A DNA stretch of 59,330 bases from Lacipirellulaceae bacterium (GCA_036499445.1 DASYDU010000311.1:1-59330); one strand, 5' to 3'; counted from the stretch's first letter, positions 1 through 59,330 are shown. Numbers and translations are program-made. The notes: generated by a model not told the origin, from the letters alone.

Positions 1-140
1 CAAGACCTGTGTCTTGTGCGCCGTTTTCTGCGCCGCCCTTTGATGAAACCGACGTATTTACGGGTGGTTCCGCAGGTTGTTCGACTCCCTCCTCCGCTAC
101 CTTACACAAAAATCCAGCCTGCCAACGCCTCCGGAGCGAG

Positions 141-803
141 TTAGCGAAACTGCGCTTCGCCGGCCGCGGTGCGGAGCTCGGCGAGGATGTTGGGGGTGGC
201 CGTGAGGTCGACCAACTCGGCCATCGAGCCAACTTGAAGTTTTCGCATGATGGCGGAGCGGTGCATCTCGACGGCCCGCTCGGTGAGAAAAAGTTTGGCC
301 GCCATGGCCTTGTTGGACTGGCCGGCCTCGATCATTTCCAGCGTTTCGCGCTCGCGGTCGCTGAGCCGGCGGACGCGTTCTTCAAGCGCCGCAATGTCGG
401 CGTCGCGCTGTCGCCATTGGGCATCGAGCGCGAGGGCCTTACGAACGCGATCGACCAGCATCTCGCGATCGAACGGCTTTTCGAGCAACTCAATCGCGCC
501 AGTTCTCATGGCGGTCTCGGGGGTCAAAGCATCCGCCTGAACCGTAATGAAGATCATGGGCAGGCGCTTGCCTGCACTCAGCAGCTGCTCGTAAAGCGCG
601 AGGCCGTCCTGGCGCGGCATTCGGATATCGAGGAGCAGGCAGCCGGGCATTTGCGGCCGATAGTAGCGCTGAAAGCTGCCGGGGCTGGCAAACGGGCGCA
701 CGGCAAAGCCGACAACTTCCAGCAAGACCTCGAGCGAATCGCGCATCTGCTCGTCGTCGTCAACGACAAACACAGTGGGGCTGGTCGTATCTGCAGGCGT
801 CAT
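141..803 (-). CDS. Response regulator, receiver domain + LuxR/FixJ-type HTH
   Basis: 220-aa ORF with ATG at 803. Receiver signatures VFVVDDDE, LLLDIRMP (phospho-Asp), FITVQAD, LEKP. C-terminal LuxR-type HTH LSDRERETLEMIEAGQSNKAMAAKLFLTERAVEMHRSAIMRKL. Confidence 0.85.
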   Translation of the reverse strand: MTPADTTSPTVFVVDDDEQMRDSLEVLLEVVGFAVRPFASPGSFQRYYRPQMPGCLLLDIRMPRQDGLALYEQLLSAGKRLPMIFITVQADALTPETAMRTGAIELLEKPFDREMLVDRVRKALALDAQWRQRDADIAALEERVRRLSDRERETLEMIEAGQSNKAMAAKLFLTERAVEMHRSAIMRKLQVGSMAELVDLTATPNILAELRTAAGEAQFR

Positions 804-1309
804 TGTGAGCAGGGGCTAGTTAATCGATTCGAGTTTTGGCAACGTGTCCGCCGACGATCCCACCTTTTGACAAGACGGCGAAAGTGACCCGAACGCGTAC
901 AGACGAATCGCGGCCGCCCAAACCGCGGTTGTCTGTGGATCGTTGCTCGCTCCGATAGGGAGCTTCGTCGTGCTGGACCGTCATGTGACTCTGTTCCGGT
1001 TCCCGCCGCCTAACTCTCTACGCACTGCGAGCGCTCGCGGAGACAAGATGTCGGACTCGCTCGCGCACGGTGGCTCAGGAGTTGGCCCGACAATGAAAAC
1101 GGCGTTCCAGAACGCGATATTCTTTTTCCATTCGCGGGAAGTGCTTACGCGCGAAGTAGATAACGCGGGGCAGACTCTACGCTCGGAAGCATGAGGCGCG
1201 AAAATCTTGCCCGACTGTTGGGCACTCGTGCGCAGGCTAGGGGCAAGGATTGACGAGGATACGAGAAGTGAGGCCTGGCTCGATTTACGGTCCCGGCGAT
1301 GTCATCCGC

Positions 1310-3517
1310 TTACGACTGATCGACGGTCGCCGCATAGCGATTGGCGGTGGTCGCTGGAGCCGCGGCCGCGGTCAGCGGTCCCTGGCCGCGCTCGTGGCGG
1401 CCCCACCAGGCGTCGGCTTCTTCAATCGACCAGGCCGTGGCATCCGGACAATGCTCGAGAAGGATGGCCAACTCGCGCGCTGTTTGCGGCCGTTTGGCCC
1501 GTGACTTTTCCAGGCAGGCGAGGAGCGCGTTTTCGAGCGCGGCGGGAATCGCTGTCGCGACGCGCTGCGACGGCGGCGCGGGGACGCCGGAGATGTGCTG
1601 CTGGCAGAGGTCCATGACATTTTCGGCATTGAACACCGGTTGCCCGGTGAGCAGGAAGTAGCCGGTAGCGCCGACGGCATAAATGTCGCTGCGGGAATCG
1701 ACCGAGTTGGGCAGTTGGATGGCCTCGGGCGACATGTAGAGCGGCGTACCGGTGAGCGAATTCTGTTGTGTAAGTCCCGACTTCTTTTCTTCGTCGAGCG
1801 CCTTGACGAGTCCGAAGTCGAGCACCTTGATCACGTCCGGCTCGCCGCCGCGGCGATTGAGCATGATGTTCGACGGCTTGATGTCGCGGTGGACGAGCCC
1901 GAGCGAATGGGCTTCGTAAAGCGACCCGCAGACTTGTTGCAAAATGTGAATGACCCGCGGCACGGGTTGCGGGCCGTAACGTTCGACGAGCGATTGGAGG
2001 TCGATGCCGTCGAGGTATTCCATCGCGTAATAGAACAGGCCTTCTGGCGTGCGGCCGTAGTCGTAGATGGCGACTGTGTTGGGGTGATTGAGCTGGCTGG
2101 TAATCTGCACCTCGTGCTCGAAACGCTGAATGGAGCCCTCGTTCACCTTGTCGACGTCGAGCATTTTGATCGCGGTGGGTCGGCGAAGCATGGCGTGGCG
2201 ACCTTTGTAGACGACGCCCATGCCGCCGGAGCCTAGCTTTTGCTCGAGCTTGTACTGGCCGATTTGTTGGGCTTCAATCTCGGCCTTCTGTGCCTCGCGA
2301 CGGAGCCGGGCAACCATCACCGAGAACACAAAGATCGCGATCGAGCTGAGCGCGAGCAGCGCAAAGAGTCCCCAGAAGGTCCATTGCAAGATCGAAAGCG
2401 GACGAAACGCTTCAGCATATTCAATTTCGGTGGCGACGCCCATATTGGCATCGGGGAGCCACTTCCACGCGCCGGCGACTTTGACGCCGCGGTAGTCGCG
2501 ATAGCCGTCGATGTCGACGCTCGCGTTGCCGGCGATGGCGTCGGCGGCCATGCGAGTGAGCGGCAAGTCGTGCCGCCGCGTGGTCGAGCGATGACCCTGG
2601 GTCATGTCGCCACCTGGATCGCGGGCCAGGAGCTGCAAGATGGAATGCGAGTTTTCTTGGTCGGGTAAGAGACCGAGCAGAATCAATGCGTCATCAAAGC
2701 GGCTGTTGGAGACGAACAGGCCGTTCTTGTCGAAAGCGTAAGTCTCGCCGGAGTTACCGACGCGACCCAACTGCAGAATCCGGGTGAATTCGAGCTCCGG
2801 CCGGATGCGAAGCGCAAGCACGCCGACGACCTGAAAGCTCTCGTCGCGGATCGGCGCCGCGACATACATGGTCGGTACGCCCGTGCGGACGCGACCGTTT
2901 TCGTCCTTTAAGGCGACGGTGCTGGGAAACGGCGTGGAAATACAGGCGTTGCCGGCGAGGGCCCGCGTGAGAAACGCATCGTATTCCGGTATATCTTGTT
3001 TTCCGTCCAGCTCGCGCGACGTGGCAGCGATGATGCGCTTTGACTTGTCGGCCACGAAATAGCGGATGTAGTCATGTGCGGTGAGCGCCGGGGCGAGAAT
3101 CTTGTCGAGTTGAACTTCTAGCTGAGCCCTTGAGTTGTCTCCCGATTGGTCGGCATTGTTTGGCACCTCCAGCAGTTTGTAGACGAGCTGCCGGACTTCG
3201 ACTCCATTGGCCACAGATTCGGCATTGGATTGCTGAGCGTGGATCCATGTTTGCAACATCGCGGTTTCGATATCGAGCAATGTTTGCAGCTCGGACCGCA
3301 GGCCGTCCTTCATCGTGGTTTCAATCGCATGCCGCACGCCCCAGCCGATGGCCGAGAGCAAGACCACGGCAATGATCGGCCAGATCCAAATCTGCCGCTT
3401 GAGGAGGAGCGCGGTGCGCGAAACGGTCCGCCCGACGCTCGAGGTGGCCCACGTCATGTGGGGCGCGGGATGGCGCGAGCCGCTGGCGGGTTTGCGGAAA
3501 CGAGAGAAGAGATTCAT
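1310..3517 (-). CDS. Transmembrane Ser/Thr protein kinase with N-terminal periplasmic double-Cache-like sensor
   Basis: 735 aa. TM1 IWIWPIIAVVLLSAIGWGV, then about 330 aa extracytoplasmic with Cache-like motifs (VAAPIRDESFQVVGVLAL, GNSGETYAFDKNGLFVSNSRF). TM2 WTFWGLFALLALSSIAIFVFSVMVA, then a Hanks kinase (GSGGMGVVYKG, AIK, HRDIKPSNIM, DFGL, GTPLYMSPE). Confidence 0.85.
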   Translation of the reverse strand: MNLFSRFRKPASGSRHPAPHMTWATSSVGRTVSRTALLLKRQIWIWPIIAVVLLSAIGWGVRHAIETTMKDGLRSELQTLLDIETAMLQTWIHAQQSNAESVANGVEVRQLVYKLLEVPNNADQSGDNSRAQLEVQLDKILAPALTAHDYIRYFVADKSKRIIAATSRELDGKQDIPEYDAFLTRALAGNACISTPFPSTVALKDENGRVRTGVPTMYVAAPIRDESFQVVGVLALRIRPELEFTRILQLGRVGNSGETYAFDKNGLFVSNSRFDDALILLGLLPDQENSHSILQLLARDPGGDMTQGHRSTTRRHDLPLTRMAADAIAGNASVDIDGYRDYRGVKVAGAWKWLPDANMGVATEIEYAEAFRPLSILQWTFWGLFALLALSSIAIFVFSVMVARLRREAQKAEIEAQQIGQYKLEQKLGSGGMGVVYKGRHAMLRRPTAIKMLDVDKVNEGSIQRFEHEVQITSQLNHPNTVAIYDYGRTPEGLFYYAMEYLDGIDLQSLVERYGPQPVPRVIHILQQVCGSLYEAHSLGLVHRDIKPSNIMLNRRGGEPDVIKVLDFGLVKALDEEKKSGLTQQNSLTGTPLYMSPEAIQLPNSVDSRSDIYAVGATGYFLLTGQPVFNAENVMDLCQQHISGVPAPPSQRVATAIPAALENALLACLEKSRAKRPQTARELAILLEHCPDATAWSIEEADAWWGRHERGQGPLTAAAAPATTANRYAATVDQS

Positions 3518-3637
3518 GGCTGCGAGGTTCAGAGCGGAGCGGCGGGGTCCGGGAGCCGCACACGATGGCTGTCAATCAAAAGGAGTTGGGAGCTAAGTCC
3601 CAGTATAACCGGGCAGCTGCGGGCAGGGGGGAAACGC

Positions 3638-5059
3638 TCACTTCTTCGCCTTGCCTGCGGCTTGGGTGTTTTTGAGGCGCACTAGGACGTACCGCTCTTC
3701 GTGGTCTGGGCCTAAATGGACGAGGGCGGTGCCTTCCTCTTTGGTCAGACTATTGAGGCCGGTTTCGACGATCACTTTCTTATTGTCGCCCACGTGCCAA
3801 GCGGACCGCTGGGTTTTCTTGTCGACCGAGCCGTAGACCGCCTGTGTCTTGTCTTCGACTTCGCTGAAGTAATTGCCGCGGATGACGCCTTGCTTGTCGA
3901 GGGCGAGCTGGAAGATCATCTCGGGCTTGTCCTTGTCCGACTTCATCAAGGCAAACACGCCAAGCGGCAGCCACAGCATCGACTGACTCTTTAACTTACC
4001 ATCGGTATAGGCCGATTCGGTCGTCCCTTCCTGACGTGCGTCGGTGACCGCCAGCGTTTCGGCCTGGTTGTAATACTCTTGAGGATTTCCGACCGGCTGT
4101 GAATTGACGAGGACATTATCGTTGTTGTAAACGACCGTGTTGCCGTAGTCGTAGTTTTGCGGCGGCGCGCTGGGCTCGTCCAGCCAACCGCTGGCGGCCG
4201 CCCAATCGACGGCGTTCCAATATTGGCCGGCCCAATAATCGTTGTCCGCCTGATCGTATGGCGACCAGGCCCAGCGATGATGCGCGGCCCAGCCGGCGGT
4301 GAAGGCCGGATGGTCATTGAACCAAGCCTGTCCGGCGAGCGCCTGGGCGTGGTCATAAGTGGGCGAGATGCGCGCAGCGGCATACGGGTGCTCGGCCGCA
4401 TCCGCCGCGACTGGATGATCTGCGATGTCGGCGACGGCCGGGTGATCGAACGCATCCGACCGCGCGAGCGGCATTCCACCATCAGTCGGGAGACCGAGGA
4501 AGTGATTCAGATTGCCACGATCGACAGCGTCGGACAAGCCGGCGTGCATGCCGAGCGTAGCGGAATTATCGGCGAAACGATTTAGCTCGCCGCCGCCGGC
4601 AAGCGAATTGAATCCGCCGGGACGAAAGCCGCTCAGAGAGGCCGGAAGCCCGCCGACAACTCCGCCGGGACGGACGCCGCCGTAATCGTGGAAGTCGCTC
4701 ATGCCGTTGCCGGCGTGGAAGCCGCCGCCGTAACCGCCGATGCCCATGCCGCCGGACATGCCGTCGGGATGAAAGCCTCCCATTCCACCTCCGCCGAATC
4801 CGCCGGCAAAACCTTGCGGTCGGTAGCCGCCCATGCCGCCACCGCCAAAATTCTGCGGATGGAATCCGCCGCCGCCAAAGCCACCACCGCCGAATCCACC
4901 GGCACCAAATCCGCCGCCACTGAATCCACCACCGTGGAAGCCGCCACCACCGAATCCACCGCCGCCATGAAAACCGCCGAAGCCTCGGCCGAAAACGGTA
5001 GCCTGCGTACCCAGTACGGCAAGCAACAGCGCGAGTGCGAGTGAAAACGACCGATTCAT
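3638..5059 (-). CDS. Secreted Gly/Phe/His-rich low-complexity protein with conserved C-terminal domain (paralog of 8258-9571)
   Basis: 473 aa. Signal peptide MNRSFSLALALLLAVLGTQATVFG, then about 110 aa of GGGGF/GGFH repeats, a Trp-rich segment, and a C-terminal domain starting WLPLGVFAL. About half of its positions are identical by eye to the C-terminus of the 8258-9571 product. GGGAGGGG lies 8 nt upstream of the ATG. Confidence 0.75.
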   Translation of the reverse strand: MNRSFSLALALLLAVLGTQATVFGRGFGGFHGGGGFGGGGFHGGGFSGGGFGAGGFGGGGFGGGGFHPQNFGGGGMGGYRPQGFAGGFGGGGMGGFHPDGMSGGMGIGGYGGGFHAGNGMSDFHDYGGVRPGGVVGGLPASLSGFRPGGFNSLAGGGELNRFADNSATLGMHAGLSDAVDRGNLNHFLGLPTDGGMPLARSDAFDHPAVADIADHPVAADAAEHPYAAARISPTYDHAQALAGQAWFNDHPAFTAGWAAHHRWAWSPYDQADNDYWAGQYWNAVDWAAASGWLDEPSAPPQNYDYGNTVVYNNDNVLVNSQPVGNPQEYYNQAETLAVTDARQEGTTESAYTDGKLKSQSMLWLPLGVFALMKSDKDKPEMIFQLALDKQGVIRGNYFSEVEDKTQAVYGSVDKKTQRSAWHVGDNKKVIVETGLNSLTKEEGTALVHLGPDHEERYVLVRLKNTQAAGKAKK

Positions 5060-5137
5060 CTCAATCCCCTCCCAGCAGGTAATTTCTTCCGAGCTGCAAT
5101 TCTTAGCGAGTCGTCACAGATAGGTGCGGGCGGCGGT

Positions 5138-6088
5138 TTACGGCTTTTCTTTCACGCGATCGAACACGACTTCCGCAGTATCCGGCAGCATCGATTCGCC
5201 GGCCATGCGATGCGTCGAGCGCCAACCGAGGACGTTGTCTTGACCGGACACGTGGATCACAAAATCCTGCGCGCTCGTCGGCGTGCTATCGGGCAGCGTG
5301 CCGATGTGATCGATCTGCCAACCGTCGGCGGACTGAGCCCAAAGCCCCGTGCCATAGCCGCCGGACGAGTCGAACGACCAGGAACGAATCTGTCCTTCTT
5401 GCGGATCCCAGCCGATGAGCTGCTTACCGGAGTTGGTGACTTCACCGTTTTTTCGGACGGTGTAGTCGCGTTCGATAAATGTCTTGTTTGCAAGCCAATG
5501 GATGTCGGACTCGGCGACGGTGTCCTCGTTTTTGGCCCGCCACCGGCCGATTAGCCACTCGAGGGCTTGCAAGTTGGCTGAGCCGGCTTTGAGGTCAACC
5601 GGCGCTTCGTGCACGCTAGCCATGAGCCATTTTCCGCCGTCCATAATATGGACAGCCGTGTAGCGGGTCGCTGAGGGCGGATCACTTTTGGTGATCATTT
5701 TTGCGACGCCGTCTTCCACGGCGACGTTGGGCGCGGGCATGTCGATCGAATGGACCTCGACCTGGATGCGGGCATCAGGGCGGGCCTTGAATAGGGCCGC
5801 GTATTGCTCTTCGATCGCTTTGCGACCTTTGAAGACTTGCCCCTGCTCGTCCGTCTCGGTGCCGTCGGGCGTCCACAGCGCGGCGACGGCCTTGGCATCG
5901 CCAGCGTTAAATGCCTGACTGAAGGCGTCGGCCGAAGCCCGGATCGGCGCTGTCTTGTCGTTCGTGCCGGTCGGCTTCTGGGCGTCGGCCGCACAGGCGA
6001 GCCTGGCCAAACCAAATAGCGCTCCGCAAATCACCAGGCAATGGATTTTTGATGAGCGACATCGATTGAAGTGCAATGAATCGTCCAC
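5138..6088 (-). CDS. Secreted tandem NTF2-like protein (SnoaL/DUF4440-like N-terminal half)
   Basis: 316 aa with GTG start preceded by GGAGAA. Signal-like IHCLVICGALFGLARLACAADA. DUF4440/SgcJ-like stretch FSQAFNAGDAKAVAALWTPDGTETDEQGQVFKGRKAIEEQYAALF...GGKWLMASVHE, then a second beta-rich half starting LEWLIGRW. Confidence 0.7.
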   Translation of the reverse strand: MDDSLHFNRCRSSKIHCLVICGALFGLARLACAADAQKPTGTNDKTAPIRASADAFSQAFNAGDAKAVAALWTPDGTETDEQGQVFKGRKAIEEQYAALFKARPDARIQVEVHSIDMPAPNVAVEDGVAKMITKSDPPSATRYTAVHIMDGGKWLMASVHEAPVDLKAGSANLQALEWLIGRWRAKNEDTVAESDIHWLANKTFIERDYTVRKNGEVTNSGKQLIGWDPQEGQIRSWSFDSSGGYGTGLWAQSADGWQIDHIGTLPDSTPTSAQDFVIHVSGQDNVLGWRSTHRMAGESMLPDTAEVVFDRVKEKP

Positions 6089-6214
6089 GGTTTCGTTCTC
6101 CGAGTTCCCGGGTCAATAGGTGCTCCGTCGAGAATCATCTGGCGGCGGGCGCTCTATTATCGCACGAAGCGACTTCGGCTGCACGAAAAATTTGCTCTTA
6201 CGTGGGCAGGACCC

Positions 6215-7507
6215 CTACGTAGGCAGAACATACAGCAGCCACTTTTTCATCCGGATCGCAACCTTGGAAATAATGTGGACGCTTTTGCCATGCTCCGTGT
6301 AGATGGCTACCACTCCGCCGGCGCCGAGCGGGATGTTGAGCGACTTCGCCTCGTCCTCGGGCAGTATAATGCGAACGGCGAGCAGGCCTTGCGATCCGAT
6401 CGTCGATGCGCGAGGAATTTCGCCGCCCGGCGCGAACTGGCCCTCACCGGTCGCTTCGACAATGCACTCGACCTTGGCGTTGAACAGCCGGCCAGGATAC
6501 GAGTTGAGGACGAGCTCCACATCGTTGCCGGGCTCGACATTCATCAGGTAGTTCTGCGGGAAGACGGCGACAACCCCGGTTTCCGATGTGTTGATGAATG
6601 TGCCTGCGGGCGCCAGTGGCAGCGGAACGAGCATCGTTCCTTCTTGCACTTGCCAATTGACGACGAAGCCGTCGGCCGGCGCGGTGACGTGGCATTGCGT
6701 TAAGTTGAATTGCGCGTGGTCGAGCTGAGCTTGGATAACCGCGACACCGCTGGTGGCGACTTTGAGGGCGGCTTCAGATTGGGAGGCGGCCGCGGCGGCT
6801 TGCAATTGGGCGGCCTGTGCTTCGGCGAGCGCGGCTTCGGCTTGGGCCGAGGCGGCTTGGGCTTGAGTGATGTCAGTTTGTGCCTGCTCGTAAGCGGCAT
6901 CGGCCTGTTTGCGGTTTTGCGTGGCTTGGTCGACTTTGAGCCGACTGATCGCGACCGCATTTTCCTTGAGAATTTCCAAGTCCATTTGCTCTTCGATCTT
7001 GGCCAGTTCGTCGGCCGCGCCCGCCTTCTTGGCCGCGGCTTCGGCGCCGGCGACGCCCGCTTTCGCCGTGTTGACGGCGGCTACGGCTTGTCCGACCGCC
7101 GCCTCGCTTTTCTTCACGTTGGCCCGCGCGGCCTCGAGACCGGCTGCCGATTGCTCAACGTTGTCTTTCGAAGATTGGAGCTGCGCCTCGAGCTGATTGA
7201 CGGCGAATTGATAAGGGGCCGGGTCGATGTCCAAGAGTGGGTCGCCCTGGTGAAGTGGCTGCAGAGGCCGCGCATAGAGTTTCTTTATTTGTCCCTTTAC
7301 GTACGGGACGATTTGCACAATGTGATGACTGGCCACGACGCGCATCGAGACCGGCGCACACAAGGTCCACGCGGCCACCACACCCCCGATGATAAAAATG
7401 CCCGCAACGACGACCAGTGCAATCGGATAGGGCTGCGCACGGACGACCCCGACTTTGACGAGCACGATGACGATCGCGGTGTAGACGACGAGCAGAAAGG
7501 CTATCAT
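6215..7507 (-). CDS. HlyD-family membrane fusion/secretion protein (YibH-like)
   Basis: Start moved to ATG 7507 (MIAFLLVVYTAIVIVLV...), which overlaps the upstream stop as ATGA. N-terminal TM helices, a long Ala/Gln-rich coiled coil, and HlyD barrel motifs (DPLLDIDPAPYQ, TAPADGFVVN). Confidence 0.8.
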   Translation of the reverse strand: MIAFLLVVYTAIVIVLVKVGVVRAQPYPIALVVVAGIFIIGGVVAAWTLCAPVSMRVVASHHIVQIVPYVKGQIKKLYARPLQPLHQGDPLLDIDPAPYQFAVNQLEAQLQSSKDNVEQSAAGLEAARANVKKSEAAVGQAVAAVNTAKAGVAGAEAAAKKAGAADELAKIEEQMDLEILKENAVAISRLKVDQATQNRKQADAAYEQAQTDITQAQAASAQAEAALAEAQAAQLQAAAAASQSEAALKVATSGVAVIQAQLDHAQFNLTQCHVTAPADGFVVNWQVQEGTMLVPLPLAPAGTFINTSETGVVAVFPQNYLMNVEPGNDVELVLNSYPGRLFNAKVECIVEATGEGQFAPGGEIPRASTIGSQGLLAVRIILPEDEAKSLNIPLGAGGVVAIYTEHGKSVHIISKVAIRMKKWLLYVLPT

Positions 7508-7767
7508 CGAGCGAGCTCCTTCTTGGCAGCATCCAGCGGCAAGCGTCCGCTGGAATTCCAAAATGCCCAGATCAGCGCGAGCGGCCAAAGAATCCCCAGC
7601 GTGGCCAAACCGAGCCAGCCGGCGACACTGACGGCATCAGCTTGGGGGTGATTGCGGTCGCGGGCAATTTTTCCCGGGAGGCCGCCGAGTGTGACGATCA
7701 GGATCACGGCCGCCGCCAAGAGCACGCCAAACACCAGAAATGTCATGATGTCAAAGATGTCAATCAT
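7504..7767 (-). CDS. DUF3302-family small inner-membrane protein (YibI-like)
   Basis: 87 aa with two TM helices. LPGKIARDRNHPQADAVSVAGWLGLATLGILWPLALIWAF matches my recollection of DUF3302. Its stop overlaps the HlyD start by 4 nt. Confidence 0.7.
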   Translation of the reverse strand: MIDIFDIMTFLVFGVLLAAAVILIVTLGGLPGKIARDRNHPQADAVSVAGWLGLATLGILWPLALIWAFWNSSGRLPLDAAKKELAR

Positions 7768-7777
7768 GATTACGGCT

Positions 7778-8200
7778 TTACAATTCTTGTCCGGTTTGTG
7801 GCCTCAATGCTGGCTCGCAATGCCAGCTCAGCCGAACGCAGAGCGCGCACCAAATTGCGAGACTCAGGTGTAACACGCTTGCCGGCCAGAGCGCGATACC
7901 ATACATCCCACCCGCGGTCGCGGCATGAATTAGCAGCACGGGAACGGCGAGATTATAAATCACAGGGCTGCCAATCAGTCCTCGCTGAGCGCTCGAATCA
8001 CCCTTGTAAGCCAAGCCGCACGCTACGCCAATCGAGACGAGCGCTGCGCCCGTGATTCGCCCCAGAAGCAGCGATTACGGCGTGGATAGTCCTCCACCGA
8101 CGAGTAACTCAACGATCCAAGAAGGTGCGACGACGAGTGCGCTGCCCGTTCCCATTTCTATCAGAGCCGTCACCACAAGGAGCAGCTTTGACATGATCAT
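7778..8200 (-). pseudogene. Small polytopic membrane protein gene interrupted by one in-frame TAA (8075-8077)
   Basis: ATG at 8200 opens MIMSKLLLVVTALIEMGTGSALVVAPSWIVELLVGGGLSTP, then TAA. The same frame continues SLLLGRITGAALVSIGVACGLAYKGDSS...IWCALCVRLS to the stop at 7778. Hydrophobic helices occur on both sides of the stop. Hand-translated. Confidence 0.4.
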
Positions 8201-8257
8201 CGCCAACGCCCTACTTTATGTCTCCAGTGCTTTGCGAATGCGACTACCGAACCGGCA

Positions 8258-9571
8258 TCAATTGCTAGGTTGCTCCAGGCGCACCAGAAGCCAACGCTGC
8301 GTCGTGCCGTTCTTGTGCATCAGGGCAGAAGCTTCACCTTGCGTGAGGTTATTTAGCCCCGCTTCCATGACCGAATACTTATTGTCGCCGACGGTCCAGG
8401 CCGCGCGCTGTGTCGCCTGATCGACGGCGCCATGAATTGGCAGCGTGGTATCGGTGACTTCGTCCGTGTAATTGCCGCGAAGGATGCCGCGCTCGTTGAC
8501 GGCCAATTGCATGATCAGCTGCGGATGCTGACTCTCGTCGCGCACCAGCGCGAAGACACCGAGTGGCATCCATTGATCGGCGGGCGCCGCCTCGGCATTC
8601 GTCCCCATTTCGGCGATCTCATCGGCCTGTTGGCTGAACTCCTCGGCCGTTCCGGCTTGCTGGCCATTGATGACCACGTTGCCGCCGATGCAGGTAACGT
8701 TGTCGCCATAGTTATAGGAGACGGGCGTGTTGTTGCCGTATCCCATTTGGCCGGCAACGCCCGCCCAAGTGGCGGGCGTCCAGGCGGCGCCGGCGGCCCA
8801 ACCCGTCGGAGCCCAGGCACCCTGATGATCGCCATACCAACCCGCGCCGTACATGCCGGGATGGTCGAAATTGTTCCGGATTGAGGCGTATCCTGCGGCG
8901 GCACCGGCCGCACCCGACATCGCGGGCTGATTCCGATTGGCCATCGCGGCTCCGGCGGCGGCACCCTGAGCGCCCGAGTATTGCGGGTTATTTCGATTCG
9001 CGGCGGCAGCTCCCGCGGCGGCGCCTTGGGCTCCTGAATGCTCCGGCTCATTTCGGTTAGCGGCAGCGGCCCCGGCTGCGGCACCCTGAGCCCCGGAATG
9101 CTCGGGGTCATTCCGATTGGCGGCGGCAGCGCCCGCCGCAGCACCTTGGGCGCCCGAATGTGCTGGGTCATTTTTATTTGCAGCGGCAGCACCGGCGGCG
9201 GCGCCCTGGGCACCCGATGCCTGAGGGTTTTTGTTATTTTCAGCAGCGTGACCGGCGGCCGCGCCCTCGGCGCCCGCGTCTTTGTGCGTGTCGGCCGTCT
9301 GCCCCTTACCCTGATTTCCGGAGGAATTGAAATCGGACCAATTTCCACCCGGCGGCTTCTTGCCGGTCGACTTGTTGGCGTTTGATTTATTCTGATTCGA
9401 CTTGTTCTCGTTCGAGCGGTTTTCGTTCGACTTATTTTCGTTTGATCGTTCGTTGCTCGAATGCTCCTCCTTCGACTTGTCATTGCCTTCTTCACGACGC
9501 TCGGCGTAGGCGAGAGAGACGACGAAACACAGCACGAGAAGCATCATTGATCTGACGAATTGCCGAAACAT
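8258..9571 (-). CDS. Secreted repeat protein (NENKS pentapeptide repeats + 20-aa Ala/Gly repeats) with conserved C-terminal domain (paralog of 3638-5059)
   Basis: Start moved to ATG 9571 (MFRQFVRSMMLLVLCFVVSLAYA signal peptide). Six to seven copies of SGAQGAAAGAAAANRN-P-H. C-terminal WMPLGVFAL...LLVRLE domain aligns with the 3638-5059 product. Confidence 0.75.
   Translation of the reverse strand: MFRQFVRSMMLLVLCFVVSLAYAERREEGNDKSKEEHSSNERSNENKSNENRSNENKSNQNKSNANKSTGKKPPGGNWSDFNSSGNQGKGQTADTHKDAGAEGAAAGHAAENNKNPQASGAQGAAAGAAAANKNDPAHSGAQGAAAGAAAANRNDPEHSGAQGAAAGAAAANRNEPEHSGAQGAAAGAAAANRNNPQYSGAQGAAAGAAMANRNQPAMSGAAGAAAGYASIRNNFDHPGMYGAGWYGDHQGAWAPTGWAAGAAWTPATWAGVAGQMGYGNNTPVSYNYGDNVTCIGGNVVINGQQAGTAEEFSQQADEIAEMGTNAEAAPADQWMPLGVFALVRDESQHPQLIMQLAVNERGILRGNYTDEVTDTTLPIHGAVDQATQRAAWTVGDNKYSVMEAGLNNLTQGEASALMHKNGTTQRWLLVRLEQPSN
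8881..9290 (-). repeat. Coding tandem repeat, 60-nt period, about 6.5 copies (20-aa Ala/Gly-rich unit)
   Basis: The period equals the 60-nt line width of the listing, so lines 8941-9240 stack as cggcggcagc-NcccgcNgcg-gcNccNtggg-cNccNgaatg-ctNNggNtca-ttNcgattNg. Confidence 0.85.
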
Positions 9572-10017
9572 GGTTTTGCTTTCTGTAAGAGTGACCAGGG
9601 CAATATTGAGGAAGAGAATGGATGGTTTTTGGCAAGCGCATCTGACCGCTCCGCGATTTGCACGAGCAAACCATTTACGCGGTCCGCTGATCGCAGAGCA
9701 GCGGCCGAACGCTCGTTCAACGTCGGACAAATGAAATCGCCGCCACGTAGATTGAGCGACTCGTCCGTGGAGATTGATGCGCCACCTTGGAGCGCGACTT
9801 GACTAGCTAGCGACCAGCCGTGGTCATTCAGAACCTGATGCCAAACGCATCATCGCTTTTGTTCCTGGCTTAAATAGACAGTAGCATCTTCTGAAAAGCA
9901 AGTAGTGTCCGCGCAACTAAGCGAGGATTAACTCCATTGGCGATTGATCAAACCAGCCGCCCGAGCGTAAGTTTCCCGAAAATCTATTCCGCCATATTTG
10001 CGTTACTGCGGTGAAGC

Positions 10018-10050
10018 ATAAAAAGCGGGCGGCCCTTGCGAGCCGCCCGC
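10018..10050 (-). terminator. Intrinsic terminator after the distal sulfatase gene
   Basis: On the minus strand, stem GCGGGCGGC / GCCGCCCGC (9 bp), 8-nt loop, then TTTTTAT. It begins 16 nt after the stop at 10067. Confidence 0.7.
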
Positions 10051-10066
10051 CATGAAATTCAGCCGA

Positions 10067-11755
<1,689 letters not shown>

Positions 11756-11784
11756 AACACTTTCCTTCGGGTTGAGGGTAAATT

Positions 11785-11812
11785 GGCGGGCGGCCCTTTC
11801 GGACCTCCCGCC
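11785..11812 (-). other. Inter-sulfatase GC-rich hairpin (GAAA loop); possible attenuator or mRNA-stabilising element
   Basis: Minus strand GGCGGGAGGTCC-GAAA-GGGCCGCCCGCC: 12-bp stem with 2 mismatches and only a weak AATTTA tail. Shares GCGGGCGGCCC with the terminator at 10018-10050. Confidence 0.35.
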
Positions 11813-11840
11813 GGTCAATAATTCGTGCCGGTATCCTCGA

Positions 11841-13562
11841 TCATTCGCTCGGGTGGTGAGAATGCATTTCGCGCACCTGATCCAGGACCTGCTGGAGGTT
11901 GTAGCTCGCCGCCAGCTGGAGCGGCGGGTAGTCGACGTAGGACATGAGCTCCTTCTCCCATAGCAGCTGGCCGATGGGCAGGAGGTTCCAATCATAAACA
12001 TACGCGGTGCTGGGGGACGCCAGCGCGCCGCCGGACGACAGCGCGCCCTTCTGTTCTTCCCCGACGTTATTCTCGAACGGATCACGTTTTATGTTCTGGA
12101 GCTGCGTCCAATGGTATGTCACCGCCGGCTGAAGTGCATCAAGTCCGGTCGAGCCCATCATGGTGTAGTAGAACTTCCAGTTCTTGTAGCGCACCGCCGA
12201 AGGCAGTCGCCCCTGGTAATAGAAGAAGGTATCGCGATTGCTCTCTGACTTACCTTGAAGGTAGGAGAGCTGGTTGGTGCCATCGAGCTTGGTCTTGACG
12301 ATGCCCTCGTACTTGCCCTCCATGATCTGCTTGTTCAAATCATTCCCCGTGGGGCCGCCGGCGATTTCCACGAAGGTCGGCAACCAGTCCAGCGAGGAGA
12401 ACATATCTTTGAAGATTGTTCCCGGCTTGATGACGCCTGGCCAGCGGATGACGCACGGTGCGCGCATGCCGCCTTCCCAGGTCGACAGCTTCCCGGCTTT
12501 GAACGGCGTGACGCCGCCGTCGGGGAAGGTTTGAACCTCCGCGCCGTTGTCGGTGGTGAAGACGACGATCGTGTTGTCGAGCTGGCCCATGTCCTCGAGC
12601 TTCTTGAGCACCACGCCGATGTTGTCATCCATCTGCTTCATTCCGGCTTCGTTGATGCCCCAGTCCTTCCCACCCTCGGTGCCCATCATGTCCAGATACT
12701 TCTGCGACAGGACGGTCGTGATGTGCATGCGGGCCGGGTTGTACCAGCAGAAGAACGGCTTATTGGTCTTCTTGGGGTCGTTGCGATCGAGCCAATCCAC
12801 GACGTGTCCGGAGATTTCCTCATCTACGGTCTTGGAGCGCTCCAGCGTGAGCGGGCCTTCGTCCTTGCCCGTCTGATTCTTCGCCGTGCCGTCGGAGGAT
12901 TTCATCCACAGGACCGGCCGCGGCTGAGCCATGCAGGTTCCATCCTTGGGATCGATCTCGCCCGGCGGTTCTGGAATGCCAGGGATCGGGACCATCTTCA
13001 TCGGCGGCACGACGGCTTGCTTGTCTGGGCTGCTATTGATATCTGGAAAACTCACCTGCTGCATCGCATCCAAGTGATAGAGGTAGCCCCAGAATTCCTG
13101 GAAGCCGTGCGCAGTCGGCAGCGAATCGGGATGGTCGCCCAGATGGTTCTTGCCGAACTCGCCGGTCGTGTAACCGAGATTGAGCAGGAACTGGGCAAGG
13201 CACGGTGTGCCGGGGCGAAGATACGAAATCGCGCCCGGCAACTGCGGCAAGACCATGCCCGCTCGGTACGGGTGCATTCCGGTGATGAACGCGCAACGGC
13301 CGGCCGTGCAACTGGACTCGGCGTAATACGTCATGAACAACCCGCCCTCGGCGGCGATGCGATCGATATTGGGCGTTTCACCCACCATCAGGCCGCGGTG
13401 GTAGCAACTCGGCTGCATCCAGCCGATGTCGTCGCCCATGATGAAGAGAATATTGGGTTTCTTGTCCGCTGCTTGGGCCGTGATTGCGGTGCCCGCGAGT
13501 GCTACCGCGAAGGCGAGCGCGACGAGGCCGCAATGCACTTGCGTGTATTTTCCGTGACGCAT
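11841..13562 (-). CDS. Arylsulfatase (formylglycine-dependent, S1 family), tandem paralog
   Basis: 573 aa. Signal peptide ...LAFAVALAGTAITAQA, PNILFIMGDDIGW, SSCTAGRCAFITG. Collinear similarity to the 10067-11755 product. Confidence 0.9.
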   Translation of the reverse strand: MRHGKYTQVHCGLVALAFAVALAGTAITAQAADKKPNILFIMGDDIGWMQPSCYHRGLMVGETPNIDRIAAEGGLFMTYYAESSCTAGRCAFITGMHPYRAGMVLPQLPGAISYLRPGTPCLAQFLLNLGYTTGEFGKNHLGDHPDSLPTAHGFQEFWGYLYHLDAMQQVSFPDINSSPDKQAVVPPMKMVPIPGIPEPPGEIDPKDGTCMAQPRPVLWMKSSDGTAKNQTGKDEGPLTLERSKTVDEEISGHVVDWLDRNDPKKTNKPFFCWYNPARMHITTVLSQKYLDMMGTEGGKDWGINEAGMKQMDDNIGVVLKKLEDMGQLDNTIVVFTTDNGAEVQTFPDGGVTPFKAGKLSTWEGGMRAPCVIRWPGVIKPGTIFKDMFSSLDWLPTFVEIAGGPTGNDLNKQIMEGKYEGIVKTKLDGTNQLSYLQGKSESNRDTFFYYQGRLPSAVRYKNWKFYYTMMGSTGLDALQPAVTYHWTQLQNIKRDPFENNVGEEQKGALSSGGALASPSTAYVYDWNLLPIGQLLWEKELMSYVDYPPLQLAASYNLQQVLDQVREMHSHHPSE

Positions 13563-13717
13563 AGGGTGTGCCCTTTCGACTAATGATTTGTTGAATCCAC
13601 TCCTTCGTTGGTCGCGCAGTCGGCAGCCTCGTTCCGTTGCCGAGCGACACCTCAGTTGCGAGTCGTCTTCATTTCACCTCCTTTAACACTTCACCGCTAA
13701 CACTGCGAACGCCACGA

Positions 13718-14074
13718 TTACTCCGCGAGCCACGCCTGAGCCTCGTCGAGCTGCGCGGCGTCGAAGTACTTGATCTTGGCCATGGTGAACGGCCTACAGA
13801 CCTTGGCCATCCACACTTCCCATTTCTTTTCGCCAACGAGTGCGATTCGCTCGATCTTCGTGCAATGCGTCGTCGAGAACTTGATGTCGTCCCAGAGGGC
13901 GTGGGCGTCCCAGCCGTGGAAATCGTGGAACTGGGCCAGGATGCGAACTTTGCCCCCCTTCGCAACCGCTTCATCCACCAGCGGCACGAATTTCTTGTAG
14001 TCCTCGTCGTGCAGCTTGCCGGACATTTTGAAGCCGAGGGCTTTTTCCGGCATACCGGAAAGTGGTTCGATCAT
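13718..14074 (-). CDS. STAS/SpoIIAA-like protein (DUF3478-type)
   Basis: Start moved to ATG 14074, with GGAGGA 7 nt upstream. MIEPLSGMPEKALGFKMSGKLHDEDYKKFVPLVDEAV...ERIALVGEKKWE fits the SpoIIAA-like family as I recall it. Confidence 0.75.
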   Translation of the reverse strand: MIEPLSGMPEKALGFKMSGKLHDEDYKKFVPLVDEAVAKGGKVRILAQFHDFHGWDAHALWDDIKFSTTHCTKIERIALVGEKKWEVWMAKVCRPFTMAKIKYFDAAQLDEAQAWLAE

Positions 14075-14120
14075 GATGGTATCCTCCAGTGACAAAACTC
14101 GGTCGAGCGACCATCGCCGC

Positions 14121-15614
14121 TCATTGCGCCTGCATGTTGTCCGATCCCTCGGTCTTCACGACCGGCGGCGGATTCCATTTGCCAGTGAGCACGTCGGACT
14201 TCGGGGCGTAGAGCCGCATGCATAAATTGAACGGACCTTTCGGCGCCGGCAGCCAATTCGCTTCCTTGTCTTTGCCGGGGCTCTCATTTTGGAAGTAAAG
14301 ATCGAGCGAGCCGTCGGTGTTTGTCGCAAATGGCATCCAGCTGCTCACCGCGAACCGATCGAGCGAATTTGCGACTTGAAAGCCGTCGGAATCGTAGAGC
14401 GTGATCGACCAGAATGCACTCACCGGCGGCGTGGCGCCTTTGTCGAAATGGATCATGTATTTGCTCGCGCCGTCGAGCGGGCGACCCGATTCATCACCAA
14501 GGTTCAGCGGATAGACTGCGTCGGCGGGCAGATTGGCACCCAGCCCGATCTGCGTGACCATCGCCCGCTTGAGATAGTAGTTGCCGTAAACGCCCATCGT
14601 ATCGGTGTTCATTGACCAGTAGTTGGCAACGCGGGTAAGCGTGGGAATCTTCCACTTCATGAGCGCCTGGGCCTCGTTGGGCGCGGCTTCGAATCCCTTC
14701 TTGGCGGCCGGGTCGAGCTTGGCGAAGTCCAGACTCTCTCCGGCGACCAAGCCCATCCGCTTAAGCTGCACAATGATCGGCACGTCCGTGACGTGAGGCG
14801 GGGCAGTCTTGAGTAGCTCGGCGGCGTAGGTGAAATATTTGTCCGCCGGCATGTTGTCGACTTGCAGCTTGGGCGGCGTTTTCATGTCGACCGAGGAATC
14901 GATTTTGGCTTTCGGCGTCTCGGGCGGCTTACCCCAAAGCGAGACCGGCCTGACTTTGAAGCCGGCCTGAATCTTACGGACCGCGTCGTAGTCTTTCGGG
15001 CCGTCGGTCTTGGTGCGTCCGATGATCCAGACGTACGAAGTTGGCGCACTAATGATTTGGGTTTCCGCCGGCAGATTATGATCGGCGATCAGTTTCTCTC
15101 GGGCGACCTCTGGCTTCCATCTTTGCGGAACCACGAGAAAATCGGCGGCCTGGGTGCCGGTGGTCCGCCAGCCGGGCGACGCGAACACGTCCGACCACAT
15201 GTCGAGCATCGGGAGTAGATAATAACGGCCCGCCGTGTCGGGCACGGAGACGACGACGGGCTCCTCTGTCATGTCTAGCCAAGCGACTGAATAGAGCGTG
15301 TCGAAATTCGGCCGGACGACGCCTCTAAATTCGGCCGGTGGATAAATGGGCACGTTGGCGAACGTGTTCATCGGTCCTTTGCCAAACTCTTTTCCCGCCT
15401 CAACGTTTGTAAATTGTTTCCGCGTGAGGTCCATCGTCACCAGCGGATAGAAGTAGAGATAGGCGTCGACGGCGATGGCGTGGGCGTCGGCTTCGCTAAG
15501 GCCTTCGGCATAAGTCATCGATGGCGGGACGGCACACGCCAGAAGCGTGAAGAGGCCAGCGCTAAGCGCGGCTCGCGCAGCTCGCCTAGAATCGTTAGAG
15601 ATTACACGTCGCAT
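14121..15614 (-). CDS. Secreted DUF1254 + DUF1214 domain protein
   Basis: Start moved to ATG 15614 (MRRVISNDSRRAARAALSAGLFTLLACAV...). DUF1254-like YFYPLVTMDLTR...PNFDTLYSVAWLDM...GRYYLLPMLDMWSDVF. DUF1214-like C-terminus with FWSITLYD. Confidence 0.8.
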   Translation of the reverse strand: MRRVISNDSRRAARAALSAGLFTLLACAVPPSMTYAEGLSEADAHAIAVDAYLYFYPLVTMDLTRKQFTNVEAGKEFGKGPMNTFANVPIYPPAEFRGVVRPNFDTLYSVAWLDMTEEPVVVSVPDTAGRYYLLPMLDMWSDVFASPGWRTTGTQAADFLVVPQRWKPEVAREKLIADHNLPAETQIISAPTSYVWIIGRTKTDGPKDYDAVRKIQAGFKVRPVSLWGKPPETPKAKIDSSVDMKTPPKLQVDNMPADKYFTYAAELLKTAPPHVTDVPIIVQLKRMGLVAGESLDFAKLDPAAKKGFEAAPNEAQALMKWKIPTLTRVANYWSMNTDTMGVYGNYYLKRAMVTQIGLGANLPADAVYPLNLGDESGRPLDGASKYMIHFDKGATPPVSAFWSITLYDSDGFQVANSLDRFAVSSWMPFATNTDGSLDLYFQNESPGKDKEANWLPAPKGPFNLCMRLYAPKSDVLTGKWNPPPVVKTEGSDNMQAQ

Positions 15615-16096
15615 GCGGCATCTCTTTATAGCAATTGCGCAATATGGATCGCCCCAAGTCGTCGCCGAGTACCGCAATGGCAACCCCGAAATCGGTTGGA
15701 GTTCACCTAACTGCACTGGTGACTCGCTGGACGCTGGCTCAATCGACAACGCGAGCTAGACTGGCCGCGTTACGAATTGTTCCGTTCGGTCTGTCCGTGC
15801 CCAGAGATAGCGCGATGAGACGTTCCGATCGACTCATGCCCTTGCGCGGAGCGATGTGGTCTTCGCTCGGACGGCCTCAATATAGGCTTGGGATGGAGTT
15901 TTGCAAGTGACGAGGCGCGTACGAGAAAAAAATATGCACCAGCGTGGCGCGGCAAGACTAGATTCGGTCCGGCTGGCGATTCTCTCAATCTTCACAAGAG
16001 CATCGATAGCAGCGACATGCCAACAAGTTCCCCGGCTAAATTGGGGGGGGTCGGCAATGAATTAAGCGTGGCTCACCGTGACCCGATCGCCGGCGC

Positions 16097-16996
16097 TTAA
16101 CTTTCGGCTTCGCCCTCAAGCTCGGCCTTGGCTTGCGCTAGAGCGGCGCGGTCCTTCTCGCTCACTTCGGGATATTTGAGGTCCAGCTCTGCGATGCGGC
16201 TCGTGATGATGTCGGCGACACAGGCACGGGTAAACCATTTCTTGTCGGCCGGGATCACGTACCACGGGGCCGTCTTCGTGCTCGTGGCATTGAGCATGTC
16301 TTCGTAGGCCGTCTGGTACTCGTCCCAATGAGCTCGCTCGCGAAGATCTGCGGCCGAGAACTTCCAGTTCTTCTCAGATTTGTTGAGGCGGTCGAGGAAT
16401 CGCCTCCGCTGCTCCTTCTTGGAGACGTTAAGAAAGAACTTGATGGTGCACGTGTTATTGTGGTGACCGATTTCTTCGAAGGCGTTGATGTCGTCGTAAC
16501 GCGAACGCCAGACGTGCTTGAGCTCCTTGCCGTGCAGCTCGTGTGGCAACCATTGCTGCTCGAGAAACTCGGGATGCACGCGGACCACGAGCACTTCCTC
16601 GTAGTAGGAGCGATTGAAGATGGCAATCTGGCCGCGGGCCGGGGCGACGCGCATCGGCCGCCAGAGGAAATGGTGGAGCCGTTCTTCTTCCGTCGGCGCC
16701 TTGAAACTATAGACAATGACTCCCTGCGGATTGACGCCGGACATGACGTGCTTGATCGTGCCGTCTTTGCCGGCGGCGTCGAGGGCCTGAAAAATGAGGA
16801 TCACCGAGTACTGCTTGCTGGCCCAGAGCAAATCCTGGGCGGCAACCAGCCCGGAAACGTCTTGCAAGAGCGCATCTTGCGCCTCGGCCTTATCCTTGAA
16901 ACCGGACGTAAACCCGGGTTCATAATTCTTGAGGCGGATCGGCTTGCCGGGGGGCACGATGAACGGAGTGTGATCGAGGCGATGTGTCTTGGCCAT
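16097..16996 (-). CDS. ppk2: Polyphosphate kinase 2 family (polyphosphate:nucleotide phosphotransferase)
   Basis: 299 aa. ILIFQALDAAGKDGTIKHVMSGVNPQG (Walker A-like), FLWRPMRVAPARGQIAIFNRSYYEEVLVVRVH, and the lid region. Confidence 0.9.
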   Translation of the reverse strand: MAKTHRLDHTPFIVPPGKPIRLKNYEPGFTSGFKDKAEAQDALLQDVSGLVAAQDLLWASKQYSVILIFQALDAAGKDGTIKHVMSGVNPQGVIVYSFKAPTEEERLHHFLWRPMRVAPARGQIAIFNRSYYEEVLVVRVHPEFLEQQWLPHELHGKELKHVWRSRYDDINAFEEIGHHNNTCTIKFFLNVSKKEQRRRFLDRLNKSEKNWKFSAADLRERAHWDEYQTAYEDMLNATSTKTAPWYVIPADKKWFTRACVADIITSRIAELDLKYPEVSEKDRAALAQAKAELEGEAES

Positions 16997-17282
16997 GATG
17001 AGAGTCCTCGGTGCAAGTGCGTGACCAGGGCGCGGGACGCTGGCGTTATAACCGGTAAAGTCACTCTATCTTACACGGTACGCCAGGCACAGTCATCAAA
17101 CTCGGCGTCCGAGCGACTGCCTGCAACGATTCTGCCGATTCTTATAGTGGATTCGGCAATGCGGGGCGTGTCGATAATGCCTTTGCGGAGGGCTAAGGTC
17201 GGCGCTCGTTGGTCGACCCTCCGCGCTTCCGGCGGTCCAAGGGATTGGGCCGCCCGAGTTCCGGGCTTATGGGCCAGGCAGC

Positions 17283-18896
17283 ATGATGCGAAGCAACAAA
17301 TTTCAATTGGCTTGGGTTTGGTTGGCGCTGGGGATTGCCGCGTCAAGCGGCTGCACGTCCGTCCGCCAATACTTTCATAATGGCTGCAAGGTCGGGCCAA
17401 ACTATTGCCGCCCCGCCACGCCGGTGGCCGACAACTGGATCGAAGCCAACGACAAGCGGGTCCAGACCGACCACAACGACCTGCACAACTGGTGGTCGGT
17501 GTTTCACGATCCGACGCTCGATGCGCTGATCCAGAACGCGTCGCAGCAGAATCTGACCGTGCGGCAAGCGGGCTTTCGCGTGCTCCAGGCGCGGGCCGCC
17601 CGAGGGATCGCCGTGGGCAATATGTTCCCACAGCAGCAGGACGCCTTTGGATCGTACACCCGGAATGCCATCAGCGCGGCGACGGCCAATTCGCAGCCCG
17701 GCGGGCAGCGGTTCTTCGATCAATGGGACACAGGCTTCAATCTGTCGTGGGAACTGGATTTCTGGGGCCGATACCGCCGCGCGGTCGAGGCGGCCGACGC
17801 CGACCTCAATGCCTCGATTGAAAACTATGACGAAGTGCTGATCACATTCCTCGCCGACGTGGCCTCGACCTATATCGAAATTCGCACGATTCAAGAACGG
17901 ATCGTGCTCACGCAGCAGAACGTCAAGTTGCAGCAAGAGACGCTGAACGTCGTCGACGCGCGGTTCCGCGGCGGCCAAGTGAGCGAGTTCGACTATGACC
18001 AGGCGGCGAGCACACTCGCCCAGACCCAAGCCCTCATCCCACAATTCCAGTTACAGCTTCGCCAGGCGATGGATCGGCTCTGCGTGCTCTTGGCGATGCC
18101 ACCCAGAGACTTGGAAACGATGATTGGCCAGGCGCCGATTCCCACGGCCCCGCCGGCTGTGGCGATCGGCATTCCGGCCGACTTATTGCGTCAGCGGCCC
18201 GACGTGCGATCGGCCGAGCGGCAGGTCGCGGCGCAAAGCGCTCGCGTGGGCGTGGCCGAGTCGGATTTGTATCCCCACATCGCGATCAATGGGACCATCG
18301 GCTACTCGGCCGAACAGTTTAGCGACTTGTTCACGAGCCAGGCGTTTATGGGGCAAGTTGGGCCATCGTTCCAGTGGAACATTCTCAACTACGGCCGATT
18401 GCTCAACAACATTCGCCTGCAGGATGCACACCTGGCCGAGCTGATCGTGGCCTATCAGCAGAGCGTGCTCCAGGCGAATTCGGAAGTTGAGGACGGGGTC
18501 GCGCGGTTCTTGCAATCACAAGAGCGGGCCAAAGACCTGGCAGTCAGCGTCGATGCGGCCAACAAAGCGTATATAATCGGCGCCTCGCAATACCGCGGCG
18601 GCACGATTGACTTCACGCGGCTGGTATTGGTCGAGCAAAACCTCGTGCAGCAACAGGACCAATATGCCCAGGCTCAGGGCGAGATAGCACAAGGATTGGT
18701 CGACACCTATCGGGCGCTCGGCGGAGGTTGGGACATTCGGCTTGAGCGGCTGCCGGTCGTCGAGTCGATTCCGCTGCCGTCGGCGAACCCCAATGCACCA
18801 CAGCAGCCGCCGATGGAATCTATGCCGGTTCCGTCCGAGTTGGGGCAGCCAACGCCGCCCGCGATCCCGCCACAACCGTTGCCGACCAACCCCTAG
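17283..18896 (+). CDS. RND efflux outer-membrane factor lipoprotein (NodT/OprM family) with Pro-rich C-terminal tail
   Basis: 537 aa. Lipobox LALGIAASSGC. Two OEP repeats (FDQWDTGFNLSWELDFWGRYRR; GPSFQWNILNYGRL). About 50-aa Pro-rich extension at the C-terminus. Confidence 0.85.
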   Translation: MMRSNKFQLAWVWLALGIAASSGCTSVRQYFHNGCKVGPNYCRPATPVADNWIEANDKRVQTDHNDLHNWWSVFHDPTLDALIQNASQQNLTVRQAGFRVLQARAARGIAVGNMFPQQQDAFGSYTRNAISAATANSQPGGQRFFDQWDTGFNLSWELDFWGRYRRAVEAADADLNASIENYDEVLITFLADVASTYIEIRTIQERIVLTQQNVKLQQETLNVVDARFRGGQVSEFDYDQAASTLAQTQALIPQFQLQLRQAMDRLCVLLAMPPRDLETMIGQAPIPTAPPAVAIGIPADLLRQRPDVRSAERQVAAQSARVGVAESDLYPHIAINGTIGYSAEQFSDLFTSQAFMGQVGPSFQWNILNYGRLLNNIRLQDAHLAELIVAYQQSVLQANSEVEDGVARFLQSQERAKDLAVSVDAANKAYIIGASQYRGGTIDFTRLVLVEQNLVQQQDQYAQAQGEIAQGLVDTYRALGGGWDIRLERLPVVESIPLPSANPNAPQQPPMESMPVPSELGQPTPPAIPPQPLPTNP

Positions 18897-18926
18897 TTGA
18901 AATGAACTGCCCGATGCGGCAGACAA

Positions 18927-19286
18927 ATGGAGTTTGCGATGCGGAATAAACTGTATTTGTTGGCGGCCGTGGCAGGGCTGGTGCTGACCGTGGCGCTGGC
19001 TAGACCGAGTCGTGCGGACTGCTATTGCCACTACTGCAAAGAACTTGATTTGTTTTGTTGGCCAAGTTGGTGCGTCACTTGCTGCCCGGACAACTATTGT
19101 CCCAAGCCGATGCCGTGCGTTCCGTGCAGAATTGGCGGGACATGCGCAGACTGCTGCAGGCCGCCGCTTGCGCCGATCGTGACACCGGCTATCCCGCCAT
19201 CTAATGTGACGAAACCCACGATTGCAGCGCCAACTGCGCTCAGGCAACCAACGAGCACCGCGCCGACAATACCCACCGCTCGCTAG
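18927..19286 (+). CDS. Small secreted Cys-rich protein (13 Cys in about 50 aa) with Pro/Thr-rich tail
   Basis: 119 aa, beginning 30 nt after the OMF stop. Signal peptide MRNKLYLLAAVAGLVLTVALARPSRA, then DCYCHYCKELDLFCWPSWCVTCCPDNYCPKPMPCVPCRIGGTCADCC. Third codon positions are mostly G/C. Confidence 0.55.
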   Translation: MEFAMRNKLYLLAAVAGLVLTVALARPSRADCYCHYCKELDLFCWPSWCVTCCPDNYCPKPMPCVPCRIGGTCADCCRPPLAPIVTPAIPPSNVTKPTIAAPTALRQPTSTAPTIPTAR

Positions 19287-19415
19287 CGCTACTTGGCATG
19301 TGCTCGGGATGAAATTGCCTTGTCCGGGCCGGCCGCGGGCTTGCCGCGAGCACACATGCCGCCGGCGAAATCGGGTGACGGTGGCATAAACCAGCCGTGA
19401 GGCAAGCTGCCTCGT

Positions 19416-22400
19416 CTACTTGTCATGTACTGCCGCGACAGATTGTGTTTCCCGGCCGACTTTGCCATCTACCGAATGCGCCGACCGGGCATCGCCACTC
19501 ACATTCCTGCGCTCGGTGGCCCATCGAACGACCGAATAGAACACCGGAGTGAAGAACACTCCGAATGCCGTCACGCCCAGCATGCCGCTGAAGACGGCGA
19601 TGCCAAGCGTACGGCGCATTTCGGCGCCGGCGCCTTTGGCAAGCACCAGCGGCACGACGCCCAGGATGAACGCAAATGAAGTCATTAGGATCGGCCGCAG
19701 GCGCAGGCGGCAGGCTTCCACGGTCGCCTCGAAGCGGCCCTTTCCTTGATCCTGAAGCTGCTTGGCGAATTCCACGATGAGAATCGCATTCTTGGCCGCC
19801 AGGCCGATCAGCACTACCAAACCAATCTGCGTGAAGATGTCGTTGTTCAAACCTGCCAGCCAAATGCCCGTGATGGCTGCCAGCAAACACATCGGCACGA
19901 TCAAGATGATCGAAAGCGGCAGCGTCCAGCTTTCGTATTGAGCCGAGAGAACGAGAAACACGAATACGACGGCCAGTGGAAACGCCAGTTTGGTCAGCAG
20001 ATCCTTACTGGCCAAAATCTGCTGGTACGTCAATTCGGTCCATTCATAGCCCATGGCAGCCGGAAGCTCGCTGGCCGCCAGGCCATCCACGATATCGATT
20101 GCCTGACCGGAGCTTACGCCTGCCGCCGTGTTGCCATTGATCTCCGCCGACGGATACAAATTGTAATGGTTAACGATCGCTGGCCCGCTGTCGTAGCGAA
20201 CCGTAATGAGAGTTCGCAGTGGCACGCGTTGCCCCTTGCCATTTCGCACCTCGAGGTTGCCAATGTCTTCAATCTTCATTCGATATCGTGGAGCGGCCTG
20301 CAAATTGACTTGCCAGTTGCGGTTTTGAAAGAAGAAGTCATTGACATAAAACGAGCCGAGGTAGGCTTGTAAAGTCGCGTCAATATCCTGCAGCTTAATC
20401 TGCTGTGCCTTGGCTTTTTCTTCATCAATTTTTACATACAGCTGCGGCTGTGTGACGCTGAAGCTGCTGAATAGACCGACGAGCCGTGGGTCGCCATTTC
20501 CCACGTCGGCAAGGTTTTCGACTGCTCCCTGCAGCGAGCGAAGCCCTGCGCTGCGTCGGTCCTGCACTTGTAGTTTGAATCCGCCCGTGGTTCCCAAGCC
20601 TTCCACAGCTGGAGCTCCAAACACGCCGACGCGCGCTGAGGTGATCGCGCTGAACCTCTCGCGCAAACGCTTGATGATCTCCGGCGCGCCGAGCTCGGCC
20701 TTTCCGGCACGCTCCTCAAACGGATCGAGAATCACAAACATGCCGCCGACATTGCTGATGTTCGTGCCCAATACGGCCGAGTATCCAGGCAGGTCGATGG
20801 TATGAGCGACGCCCGGTTCTTGGCGGGCAATTTTGCTCATTTCACTCACGATGGCATCGGTGCGGTCCAGCGTGGCGCCGTCGGGTAATTGCGCATTGAG
20901 CACTAGATAGCCTTTGTCCTGGTCGGGGATGAAGCCGACCGGCACGGCGCGAAACCCGAAAACCGTGGCGGCCATCAATCCGGCATATACCAAGAGAACG
21001 ACCATGCTGATTCGCAGCAGACCGGCGACCAAACTTCCATAGACGCGGATCGTTACGTCGAAGAACCAATTGAACCCGCGAAAGAACGCTCCGAGAAGCT
21101 TGTTGAGGATCACTCCGGCGAACCACCCCGCAATTGCGCCGCCAACAAACACGGCCGCTTGTAGCGCCCACTCCGCACCGGCGCTCACGTGAGATGTGGC
21201 TTCGGACGGCTCATGACCGTGGCCACCGATTTCCATTCCAACTAAGTGGCCGATGGGAGCAAGTAAGAATACGTACGCGATCAGTCCGCCGATGACCGCA
21301 ATCCCCGCACGAGGCAGCGCATCCTGCTGGGTGTGACCGTGCCCGTGCGGTTTGAGCATCAAAGCTGCGAGAGCGGGACTAAGCGTCAGCGAATTGAAAG
21401 CGCTAATAATCGTTGAAGCGGCAATCGTGAGCGCAAATTGCTTGTAGAACTGCCCACTAATGCCCGCCATAAACGCCGTCGGCACAAACACCGCGCACAG
21501 CACCAGAGCGATGGCGATGACCGGCCCCGTAACCTCGTCCATCGCCTTGCGACTTGCATCGCGCGGCGAGAGGCCCTCGGCCAGCCAGCGCTCCACGTTT
21601 TCAACGACGACAATCGCGTCGTCGACCACGATGCCGATCGCCAGCACCAGTCCGAACAGCGACAGGTTATTGAGTGAAAAACCCAAAAGTGCCATCACGG
21701 CGAATGTGCCGACGAGCGATACCGGCACGGCGACCATCGGAATGATTGTGGCCCGCCAATTCTGCAGGAACACCAGCACCACGATAAACACCAGCACGAA
21801 CGCTTCGATCAGCGTGTGAATCACACTGGAGATCGATTCGGAAACAAACACGGTCGTGTCGTAGTAGATGCGATAATCGACACCTTCTGGGAAGCGGCCT
21901 TTGAGCTCTTCCATCTTGGCGCGAATTGCGTGGGACGTATCGAGGGCGTTGGATCCCGGTAGTTGAAAGATTGCGAGGGTCGCCGAGGGCTCGCCGTCGA
22001 GGTAGCTATTGACGTCGTAGTTCTTCGCGCCCAGCTCGATGCCTTTGTTGACGATGCGGCCGTTTGCGTCTTTCTCCGAATCGCGTACTACATCCTTGAA
22101 ATAGACGACACCGCCGTCTTCGCTCGTCTTGAGGACAATATTATCGAATTGCTCTTCGGTCGAGAGCCGGCCGGCCGTGTTGATCGGCAATTGAAACTTC
22201 ACGGATTCGGCCGCGGGCACAGGGGGCTGCCCGAGCCGGCCCGCCGCCACCTGGCGGTTCTGCTCGCGCACGGCGTTGATCACATCGTTGGCCGTTAAGT
22301 CGCGCGCGGCAAGTTTGTCCGGATCGAGCCAGACGCGCATGCTATAGTCGCGCGGACCCAGAAACGCAACGTCGCCCACGCCCTTGATCCGCGCCAGGTC

Positions 22401-22910
22401 GTCTTTCACGCTGAGCGTCGCGAAGTTGCTGAGATAAAGTTGGTCGTAGTAAAACGTCCCGTCCGAACGCTTGGCCGATACCAAATTCACGCACAGCAAG
22501 ATGCTGGGCGACTTCTTTTTGGTGGTAACGCCAATCCGTTTCACTTCTTCCGGTAATTTTGCCTCGGCAACCGCGACGCGATTTTGCACAAGCACTTGCG
22601 CCGTATCGAGATTTGTTCCCAGCTCAAACGTCACGTCAAGGTTCATCTGGCCGTCGTTCGTGCATTTCGACGACATGTAGAGCATGCGCTCGACGCCGTT
22701 CACCTCCTGTTCGATCGGAGTGGCCACGCTGTCAGCCGTGGTTTTCGCATTAGCGCCGGGATATGTCGCCGTGACTTGCACTGTCGGCGGCGCGACGTCC
22801 GGGTATTGGGCGACCGGCAACTGCGAAACCGCCACCACGCCGACGATCACGATCACGATCGACAGCACCGTCGCGAAGATTGGCCGATCGATGAAAAAAT
22901 GGGAAATCAT
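19416..22910 (-). CDS. RND efflux permease (HAE1/AcrB family) with about 80-aa insertion after TM6
   Basis: 1164 aa. MISHFFIDRPIFATVLSIVIVIVG N-terminus and full AcrB-like collinearity. Extra segment between LKP and FFRGFNWFF. Confidence 0.92.
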   Translation of the reverse strand: MISHFFIDRPIFATVLSIVIVIVGVVAVSQLPVAQYPDVAPPTVQVTATYPGANAKTTADSVATPIEQEVNGVERMLYMSSKCTNDGQMNLDVTFELGTNLDTAQVLVQNRVAVAEAKLPEEVKRIGVTTKKKSPSILLCVNLVSAKRSDGTFYYDQLYLSNFATLSVKDDLARIKGVGDVAFLGPRDYSMRVWLDPDKLAARDLTANDVINAVREQNRQVAAGRLGQPPVPAAESVKFQLPINTAGRLSTEEQFDNIVLKTSEDGGVVYFKDVVRDSEKDANGRIVNKGIELGAKNYDVNSYLDGEPSATLAIFQLPGSNALDTSHAIRAKMEELKGRFPEGVDYRIYYDTTVFVSESISSVIHTLIEAFVLVFIVVLVFLQNWRATIIPMVAVPVSLVGTFAVMALLGFSLNNLSLFGLVLAIGIVVDDAIVVVENVERWLAEGLSPRDASRKAMDEVTGPVIAIALVLCAVFVPTAFMAGISGQFYKQFALTIAASTIISAFNSLTLSPALAALMLKPHGHGHTQQDALPRAGIAVIGGLIAYVFLLAPIGHLVGMEIGGHGHEPSEATSHVSAGAEWALQAAVFVGGAIAGWFAGVILNKLLGAFFRGFNWFFDVTIRVYGSLVAGLLRISMVVLLVYAGLMAATVFGFRAVPVGFIPDQDKGYLVLNAQLPDGATLDRTDAIVSEMSKIARQEPGVAHTIDLPGYSAVLGTNISNVGGMFVILDPFEERAGKAELGAPEIIKRLRERFSAITSARVGVFGAPAVEGLGTTGGFKLQVQDRRSAGLRSLQGAVENLADVGNGDPRLVGLFSSFSVTQPQLYVKIDEEKAKAQQIKLQDIDATLQAYLGSFYVNDFFFQNRNWQVNLQAAPRYRMKIEDIGNLEVRNGKGQRVPLRTLITVRYDSGPAIVNHYNLYPSAEINGNTAAGVSSGQAIDIVDGLAASELPAAMGYEWTELTYQQILASKDLLTKLAFPLAVVFVFLVLSAQYESWTLPLSIILIVPMCLLAAITGIWLAGLNNDIFTQIGLVVLIGLAAKNAILIVEFAKQLQDQGKGRFEATVEACRLRLRPILMTSFAFILGVVPLVLAKGAGAEMRRTLGIAVFSGMLGVTAFGVFFTPVFYSVVRWATERRNVSGDARSAHSVDGKVGRETQSVAAVHDK

Positions 22911-22966
22911 ACCTGATTATCTGGCCAGCAGGAATGAGCTGTGCGAACGGCGTCGATCGAACTGAT

Positions 22967-24217
22967 TTATTTGGCCGCGACGCCGCCAGCGGACGATACC
23001 ACTTCCACCGGATAATTCAATCGTGCCCGCTGCAGATTGTCCACGATTACCTGCCATTGCGCTGGATCTTCGCTTTCCAACGGTTTGTCGGCCGGTTGTA
23101 TGGCTCGCATGCCATCGTCGGTGATTGCCCCGAGGATAACATTCCGCCGCCGGACGGTATTCTGATCATCCACAATGAGCACGTAGCGCTTGTCCTGATC
23201 GGCAAGAATGGCCGTTTCCGGCACAAGCGAAGCTGTGCTGGGTTTGCCGATCGTCAAGCGGACGCGGACTCGCGAACCGGGCACAAACAGTCCTTGGTCG
23301 TTCGGTGCGATGCCATAGACTTGCACGGTTCCGGTGCTGGGGTCGACGCGGTTATCTCCAAACCGCAATGTTCCTTCGTGCGCAAACTCCGACTCGCCAT
23401 CGAGCGCAAATTGGAAAGTGGCGTGTTGATCCTTCAAGTTCGCCAACAAGTCGGCCAAGTTACCGCCCCGCGAGCCAATGCTCTTGGCATACTTTTGCAT
23501 CGACCGCTCGTCCACGTTGAAAAAGATGCGGATCGGATCGACGGAAACAATCGTCGTCAAGAGCGGGTCGCTGCCGCCCGCGTTCACGAGGTTGCCCTCG
23601 GTCAATTCTGCTTTGCTGATTCGGCCGTCAATATCAGCCGTGATTCGAGAATACTCTAGGTCGAGTTTGGTCCGCTGCGCCTCGTTTTTTGCGGCTGCGA
23701 CCTGAGCCGTCATCGCCGCCGCCGCCGCGACCGCCTTTTCAGTCTCCTGCTCGCTCGCCGCGCGCTGCGGCAATAAGCTTTGGTAACGAGCCGCGTCGGC
23801 AATAGCCGCTTTCTCCTGGGCTTCGTAGATTCTGACCTTGTCCTCCGCCGCCCCGATGTCCGCCTCGAAGGGACGTGGATCGAGTTCGAAAAGCAGGTCG
23901 CCTTTTTTCACGTACTGGCCGTCCGTGAAGTTCACCTGGATGATGTGACCTCGGACGCGCGAGCGCACGTCGACCGTCTTGTCCGCCGCCATCCAGCCAT
24001 TGAACTCCTCATGGTCCGCCAACTGTCGCTGCTGCGGGTGCATCACCGAGACCTTCGGCGGTGGCGGGGCAACCGCAGCCGGAGCGCCGCCACAACCACA
24101 CGCAGAAATGACCGCAGCGATCCAGCACAGTCGGCAAAGTTCGGCCACCCAACTTTGCCTGACCGGATTCGACGACCAACACTCGTTCCGTCGCCAGATG
24201 ATTGGAAGGGGGCTCAT
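22967..24217 (-). CDS. RND efflux periplasmic adaptor (membrane fusion protein)
   Basis: ATG 24217 (a TTG at 24226 is also possible). Lipobox-like VISACGCGG. MFP motifs VRSRVRGHIIQVNF, GDLLFELDPRPFEA, coiled coil, and beta-barrel C-terminus. Confidence 0.85.
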   Translation of the reverse strand: MSPLPIIWRRNECWSSNPVRQSWVAELCRLCWIAAVISACGCGGAPAAVAPPPPKVSVMHPQQRQLADHEEFNGWMAADKTVDVRSRVRGHIIQVNFTDGQYVKKGDLLFELDPRPFEADIGAAEDKVRIYEAQEKAAIADAARYQSLLPQRAASEQETEKAVAAAAAMTAQVAAAKNEAQRTKLDLEYSRITADIDGRISKAELTEGNLVNAGGSDPLLTTIVSVDPIRIFFNVDERSMQKYAKSIGSRGGNLADLLANLKDQHATFQFALDGESEFAHEGTLRFGDNRVDPSTGTVQVYGIAPNDQGLFVPGSRVRVRLTIGKPSTASLVPETAILADQDKRYVLIVDDQNTVRRRNVILGAITDDGMRAIQPADKPLESEDPAQWQVIVDNLQRARLNYPVEVVSSAGGVAAK

Positions 24218-24494
24218 AGGCGACAAGCTCGATGAGAGTTACAGTTCCAAGGCACCGACCAGGAAATAGAACAGCCGCAAGGCCGGCGTTCAGTCATGCG
24301 ATGCGGGTGAGACTCCCTGATCATAGCCGGCCAGACGCCGGCTTGGAACAATCACCCAGAAAGGAAATGGAGAGCAAATGCGGCTGGCCGCCTTCAGACT
24401 CGGCGCCGGCGCTTAATCCGTGGACACCGAGCCCGTCCGAGGGAACAATTGAATTAGGAATCCCATTCGCTCGTCATCTCATCTCCGCGCCGGC

Positions 24495-26798
24495 ATGTCA
24501 AACTTTCCAAAGCTTATCAAGGCCGCGATTGCGGTGGGGATCTTGGCGCTGACCGCCACGGCGGCCTGGAATTGGTATGTGGTGTTGCCGCCCGAGGCCA
24601 TGAGCAACGCGCAGTACGTCGGCCGGGCCACTTGTGCCGAGTGTCACCAAGCCCAGCAACAGAAATGGCATGGCTCGCACCACGACCGCGCCATGGAATT
24701 GGCGACCGACGAATCGGTCGTAGGCGACTTTAACGACGCCAAATTCGAACGCTTGGGCGCCACTACGCGATTCTTCCGCCGCGACGGCAAATTCTTTGTG
24801 AACACCGAAGGGCCGGACGGCGAAAATGCCGACTTCGAGATCAAATACACCTTCGGCATCGATCCGCTCCAGCAGTACATGGTCGAGTTTCCCAAGGGGC
24901 GGGTGCAGGTATTACGCGTCTCCTGGGATACCCAAAAAAAGCAATGGTTCGAAGTCACGCCGCCCGACGCCCCCGACGAACATCTCAAGCCCGATGATCC
25001 GCTCTATTGGACCAACGTCGCCCAGAATTGGAACACGACTTGCGCCGAGTGCCACTCGACCGATCTCAAGAAAGGCTACGATCCGAAGACCGACACGTTT
25101 CACACAACCTACGCGGAAATCGACGTCAGTTGCGAAGAGTGTCACGGGCCCGGAAGCGCGCACGTGACGCTGGCGCGGAGCTGGCGACTTCTCTGGGATC
25201 GCAATGTCGGATACGGACTGGCCCGGCTGAAGAGTCCCGATACGAATATCGAGATCGAGGCCTGCGCGAAGTGCCACTCGCGGCGGAATACGATCCACGA
25301 GGGATTCCGCCCGGGGCGGCCGTTTCTCGACTACTACGAGCCGCAGCTCCTTGTGGCCGGCTTGTATCACGACGACGGCCAGATTCAAGACGAAGTCTAC
25401 GAGTACGGCTCGTTCCTCGAAAGCAAGATGTACGCCAACAATGTCCGCTGCTCCAGCTGCCACGATCCCCATTCGCTCAAACCGAAATTTGCCGGCAATC
25501 AGCTCTGCACTCAATGCCATCAGCCGGCCAAGTACGACTCGGTGAACCATCATCATCATCTACCGGACTCGGCCGGCGCGCTATGCGTCCAGTGCCACAT
25601 GCCGACGCGGAACTACATGGTGATCCACGCGCGGCGGGACCACAGCTTGCGAATTCCTCGGCCCGATCTCTCCGTGAAGCTCGGCACGCCTAACGCCTGC
25701 AACGCTTGCCACACCAAGCAGGAGGAGACGGCCCAGTGGGCGGCCGACGCGGTGAAAAAATGGTATGGCGACAAGCGGCCTGACGATCCCCATTGGGCGG
25801 CGGCGATTCAGGCCGGGCATCGCGGCCTGCCGGAGGGTGATGAACTTTTGGCTGAAGTCTTTCGCCGCAAGGCGACGCCGGCCATCGTGCGAGCGACGGC
25901 CATAAGTCTGCTCGGCCAGTACCCGTCGGACTCGGCGATAACCATTGAGCAACTTGGGCTCACTGACAGCAGCCCCCTCGTGCGAATGGCGTCGGCCCGC
26001 GCGCTGGGCGGAAAGTCGACCCAGCAGATCATCTCCGAGCTGGGTCCTCGATTGAGCGATCCGATTCGCGCGGTTCGACTGGCGACCGCCCGTCGGCTCG
26101 TCACATTGCCGCTGAGCCAGTTGGACGCCGTTTATCGCCCACCGTTTTTGAAGGCGCTGGCCGAATATCGAGCGAGCCAACAGCTCGATCTTGAGCGAGC
26201 CCACCCTCACATCAATTTGGGCTGGCTCGATCGGCAGCTCAACAAGCAGCTTGCTCCCGAGCGCTTCAACTCGCGCGCTGAACTGGATTGGCTCAGAAGC
26301 GTCGCGGGCGACGACAAGGACGCGGCGGATCAGCTCCGCGCCGCGATCCGCATGGAGCCGTATCTCACAGGTCCGCGAAACGAATTAGCCAACATGCTCG
26401 CGCAGACAGATGGCGACGAGGCCGAGATTCGTCGCCTGCGACAGGAAGAGACCGGACTGCTCGAACGAGATGCGGGTCTGCTGCCAGAGAATGGCGAAAT
26501 TGCCTATCGCCTTGGTTTGTTGCGGTACCAGCTTGGGCAACTCGACGAAGCGGAAGCCGCGCTCGCGACCGCTTGCCGCCTCGCGCCGAATGAATACGAC
26601 TTTCGCATGACGCTGGCGCTTCTCGAGGAGCGTCGCTACGAGCAGGGCGGGGAGGACGCCAAGTATCGGGCAGTCAAGGACTCGTTGGATCAACTTCAGC
26701 AGATGCGGCCCAACGATCCGCGGGCGGCGGCAATTCTCAAGCGACTGGAAGCAACACGAGCGGCGAAGCGCTCCGGAGCTGCGCCCTCCGCCAATTAG
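24495..26798 (+). CDS. Octaheme c-type cytochrome fused to HEAT/TPR-like repeats
   Basis: 767 aa with an N-terminal TM anchor. Eight CXXCH motifs (CAECH x2, CEECH, CAKCH, CSSCH, CTQCH, CVQCH, CNACH) in the first about 415 aa. The C-terminal about 330 aa is helical-repeat-like (LVRMASARALG, IRAVRLATARRL, TPR-like LGLLRYQLGQLDEAEAAL). Confidence 0.8.
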   Translation: MSNFPKLIKAAIAVGILALTATAAWNWYVVLPPEAMSNAQYVGRATCAECHQAQQQKWHGSHHDRAMELATDESVVGDFNDAKFERLGATTRFFRRDGKFFVNTEGPDGENADFEIKYTFGIDPLQQYMVEFPKGRVQVLRVSWDTQKKQWFEVTPPDAPDEHLKPDDPLYWTNVAQNWNTTCAECHSTDLKKGYDPKTDTFHTTYAEIDVSCEECHGPGSAHVTLARSWRLLWDRNVGYGLARLKSPDTNIEIEACAKCHSRRNTIHEGFRPGRPFLDYYEPQLLVAGLYHDDGQIQDEVYEYGSFLESKMYANNVRCSSCHDPHSLKPKFAGNQLCTQCHQPAKYDSVNHHHHLPDSAGALCVQCHMPTRNYMVIHARRDHSLRIPRPDLSVKLGTPNACNACHTKQEETAQWAADAVKKWYGDKRPDDPHWAAAIQAGHRGLPEGDELLAEVFRRKATPAIVRATAISLLGQYPSDSAITIEQLGLTDSSPLVRMASARALGGKSTQQIISELGPRLSDPIRAVRLATARRLVTLPLSQLDAVYRPPFLKALAEYRASQQLDLERAHPHINLGWLDRQLNKQLAPERFNSRAELDWLRSVAGDDKDAADQLRAAIRMEPYLTGPRNELANMLAQTDGDEAEIRRLRQEETGLLERDAGLLPENGEIAYRLGLLRYQLGQLDEAEAALATACRLAPNEYDFRMTLALLEERRYEQGGEDAKYRAVKDSLDQLQQMRPNDPRAAAILKRLEATRAAKRSGAAPSAN

Positions 26799-26975
26799 TC
26801 ACGGCCACAGTGCGATAGCCGCTGGCAATGCTGGCGATGAAGGCAGCGCCGGTGCGCTCTATGCCGGTCGTCATCAAGCAACTCCTTGGATCGAGTCGAT
26901 AAGCGTTACGGGATCGTGCGCGCGCCGCTACGAAAGCCCGCGCCGCCACCTCACGCCCATGGAAAGGATTCCTGG

Positions 26976-27488
26976 ATGTTGTCCACAATCGTGCGTCCCT
27001 TGCGACAGGCAACCGCAGCCTTGCTCTCTAGCGATTCGCCGCGGCAATTGGCCGCGGGCTTCGCGCTTGGCATGGTGCTCGGCCTTTTACCGAAAGGTAA
27101 TCTAATCGCGCTCTCACTGTGCGTGCTCGTGTTTTCGCTGCGGGTTAACACGAGTATTGCGCTAATCGCCGCGGTCGCATTTTCTTGGACGGGCGCCGTG
27201 CTCGATCCATTCGCCGCCAAGCTGGGCTTGCAAGTGCTCGGTATCGGCTCCATGCAAGCGACGTATGCTTCGGTCCTCAATCTGCCGCTCGGTCCCTGGC
27301 TGGGATTTAACAATACGGCGGTCTTGGGCTCGCTGCTGATCGGCATCTATCTGGCGTATCCCGTGTATTGGGTAAGCCTTGTTGTCAGCGGGCGCATGCA
27401 GCCCCGATTGGTCGCTTGGGCCACGAACCACCGGCGGGCGTCGAAAGTGCTTGGCGCCGCCGTCCCCACGACGCGGAGGGCCGCTTGA
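26976..27488 (+). CDS. DUF2062/TIGR03546-like small polytopic membrane protein
   Basis: Start moved to ATG 26976 (GGAAAGGA upstream). SPRQLAAGFALGMVLGLLPKGNLIALSLCVLVF... fits my recollection of TIGR03546. Its stop TGA shares one nt with the next ATG. Confidence 0.6.
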   Translation: MLSTIVRPLRQATAALLSSDSPRQLAAGFALGMVLGLLPKGNLIALSLCVLVFSLRVNTSIALIAAVAFSWTGAVLDPFAAKLGLQVLGIGSMQATYASVLNLPLGPWLGFNNTAVLGSLLIGIYLAYPVYWVSLVVSGRMQPRLVAWATNHRRASKVLGAAVPTTRRAA

Positions 27489-29254
27489 TGATGCGCTGGA
27501 TTCGCTGGCGATATTTGCTGCCGCGGTTAGCGCTCGTGGTGGCCGGTGTAACGCTCGCTCAATGGGGCCTGCCGCGACTTGTCCGCTGGTCGGTCGTTGA
27601 GTCAGGCGAGCACACGGTGGGAGCCAGGGTCGAGGTCGGCGAGACACGCGTTTCACTCCTCGGCGGCGACGTCTTGCTGCGCGATATCCGCGTGGCCAAT
27701 CCCAGCGCGCCGATGCGAAACCTGGTCGAGGCTGACCGTTGCGAGCTTGACTTGGACGCGGGCGCGCTGCTCCATAAGCAGGCGGTCGTCGACCATGGCG
27801 CGCTCACTGGTCTACGCTTCGGCACGCCCCGTGAAACGAGCGGCGCGCTGGCTGGCGCCGAGGCGGAAGAAGCATCGCAGTTGGCCGGTTGGCTCGACGA
27901 TCAGGCGCTGATTGTCGCCGGCGAGTGGCTCGACAATCTTCACAGCCGATTCCAAGAGAATGTCGTTGACCAGCTGCAATCGGTTCAGTTGACGGAGGAT
28001 TTGCTCCGCCGCTGGCCGCAACAGTATTCTGAGCTCAAGGACCGCGCCGCGCAGCTTCGCCGGCAAACGGCCGACCTCGAATCCCAAGCCCGTGCCGCCC
28101 AGGAAAACCCCTTGCGTCACGTCGACGCACTGGCAAAGCTGCCCGGCGACGTCGCGGAAATTCGCGACAACCTGACGAAGCTCAGCAAAGAGGTCGAAGG
28201 TCTCCCCGACATAGCGGAAGCCGATCGCCGGGCGATCGTCGCCGCGCGGCAGCATGACGAACAATTCATTCGCGATCAGCTCCATTTCGACACGATCGAT
28301 TCCAGCGTTTTGACGGCCTACTTATTGCAGGAGCAGCTCAAGGGGCCGGTGGCCGACCTGATGGGCTGGGTCCAGTGGGTCCGCCGCATCGTGCCCGCCA
28401 CGACCCAGACAACGGAGCCGAAGCGCAAGCGCGGCCAAGACATTTACTTCACCGGCTCCGAACGAAAAGCCGACGTGCTGATTCGCGCCCTCGACTTGCG
28501 CGGGAGCGGTCGCCTCGGCGGCCAATCGTTCGATTTGGCGGGCACGCTGAACGACTTCTCCAACAGACCGTCCTTGTCGGGCCAGCCGATGCGCCTGAAG
28601 CTGACCACCAGCGGCTCGCTGCAGGTGCAGTTACAGGCCACGATCGATCGCACGGGGCCGACAGCCAAAGACCAATTCCTGGTCGACTGCGGCGGAATCG
28701 TGTTGCCGAAATTCCGACTCGGCCACAGTGACAAGCTGCGGCTATCGATCGCGCCGTCGACCGCCACGCTCAATATCAGCGTCACGCTCGAAGGCAACAA
28801 ACTGTCGGGCGACATCCAGCTTGTGCAGAAGCAAGTGCAGATCACGCCCAGCGTCGGCGAGGAACTGGCGCGGTTCCAGGTCGTCGACGCGCTCGATGAA
28901 TCGCTACGTGACATTCACTCTGTGGCCACGCGGATTTCGCTCGGCGGTACGCTCGAGCAGCCGAAATTTGAGCTGTGGTCAAACCTGGGGCCGGCCGTTG
29001 CCGAAGCCATGAACGGCAGCATCGAAAAGGCGACAGCAAATTATGCCCACCGGGCGCTGGCCGCATCGCAACAGCAGGTCGACGAGAAACTCGCGGATCT
29101 CGACCGCCAGATCGCCGAGCAGCAGGCGGCTTTGAAACCGCAACTCTCGGCCTCGACCGACGCGCTCAAGCAGCTGGTGGGCGGCGAGCGATTAGAGCGC
29201 GTCTCGATGGAACAACCGGGCCAGCAGTTGCCGGCCAGTTCGATGTTCAAGTAA
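27488..29254 (+). CDS. TIGR03545-like large membrane-anchored coiled-coil protein (AsmA-like N-terminus)
   Basis: Start moved to ATG 27488 (MMRWIRWRYLLPRLALVVAGVTLAQWG anchor). VEVGETRVSLLGGDVLLRDIRVANP, and coiled-coil segments in the middle and at the C-terminus. Pairing with a TIGR03546-like gene is the known neighbourhood. Confidence 0.6.
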   Translation: MMRWIRWRYLLPRLALVVAGVTLAQWGLPRLVRWSVVESGEHTVGARVEVGETRVSLLGGDVLLRDIRVANPSAPMRNLVEADRCELDLDAGALLHKQAVVDHGALTGLRFGTPRETSGALAGAEAEEASQLAGWLDDQALIVAGEWLDNLHSRFQENVVDQLQSVQLTEDLLRRWPQQYSELKDRAAQLRRQTADLESQARAAQENPLRHVDALAKLPGDVAEIRDNLTKLSKEVEGLPDIAEADRRAIVAARQHDEQFIRDQLHFDTIDSSVLTAYLLQEQLKGPVADLMGWVQWVRRIVPATTQTTEPKRKRGQDIYFTGSERKADVLIRALDLRGSGRLGGQSFDLAGTLNDFSNRPSLSGQPMRLKLTTSGSLQVQLQATIDRTGPTAKDQFLVDCGGIVLPKFRLGHSDKLRLSIAPSTATLNISVTLEGNKLSGDIQLVQKQVQITPSVGEELARFQVVDALDESLRDIHSVATRISLGGTLEQPKFELWSNLGPAVAEAMNGSIEKATANYAHRALAASQQQVDEKLADLDRQIAEQQAALKPQLSASTDALKQLVGGERLERVSMEQPGQQLPASSMFK

Positions 29255-29276
29255 CTCGATCGAACAGAGCGGCAAC

Positions 29277-30389
<1,113 letters not shown>

Positions 30390-30957
30390 TCAAAATTATA
30401 GCGGCCGCGCCAAGGGCTCACAACGGGCCGCGTTTTTCGGCACAAATTGCGAAACGGGGTCCGTAATTAATCGACAACTCAATCTCAGTAGTGGTTCGGA
30501 GTCGCGGAGCGACCTTTGAAGCTTGGTAGCGGTTCGAAATCTGCGCGAGCTGGCAATGACTAGATAGTGCGTGGGATTCAATTAAAAAAAGACCCGCCGC
30601 AAAATATGTACAACAACGAGATATAGGACAAAACCAATGAACGTAAGTGCGTAGCCTGGCTCTCCTACAAATTCAAATCGTTCTGGCCAACGGCCAAGCG
30701 GTCCACCGTCGAAGAAACTCATAGCTGATAGTGGAGGACCAGTGCTGGCTGAGGCTTCTGTTGCCGGGGAACTATTTCCGCGGAGTGCGATTTAAGATTT
30801 TCTGCTCTTAGATAGCACAGTAAGTAAAGCCACTATCGCGACGATTATAAGCCCAGCCAGCAAGACCCACTTAGGCTTGACCGGCCACGATTCGAAAAAA
30901 TCCTCCATCAATCGCCACAGTGGCCCCGCTTCATCAACTGCTTCAGGTGCGCCCATA

Positions 30958-31448
30958 TTATGCCGCCTTTTCGATGAGCACTTTGATCGTCCACGCATGA
31001 TCAGCGAGATTGTCGGCGATCGCTGGCGTGTCGCCGCCTGGCGACTCGTGCTTCCGAACAGATTGTACCACGCAAGAAAGATCGCGTGCCTAGCTACGTG
31101 GCGCTTGTGGCTCTTGGGGTCGGCATTGATCAGACGCGAGAATCTCACACTGCGCTAGGCTCTTCGGCGTCGCTCTTCGTCAGCCGCCAATTGTCTGAGC
31201 AGTAGGTTAGATGCGGTCGCACTGCCGGTGTGAGCGCAGAAATCACATATCGATTGTGAGCTCGCTGGGAGGGTGGCTGTGCCGCTCCATGTAAGCGATC
31301 GGCGGGCGCGTCGGGAGTGGCCACGTTTGCTCGCCTCGGACTTATTGCCGCACCTCGAGCACAACTGCCACCCTGTGTCCTTAATCCCTTGCGATGCCTC
31401 GGCAGCCGGCCATGCCGGGCGAGTGCGGCCGCTAAATTGCTTTACCAA
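30958..31448 (-). pseudogene. Degraded DDE transposase remnant (IS1-family-like C-terminal part)
   Basis: Hand translation of the minus strand gives ...SNLLLRQLAADEERRRRA, TAG (31155-31157), then in frame RSVRFSRLINADPKSHKRHVARHAIFLAWYN. After a frameshift near 31058-31062 it reads VRKHESPGGDTPAIADNLADHAWTIKVLIEKAA, stop (30958-30960). This resembles the IS1-type tail NL-LRQ-LARL...SFSKS-E-H...YN and the ...TPAMAAG-DH-W... ending recalled from other transposases. The upstream boundary is uncertain. Confidence 0.5.
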
Positions 31449-31884
31449 AAGGTGGACGCCTCTCGTCGCTTCGGCGTACCCGATACCGTCCCGGGATTGT
31501 GCTCAAGGAAGCAAGTGCGACATTCGGTCGCCCGTTTGCGCCAACCGGCCACAACGTGGGCGAGCTTTGCGGAGATTTTCATGCGTCGCGCAAACTCGCA
31601 GAGATTTACTTGACTTTTTCCAATCCCCCCGTTAGTCTGATCGTGATCCGCACCGAGGGAGGTTGCGGCTTCTCGTTCTTTATTCTATTTAGTCGCGCGT
31701 TAGAACGCGGACCAGCGGGCGGCAGTTGCGGGCCGACCGGCGGTAGTTCAGGTCGCGATCGGGCAAATCGCGGCGCAGACCACATTCGTTCCATCGAAGT
31801 TCCGCAGGGCGGACGGCCAATCGCTGGCGCGCATCTGTCGCGCGACCGACAGTCGCTCGCCCAGGGAGAAAGGTGAACCATCGC

Positions 31885-34683
31885 ATGTCACGGATATTTT
31901 TCACACGGTTTGGTGGGAGTCGGGGATCGAAGCGAGTTAAGCGGACGACTACGGGGCGGCGCTCGCGCGGCAGAACCCTCGGAGTGGCCCGCTTGGGGAT
32001 GGAGCAATTGGAAGACCGGGTGATGCTCACGGTCGCGCCGGTCATCGCGCCGATTCCGGACCAGGCCTTCGGCCAGAACCAGACGTTTCACGAACGAGTC
32101 CTCGCTGAGTTCACGCAGCCGGCCGATGCTTCGCCCCACTCGACGACTTTTACCTACAGCATCGATTGGGGCGACAGCCCGATAAACAGCCCGCCGGATA
32201 TTACTACCGGGTCGATCAACACGTTCGTCCAAACCCCTGCCGGTAATGCCTTCGGGTACCTTAGCATCAACGATCCGGACGTACCGGGTGCGCAGCACTT
32301 TTTTAATACCGCCGGCACGTTCACGGTCGCGGTGACCGTCACCAATAGCGATATGCTCTCGGACACGAAGACGTTTACGGCGACGGTCCTGCCCATCGAC
32401 CCCGCGCTCACGTTCGACACGCCGATTACGCCGCCCGTTCACGTCGTCGAAGCTTCGCCCCTCACATTGAACTTGCACAGCACCGGCGCGATCGACTCGA
32501 CGATCACGAGCTGGACCATTAATTGGGGCGACTCGATCGAGACCATTAGCGGCGATCCGTCGACCGCCGATCACACGTACACGACGATTTTTGGCGATGC
32601 GAGCGGCTTGGCGCAGGCCAAATATCAGATCCGCGCCTGGGCGAATGGCAATGGCGGCGAGTTTGCCGCCGCTTCGGCGATCGACGTTGTGGTTGATGAT
32701 GTACAGCCGACGGCCACGATCACGCCCGATCCACCCTTTGTCGACAATGGCGACGGCTCCTTCAACGTGGACGTCAATGAAGGCCAGACGGTGACTCTGA
32801 ATCTCTCCGAATTCGATCCCGGCACGGAACCGCCACTCCAGTGGCTGTTTTTATGGGGAACCGAGGATCCGGATGACCCCATCCCGGAAGTCCTTCCTGG
32901 CAATTCGTCGATAGCGACGCACGTCTACACCGATGGCGATACTCTTGGCGCCACGAACTATTTGATTCAATCGGGCTTTTCGAATGGCTCGGACTTTAGC
33001 GGCAATAACGGGTTCGGGCTCGCAAACGCGGTCAATGTGACCGTACACAACGTCGACCCGACGGCCACGTTTGGCAACAACGGACCAGTGGACGAAGGTT
33101 CGACTGCCAACGTGTCGTTTAGCGGACAATTCGATCCGGGCACGGAAGACACGACGGCCGGTTTGCGCTACGCCTATGACTTCAACAATGACGGCGTCTG
33201 GGACGTTGGCGACGACGGCTCATATGCCCAGGCGTCAACTAGCGCGTCGGTCACCGTCCCGGCCAGCTTTGTGACGGACGGACCAGGAAATTTCACCGTC
33301 AAGGGGCGGATTATCGACAAGGACGACGGTTTCACCGAATACACGACTCACGTGGTTGTGAACAACGTCGCGCCGACCGCGGTTTTGGCAGGCGGCGGCA
33401 CCGTCAATGAGGGGTCGACCGCCAGCGTATCGTTCAGCGGCCAAAGCGACCTCAGCGCGGCCGATACGGCGGCCGGTTTCCACTATTCTTACGACTTTAA
33501 CAACGACGGGATTTGGGAAATCGGCAACGGAACGTATGCCGGTTCGGGGACGAGCGCCTCGACCACAATTCCGGCCAGCTTCACGGCAGACGGACCAGTT
33601 GCCGGAGGACACCTCACCATCAAGGCTCGAATTATCGACAAGGACGGCGGTGCGAGAGACTATATGACGAGCCTGGTCGTCAACAACGTCGCGCCGATGG
33701 CCAATGCGGGCGGACCGTATTCGACATTCGACGATACGGCGATCACGCTCACGGGGACGGCAACGGATCCCGCCGGGGCAGCCGATCCGCTGACCTACGC
33801 TTGGGACTTGGATCACGACATGAACGGCACATTTGAAACGAGCGGGGCGAGCGTGAACTTTGATCCTGTGGCCCTGGGATTCACCGGCAACCAGACGCGC
33901 ACGGTCAGGCTCAAGGTGAGTGATGGCGATGGCGGTGTGTCGATTGTTACGACAACCGTTCAGCTTTTGGGCCAGGGCACGATACTTTCGGGTGGCGTGC
34001 TGTTTGTCGTGGGCAGCGGCACGGCTGGCGACATCGTGCAGGTCGCCAAGAGCGGCAGTCAGATCACCGTCAGCAACGGCGGCACGCAGTCGTTTAGTGC
34101 GGCCGCGGTCTCGCAGATTCAGGTTCGCACGCGCGGCGGCAATGACATTGTGATCGTCGGGCTCGAAGTCACGGTGCCGACTGTGATCGACGGCGGCGCA
34201 GGCAACGACCTGCTCACGGCGGGCGGCGGCGATACGGTGCTGCTCGGTGGTGTCGGCAACGACATTCTCGTCGGCGGGCCGGGTAACAACGTGCTTGTAG
34301 GCGGCGATGGAACTGATATTCTGCTCGGCGCGGGTGGCCGCGACTTGATGATCGGCGGAAAGGGTAGCGACTTGCTCACGGGCGGCACCGGCGAGGACAT
34401 TCTCATCGGCGGCTACACGACATACGACGCGAATGTCGCGTCGCTTGACGCGATCATGGCAGTCTGGTCGTCGTCCGCGAGCTTCAGCGCCCGAGTGGCA
34501 TTGCTCACGGGTTCGGGCGGGTTGCTCAAAGCGGGCGTGACCGTGCTGGATGACGATGCGAGCGACATCATGGACGGTGGCGCTGGTCACGACTTGTACT
34601 TTGCCAATACGAACCTGCACGACCACGACATCGATTTGATCGCGCTGCAGCAGTCGCTCGATTCGCTGGTAGCGGTGAACTGA
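31885..34683 (+). CDS. Giant secreted PKD-like repeat protein with C-terminal RTX (hemolysin-type Ca-binding) repeats
   Basis: ATG 31885 (GTG 31873 also possible), with GGAGAAAGG upstream. Basic N-terminus plus [12 protein letters not shown] motif. Repeated modules of about 105 aa bounded by NV(A/D)[49 protein letters not shown] nonapeptide repeats. Confidence 0.8.
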
Positions 34684-34731
34684 GGAAGGATGCAGGAAAA
34701 GGGCGACCGCGTGATTCGACCGTCGTGACAG

Positions 34732-34998
34732 TTAGGTCCGGTGTCGAATCAACGCGTCGTATGCGGCATGAGTGCCGACCCAGACCCACAAGTAATCCTC
34801 GCCGACTTCAACAGCCAATGCGCGATAGTGCAGGCCTACGCGAACGGACCAAAGCTCTCCGTCGATTCTCTTGAAATGTAGCGAGGGATGACGCGGATCG
34901 TGACAAAGCAATTGATAGTCACGCTCCGCGAGCCGCTGAGTTTCCTCCGGTAAGCGGCGGTAGCAAGACCAGAAGCGAGGCGTCGCGCGGTGTTTCAT
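34732..34998 (-). CDS. Type II toxin, ParE/RelE-superfamily (ParE-like toxin)
   Basis: 88 aa. FWSCYRRLPEETQRLAERDYQLLCHDPRHPSLHFKRIDGELWSVRVGLHYRALAVEVGEDYLWVWVGTHAAYDAL matches the ParE-like toxin pattern as I recall it. ATGA overlap with the upstream gene. Confidence 0.8.
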   Translation of the reverse strand: MKHRATPRFWSCYRRLPEETQRLAERDYQLLCHDPRHPSLHFKRIDGELWSVRVGLHYRALAVEVGEDYLWVWVGTHAAYDALIRHRT

Positions 34999-35195
34999 CG
35001 CTCGGTGCAGCGACCTTCTTTCAGGTCCTTACGGGCTTCGGCGACTAGCCAGTCTAGTCGGCCGGCGGCTGCGTCGGCCTTCAGTTGCCGGTCCCATTCA
35101 TCGGCGTCGAATTCCGCATACCAGGCGCGAAACGTCGCGCGTTCTTCAGGCGACATGCGCTGCAGGGCTGCTTCGACTTCTTCGACAGTACTCAT
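34995..35195 (-). CDS. Cognate antitoxin (small acidic helical protein)
   Basis: 66 aa. MSTVEEVEAALQRMSPEERATFRAWYAEFDADEWDRQLKADAAAGRLDWL. Located upstream of the toxin and overlapping it by 4 nt. Confidence 0.7.
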   Translation of the reverse strand: MSTVEEVEAALQRMSPEERATFRAWYAEFDADEWDRQLKADAAAGRLDWLVAEARKDLKEGRCTER

Positions 35196-35354
35196 ACCTT
35201 AAGATTACTTCCTGGAGAGCCACAGGGCAACGTCGGGAACACCGGCCGCGGGAGATTGATTTCTGTCGACGACCGCTTCGATCCCCAACCGTCAACTATG
35301 GCGCGCGATTCGAAGAATAAGAAAAGCCCGACAACGGTGAGGGCCACCAGCCAC

Positions 35355-36710
35355 TCATTGCATCGGCTGCGGCGCGCCATCGATTGTGAGCACGACGACC
35401 GAGGCGATGGGATCAGGGGCATCGCCGGTGAGGTGGACGGTGATGCCAGTGTCGTTTTTATCGACAGTGAATTTGCGCGTGGGGTCGGCGAGTAGATGGC
35501 AATCGCGGACGTTATTGGATAGGGCAACAGGCAGGTTGCCGTCGGTGGGCCAGTCGAAAACGTGTAAGTAGAGCGTGGTGGTATCGTCGCCAGCTTTCGT
35601 CGTGATGCGTCCCCAGGCGGGATGCGGAATGGGGCTCGCCGTCGTTCCATAAATCGCTTCGCCATTGATCTTCATCCAATTGCCCATCGCGAGGAGGCGC
35701 TCGATCGATTCATCGGGAATTGTGCCGTCGGATTTCGGGCCGACGTTGAGCAGGTAGTTGCCACCGTTCGAGGCAATGTCGATCAAGTTGTGAAGTAGCG
35801 TTTCGGTGCTCTTCCAGTGCTGGTCGTCGCTCTTATATCCCCAGGTGTCGTTCATCGTCATGCAGGTTTCCCAATCGCCTTTGATGCCGGTATCGGGGAT
35901 GCGCTGCTCCGGAGTGCCGAAGTCGCCTTTGAGCGATTTGCGTTCGAGGCGGTCGTTGACGATCAGATTCGGATACGGCGCGAGGATCGGCAGGAAGCGG
36001 CTTGCGCGGTCGGCGTTCATCTGGAAGGACGTGTCCCACCAGATCACGTCGGGGTGGTAACGCTCGAGAATCTCTTGGACCTGTGGCAGGGAGGTCTGCG
36101 CGAGATAGTCGTCGAAGCTGCCATCTTGGGCCGGATCCCAACTCGGATTGTCCTTCGACGCGGATTTCGCGCCGCCGGGATTGTTCCAATCCTGAGCATG
36201 AGAATAGTAGAGGCCGAAGCGGAGGCCGTGCGCGCGGGCAGCCTCGGCGAGCTGGCCGATGATGTCTTTGCCATAGGGCGAGGCATCGGCGATGTTCCAT
36301 TTGCTCGCGGCCGAGGGGAACATCGCGAAGCCGTCGTGATGCTTCGAGGTGATGACGATATATTTGACGCCCGCGTCTTGAGCGAGCTGGGCCCAGGCGT
36401 CGGGGTCGAACTTGGTCGGATTGAACTGGCGGGCATACTCGTGATATTCTGCAACAGGAATTTTGGCCTTTTGCATGATCCACTCGCCGATGCCTTTGAC
36501 GGGCCTGCCCTGGTAGCTGCCGGCGGGGACGGAATAGACGCCCCAATGGATGAAGAGGCCGAAGCGGGCATCACGCCACCACTTCATGCGGGCATCGTGC
36601 TGGGCTGGCGTCTCATCGGTGTACGGTTGGGCAAAGGCCGGAATCGCCCCGGCCGCCACGATCAGGATTCCGAATGCAACAAGCCAGGAACCAAGAGCAT
36701 GAATCCGCAT
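35355..36710 (-). CDS. Alpha-L-fucosidase (GH29), secreted
   Basis: Start moved to ATG 36710 (MRIHALGSWLVAFGILIVAAGAIPAFA). RFGLFIHWGVYSVPAG, KYIVITSKHHDGFAMF, and a C-terminal beta-sandwich. Confidence 0.9.
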   Translation of the reverse strand: MRIHALGSWLVAFGILIVAAGAIPAFAQPYTDETPAQHDARMKWWRDARFGLFIHWGVYSVPAGSYQGRPVKGIGEWIMQKAKIPVAEYHEYARQFNPTKFDPDAWAQLAQDAGVKYIVITSKHHDGFAMFPSAASKWNIADASPYGKDIIGQLAEAARAHGLRFGLYYSHAQDWNNPGGAKSASKDNPSWDPAQDGSFDDYLAQTSLPQVQEILERYHPDVIWWDTSFQMNADRASRFLPILAPYPNLIVNDRLERKSLKGDFGTPEQRIPDTGIKGDWETCMTMNDTWGYKSDDQHWKSTETLLHNLIDIASNGGNYLLNVGPKSDGTIPDESIERLLAMGNWMKINGEAIYGTTASPIPHPAWGRITTKAGDDTTTLYLHVFDWPTDGNLPVALSNNVRDCHLLADPTRKFTVDKNDTGITVHLTGDAPDPIASVVVLTIDGAPQPMQ

Positions 36711-37170
36711 TTCGTAACTCCAGGAAAAAAGACCGTTAAGAAAGAAAAGAGCCCATCGCCAAGCCTGCAAACTGTTGCAGACATCATATCAGGTCGGAAT
36801 TCGACCCACACGCGGGCCGGCGCACGAAGAAGTCGACCGACCATCGAGCCCAACCCTCGTTCGGGCCGCCGCGGAAATGGCGAAATCGCCTGGAGTGATT
36901 CGGCAAAATCACTGGTCGGCTAGTTTTCCCCGCGGCACGCAGTGTGGTAGACTAGTGCATGGCACGAAAGGCCGGTGGTTGGACCGGCGCCCCGGGCGGA
37001 GTGTCTATGTCAACCCGCCGTTGATTTGAGTGATAGGGCGCTGGAAGCAGATTGCGCGAAAGGGATTGGCGCGCATCGGACTCCGGCGAGACGCAGAGAG
37101 CCTGCGTCGTCCCGCACTCGATCGCGGCAGATTCACCGCTGACTTGACCCTCTGCTGAAGAACCACTCCC

Positions 37171-40100
37171 ATGTCGATCCGAGTCGCGCTCTATCATCGC
37201 ACCCAGTATTGCTACGACCGCGCGGTCGAGCTGGGGCCGCACCTCGTCCGCCTGCGGCCGGCGCCCCATTGCCGGACGCCGATCCGCAGCTTTTCCTTAC
37301 GGGTGACGCCGGGCGATCATTTCCTGAATTGGCAGCAGGATCCCTATGGCAACTACCTGGCCCGGCTAGTGTTTCACAAACACGTGCCCGAGCTGAAGAT
37401 CGAAGTCGACCTCAACGCCGAGATGACGGTGATCAACCCGTTCGACTTCTTTCTCGAGCCGGACGCGGAGCACTATCCGTTTTCGTACGCGCCGACGCTG
37501 CTCAAGGACTTGATGCCGTTTCTGCACGTGGCCCCTGTGATGGATGGCTCGCCGTTCGCACAGTTTTTGCGGACGGTCGACCGCCGACCGCGTAAAACAA
37601 TCGACTTCCTGGTCGACCTGAATCAACAGCTCAAAAATGCGATCGGGTACGTGATCCGCCTCGAGCCGGGTGTGCAGGCGTGCGACGAAACGCTGGTCAA
37701 AGGGAGCGGGTCTTGCCGCGACACCGGCTGGCTACTGGTGAACGTGCTGCGGCACCTGGGATTTGCCGCGCGGTTCGTCTCAGGTTACCTGATTCAATTG
37801 ACGGCCGACGTGAAATCGCTGGACGGACCCTCCGGGCCGGAGAAGGACTTCACCGACCTGCACGCCTGGGCCGAAGTGTTTTTGCCTGGCGCCGGCTGGA
37901 TCGGGCTCGACCCGACGAGCGGATTGATGGCCGGCGAGGGGCACATTCCGCTGGCCTGTACTCCGGAGCCGATCAGCGCCGCGCCGGTCACGGGCACGGC
38001 CTCGGATGCCAAGTGTGATTTCAGCGTCGTAATGAACGTCACGCGGGTACACGAAGATCCGCGAGTGACAAAGCCGTATACCGAAGAACAATGGGAAGCG
38101 ATCGATAATTTCGGCCGCGAAATTGACGAGCGGCTTGAGGTGGGCGACGTACGGCTGACGATGGGCGGTGAGCCGACCTTTGTTTCGATCGACGACATGG
38201 AAGGAGAGGAGTGGCGGATTGCCGCGGTCGGGCCCCATAAGCGGCGGCTGGCCGGCGATCTCTTGATGCGGCTCAAGCATCGTTGGGCGCCGGGCGGGCT
38301 CTTGCATTTTGGTGAGGGGAAGCAGTATCCGGGCGAGCCGCTACCGCGGTGGGCGCTGCGCTGCTATTGGCGGCTTGACGGAGAGCCGATCTGGCGCGAC
38401 GAATCGTTATTTGCCGATCCGCTGCTGACTGGCTCGCAGACGGCGGACGACGCCAAGCGATTCGGCCGCGAGCTGGCGGCCAGGCTGGGCGTGAATCCCG
38501 ATTTCGTCACGCTTGGCTACGAGGACATGCTGTATTACACGTGGAAAGAGCGCCGGCTGCCGACCAACGTCGATATTCGCGATTCGAAATTGGAGGACGA
38601 GCAGGAGCGGGCTCGCATCGCACGCGTTTTTGAACAAGGGCTCACGGCGCCCGTCGGCTGCGTGCTTCCATTGCGGCGACTATGGTGGCTGGCCGAGCCG
38701 AAGTGGGAGAGCGGCCAGTGGGCGGTGCGATCCGAGGAGATGTTCTTGATACCCGGCGATTCGCCGATGGGTCTGCGACTCCCGCTCGATTCCCTGCCCT
38801 GGTACAGCGGGGCCAAAAACGAAATGCTCGGCTATGCCGTCGATCCAACGGCGCCGCGCGATGCGCTATTGGAATACGATGTGATTCGTGAGCAACTTTT
38901 TGCGCGAAGTGCGCAGTGGGCACACAAGCGGCAACCGGTGCTCGTCGGCGGCGGCTGGAGCGGAGGCGGCGGCCAACCTGGTGGCCGCGGACCTGAGAAC
39001 GGCGCTGGGCCGGGCGGCAACGGCGTGCCGAACGAATGGTTCGCAGATGAGTCTCGCCTGCTCAATCGCAGCATCGAGGCCTCGAGCGTGGTGCGGACCG
39101 CGCTCTGCATCGAGCCCCGCAACGGCGTGATCCACGTCTTCATGCCGCCGCTCGATCGCGTCGAGGACTATCTGGAGCTGGTCACCGCGGTCGAAGACAC
39201 GGCCGCGGCGCTCGCCATGCCGGTCGTTGTCGAAGGTTACTTGCCGCCGCACGATCCGCGGCTCGACCACATCAAAGTGACGCCCGATCCCGGCGTGATC
39301 GAGGTCAACATTCATCCGGCCGATCATTGGGACGAGCTGGTCGACATTACGACCAGTGTCTACGAGGACGCCCGGCTCTCACGGCTGGGCACGGAAAAGT
39401 TTGACCTCGACGGCACCCACACCGGCACCGGTGGCGGCAACCACGTCGTCTTGGGCGGCAAGACGCCGGGAGACAGCCCGTTTGTGCGCCGTCCCGATGT
39501 GCTGCGGAGCCTGGTGGCCTACTGGCACAATCATCCGTCGCTTTCGTACTTACTGTCGGGCTCATTCATCGGTCCCACGAGTCAGTCGCCGCGCGTCGAC
39601 GAAGGCCGTCGCGACGCTGCTTACGAGCTCTCGATTGCGTTCGAACAAATCCCGGCCGAAAATACCTGTCCGCCGTGGCTGGTGGACCGGGTCTTCCGGC
39701 ATTTGCTCGTGGACGGGACCGGCAACACGCATCGCTCTGAGTTTTGCATCGACAAGCTGTGGTCGCCGGACTCGTCGTCGGGCCGCTTGGGCCTGGTCGA
39801 GTTCCGAGCGTTTGAGATGCCGCCCCACGCGAGGATGAGCCTCGCGCAGCAAGTTTTGTTGCGGGCGCTGGTGGCTCGGTTTTGGGCTCATCCCTACAAG
39901 GAGCGGCTGGTAAATTGGGACACCACGCTGCACGACCGGTACTTACTACCCCATTTCGTCCGGCTCGATTTCGAAGACGTGATGGAAGAATCGCGGGCTG
40001 CGGGCTATGAAATGGAGATCGATTGGTTCGCGCCCCACTTCGAATTCCGCTTCCCCGTGATGGGCGACTTCACGCAGCGGAGCATGCGCGTCGAGCTCCG

Positions 40101-40593
40101 CAAAGCGATCGAGCCCTGGTACGTGCTCGGCGAGGAACCGGCCGGCGGCTACACCGCGCGATATGTCGATTCATCGGTCGAGCGGCTCCAGGTAAAAGTA
40201 GTCGGTATGACCGATCCGCGGCACGTCGTGACCTGCAACGGCCGTCGAGTGCCATTGCATCCGACGGGAGTTCAAGGCGAATATGTAGCGGGTGTGCGTT
40301 ATCGCGCGTGGCAGCCGCCAAGCTGTTTGCATCCGACGATCCCAGTCGATACGCCGTTGGTGTTCGATCTGGTCGACACGTGGCAAAAGCGCTCATTGGG
40401 CGGCTGCGTGTATCACGTGGGACATCCAGGCGGGTTGAATCCGGAAACGTTCCCCGTGAACGCGTTTGAAGCGGAGAGCCGGCGGGCTGCCCGGTTCCTG
40501 CGAATCGGACATCGGGGCGGCGTACTGCCCGAGATCCGTGAGGAAACGAATCCCGATTTCCCGCTGACGCTGGATTTGAGGCGGGGCAGGTAA
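37171..40593 (+). CDS. Transglutaminase-like N-terminal module fused to DUF2126
   Basis: 1140 aa. Bact_transglu_N-like MSIRVALYHRTQYCYDRAV...RLRP. Cys-His-Asp core (GSCRDTGW, DLHAWAEVF, GWIGLDPTSG), followed by a long DUF2126-like C-terminal region. Confidence 0.88.
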   Translation: MSIRVALYHRTQYCYDRAVELGPHLVRLRPAPHCRTPIRSFSLRVTPGDHFLNWQQDPYGNYLARLVFHKHVPELKIEVDLNAEMTVINPFDFFLEPDAEHYPFSYAPTLLKDLMPFLHVAPVMDGSPFAQFLRTVDRRPRKTIDFLVDLNQQLKNAIGYVIRLEPGVQACDETLVKGSGSCRDTGWLLVNVLRHLGFAARFVSGYLIQLTADVKSLDGPSGPEKDFTDLHAWAEVFLPGAGWIGLDPTSGLMAGEGHIPLACTPEPISAAPVTGTASDAKCDFSVVMNVTRVHEDPRVTKPYTEEQWEAIDNFGREIDERLEVGDVRLTMGGEPTFVSIDDMEGEEWRIAAVGPHKRRLAGDLLMRLKHRWAPGGLLHFGEGKQYPGEPLPRWALRCYWRLDGEPIWRDESLFADPLLTGSQTADDAKRFGRELAARLGVNPDFVTLGYEDMLYYTWKERRLPTNVDIRDSKLEDEQERARIARVFEQGLTAPVGCVLPLRRLWWLAEPKWESGQWAVRSEEMFLIPGDSPMGLRLPLDSLPWYSGAKNEMLGYAVDPTAPRDALLEYDVIREQLFARSAQWAHKRQPVLVGGGWSGGGGQPGGRGPENGAGPGGNGVPNEWFADESRLLNRSIEASSVVRTALCIEPRNGVIHVFMPPLDRVEDYLELVTAVEDTAAALAMPVVVEGYLPPHDPRLDHIKVTPDPGVIEVNIHPADHWDELVDITTSVYEDARLSRLGTEKFDLDGTHTGTGGGNHVVLGGKTPGDSPFVRRPDVLRSLVAYWHNHPSLSYLLSGSFIGPTSQSPRVDEGRRDAAYELSIAFEQIPAENTCPPWLVDRVFRHLLVDGTGNTHRSEFCIDKLWSPDSSSGRLGLVEFRAFEMPPHARMSLAQQVLLRALVARFWAHPYKERLVNWDTTLHDRYLLPHFVRLDFEDVMEESRAAGYEMEIDWFAPHFEFRFPVMGDFTQRSMRVELRKAIEPWYVLGEEPAGGYTARYVDSSVERLQVKVVGMTDPRHVVTCNGRRVPLHPTGVQGEYVAGVRYRAWQPPSCLHPTIPVDTPLVFDLVDTWQKRSLGGCVYHVGHPGGLNPETFPVNAFEAESRRAARFLRIGHRGGVLPEIREETNPDFPLTLDLRRGR

Positions 40594-40625
40594 TTGCTAA
40601 TTTGATTTAAAGGCGGATTGACCAC

Positions 40626-43166
40626 GTGAGCGTGAAGGAGCCCTGTAGCGAAGCCAATCCGTTCGGCGACTACGCGATCACACCGGGTCACTACGACGAG
40701 GTGTATGCGGCGGTCGGCGACGTGCGTCCCCATTGGCAGCGGTTTTTTGAGCTGACCGGCGAATTGGGAAAGGACGAGTTCGCGCGGCGCTGGGAACAAA
40801 CCCGCCGGCTGCTCGAGCAAAACAGCCTGACGTATCCCGACCCGAGCGATCCGACGGGCGGGCGGCGGCCCTGGGAACTTGATCCCTATCCTTTGCTGCT
40901 GGCGGCCGACGAGTGGAAGGCGATCGCCGCCGCGCTCCGCCAGCGGGCCACACTCTTCGACCTGGTGCTGCGTGATCTCTACGGCCCACAACTGTTGATT
41001 CAGCGCGGCCTCATTTCGGCCGAGGTCACGTTTCGACATCCCGATTTCCGCTTGCCGTATTGCGGGCAGCGGCCGCCGCTGGGAACGTTTCTCCATTTCT
41101 ATGCCGCGGATTTGACCCGCTCGCCCGACGGAAAGTGGTGGGTGCTCACCGATCATTGCGAAGCGCCGACCGGCGTCGGCTTTGCGCTCGAAAATCGGCT
41201 AGCGCTGTCGCGGATGCTGCCCGAAGTTTTTCGGCAATGTCAGGTCGAGCGACTGGCACCGTATTTCGTGCAGGTCCGCGAGCAATTGGCGCGGATTGCG
41301 CCCAGCCGCCATCGCGACCCGCGGATCGTGATGCTCACCCAAGAAGCGGGGAGCGCCAGCTACTTTGAAGATGCTTACCTCGCGCGATACCTCGGCTACA
41401 CGCTCGTCGAGGCTGGCGATCTGGCGGTGCGAAACAATCAAGTCTTCATGAAGACGCTGGGCGGGTTGATGCCGGTCGACGTCTTGTTGCGGCGGCCCAA
41501 TAGCGACGAATGTGATCCGCTCGAACTTTCGGACAAGTCGGCCTTTGGCGTGGCCGGGTTGATGCAGGCAGCTCAAAGCGGCAAGGTGGCGGTCGCCAAT
41601 ACGCTGGGGAGCGGGCTTGTCGAGTCGCCGGTGTTCATGGCGTTCCTGCCACAATTGTGTCAGGCGCTTTTGAGCGAACCGCTGAAGATGCCCGGCGTGG
41701 CCACCTGGTGGTGCGGCGATGCGCAGTCGCGGCGCTACGTTTTGGATCACCTCGACGAGTTAGACATTCAACCGGCGTACCGCCGTCGTGGTATGGAGCA
41801 GAAGGCGGCACGGCAAATGGCCGACTGGTCGCCCGAGGTGTTGGCCGCGCGGATCGAAGCGCAACCGTACAATTTTGTGGCTCAAGAGCGCGTGGTGCGA
41901 TCGACTGCGCCGACCTGGTCGGGCGACGACTTGCTCGGCTCGTTCGTGGCGCTGCGAACGTTTGCCGTGGCCAACGGCGAGGGCTATGCCGTGATGCCTG
42001 GTGGTTTGACGCGGGTTTCCTCGTCGCTCGAGTCGCTCCGTCTGTCGATCGTCGAAGGGCAGCGGAGCAAAGATACGTGGATTCTCTCGGAAGGCCCTGT
42101 GGCGCCGATCACGCTGCTGCGGACCACGGACGAAGACGTGCCGCTGCGCCGCGGCGGCGTGGACCTGCCTAGCCGCGTGGCGGAGGATTTCTTCTGGCTC
42201 GGTCGGCAAGCGGAGCGGGCCGAAGCGCTCGCGCGACTTTTGCGTACCGTGACTTTGCGGCTCACCAGCGAGGCCGGCAGCTCGCTTTTGCCCGAGTTAC
42301 CCTACCTGCTGCGCGTGCTCGCCGAGCGCGGTCAGATCGAGCCCGGCTTTGTCGTCGAGGAGATCAGGACGCAACTGCCGGCGATCGAAGGTTTGCTGCC
42401 GATTTCGGTGTTTGACGATCAGCAGGTGGGCTCGCTGCGGTCGATGGTCAGCAAATTGGCCTACTTGGGCTCGATCGTTCGCGACCGGATTTCGATTCAC
42501 ACCTGGCGCATCCTGCGGCAGATGGACGAGCAGTTTTGGCCGGCCAGGAGCGACGTCCACTTGGCCGACATGCTGGAACGGATCGACGGTCTGTTGGTCA
42601 ATCTTTCCGCGTTTACCGGGCTGGTGCTCGAAAGCATGACGCGGACACAGGCCTGGCAGTTTTTGCACCTCGGCCGGCGCTTGGAGCGGGCGCTGCAGAC
42701 AACCAGCTTGATCCACATCATGCTCCAAGGCAGCGGCGCGACCGAGCACGCGGCGCTCGAAGCGCTTCTCGAAGTGGCCGACAGCATTATGACCTACCGT
42801 TCGCGGTATTTGGCCCGCGTGCAGCTTGGGCCGGTGCTCGACCTCTTGCTGACCGACGAGTCGAATCCGCGCAGCGTGGCGTTTCAACTGGTCAACTGCG
42901 TGATCCACGTCGGCCAACTGCCGCGCGACGTGTACGAACTGGATGACCCAGCGGAACAAAAGCTGGCCACGTCGCTGCTGCAAACGATTCGCCAAATGGA
43001 TAGTCAAGAACTGGCCCGGGCCTATGTGCTCGGCGACACCGAGCGGCTCGAATGGCTCTTCATGAGGATCGAATCGGCGCTGCCGCGATTGTCGGACGCG
43101 ATTTCGCACAAATACTTGATCCACGCCGGCCCGACGCAGCGGCTGGCAGAGATCGATCCGGCGTAA
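40626..43166 (+). CDS. Circularly permuted type-2 ATP-grasp fused to alpha-E domain
   Basis: 846 aa, GTG start. COG2308-like N-terminus (YDEVYAAVGDVRPHWQRFFE...NSLTYP). Alpha-E half begins LPSRVAEDFFWLGRQAERAEALARLLR. Confidence 0.88.
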   Translation: MSVKEPCSEANPFGDYAITPGHYDEVYAAVGDVRPHWQRFFELTGELGKDEFARRWEQTRRLLEQNSLTYPDPSDPTGGRRPWELDPYPLLLAADEWKAIAAALRQRATLFDLVLRDLYGPQLLIQRGLISAEVTFRHPDFRLPYCGQRPPLGTFLHFYAADLTRSPDGKWWVLTDHCEAPTGVGFALENRLALSRMLPEVFRQCQVERLAPYFVQVREQLARIAPSRHRDPRIVMLTQEAGSASYFEDAYLARYLGYTLVEAGDLAVRNNQVFMKTLGGLMPVDVLLRRPNSDECDPLELSDKSAFGVAGLMQAAQSGKVAVANTLGSGLVESPVFMAFLPQLCQALLSEPLKMPGVATWWCGDAQSRRYVLDHLDELDIQPAYRRRGMEQKAARQMADWSPEVLAARIEAQPYNFVAQERVVRSTAPTWSGDDLLGSFVALRTFAVANGEGYAVMPGGLTRVSSSLESLRLSIVEGQRSKDTWILSEGPVAPITLLRTTDEDVPLRRGGVDLPSRVAEDFFWLGRQAERAEALARLLRTVTLRLTSEAGSSLLPELPYLLRVLAERGQIEPGFVVEEIRTQLPAIEGLLPISVFDDQQVGSLRSMVSKLAYLGSIVRDRISIHTWRILRQMDEQFWPARSDVHLADMLERIDGLLVNLSAFTGLVLESMTRTQAWQFLHLGRRLERALQTTSLIHIMLQGSGATEHAALEALLEVADSIMTYRSRYLARVQLGPVLDLLLTDESNPRSVAFQLVNCVIHVGQLPRDVYELDDPAEQKLATSLLQTIRQMDSQELARAYVLGDTERLEWLFMRIESALPRLSDAISHKYLIHAGPTQRLAEIDPA

Positions 43167-43190
43167 GTGGGGTTCGGGGCTTGGGATTCA

Positions 43191-44075
43191 ATGCGCTACA
43201 CTATCCGCCATGCGACGTTTTATTCCTACACCGAACCGGTGCCGGTCTGCCACAATCAGGTGCATCTCGCGCCGCGGACAACGGCGTCCCAGACCTGCAG
43301 CGAACACGAGCTGGCGATCGATCCCGTGCCTTCGATTCGAGCGCGGCGTCATGATTACTTCGGCAACTTCGTCGACTACTTTTCGATTCAAGAGGCGCAT
43401 GAGGGGCTCGACGTTACGGCCACTAGCACTGTCGAGGTGACGCCGCCCAAGGCCCGCAAGTTGTCCGAATCGCCGGCCTGGGAGGATGTCGCCGGTTACA
43501 TCCCGAGAGATCTCAGCACGGACGGTTTGGCGGTCTACCAGTTTACGCTGCCTTCGCCGCGCGTCGCGCCGACGGCAGCGCTGCGAGAGTATGTTTCGCC
43601 AAGTTTCACGAAGCGGCGGCCAATCGCGGAGGCCGTGCGCGATTTGACGGCCCGAATCCACGCCGAATTCACGTTCGATCCCAAGGCCACCACGGTCCAT
43701 ACGCCGCCCGAAGAATTCCTCGCGCTGAAGCGCGGGGTGTGCCAGGACTTTGCGCATCTTTCGATCGGTTGCTTGCGGACGCTCGGGCTGGCGGCGCGCT
43801 ACATCAGCGGCTACGTCTGCACGGCGCCGCCGCCGGGAATGCCGCGATTGCAGGGTGCCGACGCGTCGCACGCTTGGGTTTCGGTCTATTGCGGACCGCT
43901 CGGTTGGATCGACTTCGATCCGACGAATGACGCGGTGGTGAGCGATTCGCACATCACGATCGGCTGGGGCCGCGACTACGCCGACGTCTGTCCGATTCAG
44001 GGCGTGTTCGTAGGCGGCGGCGAGCATAGCATGAACGTCGGCGTCGATGTGATTCCGATTCAAGAGAAGGCGTAG
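43191..44075 (+). CDS. Transglutaminase-family protein (Bact_transglu_N + transglutaminase core)
   Basis: Start moved to ATG 43191 (MRYTIRHATFYSYTEPV). Catalytic triad motifs GVCQDFAHL, ASHAWVSVY, GWIDFDPTN. Confidence 0.88.
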   Translation: MRYTIRHATFYSYTEPVPVCHNQVHLAPRTTASQTCSEHELAIDPVPSIRARRHDYFGNFVDYFSIQEAHEGLDVTATSTVEVTPPKARKLSESPAWEDVAGYIPRDLSTDGLAVYQFTLPSPRVAPTAALREYVSPSFTKRRPIAEAVRDLTARIHAEFTFDPKATTVHTPPEEFLALKRGVCQDFAHLSIGCLRTLGLAARYISGYVCTAPPPGMPRLQGADASHAWVSVYCGPLGWIDFDPTNDAVVSDSHITIGWGRDYADVCPIQGVFVGGGEHSMNVGVDVIPIQEKA

Positions 44076-44081
44076 GCGGCA

Positions 44082-46637
44082 ATGTATTGGCGGGCGGTGT
44101 GTGCGAACGCGGTGCTGATTTTGTCGCTGGTGGCGCGATCATATGCCGTGGGGCCGGATGTTCAACCGGCGACAGACGCCAACCCGCTAACATGGCCGAC
44201 GGTCACCCGCGAAATGCGGCCCTGGACACGGTGGTGGTGGCTTGGCTCGGCGGTAGACAACGAGAATCTGACGCGGCTCCTCGAGACGTATCACGCGGCG
44301 GGGCTCGGCGGCGTCGAAATCACATGCCTCTACGGTGTTCGCGGCGCGGAGTCGCGTGAACTGCCGTATCTTTCTGACCGCTGGGTCGCGGCCGTCCAAC
44401 ATACGCTGGATGAGGCCAAGCGACTCGACATGGGCGTCGATCTGCCGACCGGTTCCGGTTGGCGAATGGGCGGCCCATCCGTTACAGAAGCGGACGAAGA
44501 TTTGCAGCTAGTGATCTCGGGCGAACCGCCGACCATCACATCGCGATGGTCACGCGATAATGTCAAGCGACCGGCGCCGGGCGGCGAAGGACGCAGCATC
44601 AACCCCTATTCGCGGCAGTCGCTTGATCATTATCTCGATCACTTTGCGCAGGCAATCAAGGGGCTGCCACCTGCAGGCATTCGCGCTCAATTTCACGACT
44701 CCTTCGAATACGACGGCAATTGGTGCGACGATTTCCTCGCTCGGTTCGAACGCCGTCGGGGCTACCGTTTGCAGGACCATCTCTCGGCGCTTGCCGGGGA
44801 AGGAGATGCGGACGACGCGGCCCGCGTAAAGTGCGATTATCGCGAAACGTTGTCTGACTTGGTGCGCGAGAACCTGGTCCAGCCGTGGGTCGCCTGGTCG
44901 CACGCCAGCGGCATGCTCGCCCGCAATCAGGCTCACGGCTCGCCCGGCAATTGGCTCGACCTCTACGCGGCCTGCGATATTCCAGAGACCGAGCACTTCG
45001 GCCGACTTGGCAATAGCGGCACCGAACGCCTGGTGTTTCAATTTGCTTCGTCGGCCGCGCACGTTGCCGGCCGGCCGCTGGTGTCGAGCGAGACCTGCAC
45101 TTGGCTCGACGAACATTTTCAGGAAACGCTCGCCGAGATGAAGGAGCTCGTCGACCGTTTGTTCTTAGCAGGCATCAACCACGTCATTTATCACGGCACG
45201 GCCTATTCACCGGCAGATGCCGCGTGGCCCGGCTGGCTATTTTATGCGGCCAGCGAAATCAATCCGCAAAACCCCATCTGGCACGATCTGCCGCAGCTCA
45301 ATGAATATGTGATGCGCTGCCAATCGCTGCTGCAATCGACGCAATCGGACAACGACGTCCTGCTCTATTGGCCGATCTTTGATCAATGGCAGGACGCGCG
45401 CGGGCTGCGCCAGCGCATGCAGGTCGAGAACGTCGCCGAATGGTTTCATCCAACGCCGTTCGGCCAGACCGCCAAATGGCTCGAAGAGCAAGGATACGCG
45501 TTCGATTATGTCTCCGACGGCTTGCTCGCCAACTGCCGCGTGCGCGATGGCCGCCTCCACGCGCCAGGTGGCGACTACTCGGCGATTGTCGTGCCGCGTG
45601 CCAAGTTGATGCCGCTCAAAACGCTTCAGGTGCTCGCCAACTTGGCACGAGGAGGCGTTTCCCTAGTCTTTCTTGGCGGCATGCCCAGCGGCCCGCCGGG
45701 CCTCAAAGCCGATGACGACCGCGCCGCTTGGGACCAAATGATTGCTCAAATAAAAACCACCGGCCGCTACCTGGAAGGCGAAGAACTAGGGGCGCTGCTC
45801 ACCGAAGCAAACGTCCGCTGCGAATCGTGGCGCGCCAGCGAACATCTGGCCTTCCATCGCCGCACTTGGTCCGGCGGCCACCTCTACTTCGTCAAGAATG
45901 AATCCGATCAGCCGTACGACGGAAAGATTGTTCCGGCGGTTGATTGGCAGGCTGCAGCGATCATGAGTCCGGCCGATGGACGAGTTGGCATGGCCGATGG
46001 AACGAACGGCATCCGCTTGCAACTCGCGCCGCACCAGACGGTATTCGTGAAAACGATTCGCGAGGCGGTCGCCGGGCCCGCTTGGCCATACCGCGAGATG
46101 CTGGGTGAACCGATGGCGCTCGACGGCGAATGGCACGTCGAATTCGCGACCGGCGGGCCGGAGCTCCCGCCGCCATTTTCCGCGCATCGCCTCGTTAGCT
46201 GGACGCAGCTGGCTGGCGCCGAAGGTGAGCGATTTGCTGGTACCGCGCGATATTCGGCTGACTTCAATCCCGACGTCCGCGCTAATCGCTACTTGCTCGA
46301 TCTGGGCGCGGTGGCCGATAGCGCGCTGGTCGAGCTCAATGGCAAGATCGTAGCCACGCTGATCTCGCCACCCTTCCAAGTGGAGATTGGCCCGCTCGTG
46401 GACGGCGACAATCACTTGGTCGTCGACGTGACGAACGTGGCCGCGAACCGCATCCGCGATCTCGATCGCCGCCACATCGAATGGAAGATCTTCAAGGACA
46501 TCAACTTCGTCAACATCCAATACAAGCCGTTCGACGCTTCGCAATGGCCCGTGCGCGAGGCCGGCCTGCTGGGGCCGGTCACGCTAACGCCACTCGCTGA
46601 AGCGCACGACACAGACGCGCCGCACTCGAGCAAATAA
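44082..46637 (+). CDS. Secreted glycoside hydrolase, GH106-like (putative alpha-L-rhamnosidase family)
   Basis: 851 aa with a signal peptide. MRPWTRWWWLGSAVDNENLTRLLETYHAAGLGGVEI...LPTGSGWRMGGP matches the N-terminal pattern I recall for this family. The family call is from memory only. Confidence 0.65.
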   Translation: MYWRAVCANAVLILSLVARSYAVGPDVQPATDANPLTWPTVTREMRPWTRWWWLGSAVDNENLTRLLETYHAAGLGGVEITCLYGVRGAESRELPYLSDRWVAAVQHTLDEAKRLDMGVDLPTGSGWRMGGPSVTEADEDLQLVISGEPPTITSRWSRDNVKRPAPGGEGRSINPYSRQSLDHYLDHFAQAIKGLPPAGIRAQFHDSFEYDGNWCDDFLARFERRRGYRLQDHLSALAGEGDADDAARVKCDYRETLSDLVRENLVQPWVAWSHASGMLARNQAHGSPGNWLDLYAACDIPETEHFGRLGNSGTERLVFQFASSAAHVAGRPLVSSETCTWLDEHFQETLAEMKELVDRLFLAGINHVIYHGTAYSPADAAWPGWLFYAASEINPQNPIWHDLPQLNEYVMRCQSLLQSTQSDNDVLLYWPIFDQWQDARGLRQRMQVENVAEWFHPTPFGQTAKWLEEQGYAFDYVSDGLLANCRVRDGRLHAPGGDYSAIVVPRAKLMPLKTLQVLANLARGGVSLVFLGGMPSGPPGLKADDDRAAWDQMIAQIKTTGRYLEGEELGALLTEANVRCESWRASEHLAFHRRTWSGGHLYFVKNESDQPYDGKIVPAVDWQAAAIMSPADGRVGMADGTNGIRLQLAPHQTVFVKTIREAVAGPAWPYREMLGEPMALDGEWHVEFATGGPELPPPFSAHRLVSWTQLAGAEGERFAGTARYSADFNPDVRANRYLLDLGAVADSALVELNGKIVATLISPPFQVEIGPLVDGDNHLVVDVTNVAANRIRDLDRRHIEWKIFKDINFVNIQYKPFDASQWPVREAGLLGPVTLTPLAEAHDTDAPHSSK

Positions 46638-46661
46638 AGTGCTCCCGGCAAGCGGCGTTCG

Positions 46662-49100
46662 CTACACAACCAGCGGCGGCAGTACCGTGATCGTCAGGTC
46701 GGACGACGCCGAGAGCAGGCCGTCGCTCACGGTAAGCCGCAAGACGTAGGTGCCCGCGATGCTGAATTGGGCCGACGTATTGGCTGTCGCGGCGTTTCCA
46801 AATGTCACGATGCCCGGCCCGGAAACTTTGATCCACGTCGTCGAGAGGGTGGCCGGCGTTGGCAAGCCGTCGTCCGCCAGGCTGGGATGCAACGTGGCGG
46901 CGGCCGGCAACGTGATGGTCTGAGCGACCCCGGTATTGACTTGGGGCTTTTGATTGACGGGCCCCACGGTGAGCGCGGCTATTTGGGACGGCGTGAGGTT
47001 GGCGGGAACATGATACGTGATGGTGAGCTTGGGCCGTTGAGAAACGGTGCTGGTCTCGCTCGTCGTGATTTGGAATCCATCAGTAATCGCGTAGTTTTGC
47101 AGAATCACGCCGAAATTCGACGACGGGTTGTTCACCCAGGCCTGTAGCGCGGCGATGCCCGCCTGGTTCAGGACAATTTGGGCGAGGCCCTTCTTCGTCG
47201 GTGTGATCTGGCCAATCGCGGTGGAACCATGGTCGGCAGCGCCCGACGCGCCGGCAACACTCCAAGGATTGCCGCTGGACGCCTGGTTCCAGGTGGCGGT
47301 GAGCTCATCCCAAGCCCGGTTCATGACATAGAGCGGGAAGGATTTGCTGCTGGCGCTGGTGGCGTTTAATTGAATGGTTGCCGAATCGACGATGCCGCTG
47401 GTCGGAATCGCGCTAATATCCCAATCGAACAAGTCGCCGATGTCGGGGCTGCCATCGGCTTTGTAGGTCGCCGTGGTGCCGAAATTGGAAGTCTTCGCGC
47501 CGCTGTCGAGTTTCGTATCGCGAGTTCCCTGATAGCTGCCGGTCGGCGACGCGCCGTCTTGGAAGCTGATGGTTACGGGCGAGCTTGGATCGATCACGGT
47601 GACAGTCAAGTCATCTGTGGTGCTGGCCGCTCCGTCGCTGGCGGAAAGCCGCAGCACGTATTGGCCCGCCAGGCTGAAGGACGCCCCGGTTGACGTGGCC
47701 GAGCCGTTCGTGAAGCTCACGTTGCCCGGTCCCGAAACCTTCGACCACGTGGTGGTAATGGTGCCAGGGGGATTGGGCAATTGATCGTCGGTGACTATGC
47801 CTGCAAGCTGCACGGAAGAACCGACCACGATTGACTGGTCGCTTCCGGCGTTGACGACAGGCGGCAAATTGACCGGGCCGGTCGGAACCGGAATCGGATT
47901 TACGCCGTCAAAACGGAACGTGACACTCTTAGCTTTGCTCCCGCCTTCGGCCATGAAGACCACGTCATCGGTGAATTCTTGCTTCGTCGTCGTGACGTTG
48001 TTGGTCGATCCGGCAATGAGCGTCTGAACCGGGCTCAGCGAGATCGTACCCAGCGGCGACCAGCGATAGAGGATATTGCCGCCGCCGTCTTTCGACGTAT
48101 ACGCGATGACAAGCCTATTGGCGACCTCGTCGAGCACGATCACCGGTCGCGTGCCGCCGTTATCGACCGTGTAGGGAGCGTCCCACACGCCGTTGGGCCG
48201 GCGGACGAGCAAGATAATTTGGGCATAGCCGGATGTGTCGTAGCCAGTCTTGGCGGCGACATACAACGTGCCGTCCGAGGCCACGGACAAGTGCATGTGG
48301 TCGTCGGCCATGCCGTGGACTTTGTTGAACGCGTATTGACCGGCCGGAACTTCGTTCGTCGTCCACAGTGTGGGAAGCGTGCCGTCAACATGGGTGCGGA
48401 AACCAAAACGCTTAGTGCTTTGGTCCGACCAGAAGATGCCCAACTGGTGGTTCGGCATTTCAATGATCGCAGAGATGTCGTCGCCGGTTACGCCGGTGGC
48501 GACGGTGATCGGCGCGCTCCAGCTCGAATAATTGCCGTCGCTATAGCGAACTTCGATCGTGCTACTGGCGTCCGAGGCAAGCCACATCCGGCCCGTGGAG
48601 TCGAGGGCAATCGTGGCCGTTTCGACGCCGCTCGAAAGGCTGATGTTGACCGGCTGAGGCTGTTGCGACGACATCTTGTAATTGTTGAGCCCGGTGTCGA
48701 ACTGCACGGTCGCAAACTGCGATGACGTACCGGAGTACAAGAGGATGTAAGTGAGATTGCCGTCCGCCAAGACGTCGGCTTCGACTGACTTGCTTGTCGA
48801 TAGCTTCAACTGTTGGCTCCACGTCGTGCCTTCCAGCCGAAAGAGCCAAGTTCCCGAACTATTGGGCATGACCGCATACCATTTACTTTGGTACTCCCAA
48901 ATCTTAGATTGCGGTTTTTGGCCAGTGTCGTTTGATACGGACAGGTCGGCGAGCGAAGTGATCGAGAGCATCTGCCGCGATTCGAGCGACTCGAACGCCA
49001 ATTGGCGGCGGGCGGCCGGGCGGCGCGAGGCTCGCTTGCGAGCATTCGACGATTTGCCGGAAATGGAGCTGAACAGACGATCGACGAATTGGTTGGCCAT
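46662..49100 (-). CDS. Large secreted protein: beta-rich N-terminal module, two PKD/Ig-like domains flanking a DNRLRE-like domain
   Basis: 812 aa. Basic N-terminus plus FESLESRQMLSI motif. Two related Ig-like units (TTTWSKVSGPGNVSF...YVLRLSASDG / STTWIKVSGPGIVTF...YVLRLTVSDG). DNRLRE-like stretch TRDTKLDSGAKTSNFG...DWDISAIP...AWDELTATWN. Confidence 0.75.
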   Translation of the reverse strand: MANQFVDRLFSSISGKSSNARKRASRRPAARRQLAFESLESRQMLSITSLADLSVSNDTGQKPQSKIWEYQSKWYAVMPNSSGTWLFRLEGTTWSQQLKLSTSKSVEADVLADGNLTYILLYSGTSSQFATVQFDTGLNNYKMSSQQPQPVNISLSSGVETATIALDSTGRMWLASDASSTIEVRYSDGNYSSWSAPITVATGVTGDDISAIIEMPNHQLGIFWSDQSTKRFGFRTHVDGTLPTLWTTNEVPAGQYAFNKVHGMADDHMHLSVASDGTLYVAAKTGYDTSGYAQIILLVRRPNGVWDAPYTVDNGGTRPVIVLDEVANRLVIAYTSKDGGGNILYRWSPLGTISLSPVQTLIAGSTNNVTTTKQEFTDDVVFMAEGGSKAKSVTFRFDGVNPIPVPTGPVNLPPVVNAGSDQSIVVGSSVQLAGIVTDDQLPNPPGTITTTWSKVSGPGNVSFTNGSATSTGASFSLAGQYVLRLSASDGAASTTDDLTVTVIDPSSPVTISFQDGASPTGSYQGTRDTKLDSGAKTSNFGTTATYKADGSPDIGDLFDWDISAIPTSGIVDSATIQLNATSASSKSFPLYVMNRAWDELTATWNQASSGNPWSVAGASGAADHGSTAIGQITPTKKGLAQIVLNQAGIAALQAWVNNPSSNFGVILQNYAITDGFQITTSETSTVSQRPKLTITYHVPANLTPSQIAALTVGPVNQKPQVNTGVAQTITLPAAATLHPSLADDGLPTPATLSTTWIKVSGPGIVTFGNAATANTSAQFSIAGTYVLRLTVSDGLLSASSDLTITVLPPLVV

Positions 49101-49335
49101 GGAAAGTTGACGAAGATGCGCCGCGGGGAACCTCAGGCGGGTGCGAGGGACCGCGACTGTGAGAAGAGGTGGGGAGAAGTGACGAGAGAAACCAGCGGAG
49201 ACTTTCCATAGTAATTGCCTCGTGAGCGTGTCAAGAAAATGACTGTTTTTGACGGTCGAAACGGGATTGCGCCGCGCCTAGCCGGCATCACCGATACGAT
49301 TGCATCGCGTGCGGAATCGAGCGCACTGGGTACGC

Positions 49336-49364
49336 AAAATGAGTGGCAACGAGGCACCGTTGCC
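49336..49364 (-). terminator. Candidate intrinsic terminator after the kinase-like gene
   Basis: Minus strand GGCAACG-gtgcct-CGTTGCC (7-bp stem), then ACTCATTTTG. The T-run is displaced by 5 nt, so this is only moderate. Confidence 0.4.
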
Positions 49365-49381
49365 GGCAAAAAGATTCGTCG

Positions 49382-50809
49382 CTAGGCTGCGCGACGGATA
49401 GCGCGCTCGGGCTGGGCGTCGATAGATGCGCCGGCGTCGGAAGCTATGACGCCCCCCGCGACGACGCGCTGCTGGTGGTGCAGCTTGTCGACGAGCTGCC
49501 CGACGCGCGCGGGGTCGGCGGCGATGGCGACCTCACCACGGCGTAACGAAAACGAGCAGCGCTCCTGATGGAACAGTCGTATCGGCGCCTGCGCCGGTGA
49601 ATGGGCGCCGACAACGCGCCGCCCACTCTTGCGGACCTCGATCGGGATGCGAAACGCGTCGCAATCGGTCCGCTCGACGATTTGCTCCGGCAATTGACGG
49701 GCCAGCTCCGGCGTCACGCAATCGCCCGCATACAGTACGAGCACCCAAGGGTGTCTTGGCCGGCCCGTATGGTACAAGTTGCGATGGCCCGACTGCGCCG
49801 TCAAATTCAGCGCTGCGCGCTGGCCAGGTTCGTCGATCCTCCGGATGACGTGCCAAGCGCTAGATGACGACGGCGACACCACCAAAATTTCGTCGGCGAT
49901 GTCGCGGACCGAGTTCACGGCCGGGTCGACCTGGTCGTCAGCGGCCGCGGCCAATCGCTGATCAGGCGACTGGTGAGTCATGATGACGACCGACAACCCG
50001 CACGCCAATTGCTCGTCAGAATAGCTGCCGCGCAAGCCCGGGCGACTGGCAAGATGGCTGTCGCCAAGCCAATCGCCGAGCGAAGTTTTTAAGAGCTCGC
50101 TACGGAAAGTCTCGGCCGCACCGGGATTGGTGCGCCATGAGCGTACGTGCAAGAATCGCGTTAGATCGGCCAGGTGTCGCTCCGGCAGGCCGACGGCATT
50201 TCGATGCAAGCGAGGTCGCTCAAAGTCGATGACCCAAACTTTATTTGTCGGGTCGACGACGAAATTTTCCGGCTTGAGATCATTGTGGCTCACGCCCAAA
50301 TCGATCAGCCGTTGCCAGATTTCTGCGACCTGCCGGGCCAGATCCGCTAAAACGTCGGGCGACGCCGTGGAACTGCGGACCAATCGATGCAGCGTCGTTC
50401 CTTCGACAAAATCGGTGAGCAAGTACGAGCGGTAACCAAACGGGCCGATCGCGCATTCCACGCTGGCTCTGGGCCGCGGTGTCGCAATGCCTTGCTCGGC
50501 CAGACGGACTCCGAGGGCCGCCGAAACTCGGGCCGTGGGCGCGCGGAGCAGCATCCTCGCGGTCCGCCAGCGGTCTCCCCACTCGTGCCGTTTGATCGTC
50601 AGGGAGCCGGCCGGGTGGTCCAGCCGCGCCACGGCGCAGCGCTCCTTGAGTTGCAACGGCTCGGACTCGGCGAGCAATTGATCCGGGTTGCCGCGCAGTA
50701 GCGCATCGACGAGGTCTAGTGGCAGGTCCCGGTCGCAGTCCACGCGGCGCGCAAGCGACCGCGCTCGGATAGAAAAAGTCCCCTCGGCAGTCCAATGGCC
50801 CAGCCGCAT
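49382..50809 (-). CDS. Kdo/WaaP-type (LPS) kinase-like domain fused to a degenerate GT2-like domain
   Basis: 475 aa. N-terminal half has HNDLKPENFVV and VIDFERP kinase-fold motifs. C-terminal half has LSVVIMTH, DEILVVS and WVLVLYAGDCVTPEL, resembling a family-2 glycosyltransferase with the DXD position changed. Confidence 0.65.
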   Translation of the reverse strand: MRLGHWTAEGTFSIRARSLARRVDCDRDLPLDLVDALLRGNPDQLLAESEPLQLKERCAVARLDHPAGSLTIKRHEWGDRWRTARMLLRAPTARVSAALGVRLAEQGIATPRPRASVECAIGPFGYRSYLLTDFVEGTTLHRLVRSSTASPDVLADLARQVAEIWQRLIDLGVSHNDLKPENFVVDPTNKVWVIDFERPRLHRNAVGLPERHLADLTRFLHVRSWRTNPGAAETFRSELLKTSLGDWLGDSHLASRPGLRGSYSDEQLACGLSVVIMTHQSPDQRLAAAADDQVDPAVNSVRDIADEILVVSPSSSSAWHVIRRIDEPGQRAALNLTAQSGHRNLYHTGRPRHPWVLVLYAGDCVTPELARQLPEQIVERTDCDAFRIPIEVRKSGRRVVGAHSPAQAPIRLFHQERCSFSLRRGEVAIAADPARVGQLVDKLHHQQRVVAGGVIASDAGASIDAQPERAIRRAA

Positions 50810-51393
50810 GATGTCGACTCACGTAGAACGACGAAAACCGGCTGAGGACGGGCCGGCTCAGTGTTATCGACCGCCCGAAATGTGAAAACTTAAAGAATTC
50901 GTCGCGAATCGCGACTTTGCTCATGCTAGCGGAGAAATCAACCGTTTCAATCGTTAGAATTTTAACGCGGGATGACGAGTTGGCGAATCGGGGCGTTTTT
51001 ATCATTGCAAAGCCTGCCCGCTGCATCCTCACGCCGACAAATCGTAAGCTAGATTTGGACAGCTTGACCGCCGAAAGAATTTCTCTTTACCCCCAACGTG
51101 CGCAGGCGAAGCGATTTGCCTGCACCGGCGACTCAAGGCAATATGGTCGCGCGCTCTCCGGCGCGGCGCAGCCACTCATGCGCCGGTCGATGGCGACGGC
51201 TTGCATCTATCCGGGGGACACAAACCATGGCAAACGACCATGCCGACTTCGTTAGCGAAGAGTGGCCGACGTTGCTCTCGATCGACGACGACCCACAGAT
51301 CTCCGAGACGATCGTCGCCCGGCTTGGCAAGAGCGACTCGCCGTCGTATGGCGTGAGCAGGCAGCAGGCGCTTGACCTAGGGGGGCAGACATC

Positions 51394-53316
51394 GTGTCGC
51401 ACAATCTGATTCAAGTCTTGTTAGTCGATGACGACGCGACCGACGCGGGTTTGACCACCCGAGCGTTAGCCAAGATTGGCCACTCGCGATTCACGACCCA
51501 GCGCGCCGGCTCGCTGGCCGAGGCCGCCGAGAAAGTCCGCGGCGTGAAGTTTGACGTCGCGCTCTTGGACCTAGGCCTGCCGGATTCGCCACGGAATGAA
51601 ACCCTGGCTCGGTTCCGCGCAAGCTGCTCGGCGGATCTGCCGGTCATCGTGCTCACCGGCCTGGCTGATGAAAAAAGTGCGCTGGAAGCCCTGGGCTGTG
51701 GTGCGCAGGACTACATCACCAAGGACGACGTGACGTCCGATCTGCTGTCGCGGACCATTAGCTACGCTCTGCAGCGCCAACACCTGCTGGAACAGCTTAA
51801 GGCGTCCAACGACCTCTTGGCGCAGAAAAATGCGCGGTTGGCTGAGCTCTACGAGACGGCGCAGCAATTCGTCGAAAACGTGTCACACGAGTTCCGCACG
51901 CCGCTGACCGTGATCCGCGAATTCACCTCGATCATCCAGGACGGTTTGGATGGCCCCGTGACGCCGAAGCAATTTGAGCATTTGGGAAAGGTTCTGCACC
52001 GCACGGACGACTTAGCGCTGATGGTCGATGACATGCTTGATATCAGCAAACTCGAGGCGGGGTTGTTGGGTGTCTGGCGGCGTCCCTGTAACATAGGGGA
52101 GACGCTCGATGCCGTGCGCGCTCTGCTCAAAAGTCGCGCCGACTCGAAGCAGATTCAACTCAGCGTTTCACTGCCGGAGGCCCTGCCGGATGTCTTTTGC
52201 GACGAGGAGAAGGCCCGCCGCGTGCTGACCAACTTGACGGTGAACGCACTGAAGTTCACGCCCGACGGTGGAACCGTCAAACTTTGGGCCAAAATTGGCA
52301 AGGGCGAAGCGGAGGTGATTGTCGGCGTGACCGATACTGGACCGGGAATCAGCCCCGAGAATCTGGCGATCATCTTTGAGCGGTTTCAGCAGGTCGACCA
52401 GGGTCTCAAATCGAGTACCAAGGGATTTGGCCTAGGGCTCAACATCGCTAAGGAGCTGGTCGCGCTAAATTTGGGCCGGATCGATGTCGCAAGCACCATC
52501 GCCGCGGGGAGCACCTTTTCGTTTACCTTGCCAATCAATGACATTCCGTCGGTTTTTGAGCGGTATTTAGACCGCATGAGCGCAGCGCCGCGTGCCGGCG
52601 AAACGGTTGGGCTCTTCACGGCCAGCGCCGACTCTTCCCTCGATGCGTCCGTGCGACCCTTGGTCGACGAGTTTTTACAACGGTCCGTCCGCGCCTATGA
52701 CCTCGTGATGCAGCGAGATACCCGAACCTGGGTCGTGGCGACAGCTTGCCACGAACAAGACAGCGATGACTTGATTCGACGCCTACTGAGCGAGTGGCAA
52801 GCCTTCGTGCGAAATTGCCCGCACGCCGAGCTGCCGCAACTTGAGCTGCGGCAACACGGAGCCAATCACCTGGCGAGCCAACGCCCCGAGTTGACGAGCG
52901 CATTTGCGGCGCTGATGAAGCCGGACCGCGATCAGCCCTGCGCGTGTCGCCGGATCCTGGTCGTGGATGACGATGGCGAAGTGAGCCACTGCCTGGGAAT
53001 TCGGCTGCGGGCCGCTGGTTACGAAGTGATCTCGGCGATGGATGGCGAAGCGGGGTTGTCTGCCGCGTTGCTGCAACATCCGGACGCCGTCGTGCTCGAC
53101 GTGCGAATGCCCAAGAAAGACGGTTTGACCGTTCTCCGCGAGCTACGCCGCCATGAATTCACCAAAGACGTGCCGATCGTGATGCTCTCGGCGTCGATTT
53201 CAGACCAGCATCGCGCGCTCGAGGCGGGTGCAAATTTCTTTGTACCGAAGCCATACGAAGCGAAAGACGTTTTGTCGGCCATCGAAACATCTATGCGTGA
53301 AGAGGTGCTGCTGTGA
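51394..53316 (+). CDS. Hybrid sensor histidine kinase: REC - HisKA - HATPase_c - unknown domain - REC
   Basis: 640 aa, GTG start (AGGGGGG upstream). REC1 VLLVDDD...ALLDLGLP...VLTG...ITKD. H-box VSHEFRTPLTVI. N/G boxes NLTVNALKFTPDGG, DTGPGISPE, GFGLGL. REC2 ILVVDDD...VVLDVRMP...MLSA...VPKP. Confidence 0.88.
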   Translation: MSHNLIQVLLVDDDATDAGLTTRALAKIGHSRFTTQRAGSLAEAAEKVRGVKFDVALLDLGLPDSPRNETLARFRASCSADLPVIVLTGLADEKSALEALGCGAQDYITKDDVTSDLLSRTISYALQRQHLLEQLKASNDLLAQKNARLAELYETAQQFVENVSHEFRTPLTVIREFTSIIQDGLDGPVTPKQFEHLGKVLHRTDDLALMVDDMLDISKLEAGLLGVWRRPCNIGETLDAVRALLKSRADSKQIQLSVSLPEALPDVFCDEEKARRVLTNLTVNALKFTPDGGTVKLWAKIGKGEAEVIVGVTDTGPGISPENLAIIFERFQQVDQGLKSSTKGFGLGLNIAKELVALNLGRIDVASTIAAGSTFSFTLPINDIPSVFERYLDRMSAAPRAGETVGLFTASADSSLDASVRPLVDEFLQRSVRAYDLVMQRDTRTWVVATACHEQDSDDLIRRLLSEWQAFVRNCPHAELPQLELRQHGANHLASQRPELTSAFAALMKPDRDQPCACRRILVVDDDGEVSHCLGIRLRAAGYEVISAMDGEAGLSAALLQHPDAVVLDVRMPKKDGLTVLRELRRHEFTKDVPIVMLSASISDQHRALEAGANFFVPKPYEAKDVLSAIETSMREEVLL

Positions 53317-54818
53317 ATCAAAAGACCATTTTGCTGATCGATGACGATGCCGATTTGTTGCAGGTGATTGGCGACCGCTGCCGGAAGGCCGGCTATCAGG
53401 TCGAGCAAGCCAGAAATCTGCTCACCGCAACGGCGACGATCGAAAAACACATGCCAGACATCGTTTGCGTCGACGTGCAAATGCCGAGCGGCAACGGCCT
53501 GAGCTTTTGCGAAATGTTGGCCACTGATCCGAAGTCGGCAGACCTCCCCATCATCGTGCTGACCGGTCAGCGGGACGACGAGACGCTCAAGACTTGCCAG
53601 CGGCTAAAGCTCGAATACGTCACGAAGCAGGCCGACGTCTGGAAAACCTTGGAACTGTTGCTGCACAAGTTCGACGCCCAGGGGCGGCAACGGCGAACGG
53701 TCCCGGTCGAGGCGACTGGGCCCCTGCCCTTCGCCGGTCCACAGATTCCCCGGCTGCCCACGGAACCGAAGTGCGAGGGCTCGCCGCGGGCCGGCGGCAA
53801 ACTGGTCGTCATCGCGGACGATGATGCGGAACTAGTCCGCGCATTGTCGCAGCGGTTTAGCTCGATGGGATGCTCGGTGATCGGCGCCAATAGTGCGCTC
53901 GAGGCCGTCAACGCCATTCATCGCGTGATGCCCGATCTGGTTTGTCTGGACGTCAATATGCCTAGCGGCAGCGGATTGAGTGTCTGCGAGATGATGGCCA
54001 CCGACGAGCGGCTAAGGTCGGTTCCAGTGATCATCCTGACCGGCTGCTCGGACCAAACCACGATCCGACGTTGCCACGATATGCTCGTGTTCTATGTCGA
54101 GAAGGGGACAAACGTCTGGTCGCGAATCAAACCGCTGGTGCGCGAATTGTTGCACTTCGAAGAGCCCGCTCAACCTAAGCCGAAAACCCCGGAGAAAAAA
54201 TCCGAGCCAAGACAGATCCAATCCGCCGCCGCTCGGCCGGTGAACGATAAACTGCAGGTTCAGGTTAGGGACGAGAAGTTGATGAAAAACAGTCCGCCGC
54301 CCAGAGACGACGGCTTGATGGACGCCGTATTTGCCATGCTGGGCTCCGGCGACGGCCAGTCGCTGGCTGTCGCCCAGAGCCCAGAGGCCGCCGCCGAAGT
54401 CCACGATGCCGGCCCGCCCTGGGTGCTCTGCATCGACGATGATCAGGACTACTCGGACTCAATCAAATCGCGGCTCGAACAATATGGAGTGGCGGTCGCC
54501 CGCGCTTATAGTGGCATCGAGGGCTACCGCATGGTCTTCACGAATCCGGCCAGCGCCATCCTGCTCGACTACAACATGCCCAACGGCCAAGGCGATTACA
54601 TCTTGGACCGGCTGAAAAGAAGCCCAGTGACCAGCCACATTCCCGTGATTGTCATCACCGGCGTCAAGGACAAGGTGCTCGAGCGGCGGATGCTCGCGAT
54701 GGGCGCGGCCGCGTTTCTCAATAAGCCGGTCGCCTTTGAGCGACTGCGTGCCGAGCTGGCCCAATACATCGACATTCTGTCGTCGCCGCCTGAGCCGACT
54801 TTGACCACCTCCCGGTGA
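53313..54818 (+). CDS. Triple-receiver (REC-REC-linker-REC) response regulator without output domain
   Basis: 501 aa. The GTG start overlaps the kinase stop (GTGA). Three REC units each keep DDD, phospho-Asp (VCVDVQMP, VCLDVNMP, ILLDYNMP), T (VLTG, ILTG, VITG) and K (VTKQ, VEKG, LNKP). Confidence 0.85.
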   Translation: MNQKTILLIDDDADLLQVIGDRCRKAGYQVEQARNLLTATATIEKHMPDIVCVDVQMPSGNGLSFCEMLATDPKSADLPIIVLTGQRDDETLKTCQRLKLEYVTKQADVWKTLELLLHKFDAQGRQRRTVPVEATGPLPFAGPQIPRLPTEPKCEGSPRAGGKLVVIADDDAELVRALSQRFSSMGCSVIGANSALEAVNAIHRVMPDLVCLDVNMPSGSGLSVCEMMATDERLRSVPVIILTGCSDQTTIRRCHDMLVFYVEKGTNVWSRIKPLVRELLHFEEPAQPKPKTPEKKSEPRQIQSAAARPVNDKLQVQVRDEKLMKNSPPPRDDGLMDAVFAMLGSGDGQSLAVAQSPEAAAEVHDAGPPWVLCIDDDQDYSDSIKSRLEQYGVAVARAYSGIEGYRMVFTNPASAILLDYNMPNGQGDYILDRLKRSPVTSHIPVIVITGVKDKVLERRMLAMGAAAFLNKPVAFERLRAELAQYIDILSSPPEPTLTTSR

Positions 54819-54990
54819 AAGCCCCGGCCCGTTCTCGGCGACAATTGTCCTGCCGGAGCTTTTTTGCCAGCCCGGCGAGCGATACCCGTGCAAAGCCATT
54901 CCCGGTCGGCTAACCTGGGGTGGTTCCGTGTGTGTCGGCGGCACGCACGACGTATACCCTCAGGCCATCCTTTTGCACCGACTCCATTAC

Positions 54991-57192
54991 ATGAGCAAAA
55001 CCCTTGTACGTCAAAAAAAACCTGCTCGCCGCGCCGATGTCCACCCCGTCACTCGCCCCACGCTGTCCGCCGCATCGCCGTCCTGGCTAATTTGGAATTT
55101 CGCCGCGGCAATTTTCACCAGCGCGTTCCTGCTCTTTCAAGTGCAGCCGATCATCAGCAAGTACATCTTGCCGTGGTTTGGCGGCGCGCCGGCGGTCTGG
55201 ACAACCTGCATGTTGTTCTTTCAGGCCGTTTTGTTTTGCGGCTACCTCTACGCGCATTTGTCGCAACGCTTTTTGACTCCCAAATGGCAAGGCGCTCTCC
55301 ATATCGGCCTGCTCATCGCCGCGGTGCTGCTGCTGCCAATCGAGCCATCCGCAAGCTGGAAGCCGCAAGACAGCAGCGACCCCGTGTGGCGAATTTTGCT
55401 GCTTTTGGGCGTGACGGTTGGGCTGCCCTATTTTTTGCTCTCCTCCACGGGACCGCTCTTGCAATCGTGGTTCAGTCGCGCGTACGAAAATCGCTCACCC
55501 TACCGGTTGTACGCCCTGTCAAATATCGGCTCGCTGTTGGCACTACTCAGCTATCCGTTTTTCGTCGAGACCCGATTGGATTTGCCCGCGCAGACTCGCA
55601 TGTGGTCGTATGGCTACGTGGCGTTTGCAGCGCTCTGTAGTCTGCCGGCCGTTTGGCTTTTCCTCAGGCACTCAGCAGCGAAAAAGGCAGATGCCCACTC
55701 GCCGACTATTTCTGCCGCCCTGCCGGCGCAGGTGCCAGCGACTTCTCATCTTTGGTTACACCGCGTCGCTTGGGTGCTGCTCGCCGGATTAGCGTCGATG
55801 ATGCTCCTGGCCACCACCAACCACGCCTGCGCCGAGATCGCTCCGGTGCCGCTGCTGTTTATCGTGCCGCTCACGGTCTACCTGCTGTCGTTCATCATTT
55901 GCTTCGACCACTCCCGCTGGTACAAACGCGGCTTCTTCGGCGCTTTCACCGCGCTCGCCGTACTGGTGGTCGTGGGCGAATATGCCTTTCACAAGTTGTA
56001 CGATTGGCCGTATCTTCCGCTCCCGGCGGAGCTGGGCGTCAGCTTTCTGATGCTCTTTGGCCTCTGCATGTGTTGCCACGGCGAAGTTGTCCGTCTCCGT
56101 CCCGATCCGCGGCACCTCACCGAGTTCTACTTGCTGATCTCCGCAGGCGGCGTTCTCGGCGGCGCATTTGTCAGCCTCGTCGCCCCCCATGTTTTTCACA
56201 CGTACATCGAGTGGGTGATCGGATTGATCCTCGCGTTCACGATCGCCTGCGGCCTCGTGGCGCTTGAATTGCGGGGCCGGCCCAAACTGCCCGCCATCGT
56301 CGCAGGTTTGCCGCTCGCCGCCATTCCCTTCGGCATTTGGTTTATCGTCGCCTGGAATCAGCCCGATCCGGACGCCATCCGCTCGATGCGGAATTTCTTC
56401 GGCGCCGTTTCCGTCCGCGAACATGACCGCGACGATCCACAATTTCACCACTATTCCTTCCGCAGCGGCGCCATCGATCACGGCAAGCAGTACGTCGCGC
56501 CAGAAAAGCGGCGCGAACAGATTTCCTATTTCTATCCCGATAGCGGCGCCGGCAAGACCATGCTCTTCATGAAGCAGACGCATCCCGAAGGGGTTCGTGT
56601 CGGCGTGCTCGGCATGGGCGTCGGCCTCTTGGCCGCCTATGGCGAGAAGAACGATCAGTTCCGCTTCTACGAAATCAATCCGAACGTGATGTTGCTCGCC
56701 CGCGATCCCTTCACTTTCCTGACCGATTTCGAATCCCGCGGCGGCAAATGCGACGTGATCGAAGGTGATGGCCGGCTGTCGCTCGAGCGCGAGCCGCCGC
56801 ACAACTTCCACATCCTCTACCTCGACGCCTTCACCGGCGATGCCCCGCCGGTTCACCTGCTCACGGAAGAGGCCTTCGAGATTTATCAGAAGCACCTGGC
56901 CGACGACGGCCTGATTTGCGTCAACGTCATCAACACCTACGTCAATCTCGTGCCCGTCGTCGAGCAGGCGGCCAAGCATTTCGGCTGGCACGTGACGCGG
57001 ATTCACCACGAAGGCGACGATGACAAGCTCTACTACCGCACCGACTTCATGATCCTCGCACCGCACAACCCGGAGTTCGTCAGCCAGAATCCTGACCAAC
57101 TCCCCGGCAGCGACTACCTGGAACCGAAAAAAGAAGTCCCCCTTTGGACCGACCAATACAGCAACCTGTGGTCCGTCTTGAAGACGAAGTAG
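54991..57192 (+). CDS. Polytopic membrane domain fused to spermidine-synthase-like methyltransferase fold
   Basis: Start moved to ATG 54991. About 430 aa with many TM helices, then VGVLGMGVGLLAAYGEKNDQFRFYEINP...ILYLDAFTGDAPPVHLLTEEAF (spermidine-synthase-like). Confidence 0.8.
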   Translation: MSKTLVRQKKPARRADVHPVTRPTLSAASPSWLIWNFAAAIFTSAFLLFQVQPIISKYILPWFGGAPAVWTTCMLFFQAVLFCGYLYAHLSQRFLTPKWQGALHIGLLIAAVLLLPIEPSASWKPQDSSDPVWRILLLLGVTVGLPYFLLSSTGPLLQSWFSRAYENRSPYRLYALSNIGSLLALLSYPFFVETRLDLPAQTRMWSYGYVAFAALCSLPAVWLFLRHSAAKKADAHSPTISAALPAQVPATSHLWLHRVAWVLLAGLASMMLLATTNHACAEIAPVPLLFIVPLTVYLLSFIICFDHSRWYKRGFFGAFTALAVLVVVGEYAFHKLYDWPYLPLPAELGVSFLMLFGLCMCCHGEVVRLRPDPRHLTEFYLLISAGGVLGGAFVSLVAPHVFHTYIEWVIGLILAFTIACGLVALELRGRPKLPAIVAGLPLAAIPFGIWFIVAWNQPDPDAIRSMRNFFGAVSVREHDRDDPQFHHYSFRSGAIDHGKQYVAPEKRREQISYFYPDSGAGKTMLFMKQTHPEGVRVGVLGMGVGLLAAYGEKNDQFRFYEINPNVMLLARDPFTFLTDFESRGGKCDVIEGDGRLSLEREPPHNFHILYLDAFTGDAPPVHLLTEEAFEIYQKHLADDGLICVNVINTYVNLVPVVEQAAKHFGWHVTRIHHEGDDDKLYYRTDFMILAPHNPEFVSQNPDQLPGSDYLEPKKEVPLWTDQYSNLWSVLKTK

Positions 57193-57222
57193 CACGACGT
57201 GAGGGACACCGTCGGCGGAAGA

Positions 57223-59330
57223 CTACACTCCAACCGCCAACTCGGCGAACACATCATCCACGGCCGCGTCCAAAGAATCGCCCGGCTCGTCCGTCGCCCC
57301 ATCCGCAGCAACCGCATCCCGCCGCAAATCTTCCCGACGCGCTCCACCGCCCGATTGGGACGTAAGCCAAACCAAAAGCGCATCATCGTGCGAAGTCGCC
57401 GCTGTTGCCTGCCCTGCCAAACGATTCGCCACGTGCAACCGCCCACCGGTCCCCGCGGCGTACCCGGCTTCCGCGTCGGCCGGCGCTGATAGACTTAGCG
57501 CCAGTGAAACCGACGCGCCCGCGTTCGAGCCGCCCGCGCCCTCCGCAACCCGCAATCCGAAATCCTGCGTACCCTCCTCGTTTGACAATTCCATTCCGTT
57601 CCCCACTCCCGACTCCTTAATCCCAACTTCCGTCCCCGTTCCCGCTCCCGGCACCGTCTCGCCGAAGTGGTTCGCCCAAAAGTTGTAGTCGGCTTGATCG
57701 ATTACGTTTGCGCTCGCGCCTGCGTTGTCGCCATTGGCCCGCATGTCGCTCTGGCTGCCGAGCGTGTCGCGCCAGACCGTGTAGTCGCCCGCGTCGACGA
57801 TGCCGTCAGAGTCGTAGTCGCCCGGAAGAATGGAGAACCGCAGCACGGTGATCGAGTTGCCGGCGAAAGTGTAGTCGAAGCTGGGACCCAATCCGGAGAC
57901 CGTGGATGTCACCGGCACAATGTTGGTCGGGTTGGCAATCGAGTTGGTGGCGTTAGTCGCCGACGCAGAAAGGGTGGTCACGGTCGCCGTCGGGGAGACC
58001 GTGGTGATACCCGTGAGGTTGACGGTCGTCGGGTGCGCCGCTGCCCGGGTGTTGACGACCGTCAAGTAATACGCCGAGCCGGTCTTGGTCACCAGCACTT
58101 GGAGACCACTCGCGCCGCTCACCGTGTCCGAGACCACGTTGGTACCGTGGTTCTGAGAAAGCATGACTTGCGCGTAGTAACTCGGCGACCCGTAGCTCGT
58201 CGTGCCATTGAAGCCGATCAGATTGGTTGGCCACTGAACGCCGTTGACGTTGACCCACAGCGGGGCGTACGACGACATGGTCACCAGGTCGGAGTTTCGT
58301 TCCAGTCCCAGCAACCAAGAGGCATCGCCGAGCGCCGAGGCCATGTCGTTTGTCGGCGTTCCTTCGGTGGAGGCCCATTCGCCGACGAAGATTTTGTAGG
58401 AGCCGCGGGGCGCGGTGTCATAGTGAGTCAAGTTTGCTTCGAACCACGAAGGAGTTTGATAAAAATGATCATCGAGCACGTCGAACGGGCTGCCACCGGT
58501 GCTGCTACTGGTCGCGATGATTTGCAGCGACGGAAAGGCGGCGTGGATCGCGTTGTAAAACAATGGGTAGCGCGTCGGATAGGTCGACGAAAAGAAGTCT
58601 TCGTTGCCGATCTCGACGTAGCCGACGTTGTAAGGGGCCGGATGGCCGTTCGCGGCGCGCTGCGCTCCCCATGTGGTGGTTGTCGGATCGAGCACGTAGT
58701 GCAGCTCGTTGACGGCGTCGGCGACATCGGCGGTCAGCGTCGCGCCCGTGTCCGACGTGCCGTTGAGTGTATAGCCGGCGTAGACCGCCAGAATCGGCGC
58801 GGCGCCGACCTCCTCGGTCATTTGGAGGTACTCGTCGAGGCCCATGCCGTCTGTGGACCAATAACCCCACGCCGAATTGTAATGCCCCGGGCGGTCTTCC
58901 ACCGGCCCCACGGTTTTCGACCACTCAAAGCGGTCCGCGTAGGTGTTGCCTTCGAGGTAATTGCCGCCCGGTACGCGAAAGATCGGCGGACTAAGCGCCG
59001 CGAGTTTCTGCATCAGGTCCACCCGCAGGTGGTTGGCCGCGTCCAGGTACGACGGCGGGTAGAGATAGGCCGCGCCAATCCAGATCGTGGCGCCGTTGGC
59101 CGTGCTGCTGTTGGTCGAGATAACGAACCGATTGGTGGAGCTGGTCGGCGCGCCCGCGCTCGTGGTCAGCGTCGCGGTGTACTTGGCCCAAGAACTGGTG
59201 ATCGACGGGATCGTTGCGGTCGCATAGACCGTGCCACTCGTTGATTCCAGGTCCACCGTCAGCGGGCCGGTGAAACCGGCGCTGGCCTTGGCGTAGAACT
59301 CGACGCTGTACGAAGTCGAGGGCGCAACCG
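57223..59330 (-). CDS. Alpha-L-arabinofuranosidase (GH51) with N-terminal CBM-like region, dockerin-like repeats and acidic/Ala-rich tail; 5' end outside the window
   Basis: The reading frame stays open to the window edge (hand-translated ...VAPSTSYSVEFYAKASAGFTGPLTVDLES...). GH51 motifs RVPGGNYLEGN, VEIGNEDF, IFVGEWAS. Dockerin-like GDYDSDGIVDAGDYTVWRDTLG and VIDQADYNFWANHFG. Confidence 0.85.
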   Translation of the reverse strand, partial: VAPSTSYSVEFYAKASAGFTGPLTVDLESTSGTVYATATIPSITSSWAKYTATLTTSAGAPTSSTNRFVISTNSSTANGATIWIGAAYLYPPSYLDAANHLRVDLMQKLAALSPPIFRVPGGNYLEGNTYADRFEWSKTVGPVEDRPGHYNSAWGYWSTDGMGLDEYLQMTEEVGAAPILAVYAGYTLNGTSDTGATLTADVADAVNELHYVLDPTTTTWGAQRAANGHPAPYNVGYVEIGNEDFFSSTYPTRYPLFYNAIHAAFPSLQIIATSSSTGGSPFDVLDDHFYQTPSWFEANLTHYDTAPRGSYKIFVGEWASTEGTPTNDMASALGDASWLLGLERNSDLVTMSSYAPLWVNVNGVQWPTNLIGFNGTTSYGSPSYYAQVMLSQNHGTNVVSDTVSGASGLQVLVTKTGSAYYLTVVNTRAAAHPTTVNLTGITTVSPTATVTTLSASATNATNSIANPTNIVPVTSTVSGLGPSFDYTFAGNSITVLRFSILPGDYDSDGIVDAGDYTVWRDTLGSQSDMRANGDNAGASANVIDQADYNFWANHFGETVPGAGTGTEVGIKESGVGNGMELSNEEGTQDFGLRVAEGAGGSNAGASVSLALSLSAPADAEAGYAAGTGGRLHVANRLAGQATAATSHDDALLVWLTSQSGGGARREDLRRDAVAADGATDEPGDSLDAAVDDVFAELAVGV

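Follow-up and report, generated by a model that had tools for sequence, protein, structure and literature searches.

Three adjacent plus-strand genes at 37171-44075 of the window, by which we mean the whole 59,330-nucleotide stretch of DNA analysed here, form a cassette that is predicted to encode two ATP-dependent ligases for amide bonds, together with two enzymes of the cysteine type. We refer to the three products as P1, P2 and P3. The source of the DNA is a Pirellulales-like planctomycete. The cassette is of the Mycobacterium tuberculosis Rv2566/Rv2567/Rv2569c type that Iyer and Aravind predicted by comparative genomics in 2008-2009, and its gene and domain anatomy, its intact catalytic residues and its conserved gene order were observed directly (Table 1). 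Pfam domain scores for all three proteins were far above chance. This search reproduced every domain assignment of an earlier note on this DNA, which had described a transglutaminase-like core joined to DUF2126, a fusion of a permuted ATP-grasp with an Alpha-E domain (1140 and 846 aa, respectively) and a stand-alone transglutaminase-like protein of about 295 aa. The longest ORF for the third gene (43167-44075, plus strand) encodes 302 aa, and the ATG at 43191 is its most likely start; the JGI annotation of a metagenome contig with identical sequence begins the gene at this codon, and the alignment of P3 homologues begins at its methionine. With this start, ORF calling places the genes 32 and 24 nt apart, as the note had stated.

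Table 1 Features of the three-gene cassette, in window coordinates.
Feature	Coordinates	Strand	Residues	Basis
Gene 1 (P1)	37171..40593	+	1140 aa	ORF, ATG start; Pfam; identical JGI gene call
P1 transglutaminase-like module	37189..37914	+	Bact_transglu_N 7-83; Transglut_core 134-248	Pfam
P1 triad codons	C182 37714-37716; H231 37861-37863; D247 37909-37911	+	C182, H231, D247	Codons checked in window
P1 DUF2126 region (PF09899)	38008..40581	+	280-1137	Pfam, 1287 bits
Gly-rich linker inside P1 DUF2126, predicted disordered	38923..39084	+	585-638	pLDDT <50
Gene 2 (P2)	40626..43166	+	846 aa	ORF, GTG start; Pfam; JGI call
P2 CP_ATPgrasp_2 (PF14403)	40890..42020	+	89-465	Pfam, 442 bits
P2 Alpha-E (PF04168)	42165..43118	+	514-831	Pfam, 216.7 bits
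Gene 3 (P3)	43191..44075	+	294 aa	ATG start; Pfam; JGI start
P3 triad codons	C184 43740-43742; H227 43869-43871; D243 43917-43919	+	C184, H227, D243	Codons checked, 294-aa numbering

Both transglutaminase-like modules retain an intact Cys-His-Asp triad, as had been claimed. In P1, the Bact_transglu_N and Transglut_core domains (PF08379 and PF01841) scored 54.1 and 81.8 bits, both above the curated cut-offs. The triad was invariant in an alignment of 20 planctomycete homologues, and in a diverse 44-sequence set C182 was found in 30/35, H231 in 33/35 and D247 in 35/36. The N terminus of the P1 model gave a strong Foldseek match to 3isr, a solved structure of a transglutaminase-like putative cysteine protease (E 6e-14, TM(target) 0.73-0.75), and the module is predicted from this model to adopt the same papain-like fold. 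The corresponding domains of P3 scored 71.5 and 89.2 bits, again above the curated cut-offs, and P3 matched 3isr by sequence with an E value of 1.3e-10. Its triad was present in at least 97% of 64 homologues from several phyla.

The remainder of P1 is DUF2126, and the match covers profile positions 3-826 of 826. The AlphaFold model of P1 was confident (pLDDT 88.3, pTM 0.87), and full-length homologues from several phyla shared 55-67% identity with the protein; the Gly-rich linker is variable, with no consensus in its columns of the planctomycete alignment. More than 25 of the top 50 Foldseek matches of the model were glutamine-synthetase-family entries, including GmaS and Dop, and these matches were weak (probability 0.84-0.99, E of about 1e-2, TM(target) of about 0.3, rmsd 7-11 Å, query range unreported). 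Sequence-profile searches returned no solved ligase relative of DUF2126. Candidate glutamine-synthetase-like motifs are GGEPTF (E334), IEVN (E711), GGGNH (H758) and VEFRAFE (E877, R879), the residues of which are kept in approximately 80-90% of 44 diverse homologues. They are collinear with E129, E212, H269, E357 and R359 of glutamine synthetase, a correspondence backed in alignment by a single hhalign pairing, itself not significant, of GGEPTF with GPEPEF of Escherichia coli GlnA. We found no enzyme activity, substrate or product for DUF2126 proteins in the literature, ATP-dependent amide ligation included.

The closest solved relative of the P2 ATP-grasp is PDB 3n6x, annotated as a 'putative glutathionylspermidine synthase'; residues 23-488 of P2 align with 10-473 of its 474 residues (E 4.5e-66). 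Together with a further match to CP_ATPgrasp_1 (PF04174, 280 bits), this alignment identifies the module as a circularly permuted ATP-grasp of type 2, homologous to 3n6x over its full length. A homologue of this module, the ATP-grasp of the Anbu operon of Yersinia bercovieri, releases phosphate from ATP (Anbu structure paper). Sequence searches found no solved relative of the Alpha-E domain, in which W524, G526, R527, E530, R531, E687 and R688 are kept in at least 97% of 67 sequences. The neighbour of the DUF2126 gene was an ATP-grasp/Alpha-E fusion in 64/65 loci.

Cassette homologues number in the thousands. The order P1-P2-P3, with the genes consecutive, was found in 62 of the 68 evaluable loci, and loci with the cassette occur in Planctomycetota, Acidobacteriota, Verrucomicrobiota and Proteobacteria, including Pseudomonas and Burkholderia, so that the gene order is common to at least four phyla. 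Median gaps within the cassette were 85 and 6 nt across loci; the few genes inserted into it were unrelated and ran on the opposite strand. No flanking gene was conserved across the compared loci. We read the three genes as one self-contained unit of selection. There is one thiol enzyme per predicted ligase, both here and in extended clusters (for example, L008). Defence-system models (PADLOC) gave no match at E <= 0.01. Because none of P1, P2 and P3 has a signal peptide or a membrane or hydrophobic segment, a cytoplasmic location is predicted.

The M. tuberculosis Rv2566/Rv2567/Rv2569c cluster and the window have three protein types in common. We take Rv2567 to be the circularly permuted ATP-grasp and Alpha-E protein, and Rv2569c presumably lies on the opposite strand, parted from Rv2567 by Rv2568c, whereas the three genes in the window are co-directional and nearly contiguous. 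In Rv2566, Iyer et al. (2008) recognised a carboxylate-amine ligase joined to a transglutaminase-like domain; they found the Rv2566 family in the same superfamily search as PafA and Dop, and predicted peptide-forming reactions for it. The ATP-grasp/Alpha-E/transglutaminase neighbourhood was also predicted to be a peptide-ligase or tagging system by Zhang and Aravind (2012) and in two Anbu structure papers; the comparative-genomics predictions to which the earlier note alluded are to be found in the literature as it gave them. That note knew of no substrate, product or phenotype, and our literature search found none for the system as a whole, the report on Rv2569c considered below aside. Rv2567 was picked as a candidate for its ATP-binding domain in a 2026 preprint and made no GABA-trehalose, which rules out only that single product.

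In the Anbu operon of Pseudomonas, Yersinia and cyanobacteria, genes of these ATP-grasp, Alpha-E and transglutaminase-like families are arranged in the order seen here. The cassette differs in that ATP-grasp and Alpha-E form a single fusion protein (64/65 DUF2126-linked copies), in the additional DUF2126 predicted ligase and in the absence of Anbu from the window. This absence, also noted previously, held for Anbu and the proteasome when the 59 kb were searched by tblastn with the Anbu protein of locus L038 and by Pfam on 29 long ORFs.

We tentatively favour a model in which two ligase/thiol-amidase pairs would both form and break amide bonds on a conserved substrate in the cytoplasm. One pair would be fused in P1, with DUF2126 as a predicted glutamine-synthetase-type carboxylate-amine ligase next to the Cys-His-Asp transglutaminase-like domain; the other would consist of the P2 ATP-grasp ligase, with Alpha-E as an accessory domain, followed by P3. 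At the expense of ATP, both ligases would activate carboxylates as acyl-phosphates and would join amino-acid-type units in two steps, giving a short amide-linked compound that is probably of the gamma-glutamyl type. Hydrolysis or transfer of the same bonds would fall to the two thiol enzymes, much as the amidase domain of glutathionylspermidine synthetase/amidase works against its synthetase domain, and such opposing activities may allow the cell to adjust the product level rapidly. The ligation reactions, the assignment of a thiol enzyme to each ligase and a small molecule as the substrate are our inferences; large proteins with extra domains and an occasional Anbu neighbour fit a protein substrate at least equally well.

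Known systems offer parallels for parts of this scheme. In E. coli Gss, an amide-bond-forming ligase shares one chain with a papain-like thiol amidase, and the amidase hydrolyses the bond that the ligase makes. The likeness lies in this ligase/thiol-amidase logic and in the nearest solved relative of the P2 ATP-grasp; Gss carries a CHAP amidase on an ATP-grasp-type ligase, whereas the cassette has a transglutaminase-like domain on the DUF2126 ligase, and by this analogy we claim neither a shared substrate nor membership. The proposed order of steps would parallel glutathione synthesis, in which GshA, a gamma-glutamyl ligase, and then GshB, an ATP-grasp ligase, make a tripeptide in two ATP-dependent steps. 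This too is an analogy only: there is no detectable sequence relation, and the cassette adds thiol enzymes and Alpha-E. PafA and Dop have the glutamine-synthetase fold and make or cleave an isopeptide bond via gamma-glutamyl phosphate, and Dop (7oyh) is among the weak fold matches of the P1 model. Unlike pupylation loci, the window has no Pup-like small ORF, proteasome or Mpa gene, and neither PafA nor Dop has detectable sequence similarity to P1 DUF2126.

The original view of Iyer and Aravind, that the ligases attach amino-acid or short peptide tags to target proteins and that the transglutaminase-like enzymes strip them, is a possible alternative that we rate somewhat below our favoured model; the tags might resemble the polyglutamate added by RimK or TTL enzymes and sit on side chains or termini. 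PafA and Dop prove that glutamine-synthetase-fold enzymes can modify proteins, the ligases of the cassette bear large accessory domains, and an Anbu gene lies nearby in 4/80 loci, and in L038 the cassette directly adjoins an ATP-grasp/Alpha-E/Anbu operon. Characterised transglutaminase-fold enzymes also act on proteins or peptides. However, Anbu is missing from most loci, and neither a small tag-like ORF or upstream element nor a target gene is conserved with the cassette; Iyer et al. (2008), who stated the prediction, as did the Anbu-related papers, likewise found neither a tag gene nor a conserved gene for a target. Anbu itself showed no peptidase activity and formed no complex with its operon partners (Anbu structure paper), and we found no such modification in the literature since 2008-2009.

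We consider it unlikely that the cassette serves nitrogen scavenging or catabolism, with a ligase that gamma-glutamylates an amine or peptide and thiol amidases that later free glutamate or ammonia, or, in a variant, with transglutaminase-like domains that deamidate glutamine residues under nitrogen limitation. The cassette mirrors the PuuA/PuuD polyamine route in combining a predicted glutamine-synthetase-like ligase with a Cys-based hydrolase, and the fold matches of P1 include GmaS and glutamine synthetases, but it has no oxidase, dehydrogenase, transporter or regulator as a conserved neighbour. For a CP_ATPgrasp_1 gene of Bradyrhizobium, a candidate RpoN-type promoter sequence has been listed, yet no sigma-54-like promoter was found upstream of the cassette in the window; the induction under nitrogen limitation in Pseudomonas putida (Anbu papers) concerns the related Anbu operon and not the DUF2126 cassette. 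Far less probable still is that P3 is an extracellular protease or cross-linker of foreign or envelope proteins. Its M. tuberculosis homologue Rv2569c (YebA superfamily) has been described as a secreted 'serine protease' with E-cadherin as a substrate; its reported cell-wall-associated activity extended to casein and fibronectin, and mutants showed phenotypes when infection was assayed on cell layers and in mice (PLoS Pathogens 2024). Serine-protease inhibitors stopped that activity, whereas E-64 and N-ethylmaleimide did not, which does not match the conserved Cys-His-Asp site; a secreted serine protease also fits poorly with an enzyme without a signal peptide. The close linkage of P3 to two predicted ATP-dependent ligases, seen in free-living bacteria from the environment, argues instead for an intracellular, ATP-coupled role, and the report leaves the cassette unexplained.

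As the cassette is widespread, was described in 2008-2009 and has a common gene order, the copy in the window is less remarkable in itself: it is an ordinary member of a widespread, unsolved system. For that system, the median identity of P1 across phyla, 58.5%, can be read as a sign that the substrate is invariant and probably universal.

The three cassette genes belong to a type already known from comparative genomics, represented in Mycobacterium tuberculosis by Rv2566, Rv2567 and Rv2569c, and the copy in the window is a typical one. Pfam searches confirmed every domain that the earlier note had assigned from sequence. P1 matched Bact_transglu_N, Transglut_core and the full length of DUF2126 (1287 bits); P2 matched CP_ATPgrasp_2 (442 bits), CP_ATPgrasp_1 and Alpha-E (217 bits); and P3 matched Bact_transglu_N and Transglut_core. 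The open reading frames lie on the plus strand at the positions first proposed, with intergenic gaps of 32 and 24 nt when P3 starts at the ATG at 43191. This start is the most likely one, because JGI predicts the gene from there on a metagenome contig of identical sequence, and alignments with homologues begin at the same methionine. The Cys-His-Asp triads are intact, as had been noted: C182/H231/D247 of P1 is unchanged in 20 of 20 homologues, C184/H227/D243 of P3 is kept in at least 97% of 64 multi-phylum homologues, and the codons were confirmed in the window. DUF2126 is split in P1 by a Gly-rich, low-complexity stretch (GGGWSGGGGQPGGRGPENGAGPGGNG...) that is predicted to be disordered and differs among homologues; the remainder of P1 is very conserved. 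Neither a signal-peptide-like N terminus nor a hydrophobic segment is present in P1, P2 or P3, and the system is therefore expected to be cytoplasmic.

Positions of the cassette genes, of other features in the window and of two comparison loci
Feature	Coordinates	Strand	Description
Sulfatase genes	10067-13562	-	Two, side by side; downstream gene at 10067-12085
Cytochrome-like gene	24495-26798	+	767 aa; multihaem cytochrome c motifs, HEAT and TPR repeats
RTX/PKD protein gene	31873-34683	+	936 aa; PKD and RTX calcium-binding repeats
Small gene pair	~34732-35195	-	88 aa (weak ParE_like match) and 66 aa; from JGI calls at 5261-5724 of the identical contig L081
P1 gene	37171-40593	+	ORF; 1140 aa
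P1 Gly-rich stretch	38923-39084	+	Residues 585-638
P2 gene	40626-43166	+	ORF; 846 aa
P3 gene	43167-44075	+	Longest ORF, 302 aa; most likely start ATG 43191, 294 aa
GH106-like gene	44082-46637	+	851 aa; alpha-L-rhamnosidase-like
PKD/CBM96-like gene	46662-49100	-	812 aa; K319L-like PKD and CBM96-like domains
Hybrid histidine kinase and 501-aa protein genes	51394-54818	+	Kinase gene first; 4-nt overlap; three receiver-domain stretches matched in the 501-aa protein
Unfused ATP-grasp and Alpha-E pair with cassette	4820-15829		Locus L008
ATP-grasp, Alpha-E and Anbu-like genes after cassette	14929-18229		Locus L038

Homologues of P1 number in the thousands: 8000 of 8000 scored candidates had E <= 1e-10, giving at least 8000, and 2,936 clusters of a library clustered at 50% identity matched at E <= 1e-30. 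When a single genome was scanned for each species, 80 loci had full-length P1 at 55-67% identity; they span Planctomycetota, Acidobacteriota, Verrucomicrobiota and the alpha-, beta-, gamma- and delta-proteobacteria, with Pseudomonas, Burkholderia, Variovorax and Marinobacter among the genera. Homologues of P2 and P3 followed P1 with order and strand unchanged in 62 of the 68 loci with enough downstream sequence, at median gaps of about 85 nt (P1-P2) and 6 nt (P2-P3). Median identity was 58.5% for P1, 38.9% for P2 and 45.3% for P3; P1 is as well conserved as a core metabolic enzyme. The ATP-grasp gene beside the DUF2126 gene encoded the fusion with Alpha-E in 64 of 65 cases, and an Anbu gene, which is missing from the window as the earlier note had observed, lay close to the cassette in just 4 of the 80 loci. 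Because of this conserved order and fusion pattern, and the rarity of linkage to Anbu, we conclude that the three genes are a unit kept together, related to yet distinct from the Anbu operon.

A second circularly permuted ATP-grasp copy lies upstream in 28 of 65 loci, mostly with a separate Alpha-E gene. L008 is an example of such an unfused pair beside the cassette, and genomes of this kind sometimes carry an extra transglutaminase-like gene. At L038 the cassette is followed directly by genes for an ATP-grasp protein, Alpha-E and an Anbu-like proteasome homologue. Arrangements like these suggest that the DUF2126 cassette is a paralogous counterpart of the Anbu operon, and that the two modules can lie next to each other. 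Some DUF2126 proteins of about 750-830 aa (P0176, P0185 and P0255 among them) align with P1 only from around its residue 635, which falls near residue 250-300 of their own. The transglutaminase-like module may be missing from them, so that its fusion to DUF2126 is perhaps not universal in the family. We rejected a conserved fourth component or small tag gene, as the upstream frames in L008 and in another compared locus, L069, are lineage-specific and the upstream region of the window had no positional counterpart elsewhere. The genes that separate P1 from P2 in a few loci were likewise rejected as partners, being unrelated (porin, TPR protein, histidine kinase and cyclase). Neither a tag gene nor a conserved target gene was found alongside the cassette.

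Genes identical to those of the cassette occur on two JGI metagenome contigs, and among named organisms the best matches, at about 69% identity, come from Pirellulales and Lacipirellulaceae planctomycetes. Apart from the cassette, the window looks like ordinary planctomycete chromosome, with sulfatases, glycoside hydrolases, an RND efflux system, kinases and two-component proteins. An alpha-L-fucosidase gene adjoins the cassette upstream in divergent orientation, and the GH106-like gene downstream may be co-transcribed with the cassette, since it begins 6 nt past the P3 stop on the same strand. Both were rejected as parts of the cassette because neither adjoins it in other taxa; the GH106-like gene was beside it in 0 of 80 loci of other genomes. 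NCBIfam and PADLOC gave zero matches, as did Rfam around the cassette, where scans for the sigma-54 consensus, promoters and terminators found nothing over chance, convincing intergenic terminators were absent and base composition had no anomaly. Between the RTX/PKD and fucosidase genes lies the small gene pair, which looks like a toxin-antitoxin module. The 936-aa and 812-aa proteins, each one gene away on either side of the cassette, look secreted or surface-located. Further off, the longest frames of the two sulfatases share about 245 nt, which makes it probable that the downstream one really starts further inside its frame, and the 767-aa protein combines an unusual mix of domains.

Sequence and profile searches of DUF2126 against the PDB returned transglutaminase matches only, so that even the family profile found no solved structure related to DUF2126 itself, and a Pfam scan of DUF2126 at E <= 10 found no other family. 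For the ATP-grasp module of P2, homology to PDB 3n6x extends over the entire module (E 4.5e-66); that entry comes from structural genomics and is labelled 'putative glutathionylspermidine synthase'. The PDB match for P3 is 3isr, a transglutaminase-like putative cysteine protease. The model that AlphaFold built for P1 from just 20 planctomycete sequences, a shallow alignment, was unusable (pLDDT 54.6); 44 diverse homologues were needed for a confident one (pLDDT 88.3, pTM 0.87), in which disorder is limited to residues 548-557 and the Gly-rich linker. Its N-terminal module matched 3isr strongly in Foldseek (E 6e-14, TM 0.75). P1 also contains GGEPTF (E334), IEVN (E711), GGGNH (H758) and VEFRAFE (E877, R879), motifs that we take to resemble the glutamine synthetase active site, in the same order; these five residues are kept in about 80-90% of diverse homologues. 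Comparison of the family profile with Escherichia coli GlnA by hhalign paired GGEPTF with GPEPEF, at a statistically insignificant score. Weak Foldseek matches linked the model to glutamine synthetases of several organisms, gamma-glutamylmethylamide synthetase and the pupylation enzyme Dop (prob 0.84-0.99, E ~1e-2, TM ~0.3). Such matches to a predicted model are not proof but are consistent with the carboxylate-amine ligase superfamily, in which Iyer et al. 2008 placed Rv2566. No glutamine synthetase genes were present in the loci compared.

The same authors proposed peptide-forming reactions for the Rv2566 family and described it as having no accompanying Pup-like small frame. As the earlier note had stated, the ATP-grasp/Alpha-E/transglutaminase neighbourhood is a predicted peptide-ligase or tagging system (Valas & Bourne 2008; Zhang & Aravind 2012; two Anbu structure papers). 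That note was aware of no published substrate, product or phenotype, and in the literature on DUF2126 and the M. tuberculosis counterparts we found nothing that defines a function. Apart from a report on Rv2569c, the related biochemistry that we found amounts to two results: an ATP-grasp protein of the Yersinia bercovieri Anbu operon releases phosphate from ATP, and GABA-trehalose is not made by Rv2567 or Rv2411c.

The cassette offers two candidate ATP-dependent ligases that differ in fold, and each is paired with a single Cys-His-Asp enzyme: P1 fuses the members of one pair, and the other consists of P2 and P3, whose genes nearly touch. We tentatively favour, on chemistry that we infer throughout, a role in making and removing a short amide-linked, probably gamma-glutamyl-type, compound on or from universal metabolites. 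Ligation would parallel the successive GshA and GshB steps of glutathione synthesis, and the way in which the activities oppose each other would be like that of glutathionylspermidine synthetase/amidase. The pairing of ligases with thiol enzymes, the lack of a tag or target gene and the core-enzyme conservation of P1 argue for this reading. Tagging of proteins with amino-acid units is possible, if doubtful; Dop and PafA provide a precedent, transglutaminase-fold enzymes have known protein substrates, and the occasional linkage to Anbu points the same way.

Nitrogen scavenging by a route like the PuuA/PuuD polyamine pathway would fit the induction of the related Anbu operon under nitrogen limitation, described in the Anbu structure papers, and seems improbable. 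An extracellular protease is very improbable. It derives only from a report that Rv2569c is a 'serine protease' associated with the cell wall and able to cleave E-cadherin. AEBSF and PMSF inhibited that activity, whereas E-64 and N-ethylmaleimide did not, a profile that does not fit the conserved thiol site; the lack of signal peptides and the spread and conserved gene order of the cassette contradict an extracellular role.

More broadly, and rather speculatively, the cassette might write and erase a so-far undiscovered covalent mark or metabolite shared by bacteria that otherwise differ greatly. It could be a gamma-glutamyl-type amino-acid tag carried by a conserved cytoplasmic protein, in which case bacteria would have their own version of tubulin glutamylation or pupylation, but with no tag encoded by a gene; alternatively, it could be a new peptide resembling glutathione. 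On this reading, an invariant target would account for the unusually strong conservation of the 1140-aa ligase. For experiments the planctomycete copy holds no particular advantage, as the same genes are found in genetically tractable organisms. With P1 about 58% identical between phyla and the genes present in Pseudomonas, Burkholderia and M. tuberculosis, the cassette ranks, among bacterial gene sets still without an assigned function, as one of the more widespread and more strongly conserved. The product, once found, would add a new small-molecule pathway or a new protein modification to bacterial physiology, and it would help in understanding the related Anbu operon too.
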